DNA from: a virus | Lineage: Duplodnaviria; Caudoviricetes | Virus record (IMG/VR): IMGVR_UViG_3300031774_000018 | Location: 1-56,614 of that record | Length of the DNA stretch: 56,614 nt | Strand: one strand, 5' to 3' | Shown: positions 1-56,614 of the stretch, piece by piece | Layout: each line of letters opens with the position of its first letter | Position numbering within the stretch: the stretch's first letter is position 1 | The notes under the pieces: generated by a model | What the model was told of the DNA's origin: nothing | What the model saw: only the letters and a program-made list of their open reading frames with translations | Database searches by the model: none | Made by a program: the position numbers and the translations under genes

Positions 1-589
1 ACTTAGAGATGGTATTAGTAATTTAACTGGTGGCTTCATAGAAGGTTCTGATAAATCATATGTAATAGATGGCACGACTATAGATGTAGCAGATGCTAAA
101 GGTAGTAGAAAGGCTGGTGGTTTAACTAAAGGTCAAAGAGAAGTAAATAGAAGCAACGCTAAGTTAGAAGCAAATAAAATTGAATTAAAGAAAGAGGAGT
201 CTTTAAAAAACATAATAGAGGGAAATGACGATGGTAAGACTCTATTAGAATCTGGAGATTTAAGTAGAAAACAAATGAGAGATTTAAAGAAAGTAGGAAA
301 ATTAGAAAAGGCTCAAGCTGGTGATGGATATTCCTTTACTGAATATAAAGAGCAATCATATACTAAACCAACTAAACTAAAGATAGACTCAAGAAAATGG
401 AATAAAGAAGTAGAACAGAAATGGTATCATTCAGGGAAGGCTGCTGATGGGACAGGAATTGTAGGATATAATCCATCCCTTGACACAGGAGGTCCTGCAT
501 TCTTAGATAGTAGTACTCATGGAATTATGGAACCATCAGGCTCAGCAAATTGGAGAGAGCATGTTAGAGATAGTAAAGAATTTACAGTA
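1..589. repeat. Left copy of imperfect terminal direct repeat (circular assembly overlap)
   Basis: 1-589 aligns with 56041-56614 (both begin acttagagatggtattag and end gaatttacagta), with substitutions and a net 15-nt in-frame indel. Confidence 0.95.
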
Positions 590-847
590 GCTAAAAAAGT
601 AGTTCCAGCTCAAGTAGCTACAAGTGCATACTTCCAGCAAGAAGAAGCTCAAGAAGCTGCTGTAAAATATGCTAAACAAGCACAATCAAAATATTTTAGT
701 AATGTTGCTCAAAATGTTTTACAAAGACCAGTAGAACCTAATGTATCTTATTTAGATTTTAATACAAACTTAACACAAGAACAAATGTTTTTATTACAAA
801 ATTCATATAATGGTATAATCTCTGGAGGAGAAAGAAGTTATGGATAA
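2..847 (+). CDS. 3' part of wrap-around gene (begins at 55697); putative internal virion/ejection protein
   Basis: Frame of ORF 275..847 is open back to position 2 and is the same frame as the ORF starting at 55697 through the terminal overlap; about 396 aa in total. Confidence 0.75.
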   Translation, partial: LRDGISNLTGGFIEGSDKSYVIDGTTIDVADAKGSRKAGGLTKGQREVNRSNAKLEANKIELKKEESLKNIIEGNDDGKTLLESGDLSRKQMRDLKKVGKLEKAQAGDGYSFTEYKEQSYTKPTKLKIDSRKWNKEVEQKWYHSGKAADGTGIVGYNPSLDTGGPAFLDSSTHGIMEPSGSANWREHVRDSKEFTVAKKVVPAQVATSAYFQQEEAQEAAVKYAKQAQSKYFSNVAQNVLQRPVEPNVSYLDFNTNLTQEQMFLLQNSYNGIISGGERSYG

Positions 848-1472
848 TATAGATAGACAACAAGTTCCATCAGATATGGAACAGTATATGTTTGAAGGTC
901 CTGTTCCGGGACAATCTTTAACTAATGACCCTAGTAACAGAGCACCTTGGGAAGAAGCACCTAAGTTTACTTCTGTTAAAGATGCAAGAGAAAAAATATT
1001 TTTTGACTTAACACATCCTGATAGAATAGAAAGTGTACAAAAATTAATGATAAATAAAATTCCTGTTAATACTATTGCAGAAGTTTTATTAACTCAAGGA
1101 TTCAGAGAAGGTGCTTTCAATCCAGATATGTTAATGCAATTAATGGAACCTACTATGGTTATATTAATGGCTATAGCTGAGAAATCAGGTATTAGACCTA
1201 TAGTAGATGGCGAAGATAACGATAGAGATTTTGATGATGATGATGTCGGAATGCCTACTACTGACCCTAGAAATGCTGGACCAATACCTGAGCAGATGTT
1301 AAATAGAAGAAGACAGAAGCTTATGCCTAAAGGAAATATAAATCCAATGGCTGTTGGTAAAGATATTAGAACACAATTAGATAATTTAAATGTTGAAAAA
1401 GTAGAACAGAGTATATTACAAAGACCTAAACCTACTGGAGATATGAAAAGTTTATTAGACAGAGGAGAATAA
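840..1472 (+). CDS. Hypothetical virion-associated protein
   Basis: 210-aa ORF, GGAGGAG RBS, coupled to neighbours in the internal virion gene cluster. Confidence 0.65.
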   Translation: MDNIDRQQVPSDMEQYMFEGPVPGQSLTNDPSNRAPWEEAPKFTSVKDAREKIFFDLTHPDRIESVQKLMINKIPVNTIAEVLLTQGFREGAFNPDMLMQLMEPTMVILMAIAEKSGIRPIVDGEDNDRDFDDDDVGMPTTDPRNAGPIPEQMLNRRRQKLMPKGNINPMAVGKDIRTQLDNLNVEKVEQSILQRPKPTGDMKSLLDRGE

Positions 1473-1473
1473 G

Positions 1474-3627
1474 ATGGCAGATGAAATAGGAAATTTAGTT
1501 TCGAATATGGATAATATGTCTTTAGAAGACATAGGTAGTTCCTTATTATCTAGACAAGCTAGATTAAATGCAGAAGCAGCAAAAGAAGCTAAGAAGCAGG
1601 CAAGGATTCAAAATGTTTTAGGATTAATTGGTGTAGGTGTAGCTATTACTAAAGATGCTAAGAAAAGAAGATTAGCTGAATTAGAAGAAAAAAAAGTATG
1701 GGAAAGAGGTGATGATGAAGCTCAGGCTTCTCAATTTAGAACTAATTCAGAAGCAGTAAAACATTTCGTTGATTTCGATAATTTAAATCTATGGGAAGGT
1801 CAAGATTACTTAAATTTTAAAAACAATCCAGAGGAATTAAAATTTTATTATGGTGATACAGATATATCAGAACTTTCTGAATCACAAGTTAGGAGTGCTT
1901 ACTTACATGATAGTGATAGAATAGGAAGTATTGCCTTACAGTTTCGTGCTCCATTTGATGAAGCATTAAAAAAGAAAATGAATCCTCGTAGATATGAGGA
2001 ATTTGTAGGTAGTAAAGATTATGAAAAGGTACTGGAACTTCATGGTATGGATATAGCTAATCATTATTATAAAAATGTAGCTAAGGAAGGAGAACCTTAT
2101 AGACCTCAATATGAAAATTTTATTGATAACGGATTAGAATTATTTAATTTAAAAGGTCCTGATAGGGACAAATCTGCCGAAGAATTTTTAAGTAGAGCAC
2201 AAGGTATAACTCCTATGGATGTTAGTAGAGTAGAAGCAGCTTATATAGATAGATGGGGAACTGAAAATTATGATAAAGGATTAATTGGTGGTGTTATTGA
2301 TGGAGCTAGAAAGCTTGGAGCTTGGAAGGATGATACAACTCCTAATATGTTTGAAAGTTCAAGTAAAGCAGACTGGTTATTTAATAGAGACCCATTAGAA
2401 GGAAAATTTGAAATGAATTTATCTTCTGTTGTATATGATAGTGTTAATAATAGATTACAAGAATTTGAAAGTAATACTTTACCCGGATTAAGCCGAGAGA
2501 GTTTATTGGAATTAGAGTTACAAGTAGACGAAGATTATACACCATATACACAATATGACGATTATAAAGAACAAGGTTTACTTTCTGCTAAGAACTTTAC
2601 ATATAAAGCTTTGTACGGAAATCGAACCAGAGAAGAGATAACAGCTAGTGCTTTAGTTCATATGTCGGTGCCTACTTATGAAGGAGAAAATCAGACTCAT
2701 AAAGGTTTAGGATGGCGTATGATTTGGAGGAGAGCTGACAGATATTCAGATGATTTAGGTGAGCTTGAACTAAAGGCATTCCATACAGACACAGCTAAAT
2801 TAGCTATAGCCATGGAATTAGACCCGAAAAAATACAGACAAATCTATGGTAATATGGTAGGAACTTTAAATGGATTCGAAAGTAATGATGAATCTGCTAT
2901 GGTAGAATATGATAGATTTGCTTCTGATGAACAAGGTAGAATAATAATAGCTTCTAGAATGTTAATGCGAGAAGGTTTCTATAGTGAGGGAGTTCAAGCT
3001 CATGAAGGATATGATTTCGAAACAGACACAGTTGATAGATTTGATAAATATTCTGTACCTAGAGGTTATAATACTCATAATAATATAATGGCTCACGCAG
3101 AAAATAATTATATTTATGTAGATAAAAAGGGATGGCATTTAAATAATGATGTTAAGGGAGATGGTAGTGGAGGTTGGAGTGAGTTAAGTCCTCAGAAACA
3201 AGCTCAAGTATGGCATACTACTCTTATGAATATTGGTAATCTAGAGGTAGAAAATCAGATTGATTTAGTAGATATATATAATGAGTTTACTCAAAGTATT
3301 CCTCATCCAATTATGGGTACTGTGGATGTTAATCAGTATCAGAGATGGCTAGCAGATGATTCAGCTAGAGCAGTAATATTTGGTGCTGACTTAGGACCCG
3401 ATTATAATATGCCTGTAGATAAATGGTCAGAGGTTATGAATAAAAGAGGAACAATGAATCTTGATATCAATCATTGGAGTGACTCATATTATTTCCCACA
3501 AGTGTCAGTACCTAGGACATTAGGTAGTACTCAAAATCAAGGTAGTAGAAACGAATATTTAAACCGAATAAAAATGATTAAAGACTACGGGAGCCTTGAA
3601 GCTCCGGAGGTTGCTGGAAAAAAGTAG
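1474..3627 (+). CDS. Putative internal virion protein; ends at a -1 frameshift site
   Basis: 717 aa, GAGGAG RBS, N-terminal helical/hydrophobic segment, last codons GGA AAA AAG TAG. Confidence 0.7.
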   Translation: MADEIGNLVSNMDNMSLEDIGSSLLSRQARLNAEAAKEAKKQARIQNVLGLIGVGVAITKDAKKRRLAELEEKKVWERGDDEAQASQFRTNSEAVKHFVDFDNLNLWEGQDYLNFKNNPEELKFYYGDTDISELSESQVRSAYLHDSDRIGSIALQFRAPFDEALKKKMNPRRYEEFVGSKDYEKVLELHGMDIANHYYKNVAKEGEPYRPQYENFIDNGLELFNLKGPDRDKSAEEFLSRAQGITPMDVSRVEAAYIDRWGTENYDKGLIGGVIDGARKLGAWKDDTTPNMFESSSKADWLFNRDPLEGKFEMNLSSVVYDSVNNRLQEFESNTLPGLSRESLLELELQVDEDYTPYTQYDDYKEQGLLSAKNFTYKALYGNRTREEITASALVHMSVPTYEGENQTHKGLGWRMIWRRADRYSDDLGELELKAFHTDTAKLAIAMELDPKKYRQIYGNMVGTLNGFESNDESAMVEYDRFASDEQGRIIIASRMLMREGFYSEGVQAHEGYDFETDTVDRFDKYSVPRGYNTHNNIMAHAENNYIYVDKKGWHLNNDVKGDGSGGWSELSPQKQAQVWHTTLMNIGNLEVENQIDLVDIYNEFTQSIPHPIMGTVDVNQYQRWLADDSARAVIFGADLGPDYNMPVDKWSEVMNKRGTMNLDINHWSDSYYFPQVSVPRTLGSTQNQGSRNEYLNRIKMIKDYGSLEAPEVAGKK

Positions 3628-3663
3628 ATAAGGTAGAGACAGGAGATACTAGCTCTCTACCTT
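3606..3663 (+). promoter_or_regulatory. Programmed -1 ribosomal frameshift signal
   Basis: Internal SD-like GGAGGT 3606-3611, heptamer A_AAA_AAG 3618-3624, 5-nt spacer, perfect 10-bp stem AAGGTAGAGA (3630-3639)/TCTCTACCTT (3654-3663). Confidence 0.8.
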
Positions 3664-4385
3664 TTACACCACCTGACAAATGGGCTAATGTAACTAAGGA
3701 TGATATATTTGGACAAGATATCCAAAATACTCCACTATACGATGAAAATACTAGAGAGGAATTAAGTAATTACCAGAGGAGAATGAATAATGTATTTGTT
3801 TCTGCAGGCTTTGCTCCCATTCCTTTTAATGATAAAACAAATAAAGCAACTGATACTCTAATAAGCTTTATTGCATCTAATGAAAGTGGTGGTGAAAGTA
3901 ATCCACTTATTGCAACCAACCCTGACTCAACTGCAAAAGGAGTTTTTCAATTTACTGATGAAACAACTAAGACAGCAGTTGTAAGACTTGTTAATAATTC
4001 TAAGTTTGGAGACTATGAAGTACCTAATGATGTACAGGTATTATATGATGAAATAATGTCAGAGGGATTAGAGGCAATAGATATTCTTAGATTATCTCCT
4101 ACTTCGCAGACTTTATTAGCTTTCTCAAATTTAATAGAACGACCTGTTTCTATAGATGGTGTAAAGCAAGATGGTTTAGGTACTGAATTAATGTGGAATT
4201 ATTATAGTGCAGCTCCCGGTTCTAAAGAGCAAGCCCTAGCTGCAAAAAGAATTTATGAATTAACACATCATACTGATGCAGGAAATAAGAATATGGGTCC
4301 TATTAAAAAAATAAAATATGCACTAGGTAAGGATAAGAATATTGAAAGAAATTTACTAAAATATTATCCGGGATATAAGGACTAA
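3624..4385 (+). CDS. Lytic transglycosylase/lysozyme-like domain, probably expressed as a -1 frameshift extension of 1474..3627
   Basis: Frame of ORF 3783..4385 is open from the slip site; motif IASNESGG...STAKGVFQF resembles the SLT-type catalytic Glu-Ser and AxGxxQ motifs. Confidence 0.7.
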   Translation, partial: VDKVETGDTSSLPFTPPDKWANVTKDDIFGQDIQNTPLYDENTREELSNYQRRMNNVFVSAGFAPIPFNDKTNKATDTLISFIASNESGGESNPLIATNPDSTAKGVFQFTDETTKTAVVRLVNNSKFGDYEVPNDVQVLYDEIMSEGLEAIDILRLSPTSQTLLAFSNLIERPVSIDGVKQDGLGTELMWNYYSAAPGSKEQALAAKRIYELTHHTDAGNKNMGPIKKIKYALGKDKNIERNLLKYYPGYKD

Positions 4386-4387
4386 AT

Positions 4388-7300
4388 ATGGCATTACAAA
4401 GAGCAGGTAGTTTAACTTGGGAAGCTATTAAAAGAAATCAGCAACGAGCTAAAGAAGAAGAACTACTAGAAAAAGAAAGAAAGTTACAAGCACATAATAA
4501 CTTTCTTGTCCCTGAGATTCCAGATAGAAGTCTTAAAGATACTAATACTATAGATGTCATAGAGAGCTCATTAGAAAAAAGCTCTCGTAGACCTTTAGAA
4601 TCTTTAGGTAATAAAATAACTTTAACCCAACTTAAAAACGATGACGAGTTTGCTGATACAGCAGAACGATTTATGGAAAGTATTAATCGTGATGAGAACA
4701 TATATGAATATCTAAGGGATGCTAATTTTAGTTTATCTTCTGCTGCACAAAGAGCTGCTGAGATGAAGAGATGGGATGAACAAACTTTACAAGATTATTC
4801 ATATTTAAGAAATAGATTTAATAATGCTGAAATTGGAAACTGGAAAGAACGAGTAGGTTTAATAAAAGATTTAGGTGGTGATATTCTTCTTGACCCTCTT
4901 AACTGGCTTACTGCTTTGTTAGCACTTCCTAGTGCTGGTAGTTCTTTAGGCTTTGGTCTTTCAGCTAGAGCTGTATCACAAGCTGCTATTAATAAAGGAG
5001 TAAAGGAACTTGCTAAACAAGGAACTAAAAGATGGACTAAAGAACAAGCTGAGAAATCAGTTAAGTATGAAGCAGCTAGAAGATTTGCTAAAGTAGGTGC
5101 TGTAGAAGGTGCTGCATGGACAGGACTACATGATTATTTTATGCAAGATATTGATATTAATCTAGGTCTTCAAGATGATATAGAAGCAGATAGAATAACA
5201 AAGTCAATGTTAATGGGTGGAGCATTTGGTGGTGCTATTGGTGGGGTAGCTGGTAGATATTTAGCAGGTCCTGCATATTCTAAAACATTACAAAAAGAAT
5301 TTGATTTCGCTGCAGAAGGTAATGTAGATGTATTTGTAGGTCCACTAGGCGAAAAGCCATTTTATAAAATAGGTAGTGAACAACCATCGCCGAGACAAGG
5401 AACTTTATTTGATGATGTTGAACAACCTAAACAGACTAAAGAGACTAAACCAAATCCTCGTAAAGAAGAGGCTGCAAGACATGAAACAGAATCTAGAGCT
5501 AATTCAACTGTCCATAATAAATTTAATGAAGAAGATAGTACAAACTTTTTAGATTGGAAAGAAGCCTCTGATAAAATAGGTGAGATTGGCAGTAAAGCAA
5601 TAAGTCCAATGACATGGTTCTTAAGAACATTCATACAAAAACCTACACAAAAATTTGTTGATGTATTAAAAGATAATGCATCTCCGACATTAACTAATAA
5701 TCTTCGTAAATTAAGAAATGATTTTGATAAAGGAATAGCACAAGGATTAGATTCTGCTGGTGGAAGTGCTAAGTTAAGAAAAGAATATGCTGATGAAATG
5801 AATCCAGATGGACCTAAGAGTCAACTTACAACTCAAAGTTATGGAGAATATTTTGGAGAACTAATTGGTAAATATCATGTAGGGTTAGAACAAACCTTTG
5901 GAGTTTTAGGATTAACTGGATGGAGACAAGTAATAACTAAAGAAACTAATAATAAGATGAAGACTTTATTACAAAGTAAAGATATTCAAGTTCTTAGACA
6001 AAGAGAATTATTATCAGACATCCGTGACCCTAACCCAAGATATGGAAGATACACAGGTGAAGAACATATATTAGTTAATATGGGTTCAAAAAAAGGGAAA
6101 GCTAATTGGCAGAAAGTAGAGATTGGTTATAATCATAATGGTATTGAATTAGATAAGAAAATGTATTTTGGTTATACGAGATTAAGAGGATTATATGATG
6201 ATGTTTACGATAGAGCAAAGATGGAAGGACTATTTAAACAAGGTGGTCCACAAAGATTAGGTTACTTCCCTAGAAAATTTAGTCATAGTGCTATACAAAA
6301 AAATAGAGTAGGTTTAGAAAGACAAATAGTAAAAGCTAACCATGCTAATCCTAGTAATGAAATAGAAACATTTAAAGATTTTGTTCAAAAAGTTGGTGAT
6401 GAATGGGTGGATGTAGGTGAGGCAGCTCATAGAGCTTCTAAAGGAAGAGACTGGAATCTTTTTGCAAATCTTAGAGAGACTGGTTCAAATTCTTTTGAAG
6501 AGCTTGCTGCTAGAAAATGGTTCTGGGACACTTTAAGTAAAGGTCAAAGAAAAAGAATTTCTAGTAGTACAGAAGTTAAAGCTTGGTTAAAGAAAAATGA
6601 TTACAAAGGTAACGAAGCTTGGAAACAATCTTGGAGATATCTAGTAGATAAGATAGATGATAAAATGGATATTAATACAAATATTAATGGAGTAAAAACT
6701 AGAATATCTTTTGGTAAAGAAAGCCCTTATAATTATCTTACAAAGAAAACTAATGAAACTGTAGACTTATATGAATATGCTAGAAGACTTAAAGCTAGAC
6801 ATATCGTAGATGACATGTTAAATAAAAGACATGTGCCATATGAATTACAAGGATTAAATAAAAGATATGGAGAAAGTTCAGGATTCTTACATACTAGAGT
6901 ATTTAATAGAATACCTGATAGTTCATTAGATGAATTTGTTGATACTGATGTTATGAGAGTATCACAAGATTATTTTAATAATGCTTCACAAATATTGGCT
7001 AGGTCTAGATATTTTGGTAATAATATTGATGACTTGAAAAAAGATATCTTTGAACCTATTAGAAGAGAATTAGAATCTTCTGGTATGAGTGCAGATGAAG
7101 CTTCTAAAGTTACTGGTGACTTTATGAAAATGATTAGTAGAGTTACAGGAGTAGACCAAAGTCATAGAAATAGTTGGTTTGCTAGAACACCGGCTGGTAG
7201 AAGGACCGGAGATATATTAAAGTTATCTCAACAAATGGCTCATTTACCATTAGCTACACTTTCTAGTATAACTGAACCTATGATTCTTTTAACTAGAGAT

Positions 7301-9082
7301 TTTTCTACTGATACAGCAAAAACTATTGGTAAGTCTTTAGTTAATGAAGGTGGAAATATAATGTCTCGTACTGTAAGACATGTACAAATGGGCAGAGGAA
7401 AAGTCTTACAAGGTAAAAGAAGTTTAAAACATTTAGGTGTTGAAGAGGATGCTGGAAAATATAAAATATCTCAGGTTTCAGATGATGACTGGTTTGAATT
7501 ATATAAAACTGGATTAGCTTTAGAACAAACTGTTATGGAAAGAATTGAAGGATTAGCTGGAGAAGCTTTACATGGTAGTGGAATGAAGTCAGCACAGAAT
7601 TTCTTTTTTAAATCTAACCTACTAACTCAATGGACAAGAGCTGTTCAACTTGCTTCTTATACTACAGGTAAAAGAATTATTAGACAGCATTCTAGAGCTT
7701 TGGCTACAGGTAGAACTGACTTAGGAAATAAATTAAGTTCTGGTAGAAGAAAATTAATAAATGAGGAATTAAGAGATTTAGGTATTGAACCTAAAGAGGC
7801 TGCTACTTGGTGGAATAATAGTTTAAATAAAGCAACTGGTCAGTTTGATGAGAACTTATCTAAAGGTATAACAGGAAAGTTTGAAATAGGCGAAGGAAAA
7901 ATATTTTTACAGAATGCACAATTCTATCAAAAAATGAATCGAGGTGGGAATAGGTTTGCAAAAGAGATTATTCTAAACCCAAGTGTCCAAGAAGCTAATA
8001 GACCATTATGGTTCTCAAATCCTAATGCTCAGTTATTAATGCAATTTGCTGGTTACCCAACAGTATTTACTAATACTATTTTGAAAAAATTTGCTAGAGA
8101 TATAGCTAAAGATGGAAGCAGAAAAGAAATGTATAGAACTGGTAAGCTTTTACCTACTGTTTTCATGATGACTGCAGTAGCTCATGTAGGTAATGAAATC
8201 AGAAGTAATGGTAAAGCTAAAATAGACTATGCAACTGGAGAAGAAAAACCTACTCGTTCTGTAATAATGGATGCATGGAGAAGATGGGGTGGCTTAGGTC
8301 CTTTTGATTATACTGCAAGATTTGCAGACCAACGAGAAAGAGGAATGGGATTACCTACTGAGATATTAAAATCTATTGGTGGTCCTCTACCCCAAGATGT
8401 AATAGACATGATTGCTTATCGTAAAGGTTTTGCAGAAGTAGGTGTAAGTAATCTTCCTTATTTTCAGTTATATGATATATTCTTTGGTGAAGGTACTAAA
8501 GCTAAACTAAGAAAGGTAGCAAGAGGTAGTAGTGGTAAAAGTAAAAAATCAAAACGAAAGAAAGATAGGTATGGATTTGATAAAGGTGGTTTAGTTTATA
8601 ATGTTCCGAATGTAGTAAAAGAACCTGATGAAAGGATTGACAAATTGACAGGTAAACGCTATAATAACAATATAGCATTTTTAGAGGATGAAGAAGATAG
8701 AGCTTTAAAAGGTCAAATGGAAGGGCTAGGATTAAGAGAGCCTTTTGTAGTAGGTGGTTTAGTACAATCTTTAGGTAAAACAGTACAAAAAGGTGTGTCA
8801 AGAAAGTCTGCTGTAAATCTAAGAACTCGTTATTTAGACCCAGAGTATTTAAAAACTTTAAAACGCAAATCATCTAAGGCTGCAGAATCTTCAAAGTTTA
8901 ATGTACGAGCTGACGATGTATATGAGATGCTAACTCATGGTCATATAACTGTAAAAGAGGCTAGAACATTATTAAGAGATTATGGATATAGAAGATATAC
9001 TATTGAAAAAATAATGAGAGGTTTTAAAGATGTCGATTACAAATTAGGCGATGATTTTGTAACTTGGAGTGATGATTTATGA
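4388..9082 (+). CDS. Large internal virion (DNA ejection) protein
   Basis: 1564 aa, last of the virion cluster before the lysis genes, Gly/Ala-rich hydrophobic segments near the N-terminus; position analogous to the largest ejection protein of podoviruses. Confidence 0.7.
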   Translation: MALQRAGSLTWEAIKRNQQRAKEEELLEKERKLQAHNNFLVPEIPDRSLKDTNTIDVIESSLEKSSRRPLESLGNKITLTQLKNDDEFADTAERFMESINRDENIYEYLRDANFSLSSAAQRAAEMKRWDEQTLQDYSYLRNRFNNAEIGNWKERVGLIKDLGGDILLDPLNWLTALLALPSAGSSLGFGLSARAVSQAAINKGVKELAKQGTKRWTKEQAEKSVKYEAARRFAKVGAVEGAAWTGLHDYFMQDIDINLGLQDDIEADRITKSMLMGGAFGGAIGGVAGRYLAGPAYSKTLQKEFDFAAEGNVDVFVGPLGEKPFYKIGSEQPSPRQGTLFDDVEQPKQTKETKPNPRKEEAARHETESRANSTVHNKFNEEDSTNFLDWKEASDKIGEIGSKAISPMTWFLRTFIQKPTQKFVDVLKDNASPTLTNNLRKLRNDFDKGIAQGLDSAGGSAKLRKEYADEMNPDGPKSQLTTQSYGEYFGELIGKYHVGLEQTFGVLGLTGWRQVITKETNNKMKTLLQSKDIQVLRQRELLSDIRDPNPRYGRYTGEEHILVNMGSKKGKANWQKVEIGYNHNGIELDKKMYFGYTRLRGLYDDVYDRAKMEGLFKQGGPQRLGYFPRKFSHSAIQKNRVGLERQIVKANHANPSNEIETFKDFVQKVGDEWVDVGEAAHRASKGRDWNLFANLRETGSNSFEELAARKWFWDTLSKGQRKRISSSTEVKAWLKKNDYKGNEAWKQSWRYLVDKIDDKMDINTNINGVKTRISFGKESPYNYLTKKTNETVDLYEYARRLKARHIVDDMLNKRHVPYELQGLNKRYGESSGFLHTRVFNRIPDSSLDEFVDTDVMRVSQDYFNNASQILARSRYFGNNIDDLKKDIFEPIRRELESSGMSADEASKVTGDFMKMISRVTGVDQSHRNSWFARTPAGRRTGDILKLSQQMAHLPLATLSSITEPMILLTRDFSTDTAKTIGKSLVNEGGNIMSRTVRHVQMGRGKVLQGKRSLKHLGVEEDAGKYKISQVSDDDWFELYKTGLALEQTVMERIEGLAGEALHGSGMKSAQNFFFKSNLLTQWTRAVQLASYTTGKRIIRQHSRALATGRTDLGNKLSSGRRKLINEELRDLGIEPKEAATWWNNSLNKATGQFDENLSKGITGKFEIGEGKIFLQNAQFYQKMNRGGNRFAKEIILNPSVQEANRPLWFSNPNAQLLMQFAGYPTVFTNTILKKFARDIAKDGSRKEMYRTGKLLPTVFMMTAVAHVGNEIRSNGKAKIDYATGEEKPTRSVIMDAWRRWGGLGPFDYTARFADQRERGMGLPTEILKSIGGPLPQDVIDMIAYRKGFAEVGVSNLPYFQLYDIFFGEGTKAKLRKVARGSSGKSKKSKRKKDRYGFDKGGLVYNVPNVVKEPDERIDKLTGKRYNNNIAFLEDEEDRALKGQMEGLGLREPFVVGGLVQSLGKTVQKGVSRKSAVNLRTRYLDPEYLKTLKRKSSKAAESSKFNVRADDVYEMLTHGHITVKEARTLLRDYGYRRYTIEKIMRGFKDVDYKLGDDFVTWSDDL

Positions 9083-9525
9083 ACATAGATAAATGTAAAG
9101 AACAAATTAAAAGACATGAAGGTGAAGTCCTAGAAATCTATTTAGATAGTTTAGGTTATAAAACTTTAGGAATAGGACATTTATGTCAACCACAGGACCC
9201 TGAATATAATTGGGAAGTGGGAACTGCTGTAACTCAAGAAGTAGTTGATATGTATTTTGATAGTGATTTTTCAAAGCATGTTGTTGAAGCAATAGAAGTT
9301 GTAGGTAAAGATGAGTTTAGAGATTTACCAGATGCAGTAAAAGAAGTAATAGTTAATATGTGTTTTAATTTAGGTGGTACTAGATTATCTAAATTTAAAA
9401 ATATGTTAAAGGCATGTAGAGAACACGACTGGAAAAAGATGGCTGTTGAAATGGAAGATAGTAAATGGTTTAAACAAGTAGGTCGTAGAAGCATTGAGTT
9501 ACAAGAAGTAATCTTAAGTCAATGA
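9079..9525 (+). CDS. Endolysin, T4-lysozyme-like (GH24)
   Basis: HEG...IYLDSLGYKTLGIGH catalytic E-x8-D-x5-T pattern; NMCFNLG and SKWFKQVGRR motifs. Confidence 0.92.
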   Translation: MNIDKCKEQIKRHEGEVLEIYLDSLGYKTLGIGHLCQPQDPEYNWEVGTAVTQEVVDMYFDSDFSKHVVEAIEVVGKDEFRDLPDAVKEVIVNMCFNLGGTRLSKFKNMLKACREHDWKKMAVEMEDSKWFKQVGRRSIELQEVILSQ

Positions 9526-9668
9526 TGGTCTTATATACTGAGGACCAACTTGAAGCTGCCTATAATAGTTATAGGTTACATCAGTTAGGACAAGGTGTAG
9601 GATTTATGCAATTAGAAGATTTTAGAATACTATTTGAAGATTTAATGCAAATAATATACGAGGAATAA
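9522..9668 (+). CDS. Small hypothetical protein (48 aa, MMVLYTEDQLEAAY...)
   Basis: Below the ORF-track cutoff; fills the gap exactly, with ATGA overlap on the endolysin stop. Confidence 0.6.
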   Translation: MMVLYTEDQLEAAYNSYRLHQLGQGVGFMQLEDFRILFEDLMQIIYEE

Positions 9669-9669
9669 A

Positions 9670-10152
9670 ATGAAAAATATATTAAAAAATATCGTAGGTG
9701 CTGTAGCCCCAACATTAGGAACTGCTTTAGGTGGACCTATGGGTGGCATGGCAGCTAATATGATAGCAGATGTTTTAGGAGTACCTAATAATCCTAAAGC
9801 TATAGAAAAAGGATTAGCAGAAGCTACGCCTGAACAGATGCTAGAGCTTAAGAAAGCTGAACAAGCTTTTGATATTCAAATGAAAGAGCTTGAAGTAGAT
9901 GTATATAAATTAGAAGTTGCAGATACACAAGATGCTCGTAGTAAATTTGGTAAAGATTGGACTACAAGGATTATGGGTATGGCAACTATTGGTGGCTTCT
10001 TAGCTTACATTTTTTTAGTAACACTACAACCACCAGAGCAAAACTCTGAGGCACTTATTAATCTTGTATTAGGTTACTTAGGTGGTCTAGCAAGTGCTGT
10101 AATATCATTTTACTTCGGAGCATCACAGGGTTCTAGTAAAGACGATAAGTAA
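9670..10152 (+). CDS. Putative holin (3TM-holin-like membrane protein)
   Basis: N-terminal glycine zipper, coiled segment, two C-terminal TM helices ending in ISFYFG; next to the endolysin. Confidence 0.65.
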   Translation: MKNILKNIVGAVAPTLGTALGGPMGGMAANMIADVLGVPNNPKAIEKGLAEATPEQMLELKKAEQAFDIQMKELEVDVYKLEVADTQDARSKFGKDWTTRIMGMATIGGFLAYIFLVTLQPPEQNSEALINLVLGYLGGLASAVISFYFGASQGSSKDDK

Positions 10153-10502
10153 TGTCTGATATAGTTGCAGTAATAACCGAAGTCGGTTTTCCTATTGCAG
10201 CAGCCCTAGGTTTAGGGATGTTTGTATGGAAACTTATCAATAGAATTATTGATGGTATGGAAACTAAACTAGATACATTAGATGAGAAAGTTAAAACAAG
10301 TTTAGATACAATGGAAGAAAGAGTATCTACTAAATTAGACACTCAGTATGGTATTATTGTAAGCTTAATTGATAGGATAAGAGCCATGGATAATCAGAGC
10401 ATTAGACAAGATGTTCTTTTAAAAACATTATTAGGTGTACCAAGTATGATAGATACAGAGAAAATAGCAAAGGCAGATAGAGATGACCAAAGAAAAGATT
10501 GA
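10152..10502 (+). CDS. Single-pass membrane protein with coiled-coil tail (holin/YvrJ-like N-terminus)
   Basis: VGFPIAAALGLGMFVW TM segment followed by heptad-like region. Confidence 0.55.
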   Translation: MSDIVAVITEVGFPIAAALGLGMFVWKLINRIIDGMETKLDTLDEKVKTSLDTMEERVSTKLDTQYGIIVSLIDRIRAMDNQSIRQDVLLKTLLGVPSMIDTEKIAKADRDDQRKD

Positions 10503-10962
10503 TAATATTTGTTATGGATGCATGGCATTCTGGAGTATATTAGTTATGTTTATTTCAATACATAACTTATCGGCAGATGAGATGGTACATAAATTTAAAA
10601 GTCCTAGCTTTAGTGGTATAGGAACTTCTGCACATTATCTTACAATAGAGAACCAAGAGCATTTAAGAAAAATAACTATTAAAGAAGAGATTCAAGCTCT
10701 AAAGGACCAGATAGAAAGAGACAAAGAGAATACAACGCTTGCAAGATTTATAAGAAACTTAGAATCTAGAATATACGCACAGCTATCAAGACAGTTAGTA
10801 GAAAATTTATTTGGAGAAACTCCTAGTGATAGTGGTATATTAACTTTAGAGGGCAATACAATCGAGTATAGTGTTGTCGATGGAATAATAACTTTAACAA
10901 TTACGGATTCAGATGGTAACACTACGACTATATCTTTGCCTATCGGTAGCTTTACTTTTTAG
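10483..10962 (+). CDS. csgF: Curli assembly protein CsgF-like
   Basis: Signal peptide then ADEMVHKFKSPSFSG (CsgF N-terminal FxxPxFxG motif) and FIRNLESRIYAQLS; directly upstream of csgG. Confidence 0.85.
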   Translation: MTKEKIDNICYGCMAFWSILVMFISIHNLSADEMVHKFKSPSFSGIGTSAHYLTIENQEHLRKITIKEEIQALKDQIERDKENTTLARFIRNLESRIYAQLSRQLVENLFGETPSDSGILTLEGNTIEYSVVDGIITLTITDSDGNTTTISLPIGSFTF

Positions 10963-11770
10963 TGGCTGTGCAGTTTTAAATAATAACAGCGATTTAGTTT
11001 TAACAAAAAAGATACAGACACCTACAATTTTAGAATTACAGTCTAAAGAATTGTATGAATTACCGGCTGCCAAACAAAGACCTATCATTGCAGTATATGC
11101 AAATAGCTTTCAAGATTTAACAGGACAAAGAAAAAGCAATAGCAGCTTTGCTTTATTTAGTACAGCAGTTACTCAAGCACCAGAAGCTTTACTTATAAGA
11201 GCTTTAAAACATGCTGCTAACGGACAATTTTTTAGAGTTGTTGAAAGAGTAGGATTAGATAATCTTACCAAAGAACGACAACTAGTAAGGTCAACCAGAG
11301 AAAATTTTGAGGAAGATGCAAAGCTTCAACCTTTATTATTTGCAGGTCTTATAATACAAGGTGGAGTAATTAGCTACGACACAAATATTGAAACTGGTGG
11401 TGTTGGTGCTAGGTACTTAGGAATAGGTAGTAGCAAGCAATACAGGGAAGATGTAGTAACTATATCATTAAGATTAGTTTCTGTATCGACTGGTGAAATA
11501 TTAATGGAGACTACAGTTTCTAAAAATATTTTATCAACAAGCATCTCTCAGGATGCATTTCGTTTTATTGAAATGGGCACCGAGCTCGTGGAAATAGAAG
11601 GGGGTATAGCTGAGAATGAGGCTGGTTCTATAGCTTTGCAAAAGGCAATAGAGTCAGGTGTATTTAATTTAATTGAAATAGGAATAGAAAGAGGGTATTG
11701 GGAATATGAAACATTTGAAATTAATGAGCCTAGTTGTGATGTTGACTGCATTGACGACATACGGGGCTGA
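10913..11770 (+). CDS. csgG: Curli secretion channel CsgG (outer-membrane lipoprotein)
   Basis: Lipobox LFSGC; FQDLTGQRK, FSTAVTQ, FRVVERVGLDNLTKERQLVR and TGGVGARYLGIG motifs typical of CsgG. Confidence 0.93.
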   Translation: MVTLRLYLCLSVALLFSGCAVLNNNSDLVLTKKIQTPTILELQSKELYELPAAKQRPIIAVYANSFQDLTGQRKSNSSFALFSTAVTQAPEALLIRALKHAANGQFFRVVERVGLDNLTKERQLVRSTRENFEEDAKLQPLLFAGLIIQGGVISYDTNIETGGVGARYLGIGSSKQYREDVVTISLRLVSVSTGEILMETTVSKNILSTSISQDAFRFIEMGTELVEIEGGIAENEAGSIALQKAIESGVFNLIEIGIERGYWEYETFEINEPSCDVDCIDDIRG

Positions 11771-12422
11771 TAACGAAATATATATTGACCAGTCAGGAGA
11801 CACAGCTAATATAGATTTAGAACAATTAGGTTCTGCTAATATTATAGGTGGCTTACAGTCTACAGCAGGTAATATGACACCATTGGATTTAGATGGTAGC
11901 ACTTTAACTCTTGACATTAACCAAATTGGAGATAGTAATAAATTCTTAGGAGATATCTTAGGAGATAATATTACAGCTTGGTTTGAGTTTGATGGCAACA
12001 GTAATGAATTTACTATACAGGTTGACCCGACTGATACCTATGGTGCAGATAGTTCAGACTTTAATGTCGATGTTACTGGAGATAGTAATGACTTTACATT
12101 AGATGTAGCAACAAGCTCTATGGCAAGTAATACTGACTTAGACTGGATTATTAATGGAAGTAGTAACACATTAGACTTTGATATAAATTATGATGGTGGT
12201 ACTTCTTATGTTGATGTTGATGGAGATAGTAATACTGTTACCTTTACAGGTAGTGGATATGCTGGTGGTTATTTTTATCTTGACCAAACTGGCGATTCAA
12301 GAACTTTCAATATACAACAACTGAGCACTTTAGATAATGACTGGCTTAAAATTCAATCGACTGGCGATTCTGGTACTGTTTGTGTTATCCAAAACGATGG
12401 TGGCACAAGCGTCGGATGCTAG
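11706..12422 (+). CDS. Secreted curlin-like beta-repeat protein
   Basis: Signal peptide; recurring I-x-Q-x-G-x-x-N / G-D-S-N repeats; D/N/S/T/G-rich; follows csgFG. Confidence 0.65.
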   Translation: MKHLKLMSLVVMLTALTTYGADNEIYIDQSGDTANIDLEQLGSANIIGGLQSTAGNMTPLDLDGSTLTLDINQIGDSNKFLGDILGDNITAWFEFDGNSNEFTIQVDPTDTYGADSSDFNVDVTGDSNDFTLDVATSSMASNTDLDWIINGSSNTLDFDINYDGGTSYVDVDGDSNTVTFTGSGYAGGYFYLDQTGDSRTFNIQQLSTLDNDWLKIQSTGDSGTVCVIQNDGGTSVGC

Positions 12423-13449
12423 TATAGGAAATATAACTGAGTTAAAAGGAGAAGGCAGAGTAGTAAGGGAACAAGCTCCTTATGATGCTGCCTTATCTTT
12501 AGATATAGAAAGCTATGATAATGTAGAAACTTCTAATGGAAGGATGGGTATTACCTTCCTTAACAATACACAAGTTCGCTTAACAGAACATTCAGAATTA
12601 GTTATTGACGAATTTATATATGACCCAAATCCATCTAAATCTAAGATGGCTCTTCAATTTACTAGTGGAACTGCAAGGTTTATCACAGGTAAATTAAATA
12701 ATATTAATAAAGAAAACATATCTATTAGTACGCCAAGTGCTAATGTTTCTATTAGAGGAACAGACTTCACCTTAACAGTTAATGAGCTAGGTGAATCTTT
12801 AATTATATTATTACCTAAAGCAGATGGTACCCCTAGTGGAGAAATCTTAGTAGCTACAGGAGCAGGAGAAGTAATTCTCAATAGACCTTATCAAGCTACG
12901 ACAGTTTCTATGTTTGAGACTGAACCATCTAAACCAGTTATATTAGATATAACTTTAAATTTAATAGACAATATGTTAATTGTCAATCCACCGGAGGAAA
13001 CAACAGATGTTTCTGGACAATATTCAGAAGCTGGTAGTAGTAATATACTTGATGTCGACTATCTTGAGTTTGAAGACCTTGATGTAGACTATCTTGTAAG
13101 TGATGATTTAGAATTTACAGAGTTAGATATAAATTATTTAGATGTAAATTTTCTTGAAGACCTTCTTGATATTATTGAAGATATAAATGAACTTGACCAA
13201 ACAGAAACGATGCTTCAAGCAGACCTAGACTTGAAAGGCACATCTATGGGTTTTGATTCTAATACTCAGGTTAATACTTTTACTACTGATAATGTTCTTA
13301 CATTTTTAAAATCATTAGAAGATACTATAAGATTAGATTTAGATAAGTCTGCTTCTTATACTGTTATCTTAATACAGAATGGAAAGAGCACACAGATTTT
13401 AGTCAATGGTGGAAGTTCCTCAACTATAAAAATTAAACAAAGTAATTAA
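12337..13449 (+). CDS. FecR-domain periplasmic protein
   Basis: Signal peptide; IGNITELKG...D.VET...TQVRLTEHSELVID...ISTPSANVSIRGTDF FecR-fold motifs; acidic C-terminal region. Confidence 0.85.
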   Translation: MTGLKFNRLAILVLFVLSKTMVAQASDASIGNITELKGEGRVVREQAPYDAALSLDIESYDNVETSNGRMGITFLNNTQVRLTEHSELVIDEFIYDPNPSKSKMALQFTSGTARFITGKLNNINKENISISTPSANVSIRGTDFTLTVNELGESLIILLPKADGTPSGEILVATGAGEVILNRPYQATTVSMFETEPSKPVILDITLNLIDNMLIVNPPEETTDVSGQYSEAGSSNILDVDYLEFEDLDVDYLVSDDLEFTELDINYLDVNFLEDLLDIIEDINELDQTETMLQADLDLKGTSMGFDSNTQVNTFTTDNVLTFLKSLEDTIRLDLDKSASYTVILIQNGKSTQILVNGGSSSTIKIKQSN

Positions 13450-13450
13450 A

Positions 13451-15259
13451 ATGAAATGGGCAATTACATTATTAGGGTTACTCACACTACCATTACTATT
13501 TAATTTTGGTCCTCTAGAAGTATTAAGACTTAAAACTTTTGATGCTCTTGTTACAACTCCAGAACCTAGTGGCTATTTTACAATACTTAATATAACAGAA
13601 GAAGATGTACAAGATAGAGGTGGCTATCCTTTTCCAAGACAGGACTTAGCTGAGATACATATAGACCTTTTAAATGAAGGAGCAACAGGAGTAGGATGGG
13701 TTATCCTTTTTCCACAGGCAGATAGGTTTGGTGGTGATGAAGCTTTTGCTGAGGCATTAAAATATAGAACAAGTATATTAGCTATGCCTGAATTTAATAA
13801 TGGTATTTACCCAGAAACTCATGGTACTGTTATACTTGGACCGGATGTAAACTTACCTAAAGCTTCCGGATTTTTAGAGAACATAGAAGAACTTACAGAG
13901 GTTGCAAGTCAAGGTGCTGTATCTGCACAAGTAGATGTAGATAATCTTATAAGAAGATTACCTTTATTACAGCAAACACCAGAAGGATGGGTGGCTTCTT
14001 TTGGTACAGAAGTTTTAAAAGGATTGGTTGAAGGTACAACTTATCAAATTAAAACAAATGAAAATGGTATAGAACAAATAAGAGTTAGAGGATTACCTCC
14101 TATATCTACAGATAGTTTAGGTCGTAAGTGGATTAGCTGGGTGGACACACCTCAAACTACATTAGAAGAAATGAATGTAGCAAATAAGTTTGTATTTGTT
14201 GGAGTTACTGCTGCTGGTGTAATGCCACAATTAGCTACACCAAATGGATTACTAGAGCCTCATAAGATACAAGCTGCTCTTGCAGAAAGTATTTTGATTG
14301 ACTCTCCTTCTATACCCGACTACAGATTATTTGTTGAATTATTTATATTATGCTTATCAGGATTATTAATAGCTTTCGTAATAAATTATTTTGGTATAAC
14401 CTTGGGTTTATTCTTAGCCGGAATGTCAATGCTATCGATAACTGGGGCAGGTTATTATTTTATATCGCTAGGATATTTAATTGATGTAACATGGAGTTTA
14501 ATAAGTATGACACTTATTGCAACTCAACAATTCTATTTAAACTTTAGAACTCAATTCAAACTCAGACAACAAATTAAAAAACAATTCGGAACTTACTTGT
14601 CTCCTGATATGGTTGCCATGCTTCAAAAGAATCCAGAGCTTTTAAAGTTAGGTGGAGAAAGAAAAGAAATGACATTCCTCTTTACAGATATCATGGGCTT
14701 TACTCCGGTATCAGAAGTCTTTAAAAATAATGATGACCCCGAAGGCTTAGTAGAATTAATTAATACTTATCTGGATAAGATGACAAAGATTATACTAGCT
14801 AATGGTGGGACCATTGATAAATATATGGGTGATTGTATCATGGCTTTCTGGAATGCTCCTCTACCTTGTGAGAATCATGCAGAGTTAGCAATTAAATCTG
14901 CTATAGAAATAGAAGAAGCTACATTAGAACTCAACAAACAATTTAAAGAACAAGGTTTAGACTTACCACCTATCAATGTAGGAACTGGTGTCAACTCTGG
15001 AACTTGTATTGTTGGTAATATGGGAAGTGAAACTAGATTTGATTATTCTGTTGTTGGGGATGCTGTAAACTTATCAGCTAGATTAGAAGCAACTGCTGGT
15101 AGAAATGATTACAAACAATGGAAGATTATTATATCTGAATATACTAAAGAGTTAGCAGAAGATTCTTTTGATTATGAAAAGATAGATAGTATCTTAGTTA
15201 AAGGTAAGTCAGAACCTATAACAATTTATTTCCCAAAACTCTTGACAAATAAGCAGTAG
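13451..15259 (+). CDS. CHASE2-domain class III adenylate cyclase
   Basis: N-terminal TM, CHASE2 (GGYPFPR, DVDNLIRRLPL), 3 TM, cyclase motifs FTDIMGFT, IDKYMGDCIMAFW, DYSVVGDAVNLSARLE. Confidence 0.93.
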   Translation: MKWAITLLGLLTLPLLFNFGPLEVLRLKTFDALVTTPEPSGYFTILNITEEDVQDRGGYPFPRQDLAEIHIDLLNEGATGVGWVILFPQADRFGGDEAFAEALKYRTSILAMPEFNNGIYPETHGTVILGPDVNLPKASGFLENIEELTEVASQGAVSAQVDVDNLIRRLPLLQQTPEGWVASFGTEVLKGLVEGTTYQIKTNENGIEQIRVRGLPPISTDSLGRKWISWVDTPQTTLEEMNVANKFVFVGVTAAGVMPQLATPNGLLEPHKIQAALAESILIDSPSIPDYRLFVELFILCLSGLLIAFVINYFGITLGLFLAGMSMLSITGAGYYFISLGYLIDVTWSLISMTLIATQQFYLNFRTQFKLRQQIKKQFGTYLSPDMVAMLQKNPELLKLGGERKEMTFLFTDIMGFTPVSEVFKNNDDPEGLVELINTYLDKMTKIILANGGTIDKYMGDCIMAFWNAPLPCENHAELAIKSAIEIEEATLELNKQFKEQGLDLPPINVGTGVNSGTCIVGNMGSETRFDYSVVGDAVNLSARLEATAGRNDYKQWKIIISEYTKELAEDSFDYEKIDSILVKGKSEPITIYFPKLLTNKQ

Positions 15260-15269
15260 ACTATATACT
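15242..15269 (+). promoter_or_regulatory. sigma70-type promoter for hsp20
   Basis: TTGACA-N16-TATACT. Confidence 0.65.
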
Positions 15270-15302
15270 ATAATAAGAGTGTGCGAAAGGTCGGCACTCA
15301 TG

Positions 15303-15323
15303 AACTTGCTTTAACAAGGAGTT
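15303..15323 (+). promoter_or_regulatory. ROSE-like RNA thermometer hairpin over the hsp20 RBS
   Basis: AACUU-G-CUU/UAAC/AAGGAGUU: UUGCU motif with bulged G pairing to the AGGAG SD. Confidence 0.7.
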
Positions 15324-15326
15324 AAT

Positions 15327-15740
15327 ATGACAAACATAAAAGCATTTGGACAATTCAGTCCGTTCTCAGTTGGGTTTGATGAAATGTTTAATACATTACA
15401 AAGAGCATCAATACCTAAATCAAACTATCCACCTTACAATATTCTTAAAAAAGGTGAGACATATTTTATTGAAATAGCAATGGCAGGATTTAGTAAGTCC
15501 GATATTGATATTGAAATAGAAGATAATACTTTAACTGTATCTGCATGCTATGGAGATAGAGAAGATGATATAGAATTTATTCATAAAGGAATTTCTGAAA
15601 GGGAATTTTGGAAATCATTTGCTCTAGCTGAGTATGTTGAAGTTAAAAAAGCTAAGGTTGCTGATGGAATATTACTTATCGAACTAAGTAAAAACATTCC
15701 AGACGAGCAAAAGCCTAAGAAAATTAAAATTTCTGGGTAA
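15327..15740 (+). CDS. Small heat shock protein Hsp20 (IbpA-like)
   Basis: NYPPYNI, IEIAMAGF, HKGISEREF, DGILLIEL..IPDEQKPKKIKI alpha-crystallin motifs. Confidence 0.95.
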   Translation: MTNIKAFGQFSPFSVGFDEMFNTLQRASIPKSNYPPYNILKKGETYFIEIAMAGFSKSDIDIEIEDNTLTVSACYGDREDDIEFIHKGISEREFWKSFALAEYVEVKKAKVADGILLIELSKNIPDEQKPKKIKISG

Positions 15741-15775
15741 AAATAGCTAAATGCTATCAGAGCCACACACAAGCT

Positions 15776-15839
15776 CGTGGTTGAATTTTATGTCTTTCTG
15801 GACATAAGGTATTACTTAACAGCTCTTCGTTCAACCACG
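15776..15839. terminator. Structured element at the convergence of the two transcription units
   Basis: CGTGGTTGAA/TTCAACCACG 10-bp inverted repeat enclosing TTATGTC/GACATAA hairpin. Confidence 0.45.
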
Positions 15840-15864
15840 GGCATTCTGTGATGTCGTTTTTCAA

Positions 15865-16089
15865 TTAGTCAGTCATTTTCCTAGCATTTATATGATTTTC
15901 TATATCAGAGTGTATCGCATCTAATTTTGCTGTACCTTCTCTCATAATTACCTGTAATAATTCATACTCATACTTCTTTAAAAACTTTTTTAACTTAGTA
16001 ATATCAGTTGTAGTTCTTTCTGTTATTAATTGTCCTGACTTATTGTATAGGAATTTATATCCTAATAGGACAGCTTCCTTCTTTTTCAT
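15865..16089 (-). CDS. Hypothetical protein
   Basis: 74-aa ORF with ATGA coupling to the upstream gene. Confidence 0.65.
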   Translation of the reverse strand: MKKKEAVLLGYKFLYNKSGQLITERTTTDITKLKKFLKKYEYELLQVIMREGTAKLDAIHSDIENHINARKMTD

Positions 16090-16493
16090 AATTGTTTCCT
16101 TAATTTAGTTGTACTAAAATTGTGTTTTCTTTTATTGTAATAAACATCTATACCTCTTTGCTTACAGATATCTCTACCAGTAAATAGTTCTTCTTTATAT
16201 TCTTCCCCAATTATTCTCACATCAATAGGTAGTGTATTAAATATATCTTCTAATTCTTTTTCTGTATGATATACTATTGTATCATCTACCCACTTAACAG
16301 CTTTGACTTGGAGTTGTCTTTCAACAATACTTTGAACTGGCTTATGTTTGTTAGGTCTATCAGTTGAGGGGTCTGTTTGTATAGCGACTAATAAATAATC
16401 ACAAATCTCTTTAGCCTCTTCAAACATTACAACATGTCCTGCATGAAGTAAATCAAAAGCACCACATGTTATTCCTCTAATCATCATCTTCAC
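16086..16493 (-). CDS. Cytidylyltransferase (TagD/glycerol-3-phosphate cytidylyltransferase-like)
   Basis: GAFDLLHAGH (HxGH), ER...VKWVD, R.HNFSTT motifs. Confidence 0.88.
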   Translation of the reverse strand: MKMMIRGITCGAFDLLHAGHVVMFEEAKEICDYLLVAIQTDPSTDRPNKHKPVQSIVERQLQVKAVKWVDDTIVYHTEKELEDIFNTLPIDVRIIGEEYKEELFTGRDICKQRGIDVYYNKRKHNFSTTKLRKQL

Positions 16494-17460
16494 TTAGACT
16501 AGCAAATGATATGGTATCTTGTCTTCCTCTAAGACCTGCCTTCATATAAGTTGTAGCTCTTCCTTCAAAGAAGTTCTGATGTTCTACTCCCATAACTTCA
16601 TCAATCCATTCTAACGGATTTTCTCTTTGGTCATAGTTTGTTTTCAATCCTAATTGAAGTAGTCTTCTATCAGCTATGTATCTATTATAAGCATACATAT
16701 CTTTCTTAGTTAATCCCGGCAAGTCTCCCATCTCAAATACTAAATCAAGAAACTTATCTTCAAGCTTAACCATCTGTCTACAGATTTCATATATCTCTTT
16801 CTTAAAATCATCAGTCCATATATCTGTGTTCTCTTTTATAAATTCTCTAAAGAGTTTAGTCATAGCTTCAACATGTAATGATTCATCACGAATAGAATAA
16901 GTAACTATCTGTCCCATACCTTTCATCTTTCCAAATCTTGGGAAGTTTAATAGGATAGCAAAGCTACTAAATAATTGTAGTCCTTCTGTAAAAGCTGAAT
17001 AGACTGCTAAAGTTTTAGCAATATTTCTTTTGTTAGATTTAGTTGGTTTAAACTTACTAACATAATCATGCTTGTCTGCCATCTCTTCGTAGTCAGCAAA
17101 AGCTTTATACTCTATATCAGGCATCCCTACTGTATCAAGTAATAAACTGTAGGCATGTTGGTGTATTGATTCCATATTAGCAAATGAACTCATCATCATT
17201 CTTGCCTCTGGTTTTTTAAACATAGGCATATACTTATCTATATATCCACTAGCAACATCAACATCAGATTGTGTGAACAGTCTGAATATTTGAGTAAGTA
17301 AATTCTTTTCTACATCTGTAAGTTCTTGCCAGTCTTTTACATCTGTGTGTAGTGGTACAGATTCCGGCATCCAATGCATTTGATTCTGTAATACATAGTA
17401 ATCAAACATCCATGGATATTCAAATGGTTTATAGTAATCTCTCGTTCCCAATAAGCTCAT
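16477..17460 (-). CDS. nrdB: Ribonucleotide reductase class I beta subunit
   Basis: YKPFEYPW, ESIHQHAYS, EGLQLFSSF, RDESLH, NFFE motifs. Confidence 0.96.
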   Translation of the reverse strand: MSLLGTRDYYKPFEYPWMFDYYVLQNQMHWMPESVPLHTDVKDWQELTDVEKNLLTQIFRLFTQSDVDVASGYIDKYMPMFKKPEARMMMSSFANMESIHQHAYSLLLDTVGMPDIEYKAFADYEEMADKHDYVSKFKPTKSNKRNIAKTLAVYSAFTEGLQLFSSFAILLNFPRFGKMKGMGQIVTYSIRDESLHVEAMTKLFREFIKENTDIWTDDFKKEIYEICRQMVKLEDKFLDLVFEMGDLPGLTKKDMYAYNRYIADRRLLQLGLKTNYDQRENPLEWIDEVMGVEHQNFFEGRATTYMKAGLRGRQDTISFASLSEDDD

Positions 17461-17656
17461 GGTAATCCTCCTGTAATGTTTTTAATTTTTCTTTTGCTTC
17501 TGTATATTTACTGAACACTTGTTCCACACTTTCTACTAAGTTAGGATGGTCAGCAACTCCTGCTGAGTTTGTAAAGTATAATTTTAAATTAACTTTAGCT
17601 TCTTGTAACTCAGCTTTATATTTTAATATCAACGCTTCGTATAATTCCTTATTCAT
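17429..17656 (-). CDS. Hypothetical protein
   Basis: 75 aa between nrdA and nrdB; AGGAG RBS; GVADHPNLVES segment. Confidence 0.7.
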   Translation of the reverse strand: MNKELYEALILKYKAELQEAKVNLKLYFTNSAGVADHPNLVESVEQVFSKYTEAKEKLKTLQEDYHELIGNERLL

Positions 17657-17664
17657 AATTCTCC

Positions 17665-19584
17665 TTAGCCTTCACAGGCAATACATTCCACTTCATCTAA
17701 CTTTATTCTTGGAACTTTAATATTTACATTCTCTACATTTCTAGCTGCATTAGACCTAAAGTAGTAGAGTGATTTAAGTTTATTCATACCATACCAATGA
17801 ACATCATTAACATACTGCATATATTCATCATGTATAGATTGTTCTTCTGTTGCTTTAGGTAAAGTAAAGAACAGATTAACTGACTGTGCTTGGCATATAT
17901 ATTGTTGTCTTTGATACGCATGTTCAACTACCCATATCTGATTTAATTCATTAGCTGTTTTAAATATTTCTTTCTCTTCGTCAGTAAGAATATCAAGATG
18001 TTGAACTGAACCTTCTTTAGCTGATATGTCTTTCCAAATTTCTTCAAGTTCTTTTACCTTTAATCCTTTTGACTTTAATATTTTTTCTAAGTATTTGTTT
18101 TTAACTTGGTAACTACCTGATAAAGTTTTGTGTGTATATGCATTAGCACGATAAGGCTCAATGCTAGGGGAAGTCCCACTACAAATAATCCCAGAGCTAG
18201 CATTAGGAGCAATAGCAAGGAGGTGAGCATTACGCTTGTGCCCACGAGGTAGGTCAGGACATTCACCCCGTAGTTCAGAAAGTTTCCTAGTAGCATCATC
18301 GGCATTTGTTTTGATGTGCGAAAACGCTTTATGATTAAAGCTAGTGGCAAATAAACCTTCAAACGATATATCCTTAGACTGTAAGTAAGCATGGAATCCC
18401 ATTGCTCCCAAGCCCAACGACCTTTCCCTATAAGCAGAGTATGCAGATTTTGCATAACCTTCTTTACCTTCTCGTATATAATTTTTAAACCTTTTAAAAT
18501 TTGCACCATAACCTCCTAGCTGTGATGTGTCTACTGCATTCTCAATATAATGTTCTATTACATTGTCAAGCATAGTTATTAAATCTTCAATGAACTGAGT
18601 ATCTTTGGACCAATCATCAAAGTATTCTAAATTAACAGAAGATAAACAACATACTGCTGTCCTTTCTTCATTGGTAGCAAGAGTTATCTCTGAACATAAA
18701 TTACTTTGTCTTATCTTTAATCCTAAATCTTGTTGTTCTTTAGGTAAAGCATCATTACATGTGTCTATGTTTATCATATAAGGCTCACCTGTTTCTGCTC
18801 TAGCATTTATTATCTGCCACCATAAATCTCTAGCATTAATTATCTTAACAGCCTTATTAGTTTTAGGGTCAATCAATCTCCAATCTTCATCATTCTCTAC
18901 AGCTTGTAGAAAAGAATTAGTTATGTTAATTCCATTGTGTAGATTTAAACATTTTCTATTTATATCTCCACCAGATTCTTTACGCATGTTTATAAACTCT
19001 TCAATCTCTGGGTGAGATATATCTAAGTATGCTGCATAACTTCCTCGTCTTGTAGTGCCTTGATTAAAGGCTAGCATTTGTGAATCTACAACATGCATGA
19101 AGGGGATTGAACCAGTAGAACGACTACCATGAGTAGTAGGTATACCATTACTCCTAACATCTCCCCAATATCCACCAATACCTCCACCTGAACTTGCCAA
19201 CCATATATTCTCGTCATAGTGAGAAGATAAACCATCCCTACTATCAGGAACATAATTAAGGAAGCAACTGATAGGAAGCCCACGAGTTGTTCCCCCGTTA
19301 CTAAGTATAGGAGTGCTAAACATGAACCAACAGTTGGAACTGTAGCTATAAAGTCTTTGAGCCATTTCATAATCTGTTTTCCCCTTATATGTTGCACCAA
19401 AAACTGATGCTCTTGCGAATGCTTCTTGGGCATGTGTCTCACCATTCCAGAAGTATCTATCTTTTAATGTATCTAAACTGAATTTATCAAATTCGTTTTC
19501 CTTATCATAATCTATTTCTATTCCTAAGTATTGTTTCTTTCCAATCTTATCTTCCAACATCATTGTCATTCTCCTTTTTGTCAT
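17665..19584 (-). CDS. nrdA: Ribonucleotide reductase class I alpha subunit (no ATP cone)
   Basis: FSTPILSN, PISCFL, SNLCSEI, AIAPNASS, KSLYY and C-terminal CIACEG; true start probably near 19560. Confidence 0.96.
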   Translation of the reverse strand: MTKRRMTMMLEDKIGKKQYLGIEIDYDKENEFDKFSLDTLKDRYFWNGETHAQEAFARASVFGATYKGKTDYEMAQRLYSYSSNCWFMFSTPILSNGGTTRGLPISCFLNYVPDSRDGLSSHYDENIWLASSGGGIGGYWGDVRSNGIPTTHGSRSTGSIPFMHVVDSQMLAFNQGTTRRGSYAAYLDISHPEIEEFINMRKESGGDINRKCLNLHNGINITNSFLQAVENDEDWRLIDPKTNKAVKIINARDLWWQIINARAETGEPYMINIDTCNDALPKEQQDLGLKIRQSNLCSEITLATNEERTAVCCLSSVNLEYFDDWSKDTQFIEDLITMLDNVIEHYIENAVDTSQLGGYGANFKRFKNYIREGKEGYAKSAYSAYRERSLGLGAMGFHAYLQSKDISFEGLFATSFNHKAFSHIKTNADDATRKLSELRGECPDLPRGHKRNAHLLAIAPNASSGIICSGTSPSIEPYRANAYTHKTLSGSYQVKNKYLEKILKSKGLKVKELEEIWKDISAKEGSVQHLDILTDEEKEIFKTANELNQIWVVEHAYQRQQYICQAQSVNLFFTLPKATEEQSIHDEYMQYVNDVHWYGMNKLKSLYYFRSNAARNVENVNIKVPRIKLDEVECIACEG

Positions 19585-19831
19585 GTATGTCTAACATTAT
19601 TATAGCATAATGTAATATCTTCATCAAATCTTTTCTATTATATCCATCTTTATTACCATATCTTTTAGCATACTTCATTATATTACCCATACAAAAACCT
19701 TCTCCATGTCCTGAATCTATAATTACATCTGTTGCCTGATATTTATCTGACGCATAATGTTCTGAATAAGTCTCATCAATATAGTCTTGTAGTTCTTCTA
19801 CTAACATATCTTCATTAAATTTATACATCAT
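19547..19831 (-). CDS. DUF3310-like phage protein
   Basis: HY...GFCMGNIMKYAKRYGNK...DLMKILHYA pattern. Confidence 0.7.
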   Translation of the reverse strand: MMYKFNEDMLVEELQDYIDETYSEHYASDKYQATDVIIDSGHGEGFCMGNIMKYAKRYGNKDGYNRKDLMKILHYAIIMLDIHDKKENDNDVGR

Positions 19832-20421
19832 TTAAAATGCCTCCCTTCAACCCAAGCTACTAAAGTTTTTCTAGTGCCGGCTGTTACTGGTGTTACTCTA
19901 TGTAATAAGAACGAAGGGAAAATTAAAATAGTTCCTTTCTTTCTTAAAGAATCTTGTGGTAATGCTGAACCTGTCCCATCATTTAATTCAAAATTACCAC
20001 CCTCATATTCACTACCATCTGAAAGCTGAACAGTTATACTTAGCTTCCTATGGAAAGCATTAGGAGTTTCAATGAATGTATCAATGTGCCAATCATAATA
20101 GTCTCCACCTGATTCATACTTAGTATATTGAACACTATCTAAATAACTCACATCAAATGCAAAGTTTATTCTATTGGCTGAATTAATATAATTCCACAAC
20201 CTTGATGAAACATAGTTCCATAATTCTAAGTGTTCATTATTCCAAGATTCTATGAATCCTGTTTTACTTTTTCTTATACTATCTTTAATAAGACCATCAC
20301 TTACATCGGTAGTTTCACCAACGATAGCCTCATTTATGTTTAGTATTTTTTCTGCTTCTGAATTAATATAATCACAATCATAATTACTTAACGCATTTTC
20401 AAAAATCATATTCGATTTCAT
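19828..20421 (-). CDS. 2OG-Fe(II) oxygenase
   Basis: YDWHID, RKLSITVQLS, YEGG, IFPSFLLHRVTPVTAGTRKTLVAW. Confidence 0.92.
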   Translation of the reverse strand: MKSNMIFENALSNYDCDYINSEAEKILNINEAIVGETTDVSDGLIKDSIRKSKTGFIESWNNEHLELWNYVSSRLWNYINSANRINFAFDVSYLDSVQYTKYESGGDYYDWHIDTFIETPNAFHRKLSITVQLSDGSEYEGGNFELNDGTGSALPQDSLRKKGTILIFPSFLLHRVTPVTAGTRKTLVAWVEGRHFK

Positions 20422-20768
20422 TCTTCCTCCTTATACCTCTCTCCATTAAATATACATATAAAATATAATCCTAAGTGTCCAGTATTAAATACTTGATGGA
20501 ACTCTCCATCTTCAATTAAGATTAAATCACCTTCTTTTATTTTAAATCTTTCATAATCTACTTCCATTTCTCCATGACCTTTAATAAAGAAATAAACTTC
20601 TTCTTGTCCAATGTGTCTATGTCCATTTGTAGATTTATTAGCTCTTAAAAATGTGCTACTAACTACTAAATTTTTCAATACCTTATTATCTTTAACTAAA
20701 TAAGTAGAGGTATCTTTTATTATATCTCCCTCTATATTATTAATAGATAATACTTTCATTACTTCCAC
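20418..20768 (-). CDS. Cupin-domain protein
   Basis: HRHIGQEEVYFFIKG...GDLILIEDGEFHQVFN cupin motifs. Confidence 0.88.
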   Translation of the reverse strand: MEVMKVLSINNIEGDIIKDTSTYLVKDNKVLKNLVVSSTFLRANKSTNGHRHIGQEEVYFFIKGHGEMEVDYERFKIKEGDLILIEDGEFHQVFNTGHLGLYFICIFNGERYKEEE

Positions 20769-21193
20769 TCATCTGGTAAAGTTTCTTCACTATACCATCT
20801 AAAGTTATTAGCTTCTGCCCATTCAGCATGGGTTCTTTTAGTTCCATCTTTTCTTTTCTTAGCTTGTGGCATAGGGGCATATGGTTTTTGAAATAAAAAC
20901 ACTAACTCATAAGCTTCTACTAATTCATTGAAAGCTTCTCTTATCCAAATGTATTTACTATACTCAGCATAATCCCAGAACCTACCCTTAGCTTCTAGTA
21001 ATATTATTTTACCATCAATAGTCTTAACAAAGTCAGTCCTATATGTATGTGATACTGTATAATCTATAGTTGAATCATGATGCTTCCATCCTTTAAGAAC
21101 TGATTTATGAATCTCATATTCCCATCTACTATCATATCCTTTAGGGACATTAACTTTCTTTGGTCTAGGTTTTCTTGGTTGTCTAGCCATCAT
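20759..21193 (-). CDS. Endonuclease I-like Holliday junction resolvase (T7 gp3-like)
   Basis: YDSRWE...HTYRTDF...LLEAKG...T..EWAEANNF.W. Confidence 0.8.
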   Translation of the reverse strand: MMARQPRKPRPKKVNVPKGYDSRWEYEIHKSVLKGWKHHDSTIDYTVSHTYRTDFVKTIDGKIILLEAKGRFWDYAEYSKYIWIREAFNELVEAYELVFLFQKPYAPMPQAKKRKDGTKRTHAEWAEANNFRWYSEETLPDEWK

Positions 21194-21986
21194 AGTCCTC
21201 TGGAAAATAGTTCTTAGAAAATTTCCAGTATGTTAATATACTATTAAACATCTGTAAATGTTTGTGATGTGTAGACTCATCCCATATATGACAAGCAATT
21301 AAACTTGTATCTGCTCTATCAACAAAGATAGAAACTCTTTTAGGTAAGTTTACAAAACCACAGCCCTGTGCATAAGCAGACAACTGCATGCCATGTTCAT
21401 CATATACTAATTTAGCAGGGTCTTTACCTTCTAAGTTATCTTTAGTTTTAAAATCTACAAAGATACCAGACTTAGAATATAAATCTATCTTACCACCATA
21501 ACCTAAGTCAGCACAAAAAGAATCCTCTGCTATCCATTCTTCATCAGGAAAATTCTCATCAAGCCATTTCTTAATTACCTTGTATGGTTTGGTTTTACTT
21601 TTACCTAAGAAACCTTTCTCAATTAAAGCATGTATTCTAGTTCCTTCTTCCGAAGCTTTGATACCTACCTTCTTAGAATCTTCCATACATCTATAAGTAT
21701 AAGCTTTGTCTGATTCAGAATCTTTCTTTTCTAAAGTTAATACTGAATTTATAAGCTGGTTCATCTTCCAGTTTTCTAAAGCAGGCTTTGCTATCATGCC
21801 CATTATAGTAGTAACAGAAGGAACTAACCCTAAATTTTTAGCATCTCTTAAAGTAGTGTTTCTTTCTTTACCATTAGCACCAATAAGAGTATACATCGGC
21901 TCTCCATCCTGAGCATACCAATGTCCTGACTCGGACTTAAACTTATTATAGTTATCTGATTTAGGTTTGTCAATCTTCTTGGTCAT
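21183..21986 (-). CDS. PD-(D/E)XK family exonuclease
   Basis: PSVTTI, GTRIHALIE, YGGKIDL, VDFKT, QLSAY motifs. Confidence 0.85.
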   Translation of the reverse strand: MTKKIDKPKSDNYNKFKSESGHWYAQDGEPMYTLIGANGKERNTTLRDAKNLGLVPSVTTIMGMIAKPALENWKMNQLINSVLTLEKKDSESDKAYTYRCMEDSKKVGIKASEEGTRIHALIEKGFLGKSKTKPYKVIKKWLDENFPDEEWIAEDSFCADLGYGGKIDLYSKSGIFVDFKTKDNLEGKDPAKLVYDEHGMQLSAYAQGCGFVNLPKRVSIFVDRADTSLIACHIWDESTHHKHLQMFNSILTYWKFSKNYFPEDYDG

Positions 21987-22419
21987 TATCTAACTCCTTA
22001 AAGGTTTTAAATACATCTGTTGTAAATAGTTTTTGTATACTAACTAACCACATTCTACTTGCATTATGGTCACCACCACTTACTGATTTTTTAAAGTCTA
22101 ACTTTTCTATTAGCTGTCTAAGTTTAGGAACTTCAAATACTAATGTGCAAAATATGTGGTCATCAATACAAAGATTATGAAACCAATAGTCTGCTTCGGT
22201 AGTGGTAATTCCAGAAGGTTTACCATATGATTCATATTCAATACATATGTTACCTGTCTTCATCCACATACCTCTTTCAGATTTAACTTCAATCTTTTTA
22301 TTAGTAAGCATGTTTGCTATCTTATCTTCTTTTATAGTTCCATATTCCAAATCAATATCGAACTTCTTTCTATCTTCTTTAGTGGGTTTCACTCCAATCA
22401 CCTCCAATTTTATATTCAC
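21970..22419 (-). CDS. Conserved phage protein, PD-(D/E)XK-like fold possible
   Basis: KIEVKSER...TGNICIEYES.GKPSGI..TEADYW. Confidence 0.6.
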   Translation of the reverse strand: MNIKLEVIGVKPTKEDRKKFDIDLEYGTIKEDKIANMLTNKKIEVKSERGMWMKTGNICIEYESYGKPSGITTTEADYWFHNLCIDDHIFCTLVFEVPKLRQLIEKLDFKKSVSGGDHNASRMWLVSIQKLFTTDVFKTFKELDNDQED

Positions 22420-24103
22420 CTTTTAATTCGCAACGCATATTAAAATACTCACCTGCATTTTTAATTGCATTACACCCTGATTCACCAACAAAATCTGCTT
22501 GCGATTCCTTAACTTGTATCTGCCATTCATCATGAATATTAGCTACAAACTTAGCATCTATCGCATTTAATTCTAACATATCTTGTAGTAGGCACATAGC
22601 CTTTTTCATCACTATCGCACCACCACCTTGTAATAAGGTATTAAGTGCAGCATGTTGACTTCTTACATATATCTTTCTTCCATCTAATCCTTTTAAGAAT
22701 CCTCTATTAGAAGCTTGCTGAACTCTATCTCTTAGAGTTTTAAGAGCAGGCAGGTTGGTGAAGAAAGTTTGCTTTAACATTTTACCTTTCTTAATTCCAC
22801 CACCTGCTACGCTTCCTATCTTAGCATCTCCTGCCCCATATACTAAAGCGTATATAAAAGTCTTGGCTTGGTCCCTAGTTTTAAGACCTGCTAAGTTTTG
22901 ATTAGTAGTATGTATATCCCCATGAATAACCTCTTCAATATAATCTTCGTCATTCATATAGTGTGCTAACATTCTTAATTCTAAACCACTAGCATCTATA
23001 CCTACTAATTTATATCCTTCTGGAACAGTCCAACAAGAACGACACTCCTTTCCAAAAGGGCTACCTGCATTAGGAACCTGTGCCATGTTAGGATTTCTGT
23101 GTGTCATCCTACCTGTAATAGTTCCATTAGGTATAACTCTACCATGAACTCTATCGTTTTGTAAGGCATCTATCCATGATGATATTTGTGCTATCCTTTT
23201 TTGGAATAGTAAGAAGTCTGCTATTAGTTTAGCTTCTTCAATGTGTTCAATCTTTTTAAGTGTGCCTTCATCTACAATAGGCTGACCTGTCGGTGTGAAT
23301 CTAACAGGCTTCCAACCAAAGTCCATTAAGTATTCACCAATTTGTTTACGACTACCTAGATTAAACTCAACTAACTTCTGTCTCATAAACGATTGAGTAT
23401 GGTCTGATTTTTGTATAGATTCATACTCTTCATCAGTAAGTCCTCGTTTAGATAATGTTCCATCTTTCTTTATGTAGGGTGTAACTAATTTATCATCAAC
23501 CCATTTAGGTTTAAATGTAGACTGAACCAGTAATTCTGTTTGTGCTTTCCTATCTTCTAAGTCAGCAAGTAATTCCATAGCTGTCCTAGTATCAAAATAA
23601 AATCCTGTATTCTCCTGCTCTAACATAATCTGTGCAACTCTTTGTTCTAATTGTAAAGAGTCAGGATTAAATCCTCTCCCTTCATTCTCTAAATATGTAA
23701 ATACTTTCTCATTTAATAATACATCTCCAACACAATAGTCTAACATTCTAGGTGTGTATTCTGTAAAATCTTCGGGCTGTTCTTTTTTATACATCCCTAC
23801 TCTATATCCCCAAGTCTTTAAGCTATGTCCATTTTCTCTAACTGGATTATATAACCTAGACATTACTAAAGTATCTAATAAATCTCCATCATAATCAAAG
23901 TCATATAATCTTTTTAATACAGGTAAATCAAATCCTATTATGTTATGACCTATTAAAGTATCAGCACTTTTTAATAACTCTAATCCATCTAGAATTTTAT
24001 CTGGTCCAAATTTATATATCTCACCATCTAATTCTTTCGCTACTATACACCATATCTTAGTAGCATTTAAGTCATCTGTTTCTATATCAAAAATCATCTT
24101 CAT
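22379..24103 (-). CDS. DNA polymerase family A (T7-like) with 3'-5' exonuclease
   Basis: FDIET, GHNIIGFD, TGRMTH.NPN, DASGLELR, AKTFIYALVYGAG, NIHDE. Confidence 0.97.
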   Translation of the reverse strand: MKMIFDIETDDLNATKIWCIVAKELDGEIYKFGPDKILDGLELLKSADTLIGHNIIGFDLPVLKRLYDFDYDGDLLDTLVMSRLYNPVRENGHSLKTWGYRVGMYKKEQPEDFTEYTPRMLDYCVGDVLLNEKVFTYLENEGRGFNPDSLQLEQRVAQIMLEQENTGFYFDTRTAMELLADLEDRKAQTELLVQSTFKPKWVDDKLVTPYIKKDGTLSKRGLTDEEYESIQKSDHTQSFMRQKLVEFNLGSRKQIGEYLMDFGWKPVRFTPTGQPIVDEGTLKKIEHIEEAKLIADFLLFQKRIAQISSWIDALQNDRVHGRVIPNGTITGRMTHRNPNMAQVPNAGSPFGKECRSCWTVPEGYKLVGIDASGLELRMLAHYMNDEDYIEEVIHGDIHTTNQNLAGLKTRDQAKTFIYALVYGAGDAKIGSVAGGGIKKGKMLKQTFFTNLPALKTLRDRVQQASNRGFLKGLDGRKIYVRSQHAALNTLLQGGGAIVMKKAMCLLQDMLELNAIDAKFVANIHDEWQIQVKESQADFVGESGCNAIKNAGEYFNMRCELKGEYKIGGDWSETH

Positions 24104-25742
24104 TATAAAATGTCTCCTCCTCTGTTAATTCATGCAGTCTTCCAGTTTCTACATCATACTTCAAAGAACATGCCATCCCTGTATCTCCTGTATATCTAGA
24201 TTTTAATACTCTTACTTTAGTTATGTTTGCTTCCTCTGGATTTTCTGCTTGTTGATTTCTCTCTAAAGCTATAACACAATCGGACAACTGTGCTATTCCC
24301 TGAGAACCTTTAAGATGTGAGAGTGAAACTTCAATACCTTTCTCATGTCCTTTCTCTCCTGCTGCTCTTCTTAGATGAGATACCAGTATCATTCCGACAC
24401 CTGTTTCTTCTACTAAACTTCTCAATCTATTCATGAGCATATCAATTCCTCTCCTCTCATCTCCCTCACTTAAAACATTTACTAGCATATGTAAATGGTC
24501 TACAACTACCCAATCACATTCACATCCTACTATAATATATCTTAACTTAGAAAATATTTCATCTATATCTGTAGCTCCTAAGTGAGCATGAATAAATACT
24601 CTGCCTTGTTCAATAGCCTTATCAAATAAATTATTTAATTCTTCTTCCGAATAATTATTTCTTTTCTCAGTAAGATATAATCTATCGTTAGCTTCAATAG
24701 ATACTATACCATCAGCAGTCCTCACCCAGTTTTCTTCTAGTGCTACGATACCTACATTATCCCTTGTGTTTTTAATAAGATGATGTTCAAGTTCTCTAGT
24801 CACACTAGACTTTCCAAGTCCTGTTCCACCTGTAAGAGTTACAAGTTCTCCCTTACGCAGACCATATAGTTTCTTATTCAATCCTTCCCAAGGATATGCA
24901 ATACTTTCTTTTACCTCACGATGAATCCAATCATTTTTCTGACTAGATAATTCTAAGATACCTGATGGTGTATAAGTCTTAGCTTCCCACCATGCAGTAG
25001 TAAACTCTTTAAACTTTTTCTTAACCAACATTTCGTTAGCATCTTTATATCCATTAGGAAGATTAACTATCTTAGCTTTTCCGGGCTTTATAATACGAGC
25101 AACTTGTCTTGCCCCTTCCCTACCTGCCTTGTCATTATCAAAACATAAGACAACATTATCAAAGCTTTCTACAAACTCAATGCTCTCTCTAATATCTTTA
25201 ACAGCAGAAGCTACTCCTCTTTTAATTGATACTACTGCCCACTTATCTTGGAACAATTCATTGACTGCCATAGCATCACATTCACCTTCAACAATAGTAA
25301 GATACTTACCACCTGTATTCCTATATAATTGTTCACCGAATAAACCTGTGCCTTCAAAGGTTCCATTACAGGTAAAGTTTTTATTATCAACATATCTAGT
25401 CTTAGTCCCTACTATTTCGCTACCATTAAAGTAAGGATAAATATGTTGTTTAATCTTACCATTATTATCTTTTAAAATTCTAACACCGAATTTGGTAGTA
25501 GTCTTTTTAGATATATCTCTATCAGATATGGCATCATATATACCAGTATATGAAGTTAAGAAAGTGGTTTCAGTTTTCTTAACAGGTGTTGCTGTTCCTT
25601 CTGTTTCATTTTTATAATCAGAAAAGAAAGTTCCACAACTAAAACATTTAGCTGAACCATTTTCATTTAATCCAACTGGGTCTGAACCACCACATTTTGG
25701 ACATGGCAGTTTTGTTTTTATAAATTTTGTTTGTTCTTCCAT
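24087..25742 (-). CDS. DNA primase-helicase (T7 gp4-like)
   Basis: CPKC...CFSC zinc finger, EGECDA and FDND TOPRIM, GGTGLGKS Walker A, VVDH, SHLRR, LKGS. Confidence 0.96.
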   Translation of the reverse strand: MEEQTKFIKTKLPCPKCGGSDPVGLNENGSAKCFSCGTFFSDYKNETEGTATPVKKTETTFLTSYTGIYDAISDRDISKKTTTKFGVRILKDNNGKIKQHIYPYFNGSEIVGTKTRYVDNKNFTCNGTFEGTGLFGEQLYRNTGGKYLTIVEGECDAMAVNELFQDKWAVVSIKRGVASAVKDIRESIEFVESFDNVVLCFDNDKAGREGARQVARIIKPGKAKIVNLPNGYKDANEMLVKKKFKEFTTAWWEAKTYTPSGILELSSQKNDWIHREVKESIAYPWEGLNKKLYGLRKGELVTLTGGTGLGKSSVTRELEHHLIKNTRDNVGIVALEENWVRTADGIVSIEANDRLYLTEKRNNYSEEELNNLFDKAIEQGRVFIHAHLGATDIDEIFSKLRYIIVGCECDWVVVDHLHMLVNVLSEGDERRGIDMLMNRLRSLVEETGVGMILVSHLRRAAGEKGHEKGIEVSLSHLKGSQGIAQLSDCVIALERNQQAENPEEANITKVRVLKSRYTGDTGMACSLKYDVETGRLHELTEEETFYNEDDF

Positions 25743-25876
25743 TCTATCTCCTATAGAAAAGTAGGGCGTTGTTCATATGGTTTCTAATCTACTGACAACC
25801 TAATGTCTTCAATCTCAACCAAGCAGGATTTATACTTTAAGTCCTATCCTCTTTTGTGGACACCCAATTATTTACT

Positions 25877-26101
25877 TTACTCTTCGTCAATCAAAGCATC
25901 ATCCTCTAGATAAGGTGTGATTTGACTATTGAAGTGTGCTGTTGCAGCTTCTAAGACTGCAATTCTTTTGCGTAAGGCTTTCACTTCGTTAGTGCATTCA
26001 ACAATAACACTATAAAAACCTTGTGCATCTTGATTTAGTTTCAGCACATCATATAAACCATCATCGGTTTTGTATGTGATTGAAGGTGTTTGTTCACTCA
26101 T
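25877..26101 (-). CDS. Hypothetical protein
   Basis: 74 aa, coiled-coil-like, GAGGAG RBS. Confidence 0.65.
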   Translation of the reverse strand: MSEQTPSITYKTDDGLYDVLKLNQDAQGFYSVIVECTNEVKALRKRIAVLEAATAHFNSQITPYLEDDALIDEE

Positions 26102-26103
26102 GA

Positions 26104-26517
26104 TTAAAACTCCTCGCCTTCATCAAAGAACTCATCGCCATCCCCTGATTTATATTCAACTAAATCTAGAACCTGAACAGCTTGTAAGTCAAGACTTTTA
26201 CCAGTCTTTCCTTTCCAATCCCATTCATATTCATTACATTGGACTCTAACTTTAGAGCCATTCCCAACAGCAAGATTAATGTCTTGCTTATTAGCATCAA
26301 TCAGTCTAGGAGAGTTCCTAACTATTCCATTAGGACCCTCTACTTTACGCTTGATTACTAAGCAAGGACCTTCATCCATTTGCTTTACTGTATGTCCACG
26401 ACCTGCAAAATCATCTGCAGTAGCTTGGTCTATAACCAAGTTAATCGTATACATAGGTTCAAAAGTCGTATTAGGTGTCTTGATTGAAGCCCAATACGCT
26501 ATTCCATCTACTATCAT
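26104..26517 (-). CDS. Single-stranded DNA-binding protein (T7 gp2.5-like)
   Basis: VGNGSKVRV, LQAVQVLDLVEY, acidic tail ending in Phe; AGGAGG RBS. Confidence 0.85.
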   Translation of the reverse strand: MIVDGIAYWASIKTPNTTFEPMYTINLVIDQATADDFAGRGHTVKQMDEGPCLVIKRKVEGPNGIVRNSPRLIDANKQDINLAVGNGSKVRVQCNEYEWDWKGKTGKSLDLQAVQVLDLVEYKSGDGDEFFDEGEEF

Positions 26518-26664
26518 ATTTACCTCCTATGGTATTTATAGTTTAACAAAGTGAGAGTTTTCGAGCCAACCAACTCTCAAAGTTGTGGACAGAACCAAGC
26601 CTACCAACATATAGTATGGAGATAGAGGGCTTTGTTTTCGGCTACTCATTACTTATATGCCCAC

Positions 26665-26693
26665 ATAATACTACAAGTCTATCCCTGTGTCAA
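26665..26693 (-). promoter_or_regulatory. sigma70-type promoter for the replication operon
   Basis: TTGACA-N17-TATTAT on the minus strand. Confidence 0.7.
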
Positions 26694-26865
26694 GTAAAAT
26701 TTCATCTAATTTTTCTATTTGTTTATCATCAATAAAGATTTCTACTTTAAATGTTCCATCTTTATTATATTCCACAGTATGAGGCACATCATATCCTTCA
26801 TTAGAAAGGATAGTTAATGACTCATTAAATTTTTTATAATCATCTTTATCTAATACAGCTATCAT
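26671..26865 (-). CDS. Hypothetical protein
   Basis: 64 aa, ATGA-coupled to the upstream small ORF. Confidence 0.6.
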   Translation of the reverse strand: MIAVLDKDDYKKFNESLTILSNEGYDVPHTVEYNKDGTFKVEIFIDDKQIEKLDEILLDTGIDL

Positions 26866-27017
26866 CTTCCTTGTCCTCTATATTTTTTGTATGACCTCTT
26901 TTTATTTTTATTCATGTGGCTCATAGAAACTTTCACACTTCTACCCCTGCCACCTGTTCCTTGCGAGGTGCATTTTTTAACATGGTCTATTGACTGTATT
27001 ACTTTAGCCTTCCTCAT
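26862..27017 (-). CDS. Small basic protein (51 aa, ...KKCTSQG...KKYRGQGR)
   Basis: Not in ORF track; AAGGA upstream, fills the gap, highly basic with YRGQG terminus. Confidence 0.65.
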   Translation of the reverse strand: MRKAKVIQSIDHVKKCTSQGTGGRGRSVKVSMSHMNKNKKRSYKKYRGQGR

Positions 27018-27225
27018 CTGATTTCCTTTCTTTAAATCCAAGTTTTAAAAGTAAAGGTCTGCAATAATCTACATCTTCTTTTGTCATCTTACCTACCTTA
27101 CCAATACATTCAACAGCATTATCTACTGACCAGTATTGTAATTGATTAATTCTATATTGTTGAATACTCATACCTGTAATTAGTATTAATATTATAAATA
27201 TATAATTCATATTTTTATTTTTCAT
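27004..27225 (-). CDS. Small membrane-anchored protein
   Basis: N-terminal TM segment, AGGAG RBS. Confidence 0.6.
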   Translation of the reverse strand: MKNKNMNYIFIILILITGMSIQQYRINQLQYWSVDNAVECIGKVGKMTKEDVDYCRPLLLKLGFKERKSDEEG

Positions 27226-27235
27226 ACATTCTCCT

Positions 27236-27496
27236 TTAATGTAAAGTTATATTATTATCTAACCCTTGTCGGATTAAATCCTCATCTCCTACCTGTTCTC
27301 TCAATCTTCTAAGCTCTAGAAAATCTCCATGAAAATCCCAGATGTATTGAGTATCTACTTCCTCAATATCAATTATATCTACAACTGATTTCAAAGCTAG
27401 CATATTATCAATAGCATACTGGACACTCCAACCAAAAGTTTTTAGTAGTGCTCGTTCTTGATTATCAAAGACTACTGTTATCAGATATTCCTTCAT
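27236..27496 (-). CDS. Hypothetical protein
   Basis: 86-aa ORF in tightly packed minus-strand array; GGAGG upstream. Confidence 0.6.
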   Translation of the reverse strand: MKEYLITVVFDNQERALLKTFGWSVQYAIDNMLALKSVVDIIDIEEVDTQYIWDFHGDFLELRRLREQVGDEDLIRQGLDNNITLH

Positions 27497-27752
27497 CTGC
27501 TATGACCTCCATTAACTGTTTGTAATTCTTAATATGTGGATATTTTTTTAATCGTTTCATAATATACTTATCAGTCATATAAGAATAGATAACACCCTCA
27601 GTCGTATAGACATGGGTTTGCTCAGGTAAGATGTCATTAACATTCTTAACTGTAATGTTGTTTGCTTGTTCATCAGGCAATAAAGATTTCATCCACTCAA
27701 CCTGAATAGGTTTAATCCTTTTCCTTAATTTTTTTATTGTCTTTGCATTCAT
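27465..27752 (-). CDS. Hypothetical protein
   Basis: 95-aa ORF, basic N-terminus. Confidence 0.6.
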   Translation of the reverse strand: MNAKTIKKLRKRIKPIQVEWMKSLLPDEQANNITVKNVNDILPEQTHVYTTEGVIYSYMTDKYIMKRLKKYPHIKNYKQLMEVIADEGISDNSSL

Positions 27753-27753
27753 A

Positions 27754-28101
27754 TTATTCCCATGCTGTAAATTCCATATAAGGTGTTTCTCTATGTCCTT
27801 CTGGCAACCATTCTACCATATCTTTAGCTTCCTGTAAAGTAAAAGTTGTAGCTACACTCTCCCCTTCATCATTATGTGCTAGCAATAAAGCTTTACCTGC
27901 ATAGTTCCTATCTTTAATACTAAAGTATCTTTGATTATCTATCATTAAACCTTCATCATCTATATACATATCATTTTCAATCGTAAGTCTAACACAATCA
28001 AAAGTTCTACAGTCTGTTAAGTTATAGATTTCTCTATAGTCCCCTGTATATTCTACCTCTTTGATTGTTTCATCAAACGGATTTATTAATATTCCTTTCA
28101 T
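27754..28101 (-). CDS. DUF3846-like phage protein
   Basis: MKGILINP...MYIDDEGL...YAGKALL pattern; AGGAG RBS. Confidence 0.65.
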   Translation of the reverse strand: MKGILINPFDETIKEVEYTGDYREIYNLTDCRTFDCVRLTIENDMYIDDEGLMIDNQRYFSIKDRNYAGKALLLAHNDEGESVATTFTLQEAKDMVEWLPEGHRETPYMEFTAWE

Positions 28102-28303
28102 GCTCTACTCCTTTTGCTATTAATCTTGTAAGGGTTTCCCCTATTATTTGGTGGATAAACTGGTCTGTGCATTGATATGTTTTATATTTATTCAATTCTT
28201 CCATTACACGCAGAGTTATTTCACCCATAGTTTCATCAGTTAAAGTTCTTACAACTTCGTAATCTCTAACCAAACTTTCTTCTACTGTTTTATATATACT
28301 CAT
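28073..28303 (-). CDS. Hypothetical protein
   Basis: 76-aa ORF in early array. Confidence 0.55.
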   Translation of the reverse strand: MSIYKTVEESLVRDYEVVRTLTDETMGEITLRVMEELNKYKTYQCTDQFIHQIIGETLTRLIAKGVEHERNINKSV

Positions 28304-28490
28304 TATATTTATATCCTTCCTTCCATATCTCAGGTTTATATTTAGATAGTTTATCTACCTCACATTCTTCACAGGCATGAGCTACAAAATCTCCTTCTGC
28401 ATCATCACACCTAAACATTTCTTTGCCACTACCACAATCGCAGTCTGTAGGTGTTATCCCATAACAATAATCATCCCATATCTGTTTCAT
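28290..28490 (-). CDS. Small Cys-rich hypothetical protein
   Basis: CDCGSG...CEEC, possible zinc ribbon; GGAGG RBS. Confidence 0.6.
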   Translation of the reverse strand: MKQIWDDYCYGITPTDCDCGSGKEMFRCDDAEGDFVAHACEECEVDKLSKYKPEIWKEGYKYNEYI

Positions 28491-28681
28491 ACTGCTCTGT
28501 CCTCCATCATTTCTTCTGCAATTATGTCAAGTATTTCTTCTCTATCATCATCTGGATGTAAGTCTTTTTCTAATGAAACATCCATTACTTTTCTACCAAA
28601 CTCTCTATCTGAACAGTCTTCCAGATATTCTATCTCTTCCCAAATCTCTTGCCATATCATATCATTTATATGATTACTCAT
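28487..28681 (-). CDS. Acidic hypothetical protein
   Basis: 64 aa, D/E-rich, LHPDDD.E.I segment; AGGAG RBS. Confidence 0.6.
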   Translation of the reverse strand: MSNHINDMIWQEIWEEIEYLEDCSDREFGRKVMDVSLEKDLHPDDDREEILDIIAEEMMEDRAV

Positions 28682-28838
28682 CTTTATCTCCTTTATTATT
28701 TATAGGCATCATCCAATCCAATACCTTCACCATTTGGTTAAACATTGCATCATCATACTCCATTTGTTTTTCAAAGTCAAGCCATTCTTTACTTTCTTTA
28801 TCTACATTTTCTTCCCATTCTCTAAATACTTTACTCAT
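28674..28838 (-). CDS. Hypothetical protein (54 aa, MSKVFREWEE...)
   Basis: Not in ORF track; GAGG upstream, fills gap with ATGA coupling. Confidence 0.55.
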   Translation of the reverse strand: MSKVFREWEENVDKESKEWLDFEKQMEYDDAMFNQMVKVLDWMMPINNKGDKDE

Positions 28839-29020
28839 ATTTCATCCTCATTAAATTTGAAATTCATCCCTTCCTCAATTATAAAATCATTAAGGCTTTC
28901 AGATACCTCTCTATCTTTATTGTTATATTCTAACCATTTATCTAAATTGTTAGTAGTAGCTACATAAGTTTTCATAACTCCATCATGCCAATATATGTTG
29001 TATAGTTTTTCTTCATTCAT
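28835..29020 (-). CDS. Hypothetical protein
   Basis: 61-aa ORF in early array. Confidence 0.55.
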   Translation of the reverse strand: MNEEKLYNIYWHDGVMKTYVATTNNLDKWLEYNNKDREVSESLNDFIIEEGMNFKFNEDEI

Positions 29021-29264
29021 ATTCTTCCCTCACATCTTTAATATATTCTTCAATAGAATTTAATGCTTGCATAACATTATAATCCTTTCCATTTAAATTA
29101 GTTCTTAGTTTATCAAATGCTCTAACTAAATGAACTATCTCCATATCTAAAACAGATACATAATCTTGTTCAGTTTCTGAATAATATAGTATATCATCTG
29201 TCATATCATTAGGTATAGTATAACCTAAAGTCTTTGAAATTTCAAGTGCTTGTTTTACTTTCAT
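29013..29264 (-). CDS. Hypothetical protein
   Basis: 83 aa, AGGAG RBS. Confidence 0.6.
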   Translation of the reverse strand: MKVKQALEISKTLGYTIPNDMTDDILYYSETEQDYVSVLDMEIVHLVRAFDKLRTNLNGKDYNVMQALNSIEEYIKDVREEYE

Positions 29265-29273
29265 AATTATCTC

Positions 29274-29981
29274 CTATATATGTATTACAAAGCCTGACAT
29301 ATCATGTCTAGCTTTACCCTTTGCTTTAAGACCGACAATCACATTGTCTTTATCTAAAAATCTTAAATCTGTTTCATCCCCATCAACCACTTCCCTGCCT
29401 TTAAAGTAGATAGGGAAAGCACCATTGAATACTACTGCTATATTATATGCAATCTTATCATACCATTTAGCATACTTATCATTAGCTTCTGAATAACTCC
29501 AAGTCAAATGATAGTTCTTGATATGTGATACTTTTCTTGTAGGTATCTTGGTGTAGTCATAGAACTGTATATCTGGGAAGTGTTCAAACATAGTCTTGCC
29601 TTTGTATAGTTTGTGTTCCCATTGTATATCACTTGTGCCATTCAATCTAAATGAAGGTGTTATACCTTTGTTATTACAATAGTTTATAAACCTTGTAATT
29701 TCTGTATGTAATAACTCTATGAAATAATCATAATGGTTTAAATACATATCAGTCCTACGCTGTCTAGCATCCTGTATTCTATTGGTATTTTCTCCTTTCT
29801 TAAAAATACCCCCTCTACCTGCTGTATTTAAACAAGCAGTCTTACAAGATGCTACCTCTTGATAAGGACATATCTTAGTATTGATTGGTCTAAGGTGCAT
29901 TATAGCTGTAAGTATATTCTTATGCTTCTTAAACCCTTTTATAGTCTTTGGATTATTGACTGTTAATAATTGATATGCCAC
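29274..29981 (-). CDS. Gp88-like Cys-motif protein (possible Fe-S/radical-SAM-related)
   Basis: CP-x6-C-x3-CL..AGRG, RLNGTSDI, FYDYTK, YHLTWSYSE, GDETDLRFLD, LKAKG. Confidence 0.65.
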   Translation of the reverse strand: MAYQLLTVNNPKTIKGFKKHKNILTAIMHLRPINTKICPYQEVASCKTACLNTAGRGGIFKKGENTNRIQDARQRRTDMYLNHYDYFIELLHTEITRFINYCNNKGITPSFRLNGTSDIQWEHKLYKGKTMFEHFPDIQFYDYTKIPTRKVSHIKNYHLTWSYSEANDKYAKWYDKIAYNIAVVFNGAFPIYFKGREVVDGDETDLRFLDKDNVIVGLKAKGKARHDMSGFVIHI

Positions 29982-29992
29982 AACATTCTCCT

Positions 29993-30469
29993 TTATTTTA
30001 CAAATGTTTTAATTAATGACTCGACTATTGCTTTTGCATTAAAGTCGCCACTCATAGTTTGTAATCCTAGCTCATCTGATATTGACAGTCTAACACTATG
30101 AGGTATTCCAGTTTTTACTTCATAACTAGCATGTGATGAACTATACCCACCCCTATTGAAATCAAGATAAGTTCCTTCATAACCATGATAATAAGAATTT
30201 GACTTACCTTCACTATGACACACATTAAAATCCTCGATTAAACCACTTACTTCACTTGTTAAAGCATCTCTACTGTCTTCAATACTTTTAATATTATCAG
30301 TCATATTATTTATCTCAGATATTTTCTGTAAAATAACTTGACATACTCCACTATCTTCAAACTCTTTTACAAAGTCCTCTTTAGATTTAGTTTCCCAAGC
30401 AGTTTTTACTTGTCTTTCAATAATTTCTCTATCACATACTCTCATTCCTTTACTCATATTTATCTCCAT
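29993..30469 (-). CDS. Hypothetical protein
   Basis: 158-aa ORF; likely start at the second Met after GGAG. Confidence 0.6.
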   Translation of the reverse strand: MEINMSKGMRVCDREIIERQVKTAWETKSKEDFVKEFEDSGVCQVILQKISEINNMTDNIKSIEDSRDALTSEVSGLIEDFNVCHSEGKSNSYYHGYEGTYLDFNRGGYSSSHASYEVKTGIPHSVRLSISDELGLQTMSGDFNAKAIVESLIKTFVK

Positions 30470-30522
30470 AAATTAAATTCTGGTTTATTAAAATAGGAAA
30501 ACCAGCAAAACCTTTTTAACTA

Positions 30523-30933
30523 TTAACCTAGTAATCTTCTAAAAAATCCTACTACGCCTCTAGCATTATGTCTTTCAGACATTCTAACTATTTCTTCAAA
30601 ACTTTCAAAAGCATCTTGCATGTCTAAATTATGAGGGACACTCATGACTTGCATACCTTTATTAGTTTTACCTACATTCACTTTCTTTCCAAAGTAAATC
30701 TTCTTAGCAGGGTTCTTAAGTTGTTGATATGCCGATATTTTATTGAAGTGTAAACCTAAGAAGGTCTTACCTTTCGTATTTCCATATCTATTTTTTATAC
30801 CTCGAACTCTAAGAATATTAAACCCATTCCTAGAAGCATAAGCCCATAATCTCCTTTCAAGAAAAGAAGCTTCTGAAATTGCCTTTGTGGTGGCAGAACC
30901 ATTATTTGTATAAGTTATCATTATACTCTCCAT
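30523..30933 (-). CDS. Hypothetical basic protein
   Basis: 136-aa ORF. Confidence 0.6.
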   Translation of the reverse strand: MESIMITYTNNGSATTKAISEASFLERRLWAYASRNGFNILRVRGIKNRYGNTKGKTFLGLHFNKISAYQQLKNPAKKIYFGKKVNVGKTNKGMQVMSVPHNLDMQDAFESFEEIVRMSERHNARGVVGFFRRLLG

Positions 30934-30980
30934 TTAAATTAGGGCAGTATTTAATCGCAACTGCCCAAAGCGAATTATGA

Positions 30981-31328
30981 TTACCAGTCTTTCTTAACTA
31001 ACTGGACATCTAATGAATAGCCTTCTCGCATTTCATTAAATTCTGTTATAATCTCTTCAACTCTATCTTCACAAAACGATTGGACATCATCTCTGAGTTC
31101 ATCTTTCAAATACTCTTGGTCGTCAATCATTTGATTACAACGACTTTCCATGTCTTCCCACTCATATTTCATATCGTGATTAACACTCTCGACATCATCA
31201 AATCTAGCATTCAATTCCTGAATTTCATATTCACTAGATTGCACTTTATCATTCAATTTTGAGGCAACTATATAGTTAATCTCCTCGCTTAGTAGGTTCA
31301 ACAACCAATTTTTAATAATATTTTTCAT
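30981..31328 (-). CDS. Hypothetical acidic coiled-coil protein
   Basis: 115 aa, GGAGG RBS, downstream of an early promoter. Confidence 0.6.
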   Translation of the reverse strand: MKNIIKNWLLNLLSEEINYIVASKLNDKVQSSEYEIQELNARFDDVESVNHDMKYEWEDMESRCNQMIDDQEYLKDELRDDVQSFCEDRVEEIITEFNEMREGYSLDVQLVKKDW

Positions 31329-31387
31329 ATTTAAAGCCCTCCCAGACTATTTAAAATACACTTCAACATCTTGTGTGCCGAAGTGAT

Positions 31388-31456
31388 GACAAGCTTACAC
31401 CCTGCCCCGACAGATGTCAAGGCAAGTTAAAGCTTTAAGACTACTCTTTCTTTGAT
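31388..31456 (-). promoter_or_regulatory. Early promoter cassette copy 1
   Basis: TTGACA-N17-TAAGCT (31420-31392) plus about 36 nt of upstream sequence shared with 32311-32379. Confidence 0.8.
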
Positions 31457-31467
31457 AGTTATAATTA

Positions 31468-31866
31468 CTATCTACAAAGAGCATCATACATCTCTTGCGT
31501 TTCATATCTATCATGAACAGATATATATTTACTGATTGGATAACCAACCATCTTTTCTAACTGGCTAGTGATAGTTGAATTAACTTCTGCTATCATTCCA
31601 TTAGACATTGGTCCAATTAAATTCTTTCTGTTCGGATGATAAGGTCGTAAATGAAATCCAAATTGAGGTCTAAATCCAAACATATACAAATCTTTATCAT
31701 CTGTATTCACTTCTTTTTTCCAATAGCAATCAGAAAGTTTTAGTTCACCTCTATCAATTCCATCTTCCCAATCTATTTCCATAGATAGTTTAATTTCATC
31801 AAATCCTTCTGTATAGTCAGGACTGCCATGCGTAGATTTTAGTAAGGGTGCTGTGTTAAAAGCCAT
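31468..31866 (-). CDS. Hypothetical protein
   Basis: 132 aa, AGGAG RBS; LIGPMSNG and ISVHDRYE segments. Confidence 0.65.
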   Translation of the reverse strand: MAFNTAPLLKSTHGSPDYTEGFDEIKLSMEIDWEDGIDRGELKLSDCYWKKEVNTDDKDLYMFGFRPQFGFHLRPYHPNRKNLIGPMSNGMIAEVNSTITSQLEKMVGYPISKYISVHDRYETQEMYDALCR

Positions 31867-31875
31867 AATATTCTC

Positions 31876-32019
31876 CTATATTATAATTAATGCGATTATA
31901 ACCATTACAATCGCTAGTGGTTTTAATATATACCAGTTAATTCTAAAAAGCAAGCTCTCATTTGCTTGTCTTTTAAAATCTTTCTGAAATAAAGCCCATT
32001 CTTGATATATTTTATTCAT
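31876..32019 (-). CDS. Small membrane protein (47 aa)
   Basis: Not in ORF track; AGGAG RBS, hydrophobic C-terminus PLAIVMVIIALIII. Confidence 0.55.
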   Translation of the reverse strand: MNKIYQEWALFQKDFKRQANESLLFRINWYILKPLAIVMVIIALIII

Positions 32020-32031
32020 ATTTTACTCCTT

Positions 32032-32256
32032 TTAAAATTGTTGGACAGTCCAAACTGTTCCCATTTCCATACTATCATTACTAAAAAAATCATAATTTGA
32101 TTTTAGAAAAGCATGTTGCCTTTTGGATTTGTGTTGCCACATCTCACTTCTATCCTCTTTATAATTATTCCTAGATTTATAGGAAAATCCCAGTTCATAT
32201 AGATACTGAGTAGCCCTATCATGAGTAGTAAATTTAATAACATTGTGTTTTTTCAT
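32032..32256 (-). CDS. Hypothetical early protein (74 aa, start corrected to MKKHNV)
   Basis: GGAGG RBS precedes ATG at 32256; the longer ORF would overlap the promoter. Confidence 0.65.
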   Translation of the reverse strand: MKKHNVIKFTTHDRATQYLYELGFSYKSRNNYKEDRSEMWQHKSKRQHAFLKSNYDFFSNDSMEMGTVWTVQQF

Positions 32257-32310
32257 AAAAACCTCCATAAGTTTTAAAAAAACATCATGACAACCCTGCC
32301 ACGACTTGCC

Positions 32311-32379
32311 GACAAGCTTACACCCCATCACCGAAGATGTCAACCCAAGTTAAAACTTTAAAACTACTCTTTCTTTGAT
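32311..32379 (-). promoter_or_regulatory. Early promoter cassette copy 2
   Basis: TTGACA-N17-TAAGCT (32343-32315) with conserved upstream block atcaaagaaagagtagt.ttaaag.tttaacttg. Confidence 0.8.
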
Positions 32380-32462
32380 GTTTAAAATTTGTAATATATT
32401 ATGCAAAAACTATTAAATTTTATTAAAATAAATCTAAAAATACCAAAAATCATGTAAAAATA

Positions 32463-32550
32463 GTTATCCACAGGTAATTAACAGCATATTAACAGGTAAT
32501 TAACAGCATATTAACAGCATTTTAACAGTATTTTCACAGTTTTTTAACAC
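32463..32550. repeat. DnaA box plus 11-bp-period TTAACAG array
   Basis: TTATCCACA at 32464-32472; TTAAC at 32478, 32489, 32500, 32511, 32522, 32544 and TTCAC at 32533. Confidence 0.85.
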
Positions 32551-32780
32551 ATTTGTAAAAATTTCCCTCAACCTACTGCCTGCCTATTATTTAACTAATT
32601 AACTAAAATTAATTAATTAAATCTATCTAGTTATTTCTAACTTCTGCATGCCCCCTTAAAGTTCTGAGAATATTCCATACCCCTCAAATTGTTAAATAAG
32701 TAAAAAGATATGAAAGATTACCGAGAATATCGCTAAAATGCGAACTTCAAAGCACAATTATAGCATGGAAATTGGTATTT

Positions 32781-32817
32781 AAAAAAAGCTCCCAGACTCC
32801 AAAGCCTGAGAGCTTTT
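32781..32817 (-). terminator. Probable intrinsic terminator after 32823..33095
   Basis: AAAAGCTC...GAGCTTTT stem followed by a T7 run on the minus strand. Confidence 0.55.
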
Positions 32818-32822
32818 AAAGG

Positions 32823-33095
32823 CTAGCTTTGCTTTTGAGCTATATATTTCTCTATCTGAGTATTATATTTAGCTGGAAGCTTGTTCTTACTGAACATTGC
32901 ATTAGCTTCTGCAAAAGTAAGCGTTTTCTTCTTGGCGTTTCCAAAAAGACAGCCTAATATTCTCTTCTGGAGTTGCCAGTTCATCTTGCCCTTGTTATTG
33001 GCAAACTTTAAAGAGAGCCCACGACATTGCGAGAATGTTGCAGGATTTGCTTGCTCCTCTTTCGAGAAGTCGTTTATATTAAATGTATTTTCCAT
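32823..33095 (-). CDS. Early hypothetical protein in the left arm of the fold-back
   Basis: 90 aa, strong AAGGAGG RBS, terminator downstream. Confidence 0.75.
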   Translation of the reverse strand: MENTFNINDFSKEEQANPATFSQCRGLSLKFANNKGKMNWQLQKRILGCLFGNAKKKTLTFAEANAMFSKNKLPAKYNTQIEKYIAQKQS

Positions 33096-33096
33096 G

Positions 33097-33300
33097 TTAT
33101 ACCTCCTTAGGTGTTATGGATTGGTTAATCCCTTGAATGTAAGCTTCTAGGGCGTTTATTTCGGGAAGGTTAGTTCCCATTATTCCGATGACTTTATTGC
33201 CGACACTAGCGTTAGCTCTGGCGACCTTAGAGGCATCTGAAATCGATTGAAACTCAAGAGTTTCTTTGTTTCCGAAAGTTAAGTGTATATAGTTTGTCAT
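33097..33300 (-). CDS. Early hypothetical protein in the left arm of the fold-back (start MTNYIH, near-leaderless)
   Basis: ATG at 33300 lies 9 nt downstream of the -10 box; stop abuts the next gene. Confidence 0.65.
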   Translation of the reverse strand: MTNYIHLTFGNKETLEFQSISDASKVARANASVGNKVIGIMGTNLPEINALEAYIQGINQSITPKEV

Positions 33301-33309
33301 AATAAAATA

Positions 33310-33338
33310 ATTATAATCCATTTCTTCTAGAAGTGCAA
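33310..33338 (-). promoter_or_regulatory. sigma70-type promoter next to the fold-back loop
   Basis: TTGCAC-N17-TATAAT on the minus strand. Confidence 0.7.
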
Positions 33339-34279
33339 GGTTTTGTGAGGCACGAGCAAACTTTAGACTACCTTGTTCTTATAGAAAAATAGGATTATTT
33401 TAGTTTTGTTATGGGGAACTATAGACACTATAACTTACGAGAGACAAGGGAGCTCTGCTAGTTCAATCAGGTTTCAGGTGTCTTTGAGGTTGGGAGAGCT
33501 AAACGCTAGTAGTTGGAGAGGAAGTCATCTGGAATAATGAGGGAGTAAGCTTGCTGGAATGAATGTTCTAGAAGCTTTAACATTCAAGAGGATTAAGCGA
33601 TTCATGATGCCTAAGGAGAATATAACATGAGGAAATGCGTTTGATGTATTCGAGTTCTTGATTTGTCTTAGCAAGTGAATCCTGCATCATCGGAAGCTTT
33701 GTTGTGGGCATTAGAGTTCTTGCCAATGTTATGGGCATTTGAATTGGCATTGGGTTTAGAGAATATAGGGTGTCGCCCATTAGGTAGCCAAGAAGAAAAC
33801 ATTTTTTAGACATAGAAGCTAATGTAATGTTCTTTTATCTTACAAGCTTACAATTTCTTTCTATACTCAGATTGAGAAATGTTTTCTCTGCCTGCAAAGC
33901 TTTTAAAGTAGCTTTCAGGTTTTGGAGTCTGGGATTTATTAGTGCTAAATACACACTTGAAAACTTTAATGGCTTTGTAAACTAGAATAATGTGATAGTC
34001 TTGATGAAGGAAACACTTGGTAGCACTAATAAATCTTTCATATCTTTGGAATCTTCAAAGTCTATAGAAGGGGCAGGCAGGCTACCATGCCCTCCACCCT
34101 ATATATACATCTAATACTCATACAAAATTCTACAAATCTACCATTAACTAGATTTAACAACTAGTTTACATCCCGACTATCAGGAGTTATATTTTTTAAG
34201 GTTTACTTGATGGTTTTCCAGAGTATGGAAATAAGGTTATAGCTAGAGGCTATATATGTACCCGGGAGGGCACTATGTT

Positions 34280-34308
34280 ATTATACATATCATATACTCT
34301 TTTGTCAA
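34280..34308 (-). promoter_or_regulatory. Consensus leftward promoter facing the non-coding arm
   Basis: TTGACA-N17-TATAAT on the minus strand. Confidence 0.8.
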
Positions 34309-34335
34309 TACTTATTTAAGTTTATTATAAAATAC

Positions 34336-34364
34336 TTGACAAATCTAGTATACAACTATATACT
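34336..34364 (+). promoter_or_regulatory. Rightward promoter for the late operon (leaderless terS)
   Basis: TTGACA-N17-TATACT; ATG 6 nt after the -10 box, no SD. Confidence 0.8.
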
Positions 34365-34370
34365 TATAAC

Positions 34371-34802
34371 ATGGCAATACTTCCAAGTATAAGTAACGAT
34401 AATAAAAGAAGAGAACTAACTGACAAGCAACAGTCGTTCTTAGATAACCTTGTGGAAACACAGGGGGATGCTAAGAAGGCTGCTGAATTAGCAGGATATA
34501 CTTCTCATTATCATCATGTTGTAAAGACTTTAAAGTCTGAGATACTTGAATTAACTCAGGAAGTATTAGCAAACTCTGCACCTAAAGCAGCTTTTAAGCT
34601 AGTTGAGATAATGGAATCTAACAAACCCATCCCTCAAGCTAGTAATAAATTAACTGCTGCTCAAACTCTACTAGATAGAGTAGGCGTAGGGAAGATTGAT
34701 AAAGTAGATGTAAATCATAATGTCAATACCGGTGGTATCTTTTTAATGCCCGATAAAAATCCTATAGATATAGAAGGCGATTATGAAGAACTATTGGATT
34801 GA
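34371..34802 (+). CDS. Terminase small subunit (putative)
   Basis: LTDKQQSFL...GDAKKAAELAGY HTH-type N-terminus, AAQTLLDRVG; upstream of terL. Confidence 0.75.
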   Translation: MAILPSISNDNKRRELTDKQQSFLDNLVETQGDAKKAAELAGYTSHYHHVVKTLKSEILELTQEVLANSAPKAAFKLVEIMESNKPIPQASNKLTAAQTLLDRVGVGKIDKVDVNHNVNTGGIFLMPDKNPIDIEGDYEELLD

Positions 34803-34887
34803 GGTTTGGGAGTTTTGTAAAGAATATCCCGGATGGGCTGCTGCTTTCTTTTTGTGTGGTTATTTAATAGGTGCTTTGTACTTATGA
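34783..34887 (+). CDS. Small membrane peptide (34 aa)
   Basis: MKNYWIEVWEFCKEYPGWAAAFFLCGYLIGALYL; not in track. Confidence 0.4.
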   Translation: MKNYWIEVWEFCKEYPGWAAAFFLCGYLIGALYL

Positions 34888-34982
34888 TATCCAGACTCTT
34901 AGATAGATTTCATATATTAATGAAGTCAGGTAGATTGCCAAAGATTTTAAAACTTTGTAATATAAAATAAAAGGAGTAAGAA

Positions 34983-35129
34983 ATGGAAAGTATTATAGGA
35001 GTTGTTATAGCTCTAATAGTAATAGGTGGTTTTGTATATAAGGTTAAGCCAGAATGGATGCAAGTAGCAGTCGATTGGTTTAATAACTTAGTACCAGCAC
35101 CTAAAAAAACTACTAAGAAGAAGAAGTAA
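34983..35129 (+). CDS. Small membrane protein (48 aa) with Lys-rich tail
   Basis: AAGGAG RBS; MESIIGVVIALIVIGGFVY...KKTTKKKK. Confidence 0.65.
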   Translation: MESIIGVVIALIVIGGFVYKVKPEWMQVAVDWFNNLVPAPKKTTKKKK

Positions 35130-35130
35130 C

Positions 35131-35349
35131 ATGCCAAACAAGTCACTAGGAAGCAATGAAAAGCCTGTCCTTTTGTCTAGTAAGAAGAATAAGGGAAGGT
35201 TATATTCACCTGCATCGCATGGAGGTAAAGGAGCTTCACCTAGATTCAATGTAAACTCAGAAAAATACTATGATGAATATGATAGGATTTTTAAACAAGG
35301 AAAGTATAGTAAACAAACTACCGATACCGATAAGGTTGAGGATGCGTAA
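35131..35349 (+). CDS. Hypothetical basic protein
   Basis: 72 aa, GGKGASPR...YDRIF segment. Confidence 0.6.
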   Translation: MPNKSLGSNEKPVLLSSKKNKGRLYSPASHGGKGASPRFNVNSEKYYDEYDRIFKQGKYSKQTTDTDKVEDA

Positions 35350-35411
35350 GAGGCTTCTTAGGACACATTCATTCACCTCGTTCTAAGAAGTCCAGCTTTT
35401 AAGGAATAAAA

Positions 35412-35663
35412 ATGGAATTACCAATAGATTATATTAGAAGAACATCATCTACAATACCTTTTGGTTATGAGATAGCAGATGATTTTGAAGGCTACTTAAA
35501 ACCTATACATGAAGAACTTAATGTATTAAGAGAAGTATCAGAAGCTGTCTTCCATAAAGAAATAAGTTTAGGAGTAGGTGTAGATTGGTTAGAAGCAGAG
35601 ACTGGTAGAAGAATGTCAAGACCCGGATTAAAAAAGATTGTAGATAAAAAGTATGCCAGATAA
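35412..35663 (+). CDS. Hypothetical protein, possible DNA-binding
   Basis: TIPFGY...WLEAETGRRMSRPGLKK; AAGGA RBS. Confidence 0.65.
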   Translation: MELPIDYIRRTSSTIPFGYEIADDFEGYLKPIHEELNVLREVSEAVFHKEISLGVGVDWLEAETGRRMSRPGLKKIVDKKYAR

Positions 35664-37299
35664 TGAAAAAAAATCAACAAAGTACTTGACAAACTCGCAA
35701 GGAGAGTATATACTTAATAAAGATGGTACTCCGAGAAAAAAGCCCGGGAGACCAAAGAATAGCGAACTGTCTGATATGCAATTAGCTTTAAGAGCTAAAA
35801 GTAAATTAGATAAAAAGAACAAGAAGGTTAAGAAATTAACTAGAAGTTTAACAAAGATAAAGAAAGAAGTAAAGACAGAAGAAAAGGTTCTTACTTCTAA
35901 TGTTCTAACGCAATCGGAAACTACAGAGTTACCGGATGCTATACAAGAACACTTGAATGAAACTGGGGAGTATGTGGCATTTATGCCCAACGATGGTCCC
36001 CAAACAGATTTTTTAGCTGCTGGTGAGAAAGATGTACTCTACGGAGGAGCAGCAGGTGGTGGCAAAAGTTTTGCAATGTTAATTGACCCATTGCGATATT
36101 GTCACTACGCAGAACATAGAGCTCTAATATTAAGAAGGTCTATGCCTGAGTTAAGAGAACTTATAGATAAGTCTCGTGAACTCTACCCTAAAGCATTTAA
36201 AGGTGCTAAGTTTAGGGAAGTAGAAAAGCTTTGGCAATTCCCAAGTGGAGCTAAAATAGAATTTGGGTTCTTGGAACGAGATGCAGATGTTTATCGTTAT
36301 CAAGGACAAGCGTACAGTTGGATAGGTTTTGATGAGATTACTCACTTACCTACAGAGTTTGGATGGAACTACTTAGCTTCAAGGTTAAGAACTACAAATC
36401 CAGAAATACAAACTTATCTAAGATGTACAGCTAACCCCGGTGGTGTAGGTGCACAATGGGTTAAGAAAAGATATGTAGAAGCGTCTGAACATAATAAAAC
36501 TTTTTTAGGTTCAGATGGTTTAACAAGAAAGTTTATTCCAGCATTATTGCAGGATAATCCGTATCTCGCCGAAGATGGTGAATACGAAAGGATGCTAGAA
36601 TCCTTACCGGCAGTTCAAAGAAAGCAACTGTTAGAAGGAAACTGGGATGTAGCAGAAGGAGCAGCGTTTGCTGAATTTTCTCCAGATGCACATATTATAA
36701 CACCTTTCGAAATACCTTCTTGGTGGGAGAGATTAAAAGGATTAGACTATGGTTATGCTGCAGAAAGTTGTTGTCTATGGGCTGCTATAGACCCCGATGA
36801 TAAGACCATCATTATATATAGAGAATTATACAGGAAGGGTCTAACAGGGGATGCACTCGGCGACACTATAACCGAAATGGAACAGAACGAAATTAAATCT
36901 ATTCCGGGAGTTTTAGATACTGCTGCATGGTCAAGAACTGGATATACAGGTCCTACTATTGGTGAGATACTTGTCAATAAAGGACATAAATTAAGAAGAG
37001 CTGATAAAAATAGAATAGCTGGTAAGACTCAAATACATGAGCACTTAAGACAGCGTGAAGGAGTAGGAAGACCTAGATTGCAAATTTTTAATAATTGTGT
37101 TAATTTAATAAAAGAATTGCAAGGTATTCCAATGTCTTCAACGAATCCGGAGGATGTGGACACACATGCTGCCGACCATGCATATGATGCACTTAGGTAT
37201 TTAATAATGAGTAGACCTAGACTAGACCATCCACACGATAGGATGTTAAGGATAAAATCCGATATATATCAACCTTCTGATAATACATTTGGATATTAA
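35653..37299 (+). CDS. terL: Terminase large subunit
   Basis: Walker A YGGAAGGGKS, Walker B IGFDE, TANPGG, nuclease DYG and DHAYDALRY. Confidence 0.96.
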   Translation: MPDNEKKSTKYLTNSQGEYILNKDGTPRKKPGRPKNSELSDMQLALRAKSKLDKKNKKVKKLTRSLTKIKKEVKTEEKVLTSNVLTQSETTELPDAIQEHLNETGEYVAFMPNDGPQTDFLAAGEKDVLYGGAAGGGKSFAMLIDPLRYCHYAEHRALILRRSMPELRELIDKSRELYPKAFKGAKFREVEKLWQFPSGAKIEFGFLERDADVYRYQGQAYSWIGFDEITHLPTEFGWNYLASRLRTTNPEIQTYLRCTANPGGVGAQWVKKRYVEASEHNKTFLGSDGLTRKFIPALLQDNPYLAEDGEYERMLESLPAVQRKQLLEGNWDVAEGAAFAEFSPDAHIITPFEIPSWWERLKGLDYGYAAESCCLWAAIDPDDKTIIIYRELYRKGLTGDALGDTITEMEQNEIKSIPGVLDTAAWSRTGYTGPTIGEILVNKGHKLRRADKNRIAGKTQIHEHLRQREGVGRPRLQIFNNCVNLIKELQGIPMSSTNPEDVDTHAADHAYDALRYLIMSRPRLDHPHDRMLRIKSDIYQPSDNTFGY

Positions 37300-39526
37300 T
37301 ATGGCAGAAGATAATACATTTTTAAATGCTGACAACCTTTATCAAGAGATAGAGGGAGAGTCTGGAAAAGAATTAAAGTTAAAAGATGACCAGCAAAGAA
37401 ACCTTATCGGTATTATTAAAGGCAGATATGCTCAAGCTGAAATGGCTAGAGATGCTGACGAAAGAAGATGGATGAAAGCATATGAGAACTATAGAGGTCT
37501 CTACGCTAAAGGTGTAAAATTTCGAGAGTCTGAAAAGTCTCGAGTGTTTGTCAAGATTACAAAAACTAAAGTATTGGCTGCATTCGGACAACTGGTAGAT
37601 GTAATATTTGGTACAGGGAAATTTCCGATAGGAATTTCGGAAACCAAAGTTCCAGAAGGCGAAGCCGACATAGCTCATTTAAATATCAATAACCCAACTC
37701 CGGGTATAGAAAGTTCAGAAGAAGAAGTAACAGAAGATAATCTTGGAAACTCAGTAGATTATACCAGTCCTTATGATGTTGGTTTTGAAGGAGATGGTAA
37801 AGTATTAAAGCCAGGGGCTACTCATTATAATGGATTATATGAAGACCCTTTAGATGTTCAAGCAAGAGATGCTGGTATATTAGTAGATGGTGCTAATCCA
37901 AACCCACAAGCTTTAGAAATCTCTCCAGCCCAAAGAGCTGCAAGAAGAATGGAGAAACTTATCCATGACCAAATAGATGAATCTAGTGGTTCTTCTGAAA
38001 TAAGAAACGCTTTATTAGAATCATCTTTATTAGGAACAGGAATAGTTAAAGGTCCATTTAACTTTAATAAGAGACTTCATCAATGGACTAAGGATGACTC
38101 TGGTACTAGAGAATATAATCCATTAGAAGTAAGAGTACCTAGAATAGAATTTGTAAGTTGCTGGGATTTTTATCCAGACCCTTCTGCAACTAACATGGAA
38201 GAATGTGAATTTGTTTTCCATAGACATAAGATGAATCGTAGTCAATTAAGACAATTACGAAACATGCCTTATTTTGATAAAGATGCAATCCGTGATTGTA
38301 TTCAAATGGGTCCTAACTATATAGAAAAAGATTATGAATCTCAGCTTAGAGATGATAGAAGAGCTGATGAAGAAGTAAATAATAACTTTGAAGTCTTAGA
38401 GTATTGGGGTATCATGGATGCTTCTTATGCTAAAGAGATTGGAGTTGACCTTCCTAAGAAAGTAGATGACTTAGATGAAGTTCAGATGAATGTTTGGATA
38501 TGTGGAGATAAGATATTACGAGCAGTAATTAATCCATTTACACCTTACAGATTACCATATCATGCATTCCCTTATGAAAGAAATCCATATAGTTTCTTTG
38601 GTATAGGTATAGCAGAGAATATGGATGACAGCCAACAGATTATGAATGGACATGCGAGAATGGCTATTGATAATCTAGCAATGTCTGGTTCACTTGTCTT
38701 TGATGTAGATGAATCAGCTTTAGTTGGTGGACAGAGCATGGAGATATATCCGGGTAAAATCTTTAGAAGACAAGCAGGTATGCCGGGACAAGCTATTCAT
38801 GGAGTTAAGTTTCCTAATACATCACAAGAAAATCTAATGATGTTTGATAAGTTTAGACAGCTTGCTGATGAACAAACAGGAATACCTAGTTACTCACATG
38901 GACAAACTGGTGTTCAAAGTATGACAAGGACTGCCTCTGGTATGTCAATGTTACTTGGAGCATCTAGTTTAAATATTAAAACAGTTGTCAAAAATCTTGA
39001 TGACTTTTTATTGAGACCTTTAGGAGAAGCATACTTCCAATGGAATATGCAATTTCATGAAGGTGAGTTAGAGATAGATGGCGATTTAGAAGTTAAGGCT
39101 ACTGGTACAAATAGCTTGATGCAGAAAGAAGTACGAAGTCAAAGATTGACTATGTTCTTACAAACTGCACAAAGTCCTGCTATTGCACCATTTGTTAAGA
39201 TTTCGAAACTTGTAAGTGAACTAGCCTACAGCTTAGACTTGGACCCTGATGAAATACTCAATGACCCAGAAGAAGCTGCTATCATGGCTCAAATAATAGG
39301 AATGCAAAATGCTGGACAAACAGATGGCGAGGAAGCTCAACCCCTTGGTGAACAACAGGGAGCAATGGGAAATAATACTGGAACACCTCAACAACCTCAA
39401 GAACTTGGGGTTACAGGAACTGGTGGTGGCAACATCGGAATCGGAAATGTACCGATGCCAAGGGAAGCTGCGTTTAGTGGCACAACTGGAGTCCCTACCG
39501 GAACAGGTCAAGGAGGCTTTGAATAG
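37289..39526 (+). CDS. Portal protein
   Basis: About 740 aa after terL; GTGIVKGP, WDFYPDP, FFGIGI, TRTASGMSML motifs; low-complexity C-terminus; likely start 37301. Confidence 0.9.
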   Translation: MDINMAEDNTFLNADNLYQEIEGESGKELKLKDDQQRNLIGIIKGRYAQAEMARDADERRWMKAYENYRGLYAKGVKFRESEKSRVFVKITKTKVLAAFGQLVDVIFGTGKFPIGISETKVPEGEADIAHLNINNPTPGIESSEEEVTEDNLGNSVDYTSPYDVGFEGDGKVLKPGATHYNGLYEDPLDVQARDAGILVDGANPNPQALEISPAQRAARRMEKLIHDQIDESSGSSEIRNALLESSLLGTGIVKGPFNFNKRLHQWTKDDSGTREYNPLEVRVPRIEFVSCWDFYPDPSATNMEECEFVFHRHKMNRSQLRQLRNMPYFDKDAIRDCIQMGPNYIEKDYESQLRDDRRADEEVNNNFEVLEYWGIMDASYAKEIGVDLPKKVDDLDEVQMNVWICGDKILRAVINPFTPYRLPYHAFPYERNPYSFFGIGIAENMDDSQQIMNGHARMAIDNLAMSGSLVFDVDESALVGGQSMEIYPGKIFRRQAGMPGQAIHGVKFPNTSQENLMMFDKFRQLADEQTGIPSYSHGQTGVQSMTRTASGMSMLLGASSLNIKTVVKNLDDFLLRPLGEAYFQWNMQFHEGELEIDGDLEVKATGTNSLMQKEVRSQRLTMFLQTAQSPAIAPFVKISKLVSELAYSLDLDPDEILNDPEEAAIMAQIIGMQNAGQTDGEEAQPLGEQQGAMGNNTGTPQQPQELGVTGTGGGNIGIGNVPMPREAAFSGTTGVPTGTGQGGFE

Positions 39527-39539
39527 AGGAGAGCAATAA
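39309..39539 (+). CDS. Small protein overprinted on the portal 3' end
   Basis: 76 aa, AGGA 7 nt upstream, helical MYRCQGKLR segment; stop is 2 nt before the next ATG. Confidence 0.65.
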   Translation: MLDKQMARKLNPLVNNREQWEIILEHLNNLKNLGLQELVVATSESEMYRCQGKLRLVAQLESLPEQVKEALNRGEQ

Positions 39540-39541
39540 CA

Positions 39542-40270
39542 ATGATTGGATTAAAAGTACTACATAAATTAGCTGAACGATTAGGTAATGACCCAGAAGG
39601 TTCTCCTGAAAGTAAAGGTGAAACAAACTTTACGAGTGGGGATTCTTTTGCACTTCCTCAATTTAATGAAGGTGGTTCTATAGATGAACAGATGCAAATG
39701 GCTATGGCTATAGGTCCAGAAGAAGAAGAACAAGAAACACTTCCAGATGATGATATGGAAGATGATTATTTAGATTTTATAATGAGTGAAGCATTAAGTC
39801 AAGAAGAAGAACAAATGCTCACAAGTAAATTAGAACAAGACGAGGAACTAGCTATGCTTTTTGATAAAGTTATAGATGTTGCTCAAGAATTTGCTGGGTC
39901 AGGTCCTGTTGAAGGACCGGGTTCAGGAGTCTCTGACAGTATACCTGCAAGGTTATCTGATGGAGAGTTTGTTATGACTGCTAAAGCAGCCGAAGTTATG
40001 GGACCTGAAAATTTACAGGAACTTATGATGGAAGCTGAAAATGCTGCTGACAGACAAGCTATGTTTACAGGAGGTCCTGTGACTAGAGATAAAGAGAGAG
40101 AAGATATGGCGAAGAACGGCTCGGTTAAAAAAGTCGAACAAACCATTAATGTTAGTCAACCACAAGTTGATTCGTCAGGAGCTACTGTAGTTCAAGATGA
40201 TGATTTAGTTAGTGAAGAATTAACAAAGCTTGCTCTTTATAATAGAGAAGGAGCTCATATACATAGCTAA
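39542..40270 (+). CDS. Acidic head-associated protein
   Basis: GPVEGPGSGVSDSIPARLSDGEFV motif; between portal and scaffold. Confidence 0.7.
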   Translation: MIGLKVLHKLAERLGNDPEGSPESKGETNFTSGDSFALPQFNEGGSIDEQMQMAMAIGPEEEEQETLPDDDMEDDYLDFIMSEALSQEEEQMLTSKLEQDEELAMLFDKVIDVAQEFAGSGPVEGPGSGVSDSIPARLSDGEFVMTAKAAEVMGPENLQELMMEAENAADRQAMFTGGPVTRDKEREDMAKNGSVKKVEQTINVSQPQVDSSGATVVQDDDLVSEELTKLALYNREGAHIHS

Positions 40271-40273
40271 TAC

Positions 40274-40381
40274 AATAAAGCGACCCTATTAGCGTAGGCA
40301 CTTTATTACTTTAAAAACCGAAAGGCTACCTTTACAATACAAGCCCTCTTGTCGACAAAGAGCTACCTTGTAAACAAAGCC
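40274..40381 (+). promoter_or_regulatory. Structured leader upstream of scaffold gene
   Basis: AATAAAG/CTTTATT hairpin, then nested GGCT/AGCC, TTTACAA/TTGTAAA, CTCTT/AAGAG stems with repeated GCTACC and AAGCCC. Confidence 0.5.
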
Positions 40382-40401
40382 CCAATTAGGAGGATAAGAA
40401 A

Positions 40402-41283
40402 ATGACTAATACAGTCCAAAAAGAGGAAAAGCCAAATCCTTATAACGCTAGAAAAGATTGGCACGATAGAGAAGACAAACCTTTTGTATCATCAGACGAC
40501 CTTTATTTTGAAGCACCGGCTGAAAAGAATAAGCTTTTTGAAACTACGGATATAAACGAAGCAGAAGAAAACTTAAACTCAGAGGCTCTGGAAATTGAAA
40601 AAGATAAACCTTATTCAAAACCAGACTACAAAAAAAGATATGATGATTTAAAAAAGCATTATGATAAAAAGCTTAATGAGTTCAAACTAAAAGAAGATGA
40701 ACTGAGCAGTAAGTTACAGGATATAACTCCTACTTATGTAGCTCCTAAGTCCGAAGAAGAGATTGAACAATTTGCTAAAGAATATCCTGATGTTTATAAG
40801 GTTGTAGAAACTGTTGCTCATATACAAAGTGAATCTAAAGCAAAAGTTCTAGAAGAACGCCTTAGTCAAATCCAAGATAAAGAGAACCAGTTAATACGAC
40901 AAGATGCAGAAAATAGGTTAAACGAAAGACATCCTGACTTTGCTGAAATCAGAGATAGTGATGACTTTCATAACTGGGCAAATACGCAGCCGGAATCTAT
41001 TAAAACATGGATTTACAATAATGCTGACGATGCCGACTTAGCCTCTCGTGCTATAGACTTATTCAAGCGAGATATGGGTATGACATTACCTACAGAAGAC
41101 AAGTCATCTTCTAGGACCAAAGGAACTGCTGCTGACATGGTTTCGACTAAAACAACAACAGTTGAACCTAAGCAGGAAAGAGTTTGGTCTGAACAGGAGA
41201 TTGCTGCCATGAGTGTTGCAGAGTTTGATAAATTCGAAACGGAAATATCAGATGCAATGCAAGAAGGCAGAATCATTAAATAA
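40402..41283 (+). CDS. Capsid scaffolding protein
   Basis: Charged coiled-coil, YKKRYDDLK, HPDF, C-terminal EGRI; directly before the capsid gene. Confidence 0.8.
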   Translation: MTNTVQKEEKPNPYNARKDWHDREDKPFVSSDDLYFEAPAEKNKLFETTDINEAEENLNSEALEIEKDKPYSKPDYKKRYDDLKKHYDKKLNEFKLKEDELSSKLQDITPTYVAPKSEEEIEQFAKEYPDVYKVVETVAHIQSESKAKVLEERLSQIQDKENQLIRQDAENRLNERHPDFAEIRDSDDFHNWANTQPESIKTWIYNNADDADLASRAIDLFKRDMGMTLPTEDKSSSRTKGTAADMVSTKTTTVEPKQERVWSEQEIAAMSVAEFDKFETEISDAMQEGRIIK

Positions 41284-41309
41284 ACTATTAATAAATAAGG
41301 AGAAGTATC

Positions 41310-42284
41310 ATGGCTCAATATTTTGAACCAAGTACCGATACTAATGCTAACTTTGCAAACTCTGTAGCAGGACAGACTAATAGTTTCTTCCTACCTTCCG
41401 TTTATTCTAAAAAGGTTTTAAACTTTTTTAGGAAAGCCTCGGTAGCAGAAGCTATTACAAACACCGACTATGCTGGTGAAATATCTGCTTTTGGAGACTC
41501 TGTAAAGATTATTAAAGAACCAACTATCTCAGTATCTGATTATACTAGAGGTAGTGACACAACTGCAACTAAGCTAACAGACCAAGAATTAACTCTTGTT
41601 GTTGATAGTGCTAAAGCTTTTAAATTCATCGTAGATGATATTGAGAGTAATATGTCACATGTCAACTGGAAAGAGGTAGCTTCTTCATCTGCTGCATATG
41701 CTCTAAGAGATTCATATGACGCTGCTGTTATTGCTAAAATGTTTGCAGGATTGTCTGCTAGTGCCCCTGACCATATCATAGGTTCAGACAGCTCAACTGC
41801 TGATGCAACTATGACACATGCAACCAACTCTGTTGATTTGCTTGGCTCAGATGGAACTGGCGTGGATGCTTTAGACATGATGGCTAGAATGTCTAGACTC
41901 TTAGATGAACAAAATGTACCCGAAGAGGGTAGATGGTTCCTTGCAGGACCAGAGTTCTATGAAGAGCTAGCAAAGTCAGGGTCTAAAATGCTATCCGTTG
42001 ACTACAACGCAGGTCAAGGTTCTATAAGAAATGGCTTAGTATCTAGTGGAAAACTCAGAGGATTTGATATGTACAAATCTAACAATATCGCTGCAACATC
42101 GAATGCAACTGGTAAAGTGTTAGCTGGACATATGAGTTCTACTGCAACTGCTAATACCATTCTTTCAACAGAAGTGTTGAGAGACCCTTCATCTTTTGGA
42201 GACATCGTAAGAGGTCTTCATGTTTATGGCTGTAAAGTCTTAAGAGAAGAAGCAATGGTTGGTGGTTTTTATGTTATCGACTAA
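41310..42284 (+). CDS. Major capsid protein
   Basis: FLPSVYSKKV, GEISAFGDSVKI, LDEQNVPEEGRW, FGDIVRGLHVYG; strong RBS; followed by terminator. Confidence 0.92.
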   Translation: MAQYFEPSTDTNANFANSVAGQTNSFFLPSVYSKKVLNFFRKASVAEAITNTDYAGEISAFGDSVKIIKEPTISVSDYTRGSDTTATKLTDQELTLVVDSAKAFKFIVDDIESNMSHVNWKEVASSSAAYALRDSYDAAVIAKMFAGLSASAPDHIIGSDSSTADATMTHATNSVDLLGSDGTGVDALDMMARMSRLLDEQNVPEEGRWFLAGPEFYEELAKSGSKMLSVDYNAGQGSIRNGLVSSGKLRGFDMYKSNNIAATSNATGKVLAGHMSSTATANTILSTEVLRDPSSFGDIVRGLHVYGCKVLREEAMVGGFYVID

Positions 42285-42297
42285 TACATAACAACTC

Positions 42298-42325
42298 GGA
42301 GGGGTCTTCGGACTCCTCCACTTTT
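42298..42325 (+). terminator. Intrinsic terminator after capsid gene
   Basis: GGAGGGGTC-TTCG-GACTCCTCC-ACTTTT (cUUCGg loop). Confidence 0.85.
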
Positions 42326-42337
42326 AGGAAATTTTAA

Positions 42338-43111
42338 ATGGCAACAACATATTTAGATTTAAGTAATGAAATTTTAAGGGAATTAAATGAGATTCCTTTA
42401 ACATCTGCTAACTTCGGTAGTGCAGTAGGATTACAACAATTTGTAAAAGATGCAATTAATAAAGCTATTTTTGATATAGCTAATGAAGAACCACAGTTGC
42501 CTTTCTTTGCTGCAGCAGCTAGTGGAGGTACAGACCCTTTCTATGGGAATGTAACAGTAGCGACAGTAGCAGGAACAAGATGGTACACAATAAAATCTGG
42601 GAGTTCAAATATAACTACAGATTATGCATCAATAGACTGGGATGATTTTTATTTAACAACAATTAATGTAAGTGGTGAAACAACTCCATATCTTTCTAAA
42701 GGATTAAAATTTTTAACTTTAGATGATTGGAAAAGATATTACAGAGATACAGAAAACTCAGATGATGCAGAAGGTTCAGATGCAAGTCATGGTGAACCTA
42801 CATATATAATAAAAAGTCCCGACAATAGAAAATTTGGATTAAGTCCAATACCAGACAAAGTTTATAATGTGCATTTTTATGCATTCACAAAGCCAACAAA
42901 ACTATCAGCTCATGGAGATACAATAGCTTTTCCAGAACAATATAGTAATACTATTACTTCAAGAGTTCGTTATTATGTATGGCAATTTAAAGAAAGTCCA
43001 CAGCAGGCTGCATTTGCATTAGATGATTTTAAGAAAGCTATGAGGCATATGAAATCAAATCTATTGAATCCACAGCCTAAATATATGACAGACGATAGAA
43101 CTTACTTTTAG
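42338..43111 (+). CDS. Head-tail adaptor / tail tubular protein A
   Basis: TYLDLSNEILRELNE N-terminus, GEP, LSPIPDKVY; position after capsid. Confidence 0.75.
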   Translation: MATTYLDLSNEILRELNEIPLTSANFGSAVGLQQFVKDAINKAIFDIANEEPQLPFFAAAASGGTDPFYGNVTVATVAGTRWYTIKSGSSNITTDYASIDWDDFYLTTINVSGETTPYLSKGLKFLTLDDWKRYYRDTENSDDAEGSDASHGEPTYIIKSPDNRKFGLSPIPDKVYNVHFYAFTKPTKLSAHGDTIAFPEQYSNTITSRVRYYVWQFKESPQQAAFALDDFKKAMRHMKSNLLNPQPKYMTDDRTYF

Positions 43112-43113
43112 TT

Positions 43114-44721
43114 ATGGCAACAGCACAACCATATACAGTTGCATGCGAAGGAGGCTTAGTAACAGCTTCTAATCAAATAGATTTATTAAGAAGTCCCGGA
43201 GCAGCAGTTGAATTACAAAATTTTGAAATATCCGTAGAAGGTGGATATAGAAGGATTAATGGATATACAAAATTTGGTGGTGATGATGGTACTCAACCTA
43301 CAGGTAGTGCCTCAACTATATTAGGTGTAATGCCTTATGCCGATGGTGTTATAGTTTGTGCAGGAACAGGTATTTATTTTAGTCAAGACGGAATTACTTG
43401 GCTAACTATAAATAGAAGTTCTGTAGCTAGTAGTGGAGATAATTATACTGCCTTTACAGGAAGAAGTGCTTTAACTAGAACTGGACAAGGACAATGCCAG
43501 TTTGCTTTGTTTGAAGGTGCTAATTACGACCATGGACAATTAATCATAGCTGATGGTGCTAATGAATTATATAGTTTTAGAATGGAAGGAACTGGTGCTC
43601 TAGCCAGTAGAACTTTTTATTCAGAAGAAATAACAGTTAATAGTACAAAAGGTGTAGGTTTAATAACTCACCATGATAGACATTTAATAGCTGCAGGTGT
43701 TCAAGATAATTTAAGTACAGTATATTATAGTGCTTTATTAGACCCTACAAGCTTTAGTGGTTCAGGTTCAGGTGCAATTACTTTAACTGACCAAATAGTA
43801 GGTATAGCAGCTTTTAGAACTGACTTATTTATATTTTGTAAAAATAGTATTTATAAACTTACTAATATAAATAATTCAAGTACTACAGCAGTCGTACCTA
43901 TTGCTGAAAATATAGGGTGTTTAAGTGGTCATAGTATTCAAGAGATTGCTGGTGACTTAGTATTTTTAGCCCCTGATGGTATAAGAACCATTGCAGGTAC
44001 AGCTAGGATTGGTGATGTTGAGTTAGGTACAGTTAGTAAAAGTATACAACCTATCATTACTACATTAGCTAAGAACATTAATTTATGGACTATAACTAGT
44101 ACAGTATTAAGAGAGAAATCACAATACAGGTTATATTACTCAAATTTAGGTGCATCACCGAATGCACAAAGAGGAATTATAGGAACTCTTAGACCAAACG
44201 GATTTGAATGGTCTGAGACAAAAGGATTAGAAGTTACAGCAGTAGGTGCTGACTTTGATGCTACAGAAGTTGAAAGATATTATCATGGCTCTAAAGATGG
44301 TTATATTTATAATCATGATACTGGTAATGATTTCAATGGAACAGGTATTGTAGCAAGATATAAAACACCAGATTATGATTATGGTGATTTAGGAACTTTA
44401 AAAACTTTACATTATTGTAGAGTTTCAATAGGGGCAGAAGGAATTGTAAGTCCAGAATTACAGGTGAAATTTGATTATTCTAATACAGAGATACCTCAAC
44501 ATACGAATAATTTTACCTTTGGAACAGTTAGTCCTTCTTCTGTATTTGGAGAAGCAGTCTTTGGGTCAAATGTGTTTGGTGCAGTATCGAACCCAATGAT
44601 TAGAATACCTTTACAAGGAAGTGGAACTAGTAATAGTTTTACAGTATTAAGTAGCGATACACGAGCACCTTATGTAATAAATGGATTGTATGTAGATTAC
44701 ATACCATCAGGCAGGAGATAA
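43114..44721 (+). CDS. Tail nozzle / stabilisation protein (beta-propeller)
   Basis: 535 aa beta-rich, GGYRRING, IGCLSGHSIQE.GDLVFLAPDG; position after adaptor. Confidence 0.75.
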   Translation: MATAQPYTVACEGGLVTASNQIDLLRSPGAAVELQNFEISVEGGYRRINGYTKFGGDDGTQPTGSASTILGVMPYADGVIVCAGTGIYFSQDGITWLTINRSSVASSGDNYTAFTGRSALTRTGQGQCQFALFEGANYDHGQLIIADGANELYSFRMEGTGALASRTFYSEEITVNSTKGVGLITHHDRHLIAAGVQDNLSTVYYSALLDPTSFSGSGSGAITLTDQIVGIAAFRTDLFIFCKNSIYKLTNINNSSTTAVVPIAENIGCLSGHSIQEIAGDLVFLAPDGIRTIAGTARIGDVELGTVSKSIQPIITTLAKNINLWTITSTVLREKSQYRLYYSNLGASPNAQRGIIGTLRPNGFEWSETKGLEVTAVGADFDATEVERYYHGSKDGYIYNHDTGNDFNGTGIVARYKTPDYDYGDLGTLKTLHYCRVSIGAEGIVSPELQVKFDYSNTEIPQHTNNFTFGTVSPSSVFGEAVFGSNVFGAVSNPMIRIPLQGSGTSNSFTVLSSDTRAPYVINGLYVDYIPSGRR

Positions 44722-44727
44722 TAAAAA

Positions 44728-47700
44728 ATGGCAACATATACAAGGCAAAGTTCATTTAGTGATGGAGACAGCATAACTGCTGCTTTATTTAATGATGAAT
44801 TTAATCAATTAGTAAATACATTTCATGTAAGTACTGGACACTCACATGATGGGACAACAGCAGGAGATGGTGGTCCTATTACAGTTTTATATGGTAATAG
44901 TTTAACTTTCGGTACGAATGCTGAAAGTGATGTAGTTATTACTTTTAATGCAGCATCTAACGATGGAGTATTATCATGGATGGAAGATGAAGACTATTTT
45001 AAGTTTTCAGATGATGTTTATATAGATTCAGATTTAACTGTTACTGGAAACGCTGTTATAAATGGTAATTTAACATTTGGTAATGCAGCTACAGATACAG
45101 TTTCTTTTGGAGCTGATATAGATTCACACATTATACCTGATGATGATGATACTTATGACTTAGGTAGTTCTACACAACAATGGAGAAATGCTTATATTGA
45201 TGGAACATTAGAAGCCGATGCAATTACTATCGGTGGTGCTACATTAGCAGAAACAATTAGTGATACTGTAGGAGCTATGGTATCAAGTAATACTGAGTCA
45301 GGAATAACTGTTGCCTATGATGATTCAGATAATACATTAGACTTTACAGTTGGAACACTAAACCAAAGTACTACAGGAAACGCTGCAACTGCCACAGCTT
45401 TAGAAACTGCTAGAACTATTCATGGTGTAAGTTTTGATGGTACTGCTAATATTGATTTAGCAGAAGTTATTCAAGATACTGTAGGAGCTATGGTATCAAG
45501 TAATACTGAATCAGGTGTTACAGTAACATATCAAGATGCTGATGGAACTATAGACTTTACTGTAGCTTCACAAACAGATGAAAACTTTACAACTGCTGAC
45601 CATGCAAAACTAGATGGTATAGAAGCTAGTGCAACAGCCGACCAAACAGATGAAGAAATACAAGATATAGTAGGTGGAATGCTTACTGGTAATACTGAAA
45701 CAGGTATTACTGTTACATATCAAGATGCAGATGGTACAGTAGATTTTGTTGTAGCATCTCAAACAGATGAAAATTTTACAACAGCAGACCATTCTAAATT
45801 AGATGGTATAGAAGCTAATGCTACTGCAGACCAGTCAGATGAAGAAATAGAAGATATTGTTGGAGCTATGTTTAGTTCTAATACTGAAACAGGTATTACA
45901 GCAACATATCAAGATGCAGATGGTACTATAGATTTAGTAGTTGGTACATTAAACCAAGATACTACAGGTAATGCAGCCACAGCTACAGCATTAGAAACTG
46001 CCAGAACAATACATGGTGTTTCTTTTGATGGCACAAGTAATATAGATTTAAGTGAAGTAGTACAAGATACAGTAGGTGCTCAACTTGCAACTAATGGTTC
46101 TCATACAAATTTAACTGCTACTTATGATGATGCAGGAGATGGAGCTGTAGATTTAGCTATTACTGATTCAACTATTAGAGGTAAGGTATCAGTCACAGAT
46201 TCAGGTGGAGATGGTTCTCTAGCATATAATAATTCAACAGGTGTAATAACTTATACAGGACCAAGTGCTGCTGAGGTAAGAGCTCATTTAAGTGCTGGAA
46301 CTGGAATAACTTATTCAGGTGGAGCAATAAGTATAGGACAAGCAGTAGGAACATCAAGTAATGTATCTTTTGGTAATTTAACCTTATCAGGTAATTTAAC
46401 AGTTAATGGAACAACATCAACAGTTTCCTCTACTAATACAACTATATCAGATAACTTATTAGAACTAAACAATGGAGCAAGTTCTAATTCTAATGATTCA
46501 GGTATTGTTATAGAAAGAGGCTCAACAGGCGATAACGCCTTTATGGGTTGGGATGAAAGTGCTGATGGATTTATTTTAGGTACGACAACAGCAACAGGAA
46601 GTTCTACAGGTGATTTAACAATAACTGCTGGTAATTTACAAACTGCTGCTATCTCTGCAACTAATATTACAGTATCAGGAACAGTAGATGGAAGAGATGT
46701 GGCTACTGATGGTACTAAACTAGATGGTATAGAAGCAAGTGCTACAGCAGACCAGACAAATGCAGAAATAAGAACAGCAGTTGAAGCAGCTACTGATTCT
46801 AATGTATTTACTGATGCTGACCATTCTAAGTTAAATGCAATAGAAGCAAGTGCTGATGTTACAGACGCTACAAATGTAGGGACTGCTTTAACAGCATTCA
46901 GTACTGCAACAGATGCTGCTAGTTCTGACTTAGTTCCATATTATGATGTAACTGCAGGAGCATGGGAAAAAGGTACAATAGCAAATGTAGCATTACAAGG
47001 TAATAAAGGACAGAAAGGTGAATTAGGTGTAACAGGACCATCAGGACCTACAGGACCAACTGGTTCTACAGGACCTACAGGACCAACAGGCTCAAAAGGT
47101 CAGAAGGGTGAAGTAGGAGCTGGAGGTTCCACAGGTTCCACAGGGTCAGCCGGTTCTAAAGGACAAAAAGGTGAAGTGGGTGTTGGAGGTTCAACAGGAC
47201 CTACAGGACCAACAGGACCTAGTGGAGCTGCTTCGGATGGTAGTAAAGGACAGAAAGGTGAAGTAGGAGCTGGAGGTTCAACTGGACCATCAGGACCTAC
47301 AGGTTCTACTGGACCATCAGGAAGTAATGGTAGTGCTGGAGCAAAAGGACAGAAAGGTGAAGTAGGTACAACAGGACCTACAGGACCATCAGGACCTACA
47401 GGTTCTGGAGGCTCTGCCGGAGATGATGGAGACAAAGGACAAAAAGGTGAAGTGGGTGCAGGTGGACCTACAGGAGCTGGAGGTTCAACAGGACCTACAG
47501 GACCTACAGGACCATCAGGACCATCAGGTTCTGGGGGCTCTACAGGAGCTAAAGGTCAGAAAGGTGAAGTAGGTGCAGGTGGACCTACAGGAAGTACCGG
47601 ACCAACAGGACCATCAGGACCATCAGGTTCTGCAGGCTCCAATGGTGATAAAGGACAAAAAGGTGAAGTAGGAGCAGGTGGTTCGACAGGTAGTACAGGA

Positions 47701-49158
47701 CCTACTGGACCAAGTGGACCTACAGGACCATCAGGACCTACAGGAACTACAGGTACTGGTATTACAATGGAAGGACAAGTTGCTGGAACAGGTAACTTAC
47801 CTTCGTCAGGTAATACAAAAGGTGATGCATATATAGTACAAGCAGACGATAGTTTACATATTTGGGATGGTTCAGCATGGGTAAGTGGTGGTTCTATTCA
47901 AGGACCTGCAGGTTCCACAGGACCAACAGGACCTACTGGACCAAGTGGACCTACTGGTAGTACAGGACCTACTGGACCGGGTGGTGCAGCAGGAGATGAT
48001 GGAGACAAAGGTCAGAAGGGTGAAGTAGGAGCAGGTGGTTCAACTGGACCAGCAGGACCTACAGGCTCAGGTGGACCTACAGGACCAAGTGGACCTACAG
48101 GTGCAAAAGGACAAAAAGGTGAAGTAGGTGGTACAGGACCTACTGGACCCGGTGGTAGTACAGGTGGTACTGGACCTACTGGACCCGGTGGTTCAGCAGG
48201 AGCAAAAGGTCAGAAAGGTGAAGTAGGAGCCGGTGGTTCTACAGGACCAAGTGGACCTACAGGACCATCAGGAAGTAATGGTAGTAATGGCTCTAAAGGA
48301 CAAAAAGGTGAAGTAGGAGCCGGTGGTTCAACTGGTAGTACAGGTGGTACAGGACCTACAGGACCAAGTGGACCAACAGGACCTACAGGCTCCGGTGGTT
48401 CAACAGGAGCAAAAGGACAGAAAGGTGCTCCGGGCTCAACTGGTGGAACAGGACCTACAGGACCAACAGGACCTAGTGGTGGTACTGGACCTACTGGACC
48501 CGGTGGTGGTACTGGTTCTAAAGGACAGAAAGGTGCTCCGGGCTCAACTGGTGGAACAGGACCTACAGGTTCAAGTGGTGGTACAGGACCAACTGGACCA
48601 ACAGGACCAGCAGGAAGTAATGGTAGTAATGGTGGAACAGGACCTACAGGACCAAGTGGACCTACTGGACCAACAGGACCAACAGGACCATCAGGTTCTG
48701 GAATATCATCAAGTTCAAATACACAACTAAATAGTTTAGGTGTTAATACTGGTGCATCAGGAACAGCAGGTGAGATTAGAGCAACTAATAATATTACTGC
48801 TTATTACTCAGATGAAAGATTAAAAGACTTTGAAGGACCTATTGAGAATGCTTTAGAAAAAGTATTACAATTAGGTGGTTACTACTTCCGAGAAAACGAA
48901 GTAGCTAAAGAGTTAGGATATGATAATGATGAAAGACAAGTTGGTCTTAATGCTCAAGAAGTTCAAGCTGTTCTACCAGAGGTAGTTACAGAAGCTCCGA
49001 TTGATGATAATTATCTAACAGTCTGGTATGAGAAGTTAGTACCTCTATTAGTTGAAGCTATAAAAGAATTAGCTATGGATTCACATCCTCCTAAATGTTT
49101 AGAAGATATAGAAGGCTATGAGAACTTAATCGAAAGAGTAGAAAAGTTAGAGGAATAA
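44728..49158 (+). CDS. Tail fibre with internal repeats, collagen-like domain and C-terminal S74-type chaperone
   Basis: N-terminal GHSHDG, repeated [22 protein letters not shown] units, long Gly-X-Y region, YYSDERLK...[16 protein letters not shown]...[15 protein letters not shown]. Confidence 0.9.
46999..48700 (+). repeat. Collagen-like (Gly-X-Y)n coding repeat
   Basis: GGA CCT ACA-type 9-nt repeats; 14 G-x-K-G-Q-K-G motifs; one globular interruption at about 47760-47900. Confidence 0.95.
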
Positions 49159-49159
49159 T

Positions 49160-49756
49160 ATGTCTTGGTTAGTTAGAAACTTAACAAAACAAGAAGTTAA
49201 AAACTTTGGAAAGGATGGAACTTTTAGAAGTTTATATGATTCATCTAAAGCCGGGTTTGATACAGATTCTAATTATGATTATCCTGTATCAGGTTTAAAT
49301 GATGAGCAGAAACTAGAACATTGGCATGGTAAAGTTTTAAGTTATGCTACTCCTTGTACAGTAAAGAATGATTCTGGAGAAGACTATGACCATTATTGTC
49401 TTGGATTATTTCAAGATAATTATTTAGTTTATATATTTTTAGGTTATTACGATGATACTGATACTTCATATAATGATGTTTTTGGTATAGCAAGAGGAGA
49501 CCAAGCAACAGGAAGCAAAGCTTATTTATTTATGAAAGAAGCTAACAACGCTAAATATGATTTTTATAAAAACTTAGGTGCTAATAAATTACATTCTTAT
49601 TGTACTCCAGATGGAGAACTTCTTAAAACCTTACAAAGTTCAGAAGCTTATAGTGAAACAGGACAATATATTTTAGATTTTAGTAGCTTAACAGTTACAG
49701 ACCATACAGACAGAACAGGAACAGCAATGAAAAAGGTAACATATAATTTCAAATGA
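49160..49756 (+). CDS. Hypothetical protein
   Basis: 198 aa downstream of the tail fibre, GAGGA RBS. Confidence 0.6.
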   Translation: MSWLVRNLTKQEVKNFGKDGTFRSLYDSSKAGFDTDSNYDYPVSGLNDEQKLEHWHGKVLSYATPCTVKNDSGEDYDHYCLGLFQDNYLVYIFLGYYDDTDTSYNDVFGIARGDQATGSKAYLFMKEANNAKYDFYKNLGANKLHSYCTPDGELLKTLQSSEAYSETGQYILDFSSLTVTDHTDRTGTAMKKVTYNFK

Positions 49757-50499
49757 GCACACTAAGTAATACAGTTTCAGCAGATGGCATTAGAGATGTC
49801 ATGGAAGACTTAAATAGTAATGGTGGTGGAGATGCAGTACCTATAAATGGTGATTATATCTCAGACAGATTTACTAAAATAAATGGAAGTGCCAACACAA
49901 GTAATAGCACAAGTGATACTGCTACTAAACAATATGCAGATGCAAAGTCTACTTTTGCAATTAATGCAGGTACTGCTAACTGGACAACTGGCTCAGGTAA
50001 AAGTGCAATAAATTGGTCAGCAGTTGGTTGGGGAACTTCTGGTGGAACAACATCAGCGACAGGAGGTGGCTCTGGTTCTCAAATAGGAACACTCTACGAT
50101 GGAAGTTCATCTTATACAAGTAGTGTTTTACCTTTTAATAACTTGTCCTCATCATTTGAATCAAGTAAAGATTTATGTTATGTAGGATATCAGGGAAGCT
50201 TAACTGGTGCTGGTGGATTTACTACTGTTTTAGTATTCGAAGGTAGTAATGCAGGAACATCGGATTCAGATTGGACTAATGTGTATTTTAAGGTAGATTC
50301 AACAGGTAGTTCTGGTGGAGTTGATTATGCTCCGGGAAATGCAGGTAGAACTTATGCAAGAAGTGCTGCTACAGTTACAACAGTAAGTGGTAGAATTGTT
50401 TATAAATGGGCTCTTTCCTTAACTGATTTCTCAACAGTAGTCTATAATGGTGCTTTAATTAGTGGTGTTGAATTTAATAGTTTTGTTTCTTTTGATTAA
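49753..50499 (+). CDS. Gly/Ser/Thr-rich protein, possible fibre-tip adhesin
   Basis: 248 aa, beta-type composition, tail module context. Confidence 0.5.
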   Translation: MSTLSNTVSADGIRDVMEDLNSNGGGDAVPINGDYISDRFTKINGSANTSNSTSDTATKQYADAKSTFAINAGTANWTTGSGKSAINWSAVGWGTSGGTTSATGGGSGSQIGTLYDGSSSYTSSVLPFNNLSSSFESSKDLCYVGYQGSLTGAGGFTTVLVFEGSNAGTSDSDWTNVYFKVDSTGSSGGVDYAPGNAGRTYARSAATVTTVSGRIVYKWALSLTDFSTVVYNGALISGVEFNSFVSFD

Positions 50500-50505
50500 T
50501 TAAAT

Positions 50506-50534
50506 TTGACAAGATGTAAACTAGATGTTATACT
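50506..50534 (+). promoter_or_regulatory. sigma70-type promoter for the collagen-modifying enzyme gene
   Basis: TTGACA-N17-TATACT with TGn extended -10; GAGGTG RBS follows. Confidence 0.75.
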
Positions 50535-50552
50535 AGTACTTGAGGTGAAAGC

Positions 50553-52385
50553 ATGAAAAAACTAGTAATATCTTTAGATAGAAGACAAGATAGAAAGAAG
50601 TTATTTAATTTAAATCAGTTAGAAGATTTTAAATATATAAGAGCTATAGATTATAAGACAGAAAACTTTAGAAATATAGAGGTTGATGTTAATTGGAAAG
50701 ACCCTTTTAAAGATAGACCAATATTAAAAAGTGAAGTAGCTTGTTTCTTATCCCATAAAAAAGCATGGTTAGAGTGTATAAGATTAAACGAACCAGTTAT
50801 AATTTTAGAAGATGATGCTGTTATAAATAATAATTGGGATGAAGATTATTTTAAAGAATTAATAGATACATATGATTTTGTGTATCTACAAAGAAACGAG
50901 AATGAACCTGATAAAGTTATAAGTATAGATGATAAACTTGAGAAACCTTTTTATCCTTATAATTTAACATCTTATATAATAACACCTAGAACAGCTTCAA
51001 CTTTAATATATAATATTAATAAGATAATACCAGCAGATGAATATGTTCCTAGTATGATAAATAAATTTAATACTGTAGCTTTAAAAGAAGATGCTTGTAA
51101 TCAATTATCTAGAGATGAAAGTTATAGTGATATAGAAGCATCAGAACCTTTTAAAAATTTTACTGTTCATCCTATAACAGTAGGTTCTGATAGAAAGAAA
51201 TGTATTAAGATAAATACTAGTGCTAAATACTGTGGTATAGATATAAAGAATATCGGCATTAATGTAGACTGGAAAGGTACTGATATGTCTGGTCCGGGTG
51301 GTGGAATGAAAGCCAACCTTTTAAAAGAATATGTCAACACTTTACCAGACAATGATATAGTTTTATTTACAGATGCATATGATGTTTTTTATATTGATAA
51401 TCTAGAAACTATAACAGATAGGTATTTAGATTTTGGATGTAAGGTTTTATTTTCAGCAGAACTATATTGTTATCCTGATAATAATTTAGCAGAACAATTT
51501 CCTATATCTGAAACACCTTATAGATATTTAAATAGTGGTACATTTATAGGAGAGGTAGGAGAACTTAAAAAAATGTTTGCTTCTGCCGATGTAGCTGATG
51601 ATGGTGATGACCAATTATATTATCAGAAATTATTTTTAAGTAATCAGTTTGATATTAAATTAGATTATGAAGGTTATATCTTTCAAACTCATGAAGAGAA
51701 TTTAAATAAGAGTATAACTGGACAACTATATAATCCTCAGACAAATTGCTGCTCTTGTATTTATCATGGTAATGGTGGTGATAATACAAAAGAAAATTTC
51801 AATAAGTTATATGATTTATTTTACAAACCATCTACAAAATATTTTATACCTCAGCTAGATAAATTTGATATAATTGAAAAGGATATGCTTCTAGTTGATT
51901 TTATGACACAAGAACAATGTGAAAGATTAATAGAATTAGCAGATGCTGATGGTAGTTGGGATAGTTTATCTTATGATAAATTTCCAGCACAAGAAATTAG
52001 AATGAAAAAATTAGGTTTGTGGGAAGAATTAGAAAAACATTGGCAAAATAATATTGTTCCTTTAGTTGAAAAATATTGGAAGCCTATGGAGATGTACGGA
52101 TTAAGAGATGCATTTATAATGAAATATACTCCAGAGACACAAAGAGAATTAGCTTTACATACAGATGCTAGTTTAGTTACAGGAAGTATAAAATTAAATG
52201 ACGACTATGAAGGTGCAGAATTAGTTTATCCTAGACAAAATATTAGTAACAAAGATGTTCCAGTTGGTAAAGCTATTTTATTTCCGGGGACAGTAACACA
52301 TGGACATGAATGTTTGAAGTTAAAAAAAGGAACTAAGTATAGTTTAACTATATGGTCAAACAGATATCCCGGAGATAGTATATAA
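50553..52385 (+). CDS. Fused GT25 glycosyltransferase + PLOD-type glycosyltransferase + 2OG-Fe(II) lysyl-hydroxylase-like enzyme
   Basis: ISLDRRQDR, EVACFLSH, ILEDD (GT25); GGGMK, FTDAYDV, FSAE..CYPD, YLNSG.FIG, DDQLYY, HGNG (PLOD GT); F..KY.P..Q..L..HTDAS, LNDDYEG, FPG.VTH.H, G.KY (PLOD hydroxylase). Confidence 0.85.
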   Translation: MKKLVISLDRRQDRKKLFNLNQLEDFKYIRAIDYKTENFRNIEVDVNWKDPFKDRPILKSEVACFLSHKKAWLECIRLNEPVIILEDDAVINNNWDEDYFKELIDTYDFVYLQRNENEPDKVISIDDKLEKPFYPYNLTSYIITPRTASTLIYNINKIIPADEYVPSMINKFNTVALKEDACNQLSRDESYSDIEASEPFKNFTVHPITVGSDRKKCIKINTSAKYCGIDIKNIGINVDWKGTDMSGPGGGMKANLLKEYVNTLPDNDIVLFTDAYDVFYIDNLETITDRYLDFGCKVLFSAELYCYPDNNLAEQFPISETPYRYLNSGTFIGEVGELKKMFASADVADDGDDQLYYQKLFLSNQFDIKLDYEGYIFQTHEENLNKSITGQLYNPQTNCCSCIYHGNGGDNTKENFNKLYDLFYKPSTKYFIPQLDKFDIIEKDMLLVDFMTQEQCERLIELADADGSWDSLSYDKFPAQEIRMKKLGLWEELEKHWQNNIVPLVEKYWKPMEMYGLRDAFIMKYTPETQRELALHTDASLVTGSIKLNDDYEGAELVYPRQNISNKDVPVGKAILFPGTVTHGHECLKLKKGTKYSLTIWSNRYPGDSI

Positions 52386-52627
52386 TGGATTTTAATATTT
52401 ATTTATTTTGGAATATATTTATAACTTTAGTTTTAGCACCTTTAATGTTTGGTATTAGAAAAAACGAAACTGAGGCTAAAAGAATTGATATATTAGTTAA
52501 TAAAACTAGAGAAGAAATGGCTAGAGATTATATAACAAAACAAGAAGTTAGAAATGATATGAATAGTTTAATGGATAGATTAGAAAAGCTACATGAAAAA
52601 GTAGATAAATTATTTGAAGTAAAGTGA
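52385..52627 (+). CDS. Small membrane-anchored coiled-coil protein
   Basis: N-terminal TM, TREEMARDYITK segment. Confidence 0.65.
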   Translation: MDFNIYLFWNIFITLVLAPLMFGIRKNETEAKRIDILVNKTREEMARDYITKQEVRNDMNSLMDRLEKLHEKVDKLFEVK

Positions 52628-52648
52628 GTTTAGAGGAAGGTAATAACA

Positions 52649-55600
52649 ATGGCAAGTAAAAAGAAATATACACCTAAGTACAAAGCTAAGAGATTAGATA
52701 TGCGTAAAGGTGGACAAGTTAGAAAACAATATGCAGTAGGTGGACCTAATGAGGATGGTATGAAGAGATATCCACAGGATGAAATGAGTATTAAACTGCC
52801 CGGTGGTAAGAAACCAATAATAGGAGTACCAAAACCTATAGACAAAACTCCAACTGGATATGATGATACTCCTAAATCTATCGTAGATAACTCTATAGGA
52901 GCTACACAAACAGGACCAACTTTTAAACCTACCCCTTGGAATATAACTGACCCAACAACTGAGGTTGGTGATACTCCTGATGCTGAGACAAAAAATCCAG
53001 TTAAAGGAAGAAAAAATCGTAACTATCCTCCAGATGACTCTGGTGATTGGGTTTGGGATGATGAACAAGGTGAATGGTTTTATACTGGAGATGGAACTCC
53101 GGGTGGTGGCAATGATACAGTTGCAATAAATAAAGGAGAAGGTGACCCTTATAGAGATGATAGGGTTGTAAGAACTGGACAAACAGCAGAAGAAACTGCA
53201 GCAGGTAGACAATCTCCAGATTTACCACAAGTTCCAATGGCTAAGAAAATTGGAAGAGCAGGAACTGAAATAGATATTAAAGATGATAGATATCGAATGA
53301 CTTCACCAGAAGACGCAGGTGCTCGAGGTGTAGGTCCTTTTGGTACAGAGGTAGTAACTACTAAAGATACTTCTACAGCAAGCCTACAGGATGAGAGAGG
53401 AGTTTCTAAAGTTGGTAGAGACCAGTTAAGAACATTAGGTGATGAAGAAATAAATCTTACAGCAGCAGAAAGAGCAGCTCGTGGTATGGGTCCTGCTGAA
53501 CAACAGACTCTTACAGATACAAGAGATAATGCAGTTGTTACAAGAACATTAGCAAAATTAGATAAAGCTCCAACTGTAGAGGCATTGATTTCTGGAGAAG
53601 CTTTTGTTCCTAATATATTAAATGGTTATCAAGCTTCTCAAGTAAATATTACTCCTGATGCAGAAAAACAAATTCGTAATGCTATCGTAGATAATTCAAA
53701 TATTGATAGGAATGCAGCAGCAATCGCTGAGAATGCTCTTAGTATTATAAACTATGATGCTATTACACAAACTAGAAAATTAACAGGAGAAGCTGCTAAA
53801 GGAAGTGCTGTCACTATGATAGCAGAGACAGCAGAAATTCCACAAGATATAGCTGCTGCTATTGTAGAAGACCCTGCAACTGTAGAAGCTCAAATAGATA
53901 ATGAACCAGTAGAAATTCAAGCTGCAGTAGCTGCTTTACCAGCAGAAGCTTTAGTATCTTCACAAATGGAATCATTACTTGCTGGTGTTGAGACAGGAGA
54001 AGTTCCAATATGGGCTAGACCTGCTATTGATGCTATTGATGCTAGAATGGTAGAGAGAGGCTTAGAAGCTTCAACAATAGCTAGAGTACCTTTACTTAAT
54101 GCTATTATACAAAGTACATTACCTATAGCTCAATCTAATGCACAAGCTTTACAAGCTAGAGCTGCTCAGAATTTAAGTAATCAGCAACAAGTTAATTTAT
54201 CTAAAGCTAATAACGAACAACAAATAAGATTAGCTAACTTAGCAAACAGACAAGGTGCTGAAACTCAGACTGCTCAGATGTCTCAGCAAATGAGAGGAAT
54301 GCAAAGTCAATTTGCACAGCAAGCTATATTAACTGGTGAGCAACAACAACAACAAACTGCCTTACAGAATTTAGAGAACAGACAACAGGCAGCTTTAGTT
54401 CAAAGTCAAAATGCACAAGCAATAGCTTCTCAAGAATTAGGTAATACACAACAGATTAATCTAGCTGAATTACAAATTGAAGCACAACAAGAAGGTGCTA
54501 ATCAGTCAGCACAGAACCAACAAAAATTAGTAGAGTATCAGACTGCTGCAGACTTCTTATCTAAGAATGCTGGTTTTAAACAGCAGATGGATTTAGCTAA
54601 CTTATCAGAAGAAAATAAGATAAGGCTAGCAAATCTATCAGCTCGTAATCAAGCAGATGCTGACCAATTAAATTCTAATGAAAGAATAGAGTTAGCTAAT
54701 TTAAATAAAAGAATGCAGGTTAATACTCGTAATGCAGAATTAGCACAGCAAATGGGTGTAGCCCAACTTAATGTCGAACAACAAAGAGCTATGCAAAATG
54801 CTCAGATGGTTTCCAATATGGATATGACTAAGTTTACTACAGCTCAACAAGTAGAGTTAGCTAATAGTAAATGGATGCAATCTACTACTATGGCAAATAT
54901 GAACTCTGAACAACAATCTATTATTCAAGAAGCTACATCATTAGCACAATTAGATGTTGCTAATCTAAGTGTTAGAGAAAGAGTCCAAGTAGAAAATGCT
55001 AAGAACTTTTTACAATATGATATGGCAAATCTAAACAATGACCAGCAATCTAGAGTTTTAAAAACTCAATTACAACAACAGAGATTACTGTCAGACCAGT
55101 CTGCTCAGAATGCTGCTGTACAATTTAATGCTACTAGTGAGAATCAAGTTAATCAATTCATGCAACAACTTGGTGCTAATATGGAACAGTATAATGCTTC
55201 TGCTCAAAATAATATGAAGCAGTTTAATGCTACTAGTAATAATTCTGCCGAAGCTAGAAGAGTTGGTAATAACTTACAAGCTGCATCATTAGATGCTCAG
55301 TTAGCTACAGATGTTTCTAAGTTTAATGCTGAGAAAGAATTTATAAGAGACCAATTTAATGCACAACAAAATACAGTAATCGCACAGTCTACTGTTGACT
55401 GGAGGCGTAAAGCTAATACTGCTGATACTGCTGCTTTTAATGCAGTTAATCAACAGAATGCTCAGAACGCTTTTAATTTATCTGCATCAGCAAATAATTT
55501 CTTATGGCAAGAACTAAGAGATGAAGCTGATTTTGATTTCAAGAGATGGGATAATGACCAACAAAGGAAGACTTCCTTACTCGTAGCTGCTTTAGGAAAC

Positions 55601-55681
55601 GAGCAGGGTGTAAATGAAAAAGGTAAATGGGATGATAATATATCAGCTCTATATAATTTATTTAGTGCTTGGGTTGATTAA
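52649..55681 (+). CDS. Large Gln/Ala/Asn-rich internal virion (ejection) protein
   Basis: 1010 aa; disordered N-terminus, long helical Q/A/N repeats (LANL, QFNA). Confidence 0.7.
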   Translation: MASKKKYTPKYKAKRLDMRKGGQVRKQYAVGGPNEDGMKRYPQDEMSIKLPGGKKPIIGVPKPIDKTPTGYDDTPKSIVDNSIGATQTGPTFKPTPWNITDPTTEVGDTPDAETKNPVKGRKNRNYPPDDSGDWVWDDEQGEWFYTGDGTPGGGNDTVAINKGEGDPYRDDRVVRTGQTAEETAAGRQSPDLPQVPMAKKIGRAGTEIDIKDDRYRMTSPEDAGARGVGPFGTEVVTTKDTSTASLQDERGVSKVGRDQLRTLGDEEINLTAAERAARGMGPAEQQTLTDTRDNAVVTRTLAKLDKAPTVEALISGEAFVPNILNGYQASQVNITPDAEKQIRNAIVDNSNIDRNAAAIAENALSIINYDAITQTRKLTGEAAKGSAVTMIAETAEIPQDIAAAIVEDPATVEAQIDNEPVEIQAAVAALPAEALVSSQMESLLAGVETGEVPIWARPAIDAIDARMVERGLEASTIARVPLLNAIIQSTLPIAQSNAQALQARAAQNLSNQQQVNLSKANNEQQIRLANLANRQGAETQTAQMSQQMRGMQSQFAQQAILTGEQQQQQTALQNLENRQQAALVQSQNAQAIASQELGNTQQINLAELQIEAQQEGANQSAQNQQKLVEYQTAADFLSKNAGFKQQMDLANLSEENKIRLANLSARNQADADQLNSNERIELANLNKRMQVNTRNAELAQQMGVAQLNVEQQRAMQNAQMVSNMDMTKFTTAQQVELANSKWMQSTTMANMNSEQQSIIQEATSLAQLDVANLSVRERVQVENAKNFLQYDMANLNNDQQSRVLKTQLQQQRLLSDQSAQNAAVQFNATSENQVNQFMQQLGANMEQYNASAQNNMKQFNATSNNSAEARRVGNNLQAASLDAQLATDVSKFNAEKEFIRDQFNAQQNTVIAQSTVDWRRKANTADTAAFNAVNQQNAQNAFNLSASANNFLWQELRDEADFDFKRWDNDQQRKTSLLVAALGNEQGVNEKGKWDDNISALYNLFSAWVD

Positions 55682-55696
55682 TTAAAGGAGAATATA

Positions 55697-56614
55697 ATGT
55701 TAAAGAAAATAGGTAAAAAAATAGGAAGTGCCTTTAAAAAAGTTGGCAAGAAACTTAAAAAGGGTTTAAAGAAAGTAGCAGGAAAGTTTGCTGAACTAGG
55801 ACCTTTAGGTAGTATTGCATTATCTTTTGTGGTACCTACTATTGGACAATGGTTCCAAGGACTCCCTGATGGAGGATTCTTAAAGACTGTAGCAGATGGT
55901 GTATCAAGTACTGTAGGTGCAGTTAAAAATGGTGTAGGTAAAGTATTCAATAGAATTACAGACGCTGTTGAAACTGGATTAAATGGTATTGCTGCACCCT
56001 TTACTAAGGCAGGTATGAATGAGAGAGGATTCGGTAGTGCACTTAGAGATGGTATTAGTAATTTAACTGGTGGCTTCATAGAAGGTTCTGATAAATCATA
56101 TGTAGTAGATGGCACGACTATAGATGTAAAAAATGCTAAAGGTAGTAGAAAGGCTGGTGGTTTGACTAAAGATGAAAGAGCAATAAATAGAAGCAACGCT
56201 AAGTTAGAAGCAAATAAATTAAAAGTAGCTAAAGATGATTCTTTAAACAACATAATGCAGGGAACTGACGAGGGTAAGACTCTATTAGAATCTGGAGATT
56301 TAAGTAGAAAACAAATGAGAGATTTAAAGAAAGTAGGAAAATTAGAAAAGGCTCAAGCTGGTGATGGATATTCCTTTACTAATTATAAAGAGCAATCATA
56401 TACTAAACCAACTAAACTAAAGATAGACTCAAGAAAATGGAATAAAGAAGTAGAGCAGAAATGGTATCATTCAGGTAAAGGAAGTACAGGATATAATCCA
56501 TCCCTTGACACAGGAGGTCCTGCATTCTTAGATAGTAGTACTCATGGAATTATGGAACCATCAGGCTCAGCAAATTGGAGAGAGCATGTTAGAGATAGTA
56601 AAGAATTTACAGTA
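55697..56614 (+). CDS. 5' part of wrap-around putative ejection protein
   Basis: AAGGAG RBS, ATG at 55697 (MLKKIGKKIGSAFKKVGKKLKK...), open to window end, continues as 2..847. Confidence 0.8.
   Translation, partial: MLKKIGKKIGSAFKKVGKKLKKGLKKVAGKFAELGPLGSIALSFVVPTIGQWFQGLPDGGFLKTVADGVSSTVGAVKNGVGKVFNRITDAVETGLNGIAAPFTKAGMNERGFGSALRDGISNLTGGFIEGSDKSYVVDGTTIDVKNAKGSRKAGGLTKDERAINRSNAKLEANKLKVAKDDSLNNIMQGTDEGKTLLESGDLSRKQMRDLKKVGKLEKAQAGDGYSFTNYKEQSYTKPTKLKIDSRKWNKEVEQKWYHSGKGSTGYNPSLDTGGPAFLDSSTHGIMEPSGSANWREHVRDSKEFTV
56041..56614. repeat. Right copy of imperfect terminal direct repeat
   Basis: Aligns to 1-589. Confidence 0.95.

Follow-up and report, generated by a model that had tools for sequence, protein, structure and literature searches.

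The window analysed here, the whole 56,614-nucleotide stretch of DNA, comes from a marine podovirus related to the pelagiphages of the HMO-2011 type. This phage carries a T7-like replication module, and its TerL-like protein shares 70% identity with the one from Pelagibacter phage HTVC115P. Behind the portal, capsid, tail-tube and fibre genes, which are reached across the record ends, follows a triad of genes for proteins of 210, 717 (+253) and 1564 aa. The middle member occupies positions 1474-4385, where two open reading frames in different frames would together form one gene for a large structural protein. The features of the region are as follows.

840..1472, + strand: ORF of 210 aa directly upstream; small first member of the triad, in the T7 gp14 position by gene order only
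1474..3627, + strand: zero-frame ORF of 717 aa (short product), the N-terminal body of the family protein
3606..3611, + strand: SD-like GGAGGT, 6 nt before the heptamer, encoding P-E-V
3618..3624, + strand: candidate slippery heptamer A_AAA_AAG in the X_XXY_YYZ register, with the same register in the related locus L003
3624..4385, + strand: -1 frame segment of 253 codons and a stop, comprising a linker and a lysozyme/lytic-transglycosylase-like domain; C-terminal part of the predicted 970-aa long product
3625..3627, + strand: zero-frame stop TAG, directly after the heptamer
3630..3663, + strand: hairpin (perfect stem of 10 bp, loop of 14 nt) that begins 5 nt past the heptamer
3783..3785, + strand: first ATG of the -1 frame, corresponding to an internal Met in fused homologues and an unlikely start
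4388..9082, + strand: ORF of 1564 aa directly downstream; third, very large triad member, placed like T7 gp16 by gene order
9079..9525, + strand: 148-aa lysozyme gene, after the 1564-aa ORF

The slip site and its surroundings

The sequence-only reading had proposed a -1 frameshift at the end of the 717-aa ORF, and the layout it described is there: the ORF at 1474..3627 ends GGA (3616-3618) AAA AAG (3622-3624) TAG (3625-3627), the last stop in the -1 frame is the TGA at 3597-3599, and that frame then stays open from 3600 until the TAA at 4383-4385. The -1 frame thus opens just 8 codons ahead of the slip and runs on for 253 codons, compared with a mean of 6.3 and a maximum of 48 codons for stop-free -1-frame runs in the 19 other + strand coding sequences, and the calculated product sizes are 717 aa and 717 + 253 = 970 aa. 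The heptamer is the sole place where the frame can change and the translation still match the fused homologues on both sides. Frame 0 matches the fused proteins up to ...EVAG and frame -1 matches them from V(D/A)(K/E)VE, which brackets the shift to the heptamer; as the sequence reads, the whole protein needs a -1 shift at 3618-3624.

Taken alone, the heptamer is ordinary, in that in-register AAAAAAG occurs 5 times in 47 coding sequences against 6.0 +/- 2.3 in codon shuffles, and since it is not avoided elsewhere in the genome, there is no sign that host ribosomes are dangerously slippery on AAAAAAG. Among these five in-register heptamers, only the one at 3618-3624 has a stop directly behind it; the -1 ORF that follows has 253 codons, against 2-11 at the other four, and the downstream fold is the strongest (-14.7 versus -6.4 to -8.8 kcal/mol at the others). 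The stem that had been claimed is present, with AAGGTAGAGA (3630-3639) pairing perfectly with TCTCTACCTT (3654-3663), and the possible pseudoknot partner CCTG was also found, at 3672-3675. A perfect 10-bp stem is ordinary in itself (2 in the window versus a mean of 2.1 in shuffles). The minimum free energy (MFE) fold of 3630-3663, which includes some inner loop pairs, reaches -14.7 kcal/mol (z -3.2), with an equally good fold in 3 of 200 shuffles, and falls in the lowest 4.1% of 5158 genomic windows of 56 nt, which makes it moderately unusual only. By allele, the MFE is -14.7 kcal/mol in the window and -13.2 kcal/mol in L003, both of which are split (the stem in L003 has 8 bp), and -10.5 kcal/mol (z -0.1) in the fused locus L001, where most of the stem (8 bp) is also present in weaker form; the comparison covers these three sequences. 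The SD-like GGAGGT lies 6 nt upstream of the heptamer, as had been noted, but the shift-specific role given to it did not survive, because fused L001 carries GGAGGT too and the element is therefore not specific to the shift. Its spacing of 6 nt also departs from the dnaX type, in which the SD lies about 10 nt from the heptamer.

The appended domain and the body that would carry it

Weak profile matches, an E-S motif and a fold search bear out the suggestion that the domain in the -1 frame is lysozyme/SLT-like, and its model indicates a divergent lysozyme/lytic-transglycosylase-like fold. In Pfam, SLT (PF01464) is the top hit yet stays below the cut-off (E 0.017; 15.1 bits versus 21.3), aligning residues 71-122 with profile positions 8-55; SLT matches at E<=1 are found in 2 of 11 family members, the best at 7.4e-4, and a PHROG transglycosylase family matches the domain at E 7.7e-4. 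Across 11 sequences E87 and Q109 never vary and S88 hardly does, giving the predicted catalytic Glu (E-S) followed by a G-x-x-Q block (conserved F/Q109). The profile aligns the E-S block to ASIES...TGWFQF of the phiKZ gp144 lytic transglycosylase, although weakly (E 0.07). The domain was modelled with a pLDDT of 73 and a pTM of 0.74. In the best 20 rows of a broad structural comparison, the titles of rows 2-18 and 20 name a lytic transglycosylase, lysozyme, muramidase, endolysin or chitinase, at low scores (Z 4.8-6.8), and the top rows from Foldseek, likewise weak (E of at least 0.28), are mostly MltE, MltF, gp144 and GH19 chitinases. A library-wide search with the domain returned seven proteins at E<=0.001; it is C-terminal in five proteins of 737-940 aa, ends one of 418 aa and is internal in one of 1280 aa, and no free-standing copy was found in that search. 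Three long proteins with the domain (P0008, P0010 and P0012) share the N-terminal motif of the 717-aa ORF.

That motif, MAD..SNM.NMS.E.LGSSLL, is the conserved N-terminus of a body that is mostly helical. The 717-aa ORF belongs to no Pfam or PHROG family, tblastn with it against 50,697 phage records found nothing, and a profile of 10 relatives matched PDB sequences only via the SLT part (E of at least 1.5). Its atlas matches are viral hypothetical proteins with scores of at most 0.87, and the model of the body is poor (pLDDT 55.6, pTM 0.36), with Foldseek rows that are noise (E of at least 0.14, TM at most 0.11). The 210-aa ORF, which has no Pfam or PHROG match, precedes the gene in L001 and L003 as well. 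The earlier proposal of a virion or ejection protein has the position in the gene triad behind it; no sequence or profile match to ejection-protein families was found. By gene order, the product of 1474-4385 is probably an internal or ejection protein.

Fused and split alleles

Seven related loci span the junction, and in five of them one uninterrupted gene of about 850-983 aa takes the place of the two ORFs; these fused relatives uphold the view that the ORFs constitute one gene. L001 has a single ORF of 983 aa, relative to which the window has 5 extra A; L004, L005, L009 and L010 have single ORFs of 940, 968, 853 and 851 aa with the same C-terminal domain; and L006-L008, whose sequences end short of the junction, were left out of the count. 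The split form with heptamer, stop and hairpin is found in the other two, the window and L003. Hence the expectation of a conserved site was borne out in part, with an identical heptamer, stop and stem core in L003, while five of the seven loci are fused and do not have the split site. The window, L003 and fused L001 are 95-100% identical in flanking genes, and because these three closest genomes exceed 95% identity there, the split site is a population polymorphism rather than a case of deep conservation. Recombination with fused alleles could keep the ORF of the C-terminal part intact, a point against the frameshift reading.

The A6 run on which the split depends is real. In four of four runs, representing four studies, contigs cross 3594-3647 without a difference or a gap; X1 and X8 carry a flag as possible source runs, while X11 (record 6) and X15 (record 12) do not, and since the check used contigs rather than raw reads, a minority A7 variant may exist. 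It is thus very improbable that a sequencing or assembly artefact hides a true A7 and a gene that is simply in frame. Homopolymer miscounts do occur and contigs alone were inspected, but the four independently assembled runs, two of them unflagged as sources, agree exactly, the same A6 stands in L003 on a different contig from another metagenome, and the split ORFs were found again, on 10 contigs and on 2. The 200-aa ORF that starts at ATG 3783 is the one found on 10 contigs, an ORF of the L003 type is found on a 55.8-kb contig, and at least half of the sampled words from this DNA are present in 17 of the 20 runs listed, with 14 studies among those 20. Gene callers predict the 200-aa and 211-aa ORFs, which stand as such in the protein collection, and the window has GAGGAG immediately before the ATG, both of which would suit two separate genes with the wall-cutting domain translated alone from ATG 3783. 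That arrangement has very little probability. The GAGGAG (3776-3781) is just 1 nt from the ATG, which is why that start had already been judged implausible, and no SD-like sequence precedes the corresponding ATG in L003, the second split allele. There is no ATG, GTG or TTG in the -1 frame between 3600 and 3783, and none in the linker, over 53 codons of the window and 60 codons of L003. The Met is residue 54 of the -1-frame segment, inside a predicted helix (residues 43-60), and the conserved C-terminal domain begins about 30 residues upstream of it; the block NVT..IFG.DIQ..PLY.ENTRE.LSNY precedes the first ATG, also in relatives that share about 41% identity with the fused protein P0002 over its full length. 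A gap of 155 nt would also be unusually long in a block where adjacent genes touch or share a few bases, and the library-wide search speaks against a free-standing domain. It is almost certain that the 200-aa ORF of the gene finders does not stand alone as a gene.

A more serious alternative, though still an unlikely one, is a tolerated truncation, in which a one-base deletion in the A-run split a fused gene and left the 717-aa body as the working product, with the wall-cutting domain lost or made in traces by unselected slippage; the loss would be tolerated because there is another lysozyme and, under most conditions, the domain is dispensable. Homopolymer indels are the commonest frameshift mutations, and a one-base loss from A7 would create exactly this heptamer, so that the break and the slippery site together need no selection. 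Also in its favour, the split site is a polymorphism within the population beside a fused allele, the last 11 residues found in the domain of every relative are missing in the window, and a separate 148-aa lysozyme gene lies at 9079..9525. The transglycosylase of T7 gp16 is needed only when peptidoglycan is highly cross-linked, according to PMC8954989, which counts on the same side. The dN/dS is about 1 among all three genomes, and there is hence no evidence of purifying selection on the C-terminal part, but the same value is found in both neighbouring genes, which are certainly functional, and the C-terminal part is not singled out. Against the truncation, the two split haplotypes are 13% apart in the C-terminal part (101 of 759 aligned bases differ between L003 and the window) and both are open, the -1 ORF being intact in L003 and all indels being multiples of 3, whereas 101 substitutions scattered at random would leave the frame free of stops with a probability of about 0.009. 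From the heptamer to the 3' arm, the window and L003 agree at all 44 nt, within a region that elsewhere is 73-93% identical, and the split allele is the commonly assembled form across many runs and studies. The same 970-aa protein, with an identical G-K-K-V junction, would also result from transcriptional slippage, in which RNA polymerase adds one A in the A6 run to give an in-frame mRNA. Efficient slippage by bacterial RNA polymerase takes about 8-9 or more A, and a heptamer in register with an adjacent stop and a hairpin at 5 nt belongs to ribosomal rather than transcriptional slippage, all of which makes this route improbable. It has an A-run precedent in tssM1 of Citrobacter rodentium (PMC4256274), but with 11 A compared with the 6 here.

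Ribosomal frameshifting that gives products of 717 and 970 aa is the best reading, to which we assign a probability of about 0.6. The A-run, at the linker between the body and the wall-cutting domain, would be one base short of in-frame, and ribosomes reading straight through would stop at TAG 3625-3627 and yield the 717-aa body alone. A fraction of ribosomes would slip back one base on A_AAA_AAG, likely by tandem slippage of two lysine tRNAs and helped by the stop that adjoins the heptamer and by the hairpin that follows 5 nt later, and would continue in the -1 frame to give a 970-aa protein (...EVAGKK-VDKVETG...) with a lysozyme/lytic-transglycosylase-like domain. There would then be two length variants, with the wall-degrading domain on some copies only. 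We infer that the slip is ribosomal and occurs at a useful rate, that the ratio of the products matters and that the protein is in the virion. From the original proposal of a programmed -1 frameshift we retain the single gene and the -1 change confined to GGA AAA AAG, while the term programmed is weakened by a site present in just two of the seven junction-covering loci; the best reading does not distinguish a programmed site from a tolerated, partly self-rescuing deletion in the A-run.

If the shift operates, a common ocean phage puts a wall-cutting domain on a fixed minority of its ejection-protein copies, while in its closest relatives no copy lacks that domain. The occurrence of both fused and shifted alleles among genomes with more than 95% identity elsewhere would then represent a natural experiment on the muralytic dose that a phage needs in its virion, and would show how a recoding site can arise from a simple homopolymer deletion. 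Annotation pipelines that split the locus would miss the predicted 970-aa protein.

Comparison with known systems

The sites of E. coli dnaX and of the IS3/IS911 type combine A_AAA_AAG with an upstream SD-like sequence and a stem-loop a few nt downstream, and give two products per gene. The window resembles them in the heptamer, the downstream stem-loop, the upstream SD-like sequence and the two products predicted from one gene, but differs from them in the stop directly after the heptamer. In dnaX the shifted product is the shorter one, whereas the shift here would add 253 aa, as in IS3 orfAB, and the SD-like element of the window is closer (6 nt) than that of dnaX and is also present in a relative that does not shift. 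Frameshifting of the -1 type in a phage structural gene to make a minor C-terminally extended product is familiar from T7 gene 10A/10B and lambda G/GT. Those are capsid and tail chaperone genes with other heptamers, and their sites are conserved across wide phage groups, whereas the site in the window is polymorphic within a population.

For the consequence of having two forms, a likeness is seen in tssM1 of C. rodentium, where, according to PMC4256274, two length variants are both needed and their ratio matters. As described there, a C-terminal domain is likewise out of frame after an A-run next to a stop; the mechanism is transcriptional slippage on 11 A, in contrast to the 6 A, heptamer register and hairpin of the window, which point to the ribosome. 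In T7, the N-terminal lytic transglycosylase of gp16 lies within the gp14/gp15/gp16 set of ejection proteins (PMC8954989). The window shares with T7 a wall-cutting domain in a packaged ejection protein (here by gene order), a catalytic motif of the Glu-Ser type and a small/medium/large gene triad near the tail genes. The T7 domain is N-terminal on the largest protein and always in frame, while here it would be C-terminal on the middle protein, and searches with the 717-aa body gave no sequence or fold match to gp15.

Alteromonas phage vB_AspP-H4/4 has an annotated -1 frameshift between gp39 (endolysin) and gp40 (internal virion protein), described in PMC5658483. We took this site from the GenBank annotation and the sequence, the frameshift being an annotation in a genome announcement and not an experiment. 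H4/4 is also a marine podovirus with a frame change between a wall-degrading domain and an internal virion protein, and its site reads GTA AAA AAG TAG, the same heptamer followed by TAG, with V-D after the slip in both. In six further IMG/VR matches the shared pattern simply encodes K-K-V-D in frame, the DNA similarity beyond the heptamer and stop may be chance, and the proteins of the two phages have no detectable relationship. H4/4 does not have a comparable downstream hairpin (-6.9 kcal/mol, z +1.2). Its wall-degrading domain is upstream (a 161-aa short product) and its internal virion protein of 5.9 kb, in the T7 gp16 position, is the long product, whereas the window has the body first and the wall-degrading domain added behind it, in the gp15 position. 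This annotated precedent weakens the suggestion that the kind of site is new, while the domain order and gene position remain different. A tentative generalization, which we regard as doubtful, is that podoviruses have repeatedly adopted an A_AAA_AAG-UAG frameshift where a wall-degrading domain adjoins an ejection protein, which would set the number of enzyme-bearing packaged copies, and that such sites are a third recurrent class in structural genes beside capsid and tail chaperone, with fused and shifted alleles competing within one abundant ocean virus population. The frameshift would then lie at the C-terminus of the middle protein in the window, and after the N-terminal domain of the largest protein in H4/4.

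One gene across two reading frames

In the window, a complete 56.6-kb virus record, a 717-aa ORF ends with the codons GGA AAA AAG TAG, and these place the heptamer A_AAA_AAG in the register that is required for tandem -1 slippage with the zero-frame stop directly after it. The final stop of the -1 frame is at 3597-3599 and is followed by 262 open codons, in which ATG, GTG and TTG are absent until 3783. The heptamer is preceded at 6 nt by an SD-like GGAGGT, and a perfect 10-bp stem begins 5 nt downstream, the hairpin having a calculated fold of -14.7 kcal/mol (z -3.2 relative to dinucleotide shuffles). The sequence-only reading had located the heptamer, stop, GGAGGT, stem and open frame correctly, and its other coordinates were right as well. 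The main features are as follows.

1474..3627, + strand: 717-aa ORF (zero frame)
3618-3624, + strand: A_AAA_AAG heptamer
3624..4385, + strand: -1-frame segment of 253 codons (the C part), which would give a shifted product of 970 aa
3630-3639 and 3654-3663, + strand: arms of the 10-bp stem
3783, + strand: first ATG of the open -1 frame

A candidate pseudoknot between the loop and a downstream CCTG involves 4 bp and is too short for evaluation; at that distance a second split allele (L003) carries TCTG, and on our reading this would form three Watson-Crick pairs plus G-U.

It is well supported that the two ORFs are a single gene that needs a -1 shift at the heptamer to acquire its wall-cutting end, as the sequence-only reading had proposed. 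The sole IMG/VR relative at this locus (L001) has one ORF of 983 aa that covers both parts, and in the DNA alignment the window has exactly five extra A at the junction. A metagenome scan gave eight further loci, of which four contain single ORFs with the same C-terminal domain (L004, 940; L005, 968; L009, 853; and L010, 851 aa), L003 is split in the same arrangement as the window, and three (L006, L007, and L008) stop short of the junction and are left out of the count. The gene is fused at five of the seven loci that cover the junction (window included) and split at two. Similarity to the fused proteins follows frame 0 as far as ...EVAG and continues in frame -1 beginning with V-D/A-K/E-V-E, and the change of frame therefore lies within GGA AAA AAG. 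The C part was searched against the whole library and yielded seven proteins (E ≤ 0.001), with the domain C-terminal in five (737-940 aa), at the end of one of 418 aa, and internal in one of 1280 aa, and this search returned no free-standing form. Three long proteins (P0008, P0010, and P0012) share the N-terminal motif of the 717-aa ORF. Neither the 717-aa ORF nor the C part had a match among 50,697 cultured-phage records at the DNA or protein level, an exact-pattern scan of IMG/VR gave no A6-A8 variants of the site, and no relative was found in the species-representative genomes scanned.

Two other routes past the stop were rejected, namely readthrough of the TAG, because the zero frame meets a second TAG three codons later, and reinitiation, because no start codon (ATG, GTG or TTG) follows in the -1 frame before 3783. 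Separate initiation of the C part is highly improbable as well. The ATG at 3783 is preceded by an SD-like GAGGAG but at a spacing of 1 nt, and L003 has no SD-like sequence at the corresponding place. The conserved block NVT..IFG.DIQ..PLY.ENTRE.LSNY sits upstream of this ATG and is kept even in relatives ∼41% identical over their full length to the fused protein P0002, and the methionine itself is residue 54, within a helix (43-60) of the structure model. The ATG is not credible as a start codon, and the earlier doubt about it was justified. A 211-aa free-standing ORF (P0014) does start at the same internal methionine; in sequence it belongs with the distant fused lineage (L005/P0003), it occurs on contigs of at most 1524 nt, and either an independent second split allele or fragmentation could account for it.

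The encoded domains and the phage

The C part was modeled with a pLDDT of 73 and a pTM of 0.74, and in a structure search independent of Foldseek the top 20 is filled, in rows 2-18 and in row 20, by lytic transglycosylases, lysozymes, muramidases, endolysins or chitinases, at modest Z values of 4.8-6.8. The best Pfam match is SLT, which is sub-threshold (E 0.017; 15.1 bits vs. a cut-off of 21.3), a PHROG transglycosylase family matches at E 7.7e-4, and a profile aligns the invariant E87-S88...F-Q109 block with the catalytic ASIES...FQF of the phiKZ gp144 lytic transglycosylase (E 0.07). We call the C part a putative divergent lysozyme/lytic-transglycosylase-like domain, in agreement with the SLT/lysozyme-like motifs originally noticed. 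In the window it ends YYPGYKD* (4350-4385), 11 residues (33 nt) short of L001, L003, L004 and L005, which end ...YYPAWNDFQNxRYNxKK(D/N).

The 717-aa body gave nothing usable from Pfam, PHROGs, a PDB profile search, the cultured-phage collection or the Atlas, and its model is poor (pLDDT 55.6) with a fold search that returned noise. The replication module of the genome is T7-like and its structural module is that of a podovirus, in which the split gene occupies the central place of a triad (210 / 717(+253) / 1564 aa) with a lysozyme gene after it. An ejection protein, as the sequence-only reading had proposed for the body, is what this genomic context predicts. The lysozyme-type gene (9079-9525; 148 aa), which matches a PHROG endolysin family at E 3.7e-19, shares its first 4 nt with the 1564-aa gene and gives the phage a second wall-degrading enzyme adjoining the triad.

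The TerL-like protein shares 70% identity with its counterpart in Pelagibacter phage HTVC115P, an indication of the HMO-2011-type group and probably of a SAR11 host. There are no tRNA genes in the phage genome, and a genome scan with the phage Hsp20 returned unrelated genomes only. ORFs are open at both ends of the record (281 aa at the 5' end, 1-847; 306 aa at the 3' end, 55697-56614), although its classification is complete as well as linear, and it is therefore probably a permuted circle that was cut inside a structural gene.

Programmed shift or tolerated truncation

Taken singly, the elements of the site are only partly beyond chance; it is their combination that stands out. The 47 CDS contain five in-register AAAAAAG heptamers compared to 6.0 ± 2.3 in codon shuffles, the window has two perfect 10-bp stems (loops of 3-20 nt) vs. 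2.1 in shuffles, and among 5158 coding windows of 56 nt the fold downstream of the heptamer ranks within the lowest 4.1%. However, among the five heptamers the one at 3618-3624 alone has a stop directly after it, its downstream fold is the strongest (the other four range from -6.4 to -8.8 kcal/mol), and it is followed by 253 stop-free -1 codons vs. 2-11 at the others. Stop-free -1-frame runs in 19 other + strand genes average 6.3 codons with a maximum of 48. A second in-register A_AAA_AAG in the 717-aa ORF (1968-1974) has a 12-bp interrupted hairpin 3 nt downstream (-8.8 kcal/mol), and a -1 slip there would terminate after 5 codons. The only other perfect 10-bp stem (4477-4507, loop of 11) is near the start of the 1564-aa gene, in a region overlapped by an 87-aa antisense ORF (4438..4701, - strand) that is likewise open in L001 and L003, perhaps only because the DNA is ∼99% identical.

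An assembly error at the A6 run is very unlikely. The stretch 3000-4600 is present in many public marine runs, with at least half of the sampled words in 17 of the 20 listed runs (14 studies) and small shares of it in the RNA runs X18-X20, and contigs bridging the site in all four runs examined (four studies) have no differences and no gaps. Two of these runs (X1 and X8) were flagged as possible sources and two were not (X11, record 6, 3555-4162; X15, record 12, 3403-4111). The A6 run called for in the sequence-only reading is thus reproduced, and it is identical in L003, which is a contig from another metagenome, although this agreement is between assembled contigs rather than raw reads and a minority A7 variant may be present. 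We consider a sequencing or assembly artefact highly improbable. The 200-aa ORF was found on 10 contigs and the L003-type ORF (P0015) on a 55.8-kb contig, and the split allele is the form that is usually assembled.

We favor ribosomal -1 slippage giving both the 717-aa and 970-aa products, with a probability of about 60%. Most ribosomes would end at the TAG to give the body, and some would slip on A_AAA_AAG to produce the protein with the wall-cutting domain, perhaps aided by a pause at the adjoining stop and by the hairpin 5 nt away. Slippage by the polymerase on the A run is improbable, as there are only six A compared to the run of eleven in tssM1, for which transcriptional slippage is documented (PMC4256274).

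The principal competitor to ribosomal slippage at a maintained site is a truncation that is tolerated, with trace rescue at most, which we consider unlikely but the least so of the alternatives. The common assembly of the split allele argues for a maintained site, as does the comparison with L003, where 101 of 759 aligned bases of the C part differ while the heptamer, stop and hairpin core are identical. Window and L003 do not differ at any of the 44 nt running from heptamer to 3' arm, in a region of 73-93% identity, neither -1 ORF is interrupted and every indel is a multiple of three, and 101 randomly placed substitutions leave the frame open in ∼0.9% of trials. The hairpin also folds more strongly in the two split alleles, at -14.7 and -13.2 kcal/mol, than in the fused allele (-10.5; z -0.1). 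On the other hand, the fused allele contains the SD-like element and 8 of the 10 stem pairs as ordinary coding sequence, and the flanking genes of the window, L003 and L001 are 95-100% identical, so this is polymorphism within one population rather than deep conservation. Recombination with fused alleles could preserve the open frame. Of frameshift mutations, the likeliest is that an A7 run loses a single A, and exactly this heptamer and stop would result. The dN/dS ratio is ∼1 (0.8-1.4) in all three pairs of these alleles and in all three triad genes (840-6800), at low synonymous divergence (dS 0.01-0.17), and since it is ∼1 in the neighbors too it says nothing about selection on the C part. 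The frameshift originally proposed stands as one gene needing a -1 shift, and that the shift is programmed and sets the dose of the enzyme is plausible but unproven.

Differences among the three alleles cluster in short patches (e.g., 2640-2736, 3434-3533, and 4213-4380) that are 52-77% identical in DNA that is 95-100% identical elsewhere, stop codons are introduced nowhere, and this patchy divergence of the triad genes looks like mosaic or diversifying change. Relative to L003 the window has a 21-nt in-frame deletion right after the 3' arm (3640-3663 vs. L003 3058-3100), which, by placing TT beside ...TCTCTACC, makes the stem 10 bp long instead of 8.

Comparison with known frameshift sites

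The site resembles those of dnaX and IS3-type elements, which have the same heptamer and a nearby stem-loop. The closest parallel is in Alteromonas phage vB_AspP-H4/4, whose record is annotated with a -1 frameshift between an endolysin gene and that of an internal virion protein, and the genome announcement describes a putative slippery sequence at which a -1 shift joins the endolysin gene (39) to the gene for the internal virion protein (40; PMC5658483). The H4/4 site (32826-32837) is GTA AAA AAG TAG, the same heptamer and stop. In both phages the TAG is followed by ATA and shortly by AGGTAG, and the proteins after the slip read K-K-V-D and, a few residues later, T-G-x-G-D-T or T-G-D-T. However, six other IMG/VR matches to this shared pattern are ordinary in-frame K-K-V-D coding, so a homologous cassette was rejected and the likeness beyond the heptamer and stop is probably due to chance; searches of the cultured-phage collection found the H4/4 and window proteins to be unrelated. 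The arrangement also differs, as in H4/4 the enzyme domain is upstream with the large ejection protein as the shifted product, and there is no hairpin downstream comparable to that of the window.

H4/4 excepted, our literature search gave no report of frameshifting for ejection proteins with a wall hydrolase, and in the main text of the HMO-2011-type paper (PMC9038755) the words frameshift, internal virion, transglycosylase, lysozyme and ejection are absent. In T7 the transglycosylase is the in-frame N-terminus of gp16 and is required only when the peptidoglycan is highly cross-linked (PMC8954989). What we describe is a new instance, in an abundant ocean phage, of a recoding site of known type, and the fused alleles of the same population provide a ready comparison for the split one.

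Follow-up and report, generated by a model that had tools for sequence, protein, structure and literature searches.

A strand-biased fold-back of more than 1 kb pairs two early genes with a non-coding mirror arm in an HMO-2011-type pelagiphage and its relatives

Features of the locus and its surroundings

The stretch of DNA analysed here (the window; 56,614 nucleotides, IMG/VR record IMGVR_UViG_3300031774_000018) is a complete HMO-2011-type pelagiphage. One of its strands, the one antisense to the two small first-early genes A and B, can fold back on itself over about 1.15 kb to form what is hereafter called the rod (Table 1). On its left the rod is flanked by an iteron array that includes DnaA boxes, and on its right by two conserved consensus promoters. 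As originally predicted, its left arm codes for two minus-strand ORFs and its right arm holds just ORF fragments; the mirror arm copies even the ribosome-binding site and ATG of gene B.

Table 1. Coordinates of the rod and of neighbouring features in the window
Feature	Position	Strand	Remarks
Iteron array	32464-32554	+	Perfect DnaA box TTATCCACA at 32464-32472, then about seven 11-bp repeats
Outer perfect 16-nt patch	32704-32719		Pairs with 34032-34047
Likely intrinsic terminator of minus-strand transcript	32781-32814	-	Base of rod; read from sequence
Left (gene) arm	32790-33340	+	Antisense to genes B and A on this strand
Gene B	32823-33095	-	90 aa, orphan family
Gene A	33097-33321	-	74-aa ORF; conserved start probably ATG at 33300, giving 67 aa; orphan
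Apex promoter candidate, TTGCAC-17-TATAAT	33310-33338	-	Just upstream of gene A; read from sequence
Apical loop of rod	33341-33370		Repeat search and fold
Right (mirror) arm	33371-33934	+	Non-coding degenerate reverse complement of gene arm
Leader, P_L to rod	33935-34272	-	Blocks kept in five of five lineages
P_L, TTGACA-17-TATAAT (12/12)	34280-34308	-	Leftward through mirror arm into genes A and B
P_R, TTGACA-17-TATACT (11/12)	34336-34364	+	Drives small terminase gene, ATG at 34371

Proteins A and B are both orphans, and searches of Pfam and PHROG placed them in no family. The protein B family comprises 58 cluster representatives. Its fold is confidently predicted to be all-helical when built from 37 sequences (pLDDT 93.2), a nine-sequence version being poor (pLDDT 54), and the predicted fold has no match in PDB or BFVD at E <=0.001. 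The ESM Atlas yielded just weak leads for protein function, below 0.9, and those homologues that form part of longer proteins proved spurious or gave no information.

The candidate terminator at the base of the rod consists of a local hairpin (32788-32814) followed by U7 on the minus strand (A7 at 32781-32787 on the plus strand), and both elements are kept in all five lineages aligned. A terminator scan did not return this hairpin because its loop exceeds 8 nt. A contig from an oligo-dT RNA library terminates at 32780, beside the candidate, and an RNA-library contig begins at 34372, near the start of the P_R-driven terminase gene. In all, four RNA or RNA-labelled runs yielded contigs, of unassigned strand, over 32780-33352 and over the terminase region; nothing falls on the mirror arm or the leader, which, with contigs alone, is not evidence of absence. 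At 33184, one such contig has a loose end of 15 nt that snaps back on itself and probably arose as a cDNA artefact.

P_L is the strongest conserved promoter at the locus, detected in all seven contexts scanned and also in the distant relative L092, and it transcribes the minus strand through the whole rod. On the plus strand, no promoter scoring at least 10.5/12 was found left of the rod among 36 distinct flanks; candidates of at least 9.5/12 occur in 11 of these flanks, and on the other strand in 13. Nor was a conserved U-tract found after the rod on the plus strand in the five lineages aligned. The apex promoter candidate is lineage-specific and not conserved across the family: over 42 rods, the gene side of the apex scores 8.6/12 on average and the mirror side 8.3/12, compared with 7.8 for control windows, and the mirrored copy in the window reads TTGTTC-17-TATTTT.

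The iteron array, located 240 nt left of the rod base, is probably an origin or a DnaA-binding site. In the window, it combines one perfect DnaA box with seven degenerate 11-bp repeats that share the core TTAACAG. At least one perfect box is present in 21 of 38 distinct left flanks, always on the plus strand and never on the other, and relatives carry up to four, all on the plus strand. In these 21 flanks, the boxes share one orientation, recur about every 10-11 or 21 bp and are found 180-390 nt away from the base of the rod, with a GC cluster and an AT-rich stretch after them. The remaining 17 flanks have no DnaA box within one mismatch. The original prediction had placed the fold-back at the early/late junction, as the likely genome end or origin. 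The element does sit at this junction, which is divergent, beside a plausible origin.

Elsewhere in the genome, the replication module is T7-like, with a primase-helicase, a family A polymerase, an exonuclease, an endonuclease (20759-21193) and a Gp2.5-like ssDNA-binding/annealing protein. No match to a protelomerase was detected among 20 of the larger ORFs, scanned against PHROGs. A term search of the main text of the paper describing the HMO-2011 group returned no mention of termini, promoters or an origin.

Structure, conservation and covariation of the rod

In a self-search of the genome, 32790-33934 matches its own minus strand with 69% identity (E 4.0e-95). Colinear inverted pairs run from 32790-32814/33910-33934 (25 nt, 92%) inward to 33282-33341/33370-33429, and all of the coordinates first proposed for the fold-back hold in the repeat search and the self-search. 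The outer 16-nt patch sits in lineage-specific flank insertions and extends the mirror symmetry weakly. Over aligned columns the arms have about 78% strict identity, with 65 gap columns, a loop of 28-30 nt and no perfect run longer than 14 nt. Two helices described earlier, of 22 bp with six wobbles and of 15-16 bp with four, were recovered by global alignment of the arms.

An assembly artefact can be rejected, as 14 marine DNA runs contain the entire stretch (0.98-1.00 of the sampled words; the underlying run search gave 20 rows with the whole stretch, from 13 studies) and the same fold-back surrounds the same two genes in 67 of 74 related, independent viral contigs by BLAST inverted-repeat search. 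The mirrored arm is thus found in relatives, a point that the original prediction had proposed to check. Of the seven other contigs, two are truncated, and three of the remaining five were tested, all of which have a significant, weaker repeat. Among the independent contigs, the fold-back recurs with lineage-specific sequence. A MITE or fold-back transposon was also rejected: the stretch matches the genome at its own locus alone, and the rod is syntenic in every relative examined.

Loci with distant homologues of protein B (31-40% identical to that of the window) also bear the fold-back; these were sought with single protein B sequences, a joint homologue alignment being too diverse for a locus search. 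In one of them, L092, there are 33 G:T and 2 A:C oppositions, and the two strands fold at -602 and -474 kcal/mol. Across relatives the rods measure 1.1-1.3 kb, with stabilities between -0.35 and -0.53 kcal per nt. Identity between a mirror arm and its own gene arm is 0.78-0.91, compared with 0.64-0.73 for the arms of other lineages and a cross-lineage peak of 0.81 between the sister lineages L011 and L014. No mirror arm in the lineages examined has kept its frames intact, even in those with the most similar arms; in one such lineage, L050, perfect runs reach 25-26 nt at most. Among isolated phages, no similar DNA was found by megablast and no protein B by tblastn, and the inverted repeat is absent from HTVC115P, the nearest isolate. 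The closest isolates infect Pelagibacter HTCC7211 and HTCC1062. Motifs resembling those of the leader, as judged by eye, also occur in this rod-less isolate.

The pairing of the rod is actively maintained by selection. When 495 pairs were compared in six relatives, 94.7% were paired. Changes on both sides, the compensatory changes that the original prediction had proposed to look for, were observed at 69 pairs, compared with 33.1 +/- 3.7 in shuffles (none of 500 reached 69) and 5-14 in slid controls; it is because these changes exceed two kinds of control that we consider the pairing to be under selection. Arm-to-arm gene conversion would likewise yield both-side changes. However, the double changes are dispersed single pairs among retained mismatches: in 24 of the 25 listed, the nearest shared mismatch on either side, where there is one, lies no more than 11 nt away, and in the other it is 22 nt away on one side. 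This dispersion argues against long conversion tracts, and long-tract conversion is disfavoured.

Strand bias and the molecule that folds

The transition-blind alignment of the core arms in the window contains 420 Watson-Crick, 52 G:T, 5 A:C and 63 transversion-type oppositions (binomial p 6e-11), so that the early claim of wobbles on one strand is borne out. The transversion-type oppositions are similarly skewed, with T:T 26 vs A:A 4 and G:G 13 vs C:C 2; the plus strand tolerates G.T, T.T and G.G oppositions, whereas A.C and C.C are purged. Folding each strand of 32790-33934 with RNA parameters gives -597.3 kcal/mol and 52 G:U pairs for the plus strand, compared with -407.0 kcal/mol and 9 for the minus strand. 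For 32900-33820, comparison with 20 dinucleotide shuffles gives z-scores of -45.8 for the plus strand and -16.0 for the minus strand. DNA parameters keep the asymmetry in the window (-287 vs -221 kcal/mol) and favour the plus strand in five of five lineages tested, by just 19 kcal in L009.

Preference for the plus strand, as predicted for the window, extends to most related lineages and fails in some. G:T exceeds A:C in 45 of 59 distinct rods, with p<0.01 in 25 and a significant reversal in none, and the strand antisense to genes A and B folds more stably in 17 of 18 representatives. Between close relatives, single-sided switches from Watson-Crick to G:U and back outnumber those involving A:C by 12:1, 8:0, 10:0 and 33:11. 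Lineages with no bias include L009 (G:T vs A:C, 9:7), L050 (3:3), L061 (12:12) and L020 (11:16). L020 folds slightly better on the sense strand, and the two strands fold almost equally in L050 (-655/-641) and L009 (-564/-550).

The original prediction had argued that a neutrally decaying inverted duplication would not show a one-strand bias. As logic this fails, since asymmetric mutation could produce such a bias, but the inference of selection survives because the flanks are symmetric, unpaired sites are not consistently G+T-rich, and C>T and A>G changes contribute about equally. Polarised substitutions in the flanks number 110 vs 110 in a trio comparison, and C>T and A>G contribute 8 and 7 to the polarised spectrum, which is unlike the cytosine deamination expected of exposed ssDNA. 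Strand-biased mutation was therefore rejected as the main cause, on the trio spectrum and the composition of unpaired positions and flanks. A general G+T enrichment of the template of the leader RNA is likewise absent, both in the flanks and in the unpaired positions of three of four lineages; unpaired right-arm positions and the adjacent leader are not consistently G+T-rich.

These data also make it very improbable that the rod has no structural function, and is simply a duplication kept alike by gene conversion or re-copying with a bias derived from strand-asymmetric mutation. The unbiased L050 and L009, which have few substitution mismatches, would suit such an origin, as would a mild lean to C>T and A>G right of the apex (37 vs 20) that is missing on the left (89 vs 105). 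That local lean, however, is less than 2:1 against the 10:1 observed, and the excesses of T:T over A:A and of G:G over C:C require transversions. Conversion or re-copying is also difficult to reconcile with mirror arms that lack intact frames, with the short perfect runs of L050, and with a repeat that persists down to about 30% protein identity.

Of the candidates for the selected molecule, we tentatively favour a plus-strand transcript that folds into a long hairpin RNA, though we hold this at somewhat less than even probability. Such a transcript would start on the left, in the iteron/AT-rich region, cross B and A in antisense and then the mirror arm, and fold into a duplex of roughly 550 bp with G.U pairs. 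The gene arm is the A-B cassette down to its likely terminator, and the mirror arm tracks this fast-evolving coding arm via compensatory changes. The simplest origin of the hairpin would be an inverted duplication of the neighbouring cassette; from then on, pairing but not sequence would need to be preserved. Possible roles include masking of the antisense segment, or service as a double-stranded RNA decoy or regulator. A G:U share of about 11%, together with tolerated U.U oppositions, is what RNA helices typically show. Replacing an A:C by a G:T is worth about 4 kcal with RNA parameters and about 1.4 with DNA parameters (totals of 190 and 66 kcal for the 47 net positions), so a 10:1 discrimination fits RNA better than DNA. 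Against the RNA reading are the lack of a strong or conserved plus-strand promoter, of a conserved U-tract after the rod and of any matching Rfam family, RNA-run contigs that miss the mirror arm, the absence of bias from a sizeable minority of lineages, and the variable stability of the rods. Furthermore, since P_L transcribes the opposite strand, a plus-strand transcript would meet converging polymerases and fully complementary RNA.

Plus-strand ssDNA near the probable origin, snapping into the rod when exposed, is a possible alternative that we rate below a transcript, and one that does not require the plus-strand promoter for which no convincing candidate was found. The plus strand would be the lagging-strand template for a fork leaving the DnaA-box site rightwards, or a 3' tail produced by 5'->3' resection of a genome end lying to the right. 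The rod could then provide a single-strand signal for initiation or priming, protect the A/B template strand, or serve as a fork or end structure. The same-orientation DnaA boxes near the rod base and the T7-like replication module are in keeping with this, and the asymmetry survives DNA parameters. In nearest-neighbour rankings of DNA mismatches, A.C and C.C are the least stable and G.T, G.G and G.A the most stable, and A.C and C.C are indeed the rarest oppositions in the rod. However, the small energy gap between G.T and A.C in DNA makes a 10:1 bias harder to explain, a long hairpin tends to be harmful in a lagging-strand template, the apex has no consistently rebuilt -35/-10 boxes, and the origin role is putative, with 17 of 38 flanks devoid of DnaA boxes. 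An apex promoter pair, or a self-contained ssDNA transcription unit, was rejected, its promoters not being conserved over the 42 rods.

It also follows from the poor conservation of the apex promoters that most lineages must express A and B from P_L. The minus-strand P_L transcript, whose 5' leader would contain the mirror arm paired with the A-B coding region, could accordingly be considered as the selected molecule, acting as a cis-antisense translation attenuator or RNase III target in which the excess of A.C reflects selected weakening of the hairpin. Its promoter has a perfect consensus in every lineage examined and transcribes the mirror arm ahead of A and B; gene B has its ribosome-binding site and ATG in a Watson-Crick helix with their mirrored copy; the minus strand still folds far beyond shuffles; and both strands pair equally well in L050 and L009. 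This reading would predict minus-strand G:U tolerance and purging of A.C, yet 25 rods show the contrary and none has a significant bias in the predicted direction. Wobble sites moreover turn over fast between close relatives, with many 3:3 and 4:2 splits, which points to tolerated sites rather than selected mismatches. We regard the P_L transcript as unlikely to be the selected molecule.

The options first offered for the acting molecule were a folded-back single-stranded or hairpin terminus, a replication or packaging intermediate, and a long structured RNA. A hairpin genome terminus at the rod is unlikely, because the arms are only about 78% identical and the record reads through the site; a long structured RNA and ssDNA remain as the two principal candidates. 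Hairpin telomeres and concatemer-junction palindromes of the protelomerase or poxvirus type are perfect or near-perfect at the resolution site, unlike the arms of the rod.

Relation to known systems and significance

In agreement with the early statement that no equivalent had been described in podoviruses, the literature searched in full text contains no kilobase-scale, strand-biased phage fold-back. A search of Rfam (cmscan, 32000-34800, both strands, E <=1) returned no ribozyme family and a single hit, MIR2646, whose 40 bits fall well short of the gathering score of 245; this sub-threshold match to a plant microRNA precursor arises because the element is a long hairpin. A covarying hairpin of more than 1 kb, with a two-gene cassette as one arm and a non-coding mirror as the other, fits no described phage class that we found.

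Several systems share individual properties with the rod. The hpRNA and young microRNA genes of plants and animals arise by inverted duplication of a target gene, and their loci likewise place a mirror copy adjoining or overlapping the gene. They share with the rod a long imperfect hairpin, a G:U bias on the transcribed strand and conservation of pairing only. However, they need Dicer and RNAi, which are missing in bacteria, whereas one arm of the rod is a still-working gene. Hepatitis delta virus and the Obelisks are rod-like RNA replicons that code in one arm; their rods of approximately 1.1-1.7 kb are mostly paired, with small ORFs in one arm as here, and also pair better on the strand antisense to the ORFs. 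These are circular RNA replicons, in contrast to a fixed, syntenic segment of a dsDNA phage.

We know of no single-stranded stage for this dsDNA phage, and of no two-step injection in pelagiphages. Frpo elements, which are about 0.3 kb in size, are non-coding and have rebuilt -35/-10 boxes, whereas the rod is considerably longer and one of its arms is a two-gene cassette. Better folding in one strand, as in Frpo, is found here with DNA parameters (vide supra); rebuilt -35/-10 boxes of the Frpo type are not, given the mirror-side apex scores. As far as they are described in PMC9849209, Frpo1 and Frpo2 of F and ssi of ColIb-P9 are also imperfect inverted repeats that function in one self-folded strand, and Frpo sits in the first-acting DNA after entry, near early establishment genes, as does the rod. 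The Frpo single-strand promoters show that strand-specific DNA hairpins can work (PMC9849209, in the same account). It is conceivable, though we consider it slightly less probable than action through the P_L transcript, that the rod represents a single-strand promoter on the scale of whole genes, in which the mirror arm would restore a duplex, transcribable and protected copy of A and B from an exposed plus strand. Exposure might come from end resection on entry or from the first lagging-strand stretch, and the restored duplex would span the promoter region to the terminator. If so, a dsDNA phage would in this way safeguard its first genes should the complementary strand be lost.

The injection stop signal of T5 and the bacterial oriC resemble the DnaA-box array next to the rod, not the rod itself. 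According to the account in bioRxiv 10.1101/866236, an untranslated repeat region of T5, past the first-expressed genes, has about eight DnaA boxes, fixed in their arrangement, beside inverted repeats and palindromes; these repeats are non-coding and much shorter than the rod, and their role in T5 is itself a hypothesis.

HMO-2011-type pelagiphages rank among the most abundant marine viruses, as reported in PMC9038755. Should the rod act as RNA, phages would be seen to make a new type of large structured or double-stranded RNA; should it act as ssDNA, a phage with T7-like replication would seem to have a single-stranded stage, or to form a single-stranded structure, at its origin or entry end. 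The rod also provides a clean natural system for the co-evolution of a coding sequence with a structural partner, and a one-strand wobble bias of this kind can reveal single-stranded function in dsDNA genomes.

Genome context and structure of the rod

The record is rated 100% complete (56,614 bases), and ORFs cross both of its ends (1-847 and 55697-56614), so the record was probably made by opening a circular or permuted map at an arbitrary point. The large terminase shares 68-70% identity with its counterparts in the Pelagibacter phages HTVC115P, HTVC103P and HTVC104P, and about 46% with that of Puniceispirillum phage HMO-2011. The genome encodes a T7-like replication set (primase-helicase, family A polymerase, exonuclease, endonuclease and a Gp2.5-like ssDNA-binding protein) along with a ribonucleotide reductase, and 14 DNA runs, marine or viral, contain the stretch in full. 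The region 46000-49000, inside a 1476-aa tail-fibre gene that matches collagen-like and tail-fibre families, has a G+C content of 0.44-0.49 against about 0.33 elsewhere. Because the - strand genes run from 16086 to 32343 and the + strand genes from 34371 onwards, plus 1 to 15740, the fold-back of the + strand, here called the rod, lies in a divergent junction.

A repeat search, an arm alignment and a genome self-search all recover the inverted repeat where the original prediction placed it, and both helices quoted there are found in the arm alignment. With every mismatch type scored alike, the core arms contain 420 Watson-Crick oppositions, 52 G:T, 5 A:C and 63 of transversion type, among which T:T (26) and G:G (13) far outnumber A:A (4) and C:C (2). 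The predicted RNA fold of the + strand is a single rod of -597.3 kcal/mol with 453 pairs, including 52 G:U, while the - strand reaches -407.0 kcal/mol with 9 G:U pairs; against shuffles, the z-scores are -45.8 (+) and -16.0 (-). The asymmetry persists with DNA parameters (-287 vs -221). Perfect arm-to-arm runs are short, reaching 14 nt in the window and, in the most regular rod, 25-26 nt.

Features of the rod and its flanks
Feature	Position	Strand	Description
Iteron array	32464-32554		240 nt left of rod base; about 8 repeats, 11-bp spacing
Left (gene) arm	32790-33340		carries genes A and B
Gene B	32823-33095	-	90 aa
Gene A	33097-33321 (ORF)	-	start common to lineages is ATG 33300
Loop	33341-33370		
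Right (mirror) arm	33371-33934		
Candidate intrinsic terminator of A-B cassette	rod base	-	local hairpin, then U7; kept in five lineages
Leader	33935-34272		between P_L and rod; about 250-340 nt across lineages, conserved
P_L	right of rod, points left into it	-	TTGACA-17-TATAAT, consensus
P_R	directly before small terminase gene		TTGACA-17-TATACT, consensus

Genes A and B are both under purifying selection, and neither matches a family in Pfam or PHROG. The fold predicted for protein B, the product of gene B, from a 37-sequence alignment is mainly helical (pLDDT 93.2, pTM 0.81) and has no PDB or BFVD match at E<=0.001; on this model, protein B is an orphan fold family, for which a profile search gives 58 cluster representatives. 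The first eight codons of gene B (33072-33095, - strand) are almost invariant at the nucleotide level in 44 distinct sequences, synonymous sites included, which suggests a constraint beyond the protein; the rest of these sequences diverges to about 70% identity. A candidate -10 element ends 9 nt before the gene A start, and the gene A mRNA may be leaderless, similar to the terminase mRNA. The mirror arm copies everything, including the ribosome-binding site and ATG of gene B, and has no intact frame in any lineage. The rod base coincides with the putative terminator of the cassette.

Distribution and variation among relatives

Searches with protein B returned 12 viral contigs at first and then 74. 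The same architecture recurs in these relatives, with a large inverted repeat detected by BLAST in 67 of the 74 contigs, corresponding to 59 distinct rods. Two of the other seven are cut by the contig end and five have no BLAST match; the three of these five that were tested fold in a rod-like way and retain a residual repeat that is significant, with local scores of 46-66 where shuffles do not exceed 27. Loci from three distant protein B members, 31-40% identical to the window protein, have the repeat in the same synteny. Neither the A/B genes nor the repeat occurs in HTVC115P, the nearest cultured phage, and the cassette with its mirror is thus an accessory module of part of the phage group.

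G:T oppositions outnumber A:C in 45 of the 59 distinct rods, are fewer in 10 and equal in 4; the G:T excess reaches significance (p<0.01) in 25, an A:C excess in none, although the rods are related and their counts not independent, those over 1 kb forming 15 clusters. In 17 of 18 representatives the strand antisense to A and B folds better, by 13 to 232 kcal/mol, and in one (L020) the sense strand is better by 20 kcal/mol. Transition mismatches are nearly absent from some rods (L050, L058 and L009/L010), whose two strands pair equally well; others (L046, L073 and L079) are degenerate on both strands. Several lineages without the G:T bias (L053, L061, L066-L068, L070 and L071) show more A.G than C.T on the antisense strand, for example 45:11 in L067 and 35:18 or 34:11 in others, which is a second kind of strand asymmetry.

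Selection on pairing and the folded molecule

Between lineages, gene arms are about 70% and mirror arms 67-71% identical, near the value that the same gapped alignment gives when the lineages compared are unrelated. Within each lineage, by contrast, mirror arm and gene arm agree at 0.78-0.91; the arms therefore co-evolve. RNAalifold, applied to six relatives of 75-97% identity, predicts 495 pairs, with 94.7% of cells paired. Both partners are altered in 69 pairs, whereas column shuffles give 33.1 +/- 3.7 (the observed value is reached in 0 of 500) and sliding the partners by 1-3 columns gives 5-14. Very close pairs of relatives contain 6 (window and L003) and 13 (L011 and L014) Watson-Crick-to-Watson-Crick double changes, transversion types among them. 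Almost all of them have, within 11 nt, flanking mismatches kept in both relatives, a pattern that is not explained by long conversion tracts. That the rod is a non-functional repeat is very improbable.

A mutational origin of the strand bias was assessed with substitutions polarised in a trio of close relatives, comparing C>T plus A>G with G>A plus T>C. The flank spectrum is symmetric overall at 110:110 (- strand genes 78:90, non-coding parts 10:8 and 7:4, + strand genes 15:8). In the mirror arm the count is 15:8, to which C>T and A>G contribute equally; cytosine deamination of exposed ssDNA would look different. One-sided changes from Watson-Crick pairs between relatives favour G:U over A:C (12:1, 8:0, 10:0 and 33:11), so that "wrong-way" transitions fall mostly at existing wobbles. 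Consistent G+T richness is seen neither at unpaired positions of the mirror arm nor in the adjacent leader, and the T:T and G:G excess requires transversions. Taken together, these sequence comparisons favour selection for + strand pairing over any mutational bias.

RNA best fits both the wobble signature and the magnitude of the energy gap, which per site is about 4 kcal with RNA parameters and about 1.4 with DNA parameters. A + strand hairpin RNA is tentatively put forward as the folded molecule, at somewhat less than even probability. No strong conserved + strand promoter was found left of the rod, where scores of at least 9.5 occur in 11 of 36 flanks and 10.5 is reached in none; a TTCACA-18-TATACT-like site recurs at the end of the iteron array, but the opposite strand has candidates at least as good. 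At the apex, promoters show no conservation, with mean scores of 8.6 and 8.3 of 12 against 7.8 in control windows. Single-stranded + strand DNA would need no promoter, and the DnaA-box array adjoining the rod and the T7-like replisome speak for it; however, it has no known benefit and discriminates G.T from A.C less strongly in energy. It is a rather unlikely, if still serious, candidate. The strand transcribed from the conserved consensus P_L is not the well-pairing one: in this - strand RNA the mirror arm forms the 5' leader, and what are wobbles on the + strand turn into A.C mismatches. A functional leader-mRNA hairpin of the - strand, in spite of the bias, is improbable.

Contigs from four RNA or RNA-labelled runs, for which strand is not given, span 32780-33352 and the terminase gene, their missing cover elsewhere being no proof of an absent transcript. 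That one of them stops at the predicted terminator, and one begins at the start site predicted for P_R, suggests that the transcripts are real. An RNA-library contig covers 32976-33184 and then carries 15 further nt matching the reverse complement of about 33227-33241, a snap-back joint at 33184 that is probably a cDNA artefact.

Flanking elements and related systems

P_L and P_R are both present in all seven contexts scanned, plus one distant relative, and the back-to-back consensus sigma-70-type promoters at 34280-34372 are kept in all lineages examined. A gap of 6 nt separates the end of the P_R -10 from the small-terminase ATG, and one RNA-library contig begins at 34372, so the terminase mRNA may be leaderless. 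The leader contains blocks strongly conserved in five lineages, such as GGGCAGG..ACCA..CCCTCCACCC and ACTAGTTAAC..CCCGACTAT, and may constitute a conserved site of its own, in RNA or DNA. Similar motifs, judged by eye, occur in the rod-less isolate HTVC115P. Insertions specific to the window lineage in the two rod flanks (32690-32789 and 33935-34060), absent from the other four lineages, are partly complementary to each other, including a perfect 16-nt patch, as if new sequence had been added mirror-fashion on both sides.

The iteron array is headed by the sole perfect DnaA box of the window genome. Perfect boxes occur in 21 of 38 distinct left flanks of relatives, up to four each and always in the same orientation, followed (loci L017-L089) by a conserved CCCTCAACC cluster and then an AT-rich stretch. 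Judged from its motifs, the array looks like an origin, recalling oriC, or like the 8-box array proposed as the phage T5 injection stop signal, recalling the untranslated repeat region of that phage (bioRxiv 10.1101/866236).

No Rfam family matches the rod, the literature searched yielded no account of a phage with a gene-wide mirror arm, and the main text of the paper on the HMO-2011-type group does not mention promoters, termini or origin. Hairpin-RNA genes arise by inverted duplication in eukaryotes; these, and rod-shaped RNA replicons coding in one arm, resemble the rod in shape only. Frpo-type single-strand promoters of conjugative plasmids are elements of 0.3 kb. They are among the nearest to the rod in logic, but they are non-coding and rebuild a promoter, whereas in the rod a promoter is not consistently rebuilt (PMC9849209). 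The proposed selection on a single-strand rod of more than 1 kb is supported for the window and most relatives, and the rod is a real element, without a described counterpart, that is conserved in an ecologically dominant phage group.

What the first reader, a model, noticed from the sequence alone, without database searches (positions are those of the whole stretch)
33290..33415. The fold-back rebuilds a promoter with a mismatched -10: candidate single-strand promoter for the first genes
Seen: the left arm carries TTGCAC-N17-TATAAT (- strand) just before the first early ATG. The paired right arm reads TTGTTC-N17-TATTTT in the same register. The + strand is the template for these genes, so folding yields a pseudo-duplex promoter with a small bubble in the -10, followed by a pseudo-duplex two-gene unit reaching its terminator at about 32790, where continuous pairing ends. 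Known: Frpo/ssi promoters in plasmid leading regions work from folded ssDNA. Inference: host RNAP could transcribe these two genes, or prime replication, from single-stranded phage DNA; the two proteins would be prime candidates for takeover or anti-defence roles.
Basis: inference. Interest (0 to 1): 0.8.

Follow-up and report, generated by a model that had tools for sequence, protein, structure and literature searches.

The report
Co-evolving kilobase fold-back around first phage genes
In a group of abundant uncultured marine phages, the first one or two early genes sit in one arm of a kilobase-long imperfect hairpin whose non-coding mirror arm evolves in step with them, and the mismatch pattern suggests that the strand that folds is the DNA strand used as template for those genes.

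Summary
Window 32790-33934 is a 1.15 kb imperfect inverted repeat (self-BLAST 69% identity, E 3e-95). The left arm carries a promoter-like site, two small genes and a terminator. The right arm is a non-coding mirror.

The repeat is not a relic. It is present in every relative that carries gene 1. Each mirror arm matches its own coding arm (13 of 13 lineages), although mirror arms of different lineages are unalignable. Of 88 coding-arm changes between close relatives, 51 are compensated.

Mismatches are strand-asymmetric. On the + strand, the genes' template, G.T 342 vs A.C 83 and G.G 83 vs C.C 21. The flanks show no mutational bias. So the + strand is the one under selection to fold.

A near-consensus upstream promoter (34308..34280, conserved in 31 of 31 loci) reads through both arms, so an RNA fold-back must also form. 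The internal promoter and the -10 bubble are not uniform across lineages.

It is not a Frpo member. Best reading (0.35): a structure of + strand ssDNA near a genome end that keeps the first genes transcribable or primes synthesis. My literature searches found no report of it.

The parts
32790..33934 (.). Whole imperfect fold-back (inverted repeat), with its axis at about 33356
   Evidence: Self-BLAST 69% identity, E 3.4e-95. It folds as one long hairpin. DNA minimum free energy is -287.6 kcal/mol on the + strand and -222.0 on the - strand.
32790..33339 (-). Coding arm: internal promoter, gene 1, gene 2 and terminator
33373..33934 (.). Non-coding mirror arm. It has many single-base bulges and no + strand ORF of 40 aa or more.
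33340..33372 (.). Apical loop
33310..33338 (-). Internal promoter-like site TTGCAC-N17-TATAAT. The -10 ends 9 nt before the gene 1 ATG.
   Evidence: Read. It scores 9 of 12 and is not listed by the scan.
33373..33401 (+). Mirror of the promoter, TTGTTC-N17-TATTTT. It would be the non-template strand of the promoter in a folded + strand.
33097..33300 (-). Gene 1, 67 aa, a small beta-beta-alpha-beta-alpha protein of unknown function
   Evidence: Family alignment of 18 sequences. AlphaFold2 pLDDT 88.6. No Pfam, PHROG or PDB match.
32823..33095 (-). Gene 2, 90 aa, a helical protein of unknown function, preceded by an AAGGAGG ribosome-binding site
   Evidence: Alignment of 13 sequences with 26 invariant columns. 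pLDDT 76. No family or fold match.
32781..32815 (.). Hairpin at the base of the stem, with an A run on one side and a T run on the other, so a likely two-way terminator. It pairs at 23 of 25 positions with 33910-33934.
   Evidence: pair I4, 92%. This is my own reading; the scan did not list it.
34280..34308 (-). Upstream promoter P_left, TTGACA-17-TATAAT (12 of 12). It reads leftward into the mirror arm and then the coding arm.
   Evidence: Conserved at 11-12 of 12 in 31 of 31 loci.
34336..34364 (+). Divergent promoter P_right, TTGACA-17-TATACT. Its -10 ends 7 nt before the ATG of the small terminase gene, so that mRNA is leaderless.
   Evidence: RNA-library contigs of two studies begin at 34367 and 34372 (a weak hint).
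33935..34279 (-). Transcribed leader between P_left and the mirror arm. It has conserved blocks: a GC-rich 5' hairpin, a GGCAGG..ACCA block and a TTAACYAG/CTAGTTWAC hairpin.
   Evidence: Alignment of 12 lineages.
34371..34802 (+). Small terminase subunit gene, used as the anchor for finding relatives
   Evidence: Weak Pfam Terminase_2 match. 293 relatives in IMG/VR.

Best explanation
The fold-back is a selected secondary structure of the + DNA strand, which is the template strand of the first early genes. It forms when this part of the genome is single-stranded.

The phage is an HMO-2011-type podovirus with a T7-like replication module, and relatives with similar terminases have fixed terminal repeats. 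The region most likely lies within 1-2 kb of the genome end from which the early genes are read inward. At such an end, the strand left single after 5' resection or incomplete lagging-strand synthesis is always the template strand.

Once folded, the mirror arm would act as a stand-in non-template strand. The internal promoter, gene 1, gene 2 and the terminator would then stay in a duplex-like form. The host sigma-70 RNA polymerase could transcribe that form, or use it to lay down a primer.

Shown here: the structure, its conservation, the co-evolution of the arms, and the strand asymmetry. Inferred: that the folding molecule is DNA, when it becomes single-stranded, and what the fold does.
For: 1. 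Conservation. The mirror arm accompanies gene 1 in all 28 loci, and in 3 more found by sensitive alignment.

2. Arm tracking. The coding arm and mirror arm of the same genome give the best score in 13 of 13 lineages: mean 333 for own pairs, 48 for cross pairs and 51 for mirror against mirror.

3. Compensation. Between close relatives, 51 of 88 coding-arm differences are Watson-Crick to Watson-Crick double changes. They are scattered along the stem and include transversion doubles. Ten of 455 pairs are compensated among three genomes that are 95-97% identical. Mirror-arm sites that are paired change less often (72 of 1052) than mismatched sites (19 of 106).

4. Strand asymmetry. In the window, G.T 52 vs A.C 5. 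In 14 lineages, G.T 342 vs A.C 83, G.G 83 vs C.C 21, A.G 169 vs C.T 93 and T.T 176 vs A.A 102, all read on the + strand. The + strand is the more stable strand in 23 of 23 folds with DNA parameters.

5. Not a mutational bias. Polarised changes in the flanks are balanced at 36:31, 113:110 and 72:63. Bulged mirror-arm bases show no G+T excess, at 0.48. The G+T excess is confined to the arms.

6. No visible source of + strand RNA. No conserved strong + strand promoter lies to the left. By my own reading, the hairpin at the base looks like a two-way terminator.

7. Promoter geometry. The promoter lies in the stem next to the apex, and the -10 is less well paired than the spacer: about 48% vs about 80% in 11 lineages, by my hand tally. 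In the window the mirror -10, TATTTT, keeps the A at position 2 and the T at position 6 of the hexamer. In L037, L061, L075 and L087 the mirror arm carries the better -10.

8. Plausible source of ssDNA. The phage has a T7-type primase-helicase, a gp2.5-like SSB and a family A polymerase. Marine genomes whose terminases are closest to those of Puniceispirillum phages have fixed direct terminal repeats (passages of PMC7111524).
Against: - No call shows single-stranded DNA here, and the genome ends of this clade are not mapped. The window's own record is a circular-looking assembly whose ends overlap at 92%.
- P_left, conserved in 31 of 31 loci, makes an RNA that holds both arms, so an RNA fold-back is physically unavoidable.
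- The strand asymmetry is absent in 3 of 14 lineages (L046, L059, L097) and in the small fold-backs.
- In L027 and L091 the mirror -10 is deleted, and in L086 it is mutated. A folded + strand in those lineages would lack the non-template -10 that sigma-70 reads.
- Many lineages show no recognisable internal promoter.
- Sister lineages and the cultured phage HTVC115P have only a 130-420 nt fold-back that lies upstream of the first gene. Enclosing the genes is therefore not essential.
- G.T wobbles at 11% of pairs would fit an RNA helix at least as well as a DNA hairpin.
Confidence: 0.35

Rival explanations
1. RNA-level control on the - strand. Transcripts from P_left carry the mirror arm as a long 5' leader. 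That leader pairs with the coding arm, masks the ribosome-binding sites of genes 1 and 2, and may block the terminator hairpin or create RNase III sites. Transcripts that start at the internal promoter lack the mirror arm and are translated. This is the logic of the promoter-inside-a-hairpin genes of phage T4 (e, 49, I-TevI; recalled, not read here), scaled up 20-fold.
For: P_left is near-consensus and conserved in 31 of 31 loci, and the scan finds no terminator before the mirror arm. The - strand still folds into the same hairpin, at -407 kcal/mol with RNA parameters. Ribosome-binding sites and start codons lie in paired parts of the stem. In L088, a perfect 23-bp helix at the base holds the AGGAGG just before the first gene. 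The base helix would compete with the terminator hairpin (pair I4).
Against: The mismatch spectrum is the reverse of what selection on this RNA would give. On the - strand there are 83 G.U against 342 A.C, and C-rich mismatches prevail. New changes that would create a - strand G.U are rarer (10) than those that create A.C (28). The flanks show no mutational bias. A 20-50 nt antisense stretch would be enough for masking. Many lineages lack a recognisable internal promoter, so the genes would be permanently masked there.
Confidence: 0.2
2. A DNA element of replication or genome maturation, not of gene expression. That last role was proposed for the hairpin end of T7 (recalled, not read here).
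For: A fold-back of variable size (130-1300 nt) sits at the same place, just inside the conserved leader, in most relatives whatever the first gene is. It scores at least 5 sd above shuffles in 15 of 22 loci without a large repeat, and it is present in HTVC115P. The replication genes are T7-like. Relatives have fixed terminal repeats. The favoured strand is +.
Against: This reading gives no reason why the stem should run exactly from promoter to terminator in the window's clade, or why it should grow over coding sequence, where every protein change must then be compensated. The small fold-backs show no strand asymmetry. The genome ends are unmapped.
Confidence: 0.2
3. A + strand RNA hairpin. 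Rightward transcripts, from weak promoters left of the fold-back or from late read-through around the concatemer, would fold into a long hairpin. That hairpin would end or stabilise antisense or late RNA, or act as a structured non-coding RNA.
For: G.U at about 11% of pairs and the tolerated mismatch types are typical of selected RNA helices. Promoter-like sites scoring 10 of 12 on the + strand lie 200-660 nt left of the stem in several lineages, back to back with leftward promoters.
Against: No such site is conserved, and the window has none at 10 of 12. By my reading, the base hairpin followed by TTTT should stop entry from the left. RNA-library contigs cover parts of the coding arm only, which is not evidence either way.
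Confidence: 0.1
4. No function. An old inverted duplication of the first transcription unit is kept similar by template switching or short-patch conversion between the arms. Purifying selection on the genes makes the conversion effectively one-way.
For: Compensation is very efficient, even between genomes that are 95% identical, and includes transversion doubles with no wobble intermediate. That looks more like templated copying than like two independent mutations.
Against: Arm identity stays at 63-72% in every lineage, with none higher. Perfect runs in the two alignments I inspected (L046, L059) are at most 22 nt. Conversion would leave long identical tracts. This model does not explain the strand asymmetry or the slower change at paired mirror-arm sites. 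Templated copying would in any case need the hairpin to form in vivo.
Confidence: 0.07

Closest known systems
Frpo / ssi single-strand promoters of conjugative plasmid leading regions (Masai & Arai 1997; Samuel et al. 2024, PMC11541004, passages read)
   Same: A strand that is the template of early, possibly establishment-type genes folds so that -35 and -10 lie in a stem. The genes lie on the strand that would survive as ssDNA. The -10 is partly unpaired in the window.
   Different: Here the stem is 1145 nt, not 50-350 nt, and it contains the two genes and their terminator instead of lying upstream of them. The host element is a tailed dsDNA phage with no known ssDNA entry. I made no sequence comparison with known Frpo. 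The promoter features are not uniform across lineages.
Single-strand origins of rolling-circle plasmids and the minus-strand origin of filamentous phages (recalled)
   Same: These are imperfect, orientation-specific hairpins on one DNA strand. The host RNA polymerase reads them as a promoter to make a primer.
   Different: Those elements are 100-300 nt, non-coding, and sit on replicons with an obligatory ssDNA stage. This phage also has its own primase-helicase.
Promoter-inside-a-hairpin translational control of phage T4 genes e, 49 and I-TevI (recalled)
   Same: An upstream promoter gives transcripts in which the ribosome-binding site is paired with an upstream arm. An internal promoter gives transcripts without that arm.
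   Different: The T4 hairpins are tens of base pairs, not 170-570. Here the mismatch spectrum favours the opposite strand from the RNA concerned.
Template-strand hairpin promoters of phage N4 (recalled)
   Same: The hairpin on the template strand is favoured over the one on the complementary strand.
   Different: N4 hairpins have 5-7 bp stems, are extruded from supercoiled DNA and are read by a virion RNA polymerase. No such polymerase was recognised in the ten ORFs scanned (the three largest structural ORFs and seven of the replication and nucleotide-metabolism region). A 1.1 kb stem at 70% complementarity is unlikely to extrude from duplex DNA (my estimate).
Hairpin end of T7 concatemers (recalled)
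   Same: A fold-back at an inverted repeat beside the terminal repeat, in a phage with the same type of replication machinery.
   Different: The T7 repeat is short and non-coding. The position of the terminal repeat in this phage is unknown.

Membership tests
Frpo / ssi single-strand promoter | Non-coding hairpin of about 50-350 nt lying upstream of the genes it serves | tested here: not met
   The stem spans 1145 nt and encloses both genes and the terminator. The size is met only by the small fold-backs of sister lineages.
Frpo / ssi single-strand promoter | -35 and -10 elements inside the stem, close to consensus | tested here: inconclusive
   In the window, the gene side is TTGCAC-17-TATAAT and the mirror side is TTGTTC-17-TATTTT, both within the stem. 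In other lineages the mirror -10 is deleted (L027, L091), or the -35 lies in the loop (L026, L037, L056).
Frpo / ssi single-strand promoter | The folding strand is the template strand of the downstream genes | tested here: met
   The genes lie on the - strand. The mismatch types and fold energies favour the + strand.
Frpo / ssi single-strand promoter | The DNA enters or exists as a single strand | not testable with these tools
   There are only indirect hints: T7-like replication genes and fixed terminal repeats in relatives.
Frpo / ssi single-strand promoter | Sequence similarity to known Frpo or ssi elements | not tested
   No known Frpo sequence was at hand. The phage-record search with the region found nothing.
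T4-type promoter-in-hairpin translational control | An upstream promoter whose transcript holds both arms | tested here: met
   P_left scores 12 of 12 in the window and 11-12 of 12 in 31 of 31 loci. The scan finds no terminator before the mirror arm.
T4-type promoter-in-hairpin translational control | An internal promoter whose transcript lacks the 5' arm | tested here: inconclusive
   A site scoring 9-11 of 12 is present in the window, L026, L027, L034, L075, L087 and L093. None is recognisable in many other lineages.
T4-type promoter-in-hairpin translational control | The hairpin is selected on the RNA strand concerned (wobble pairs tolerated there) | tested here: not met
   On the - strand there are 83 G.U against 342 A.C, and C-rich mismatches prevail. 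The - strand is the less stable strand in 23 of 23 folds with DNA parameters and 20 of 23 with RNA parameters.
N4-type hairpin promoter | Short stem (5-7 bp) with a 3-nt loop, read by a virion RNA polymerase | tested here: not met
   The stem is hundreds of base pairs long. No polymerase domain appears in the ten ORFs scanned, including the three largest ORFs. Not every ORF of the window was scanned.
HMO-2011-type phages (context of the window) | Large terminase and portal related to Pelagibacter, Puniceispirillum and Roseobacter HMO-2011-type isolates, with a T7-like replication module | tested here: met
   The large terminase is 70% identical to that of HTVC115P. An SU10-type portal is present. 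Primase-helicase, family A polymerase and gp2.5-like SSB are present.

The most novel reading that the evidence does not exclude
A tailed dsDNA phage carries a 'resection-proof' early gene cassette. The first genes next to the entering or replicating genome end are mirrored by a non-coding arm. When the 5' strand is lost to host exonucleases, to the phage's own end processing or to incomplete lagging-strand synthesis, the surviving template strand snaps back into a pseudo-duplex that the host RNA polymerase can still transcribe from promoter to terminator. This would be the first gene-containing single-strand expression unit, and the first use of a single-strand promoter by a tailed phage. Genes 1 and 2 would be candidates for end-protection or anti-nuclease proteins.
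Probability: 0.25. Interest if true: 0.9.

Novelty: new variant of a known kind. Interest (0 to 1): 0.8.

Why it matters
HMO-2011-type phages of SAR11, SAR116 and Roseobacter are among the most abundant viruses in the sea. Here a kilobase of non-coding DNA is held in step with two protein-coding genes, base by base, across lineages whose mirror arms are no longer alignable with each other. The mismatch spectrum also points to one particular DNA strand as the one that folds.

That is an unusually clear evolutionary signature of a nucleic-acid structure in a dsDNA phage. None of the known small hairpin devices explains it on its own.

If the folded strand is DNA, single-strand promoters extend from conjugative plasmids to tailed phages, and there would be a stage of infection at which a genome end is single-stranded. 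If the structure instead works as RNA, it is the largest known cis-masking hairpin.

Either way, it marks two unknown proteins as special first-expressed genes. It also gives a testable handle in a culturable relative: HTVC115P on Pelagibacter HTCC7211 carries the small version.

Tried and rejected
- Similar DNA in 50,697 phage records: no match. Gene 1 and gene 2 proteins against the same records: no match.
- Rfam: only a below-threshold hit to a plant microRNA precursor model (40 bits against a gathering score of 245). I take it as a generic long-hairpin match.
- Pfam, PHROGs, PDB fold search and the protein atlas for genes 1 and 2: nothing usable.
- RNA-library contigs of four runs from two studies: they cover parts of the coding arm (32945-33352), 34124-34291 and the terminase gene. 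None covers the mirror arm 33431-34039. Contigs carry no strand information and absence of cover proves nothing, so I use this neither way. One contig's loose end at 33184 is a local snap-back, probably a library artefact.
- Regional mutational bias as the cause of the G.T excess: rejected.
- A composition drive on the mirror arm: rejected by the bulge composition.
- Mismatches concentrated at third codon positions, that is, a mirror arm lagging behind synonymous change: rejected. Pairing is 0.73-0.77 at all three codon positions.
- Replacement of the central segment by recombination as the source of the double changes: rejected, because the doubles are scattered along the whole stem.
- Cruciform extrusion from supercoiled duplex: judged energetically implausible for a stem at 70% complementarity. 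This is my own rough estimate, with no call behind it.
- MAFFT alignment of whole fold-backs across sub-lineages: the mirror arms do not align. I therefore made no formal pair count across distant lineages and did not use the count of structure pairs.
- Clusters of contig ends upstream of the terminase gene: I considered these as a clue to the physical ends. I set them aside as probable assembly breaks where the conserved leader meets the hypervariable mirror arm.
- Supplementary files of the papers were not seen. The supplement of PMC7111524 may give the positions of the terminal repeats in relatives.
Full report
WHAT THE WINDOW IS

The window is an IMG/VR virus record of 56,614 bases, rated 100% complete. 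Its first 589 bases match its last 574 at 92%, so it behaves as a circular or terminally redundant assembly.

The large terminase is 70% identical to that of Pelagibacter phage HTVC115P. The next-best matches are HMO-2011-type phages of Pelagibacter, Roseobacter and Puniceispirillum. The portal is of the SU10 type.

The minus-strand block 15865-33321 holds a T7-like replication module: a gp2.5-like SSB, a primase-helicase and a family A polymerase, together with ribonucleotide reductase. The plus-strand block from 34371 starts with the terminase genes. The finding therefore lies at the point where early and late genes diverge.

THE OBSERVATION

On the minus strand, TTGCAC lies at 33338..33333, then 17 nt, then TATAAT at 33315..33310. 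The mirror on the plus strand is TTGTTC at 33373-33378, then 17 nt, then TATTTT at 33396-33401.

Two corrections apply. The -35 is a 3-of-6 match, so the consensus scan does not list the site. Gene 1 starts at the ATG at 33300, 9 nt after the -10, as the family alignment shows.

The hexamers are the tip of a much larger structure. Positions 32790-33934 match their own reverse complement at 69% identity, E 3.4e-95 (collinear pairs).

The left arm carries the promoter-like site, gene 1 (67 aa), gene 2 (90 aa, preceded by AAGGAGG) and a hairpin at 32790-32815 flanked by an A run and a T run. The right arm is a mirror with no open frame and many one-base bulges.

Either strand folds as one long hairpin. 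With DNA parameters the plus strand is 66 kcal/mol more stable: -287.6 against -222.0 kcal/mol. In the consensus fold of the window and two close relatives, the -10 has a 2x2 T.T internal loop and the -35 is paired at 5 of 6 positions.

IT IS CONSERVED AND THE ARMS CO-EVOLVE

I searched IMG/VR with gene 2, gene 1 and the small terminase.

- Of 14 loci found with the two genes, 13 show the fold-back. The fourteenth is cut by its contig end.
- Of the 80 terminase-anchored loci, 58 have at least 1800 nt upstream. Of these, 34 have a palindromic repeat of more than 500 nt at 64-72% identity, ending 330-640 nt before the terminase gene.
- Three further loci with genes 1 and 2 have the repeat at 63-67% identity by a more sensitive alignment.
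- In the 31 fold-backs I analysed (the window and 30 loci, with six near-duplicate loci left out), 29 have minus-strand ORFs in the left arm. Only 5 have any plus-strand ORF of 40 aa or more in the right arm.
- Gene 1 is present in 28 of the 31 and gene 2 in 18.
- Of the 26 loci and record pieces checked that lack a large repeat (24 terminase-anchored loci and the two pieces of the HTVC115P record), 22 have no BLAST-detectable homologue of either gene.

The identity pattern is the key result. Within a genome the arms are 63-68% identical. The coding arms of different lineages are 52-56% identical. The mirror arms of different lineages are only 36-46% identical, which is close to background.

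With one representative for each of 13 lineages, the arm pair from the same genome is the best in its row and its column in 13 of 13. Mean scores are 333 for own pairs, 48 for cross pairs and 51 for mirror against mirror.

Between close relatives there are 88 differences in the coding arm. Of these, 66 come with a change at the paired position, and 51 are Watson-Crick to Watson-Crick double changes. The doubles are scattered along the whole stem and include CG>GC and AT>TA types. RNAalifold on three genomes that are 95-97% identical finds 10 compensated pairs among 455.

Polarised single changes show that paired mirror-arm sites change less often (72 of 1052) than mismatched sites (19 of 106). 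Pairing is the same at all three codon positions. No lineage has arms more than 72% identical. Perfect runs in the two alignments I inspected stay at or below 22 nt.

Both complementarity and imperfection therefore appear to be maintained.

WHICH STRAND FOLDS

Each mismatch reads differently on the two strands. In the window there are 52 positions that are G.T on the plus strand, which read as A.C on the minus strand. Only 5 positions are the reverse.

Over 14 lineages, read on the plus strand, the counts are G.T 342 vs A.C 83, G.G 83 vs C.C 21, A.G 169 vs C.T 93 and T.T 176 vs A.A 102. In each complementary pair of mismatch types, the milder one lies on the plus strand.

The plus strand is the more stable strand in 23 of 23 folds with DNA parameters and 20 of 23 with RNA parameters.

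The asymmetry is not universal. It is absent in L046, L059 and L097, so G.T exceeds A.C in 11 of 14 lineages. In L046 and L059 the interruptions are mostly small insertions, deletions and transversions.

I tested two trivial causes:
- Mutational bias. Polarised substitutions in the transcribed leader, on the terminase side and in the left flank are balanced at 36:31, 113:110 and 72:63 for (C>T + A>G):(G>A + T>C) on the plus strand.
- Composition drive. Bulged bases of the mirror arm have G+T = 0.48, and the G+T excess is confined to the arms.

New single changes in the mirror arm give G.T 28 times and A.C 10 times. Among constant sites the ratio is 79 to 11. That fits longer survival of G.T.

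I conclude that the plus strand, the template of genes 1 and 2, is the strand whose folding is favoured.

A perfect sigma-70 promoter, TTGACA-17-TATAAT, lies on the minus strand at 34308..34280. It is back to back with a plus-strand promoter whose -10 ends 7 nt before the terminase ATG. Both are present at 11-12 of 12 in 31 of 31 loci.

The leftward promoter reads through a conserved leader, then the mirror arm, then the coding arm. So a minus-strand RNA that contains both arms must be made, and it will fold (-407 kcal/mol with RNA parameters). This is the architecture of the T4 genes whose late promoter lies inside a hairpin that masks the ribosome-binding site in early transcripts (recalled, not read here).

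The mismatch spectrum is the wrong way round for that RNA to be the selected structure. Even so, RNA masking, RNase III processing or interference with the terminator may well occur.

VARIATION AMONG LINEAGES

The internal promoter is not uniform. With the A at position 2 and the T at position 6 of the -10 required, a site scoring 9-11 of 12 is found on the gene side in 7 of 19 representatives.

The mirror arm keeps the -35, the spacer, the ribosome-binding site and the ATG. Its -10 is deleted in L027 and L091 and mutated in L086. In L037, L061, L075 and L087 the mirror arm carries the better -10. This matters because, in a folded plus strand, the mirror arm would supply the non-template strand that sigma-70 reads.

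In 11 lineages where the promoter lies in the stem, the -10 is paired at about 48% and the spacer at about 80%. This is my hand tally.

Most loci without genes 1 and 2 have a smaller fold-back of 130-420 nt at the same place: 15 of 22 score at least 5 sd above ten shuffles. These show no strand asymmetry. In L088, the base helix of 23 perfect pairs holds TATAAT and AGGAGG just before the first gene, which looks to me like a distant gene 1 relative. The cultured phage HTVC115P has a fold-back of about 282 nt in the same position (137 against 62 +/- 10 in shuffles), although it has no large one.

HOW IT MOST LIKELY WORKS

What is shown: a long hairpin-forming repeat, its conservation, arm-to-arm compensation, and selection that favours the plus strand.

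What is inferred, in three steps:

1. The only plus-sense molecule with an evident source that contains both arms is DNA. No conserved rightward promoter lies to the left.

2. Relatives whose terminases are closest to those of Puniceispirillum phages have fixed terminal repeats (passages of PMC7111524). The replication genes are T7-like. The two convergent gene arms read inward from the P_left/P_right junction. That junction, or the conserved leader, is therefore a likely genome end.

3. At an end from which genes are read inward, the strand left single after 5' resection or incomplete lagging-strand synthesis is necessarily the template strand. A mirror arm would let it refold into a pseudo-duplex that holds promoter, genes and terminator.

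I give it 0.35. The rivals are:
- RNA-level masking from P_left: 0.2.
- A replication or maturation hairpin that is unrelated to expression: 0.2.
- A plus-strand RNA hairpin: 0.1.
- A functionless repeat kept similar by templated copying: 0.07.

COMPARISON WITH KNOWN SYSTEMS AND NOVELTY

It works most like Frpo/ssi promoters. Their features, read in PMC11541004, are a 50-350 nt intergenic hairpin with -35 and -10 in the stem, on the strand that enters first. This fold-back is not a member: it is 1145 nt and contains its genes.

It resembles the T4 promoter-in-hairpin design in layout but fails the strand test. N4 promoters and the T7 hairpin end are looser parallels.

Full-text searches found no paper that holds 'HMO-2011' together with 'inverted repeat', and nothing relevant for 'pelagiphage' with 'hairpin'. 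All 15 listed of the 17 papers holding 'single-stranded DNA promoter' with 'bacteriophage' concern plasmids or M13 ssDNA production. The ISME J 2022 survey of the group contains none of the words palindrome, inverted, hairpin or promoter. Subscription journals and supplements were not searched.

The two proteins are conserved and fold with confidence (pLDDT 76 and 88.6). They match no family or solved fold. Their role is open.

VERDICT

The feature is real, is under selection, and has not been reported as far as I could search. Its mechanism is unresolved among a few testable readings.

Noticed in passing
window 34280-34364: Two back-to-back near-consensus sigma-70 promoters, conserved in 31 of 31 relatives. 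The rightward one ends 7-8 nt before the ATG of the small terminase gene, so that mRNA would be leaderless. RNA-library contigs from two studies begin at 34367 and 34372.
   Followed up: partly
window 34060-34200 and 34255-34275: The leader between P_left and the mirror arm has strongly conserved blocks across 12 lineages: a GGCAGG..ACCA..CC block, a TTAACYAG/CTAGTTWAC hairpin with a loop of variable length, and a GC-rich hairpin at the predicted 5' end of the P_left transcript. They could be a packaging site, a terminal-repeat boundary or an RNA element.
   Followed up: partly
window 1-589 and 56041-56614: The two ends of the record overlap at 92% identity over 589 nt. This looks like a circular or terminally redundant assembly that merges two strains. 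It explains why the record is classed as linear without end repeats.
   Followed up: no
window 44728-49158: A 1476-aa ORF with collagen triple-helix repeats and a C-terminal endosialidase-chaperone domain, probably a tail fibre. It coincides with a local rise in G+C to 0.49 in a genome that is otherwise 0.33.
   Followed up: no
L001 (MN698247.1, last 600 bases): The cultured Pelagibacter phage HTVC115P has a palindromic fold-back of about 282 nt immediately upstream of its first annotated gene. This is the small version of the structure studied here, in a culturable system.
   Followed up: partly
window 32344-32790: A 450-nt AT-rich non-coding stretch left of the fold-back with overlapping palindromes (TAACTAATTAACTAAAATTAATTAATTAAATCTATCTAGTTA). 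In other lineages the equivalent stretch holds a strong leftward promoter, often back to back with a weaker rightward one.
   Followed up: partly
window 19828-20421: A 2OG-Fe(II) oxygenase gene lies in the early/replication block, beside the ribonucleotide reductase genes.
   Followed up: no
window 33100-33620: In the gene 1 half of the stem, all 11 small gaps in the arm alignment are extra bases in the mirror arm, mostly A on the + strand. Over 18 lineages, single-base bulges in the mirror arm are A 90, T 45, C 21 and G 12. I have no explanation for this.
   Followed up: partly
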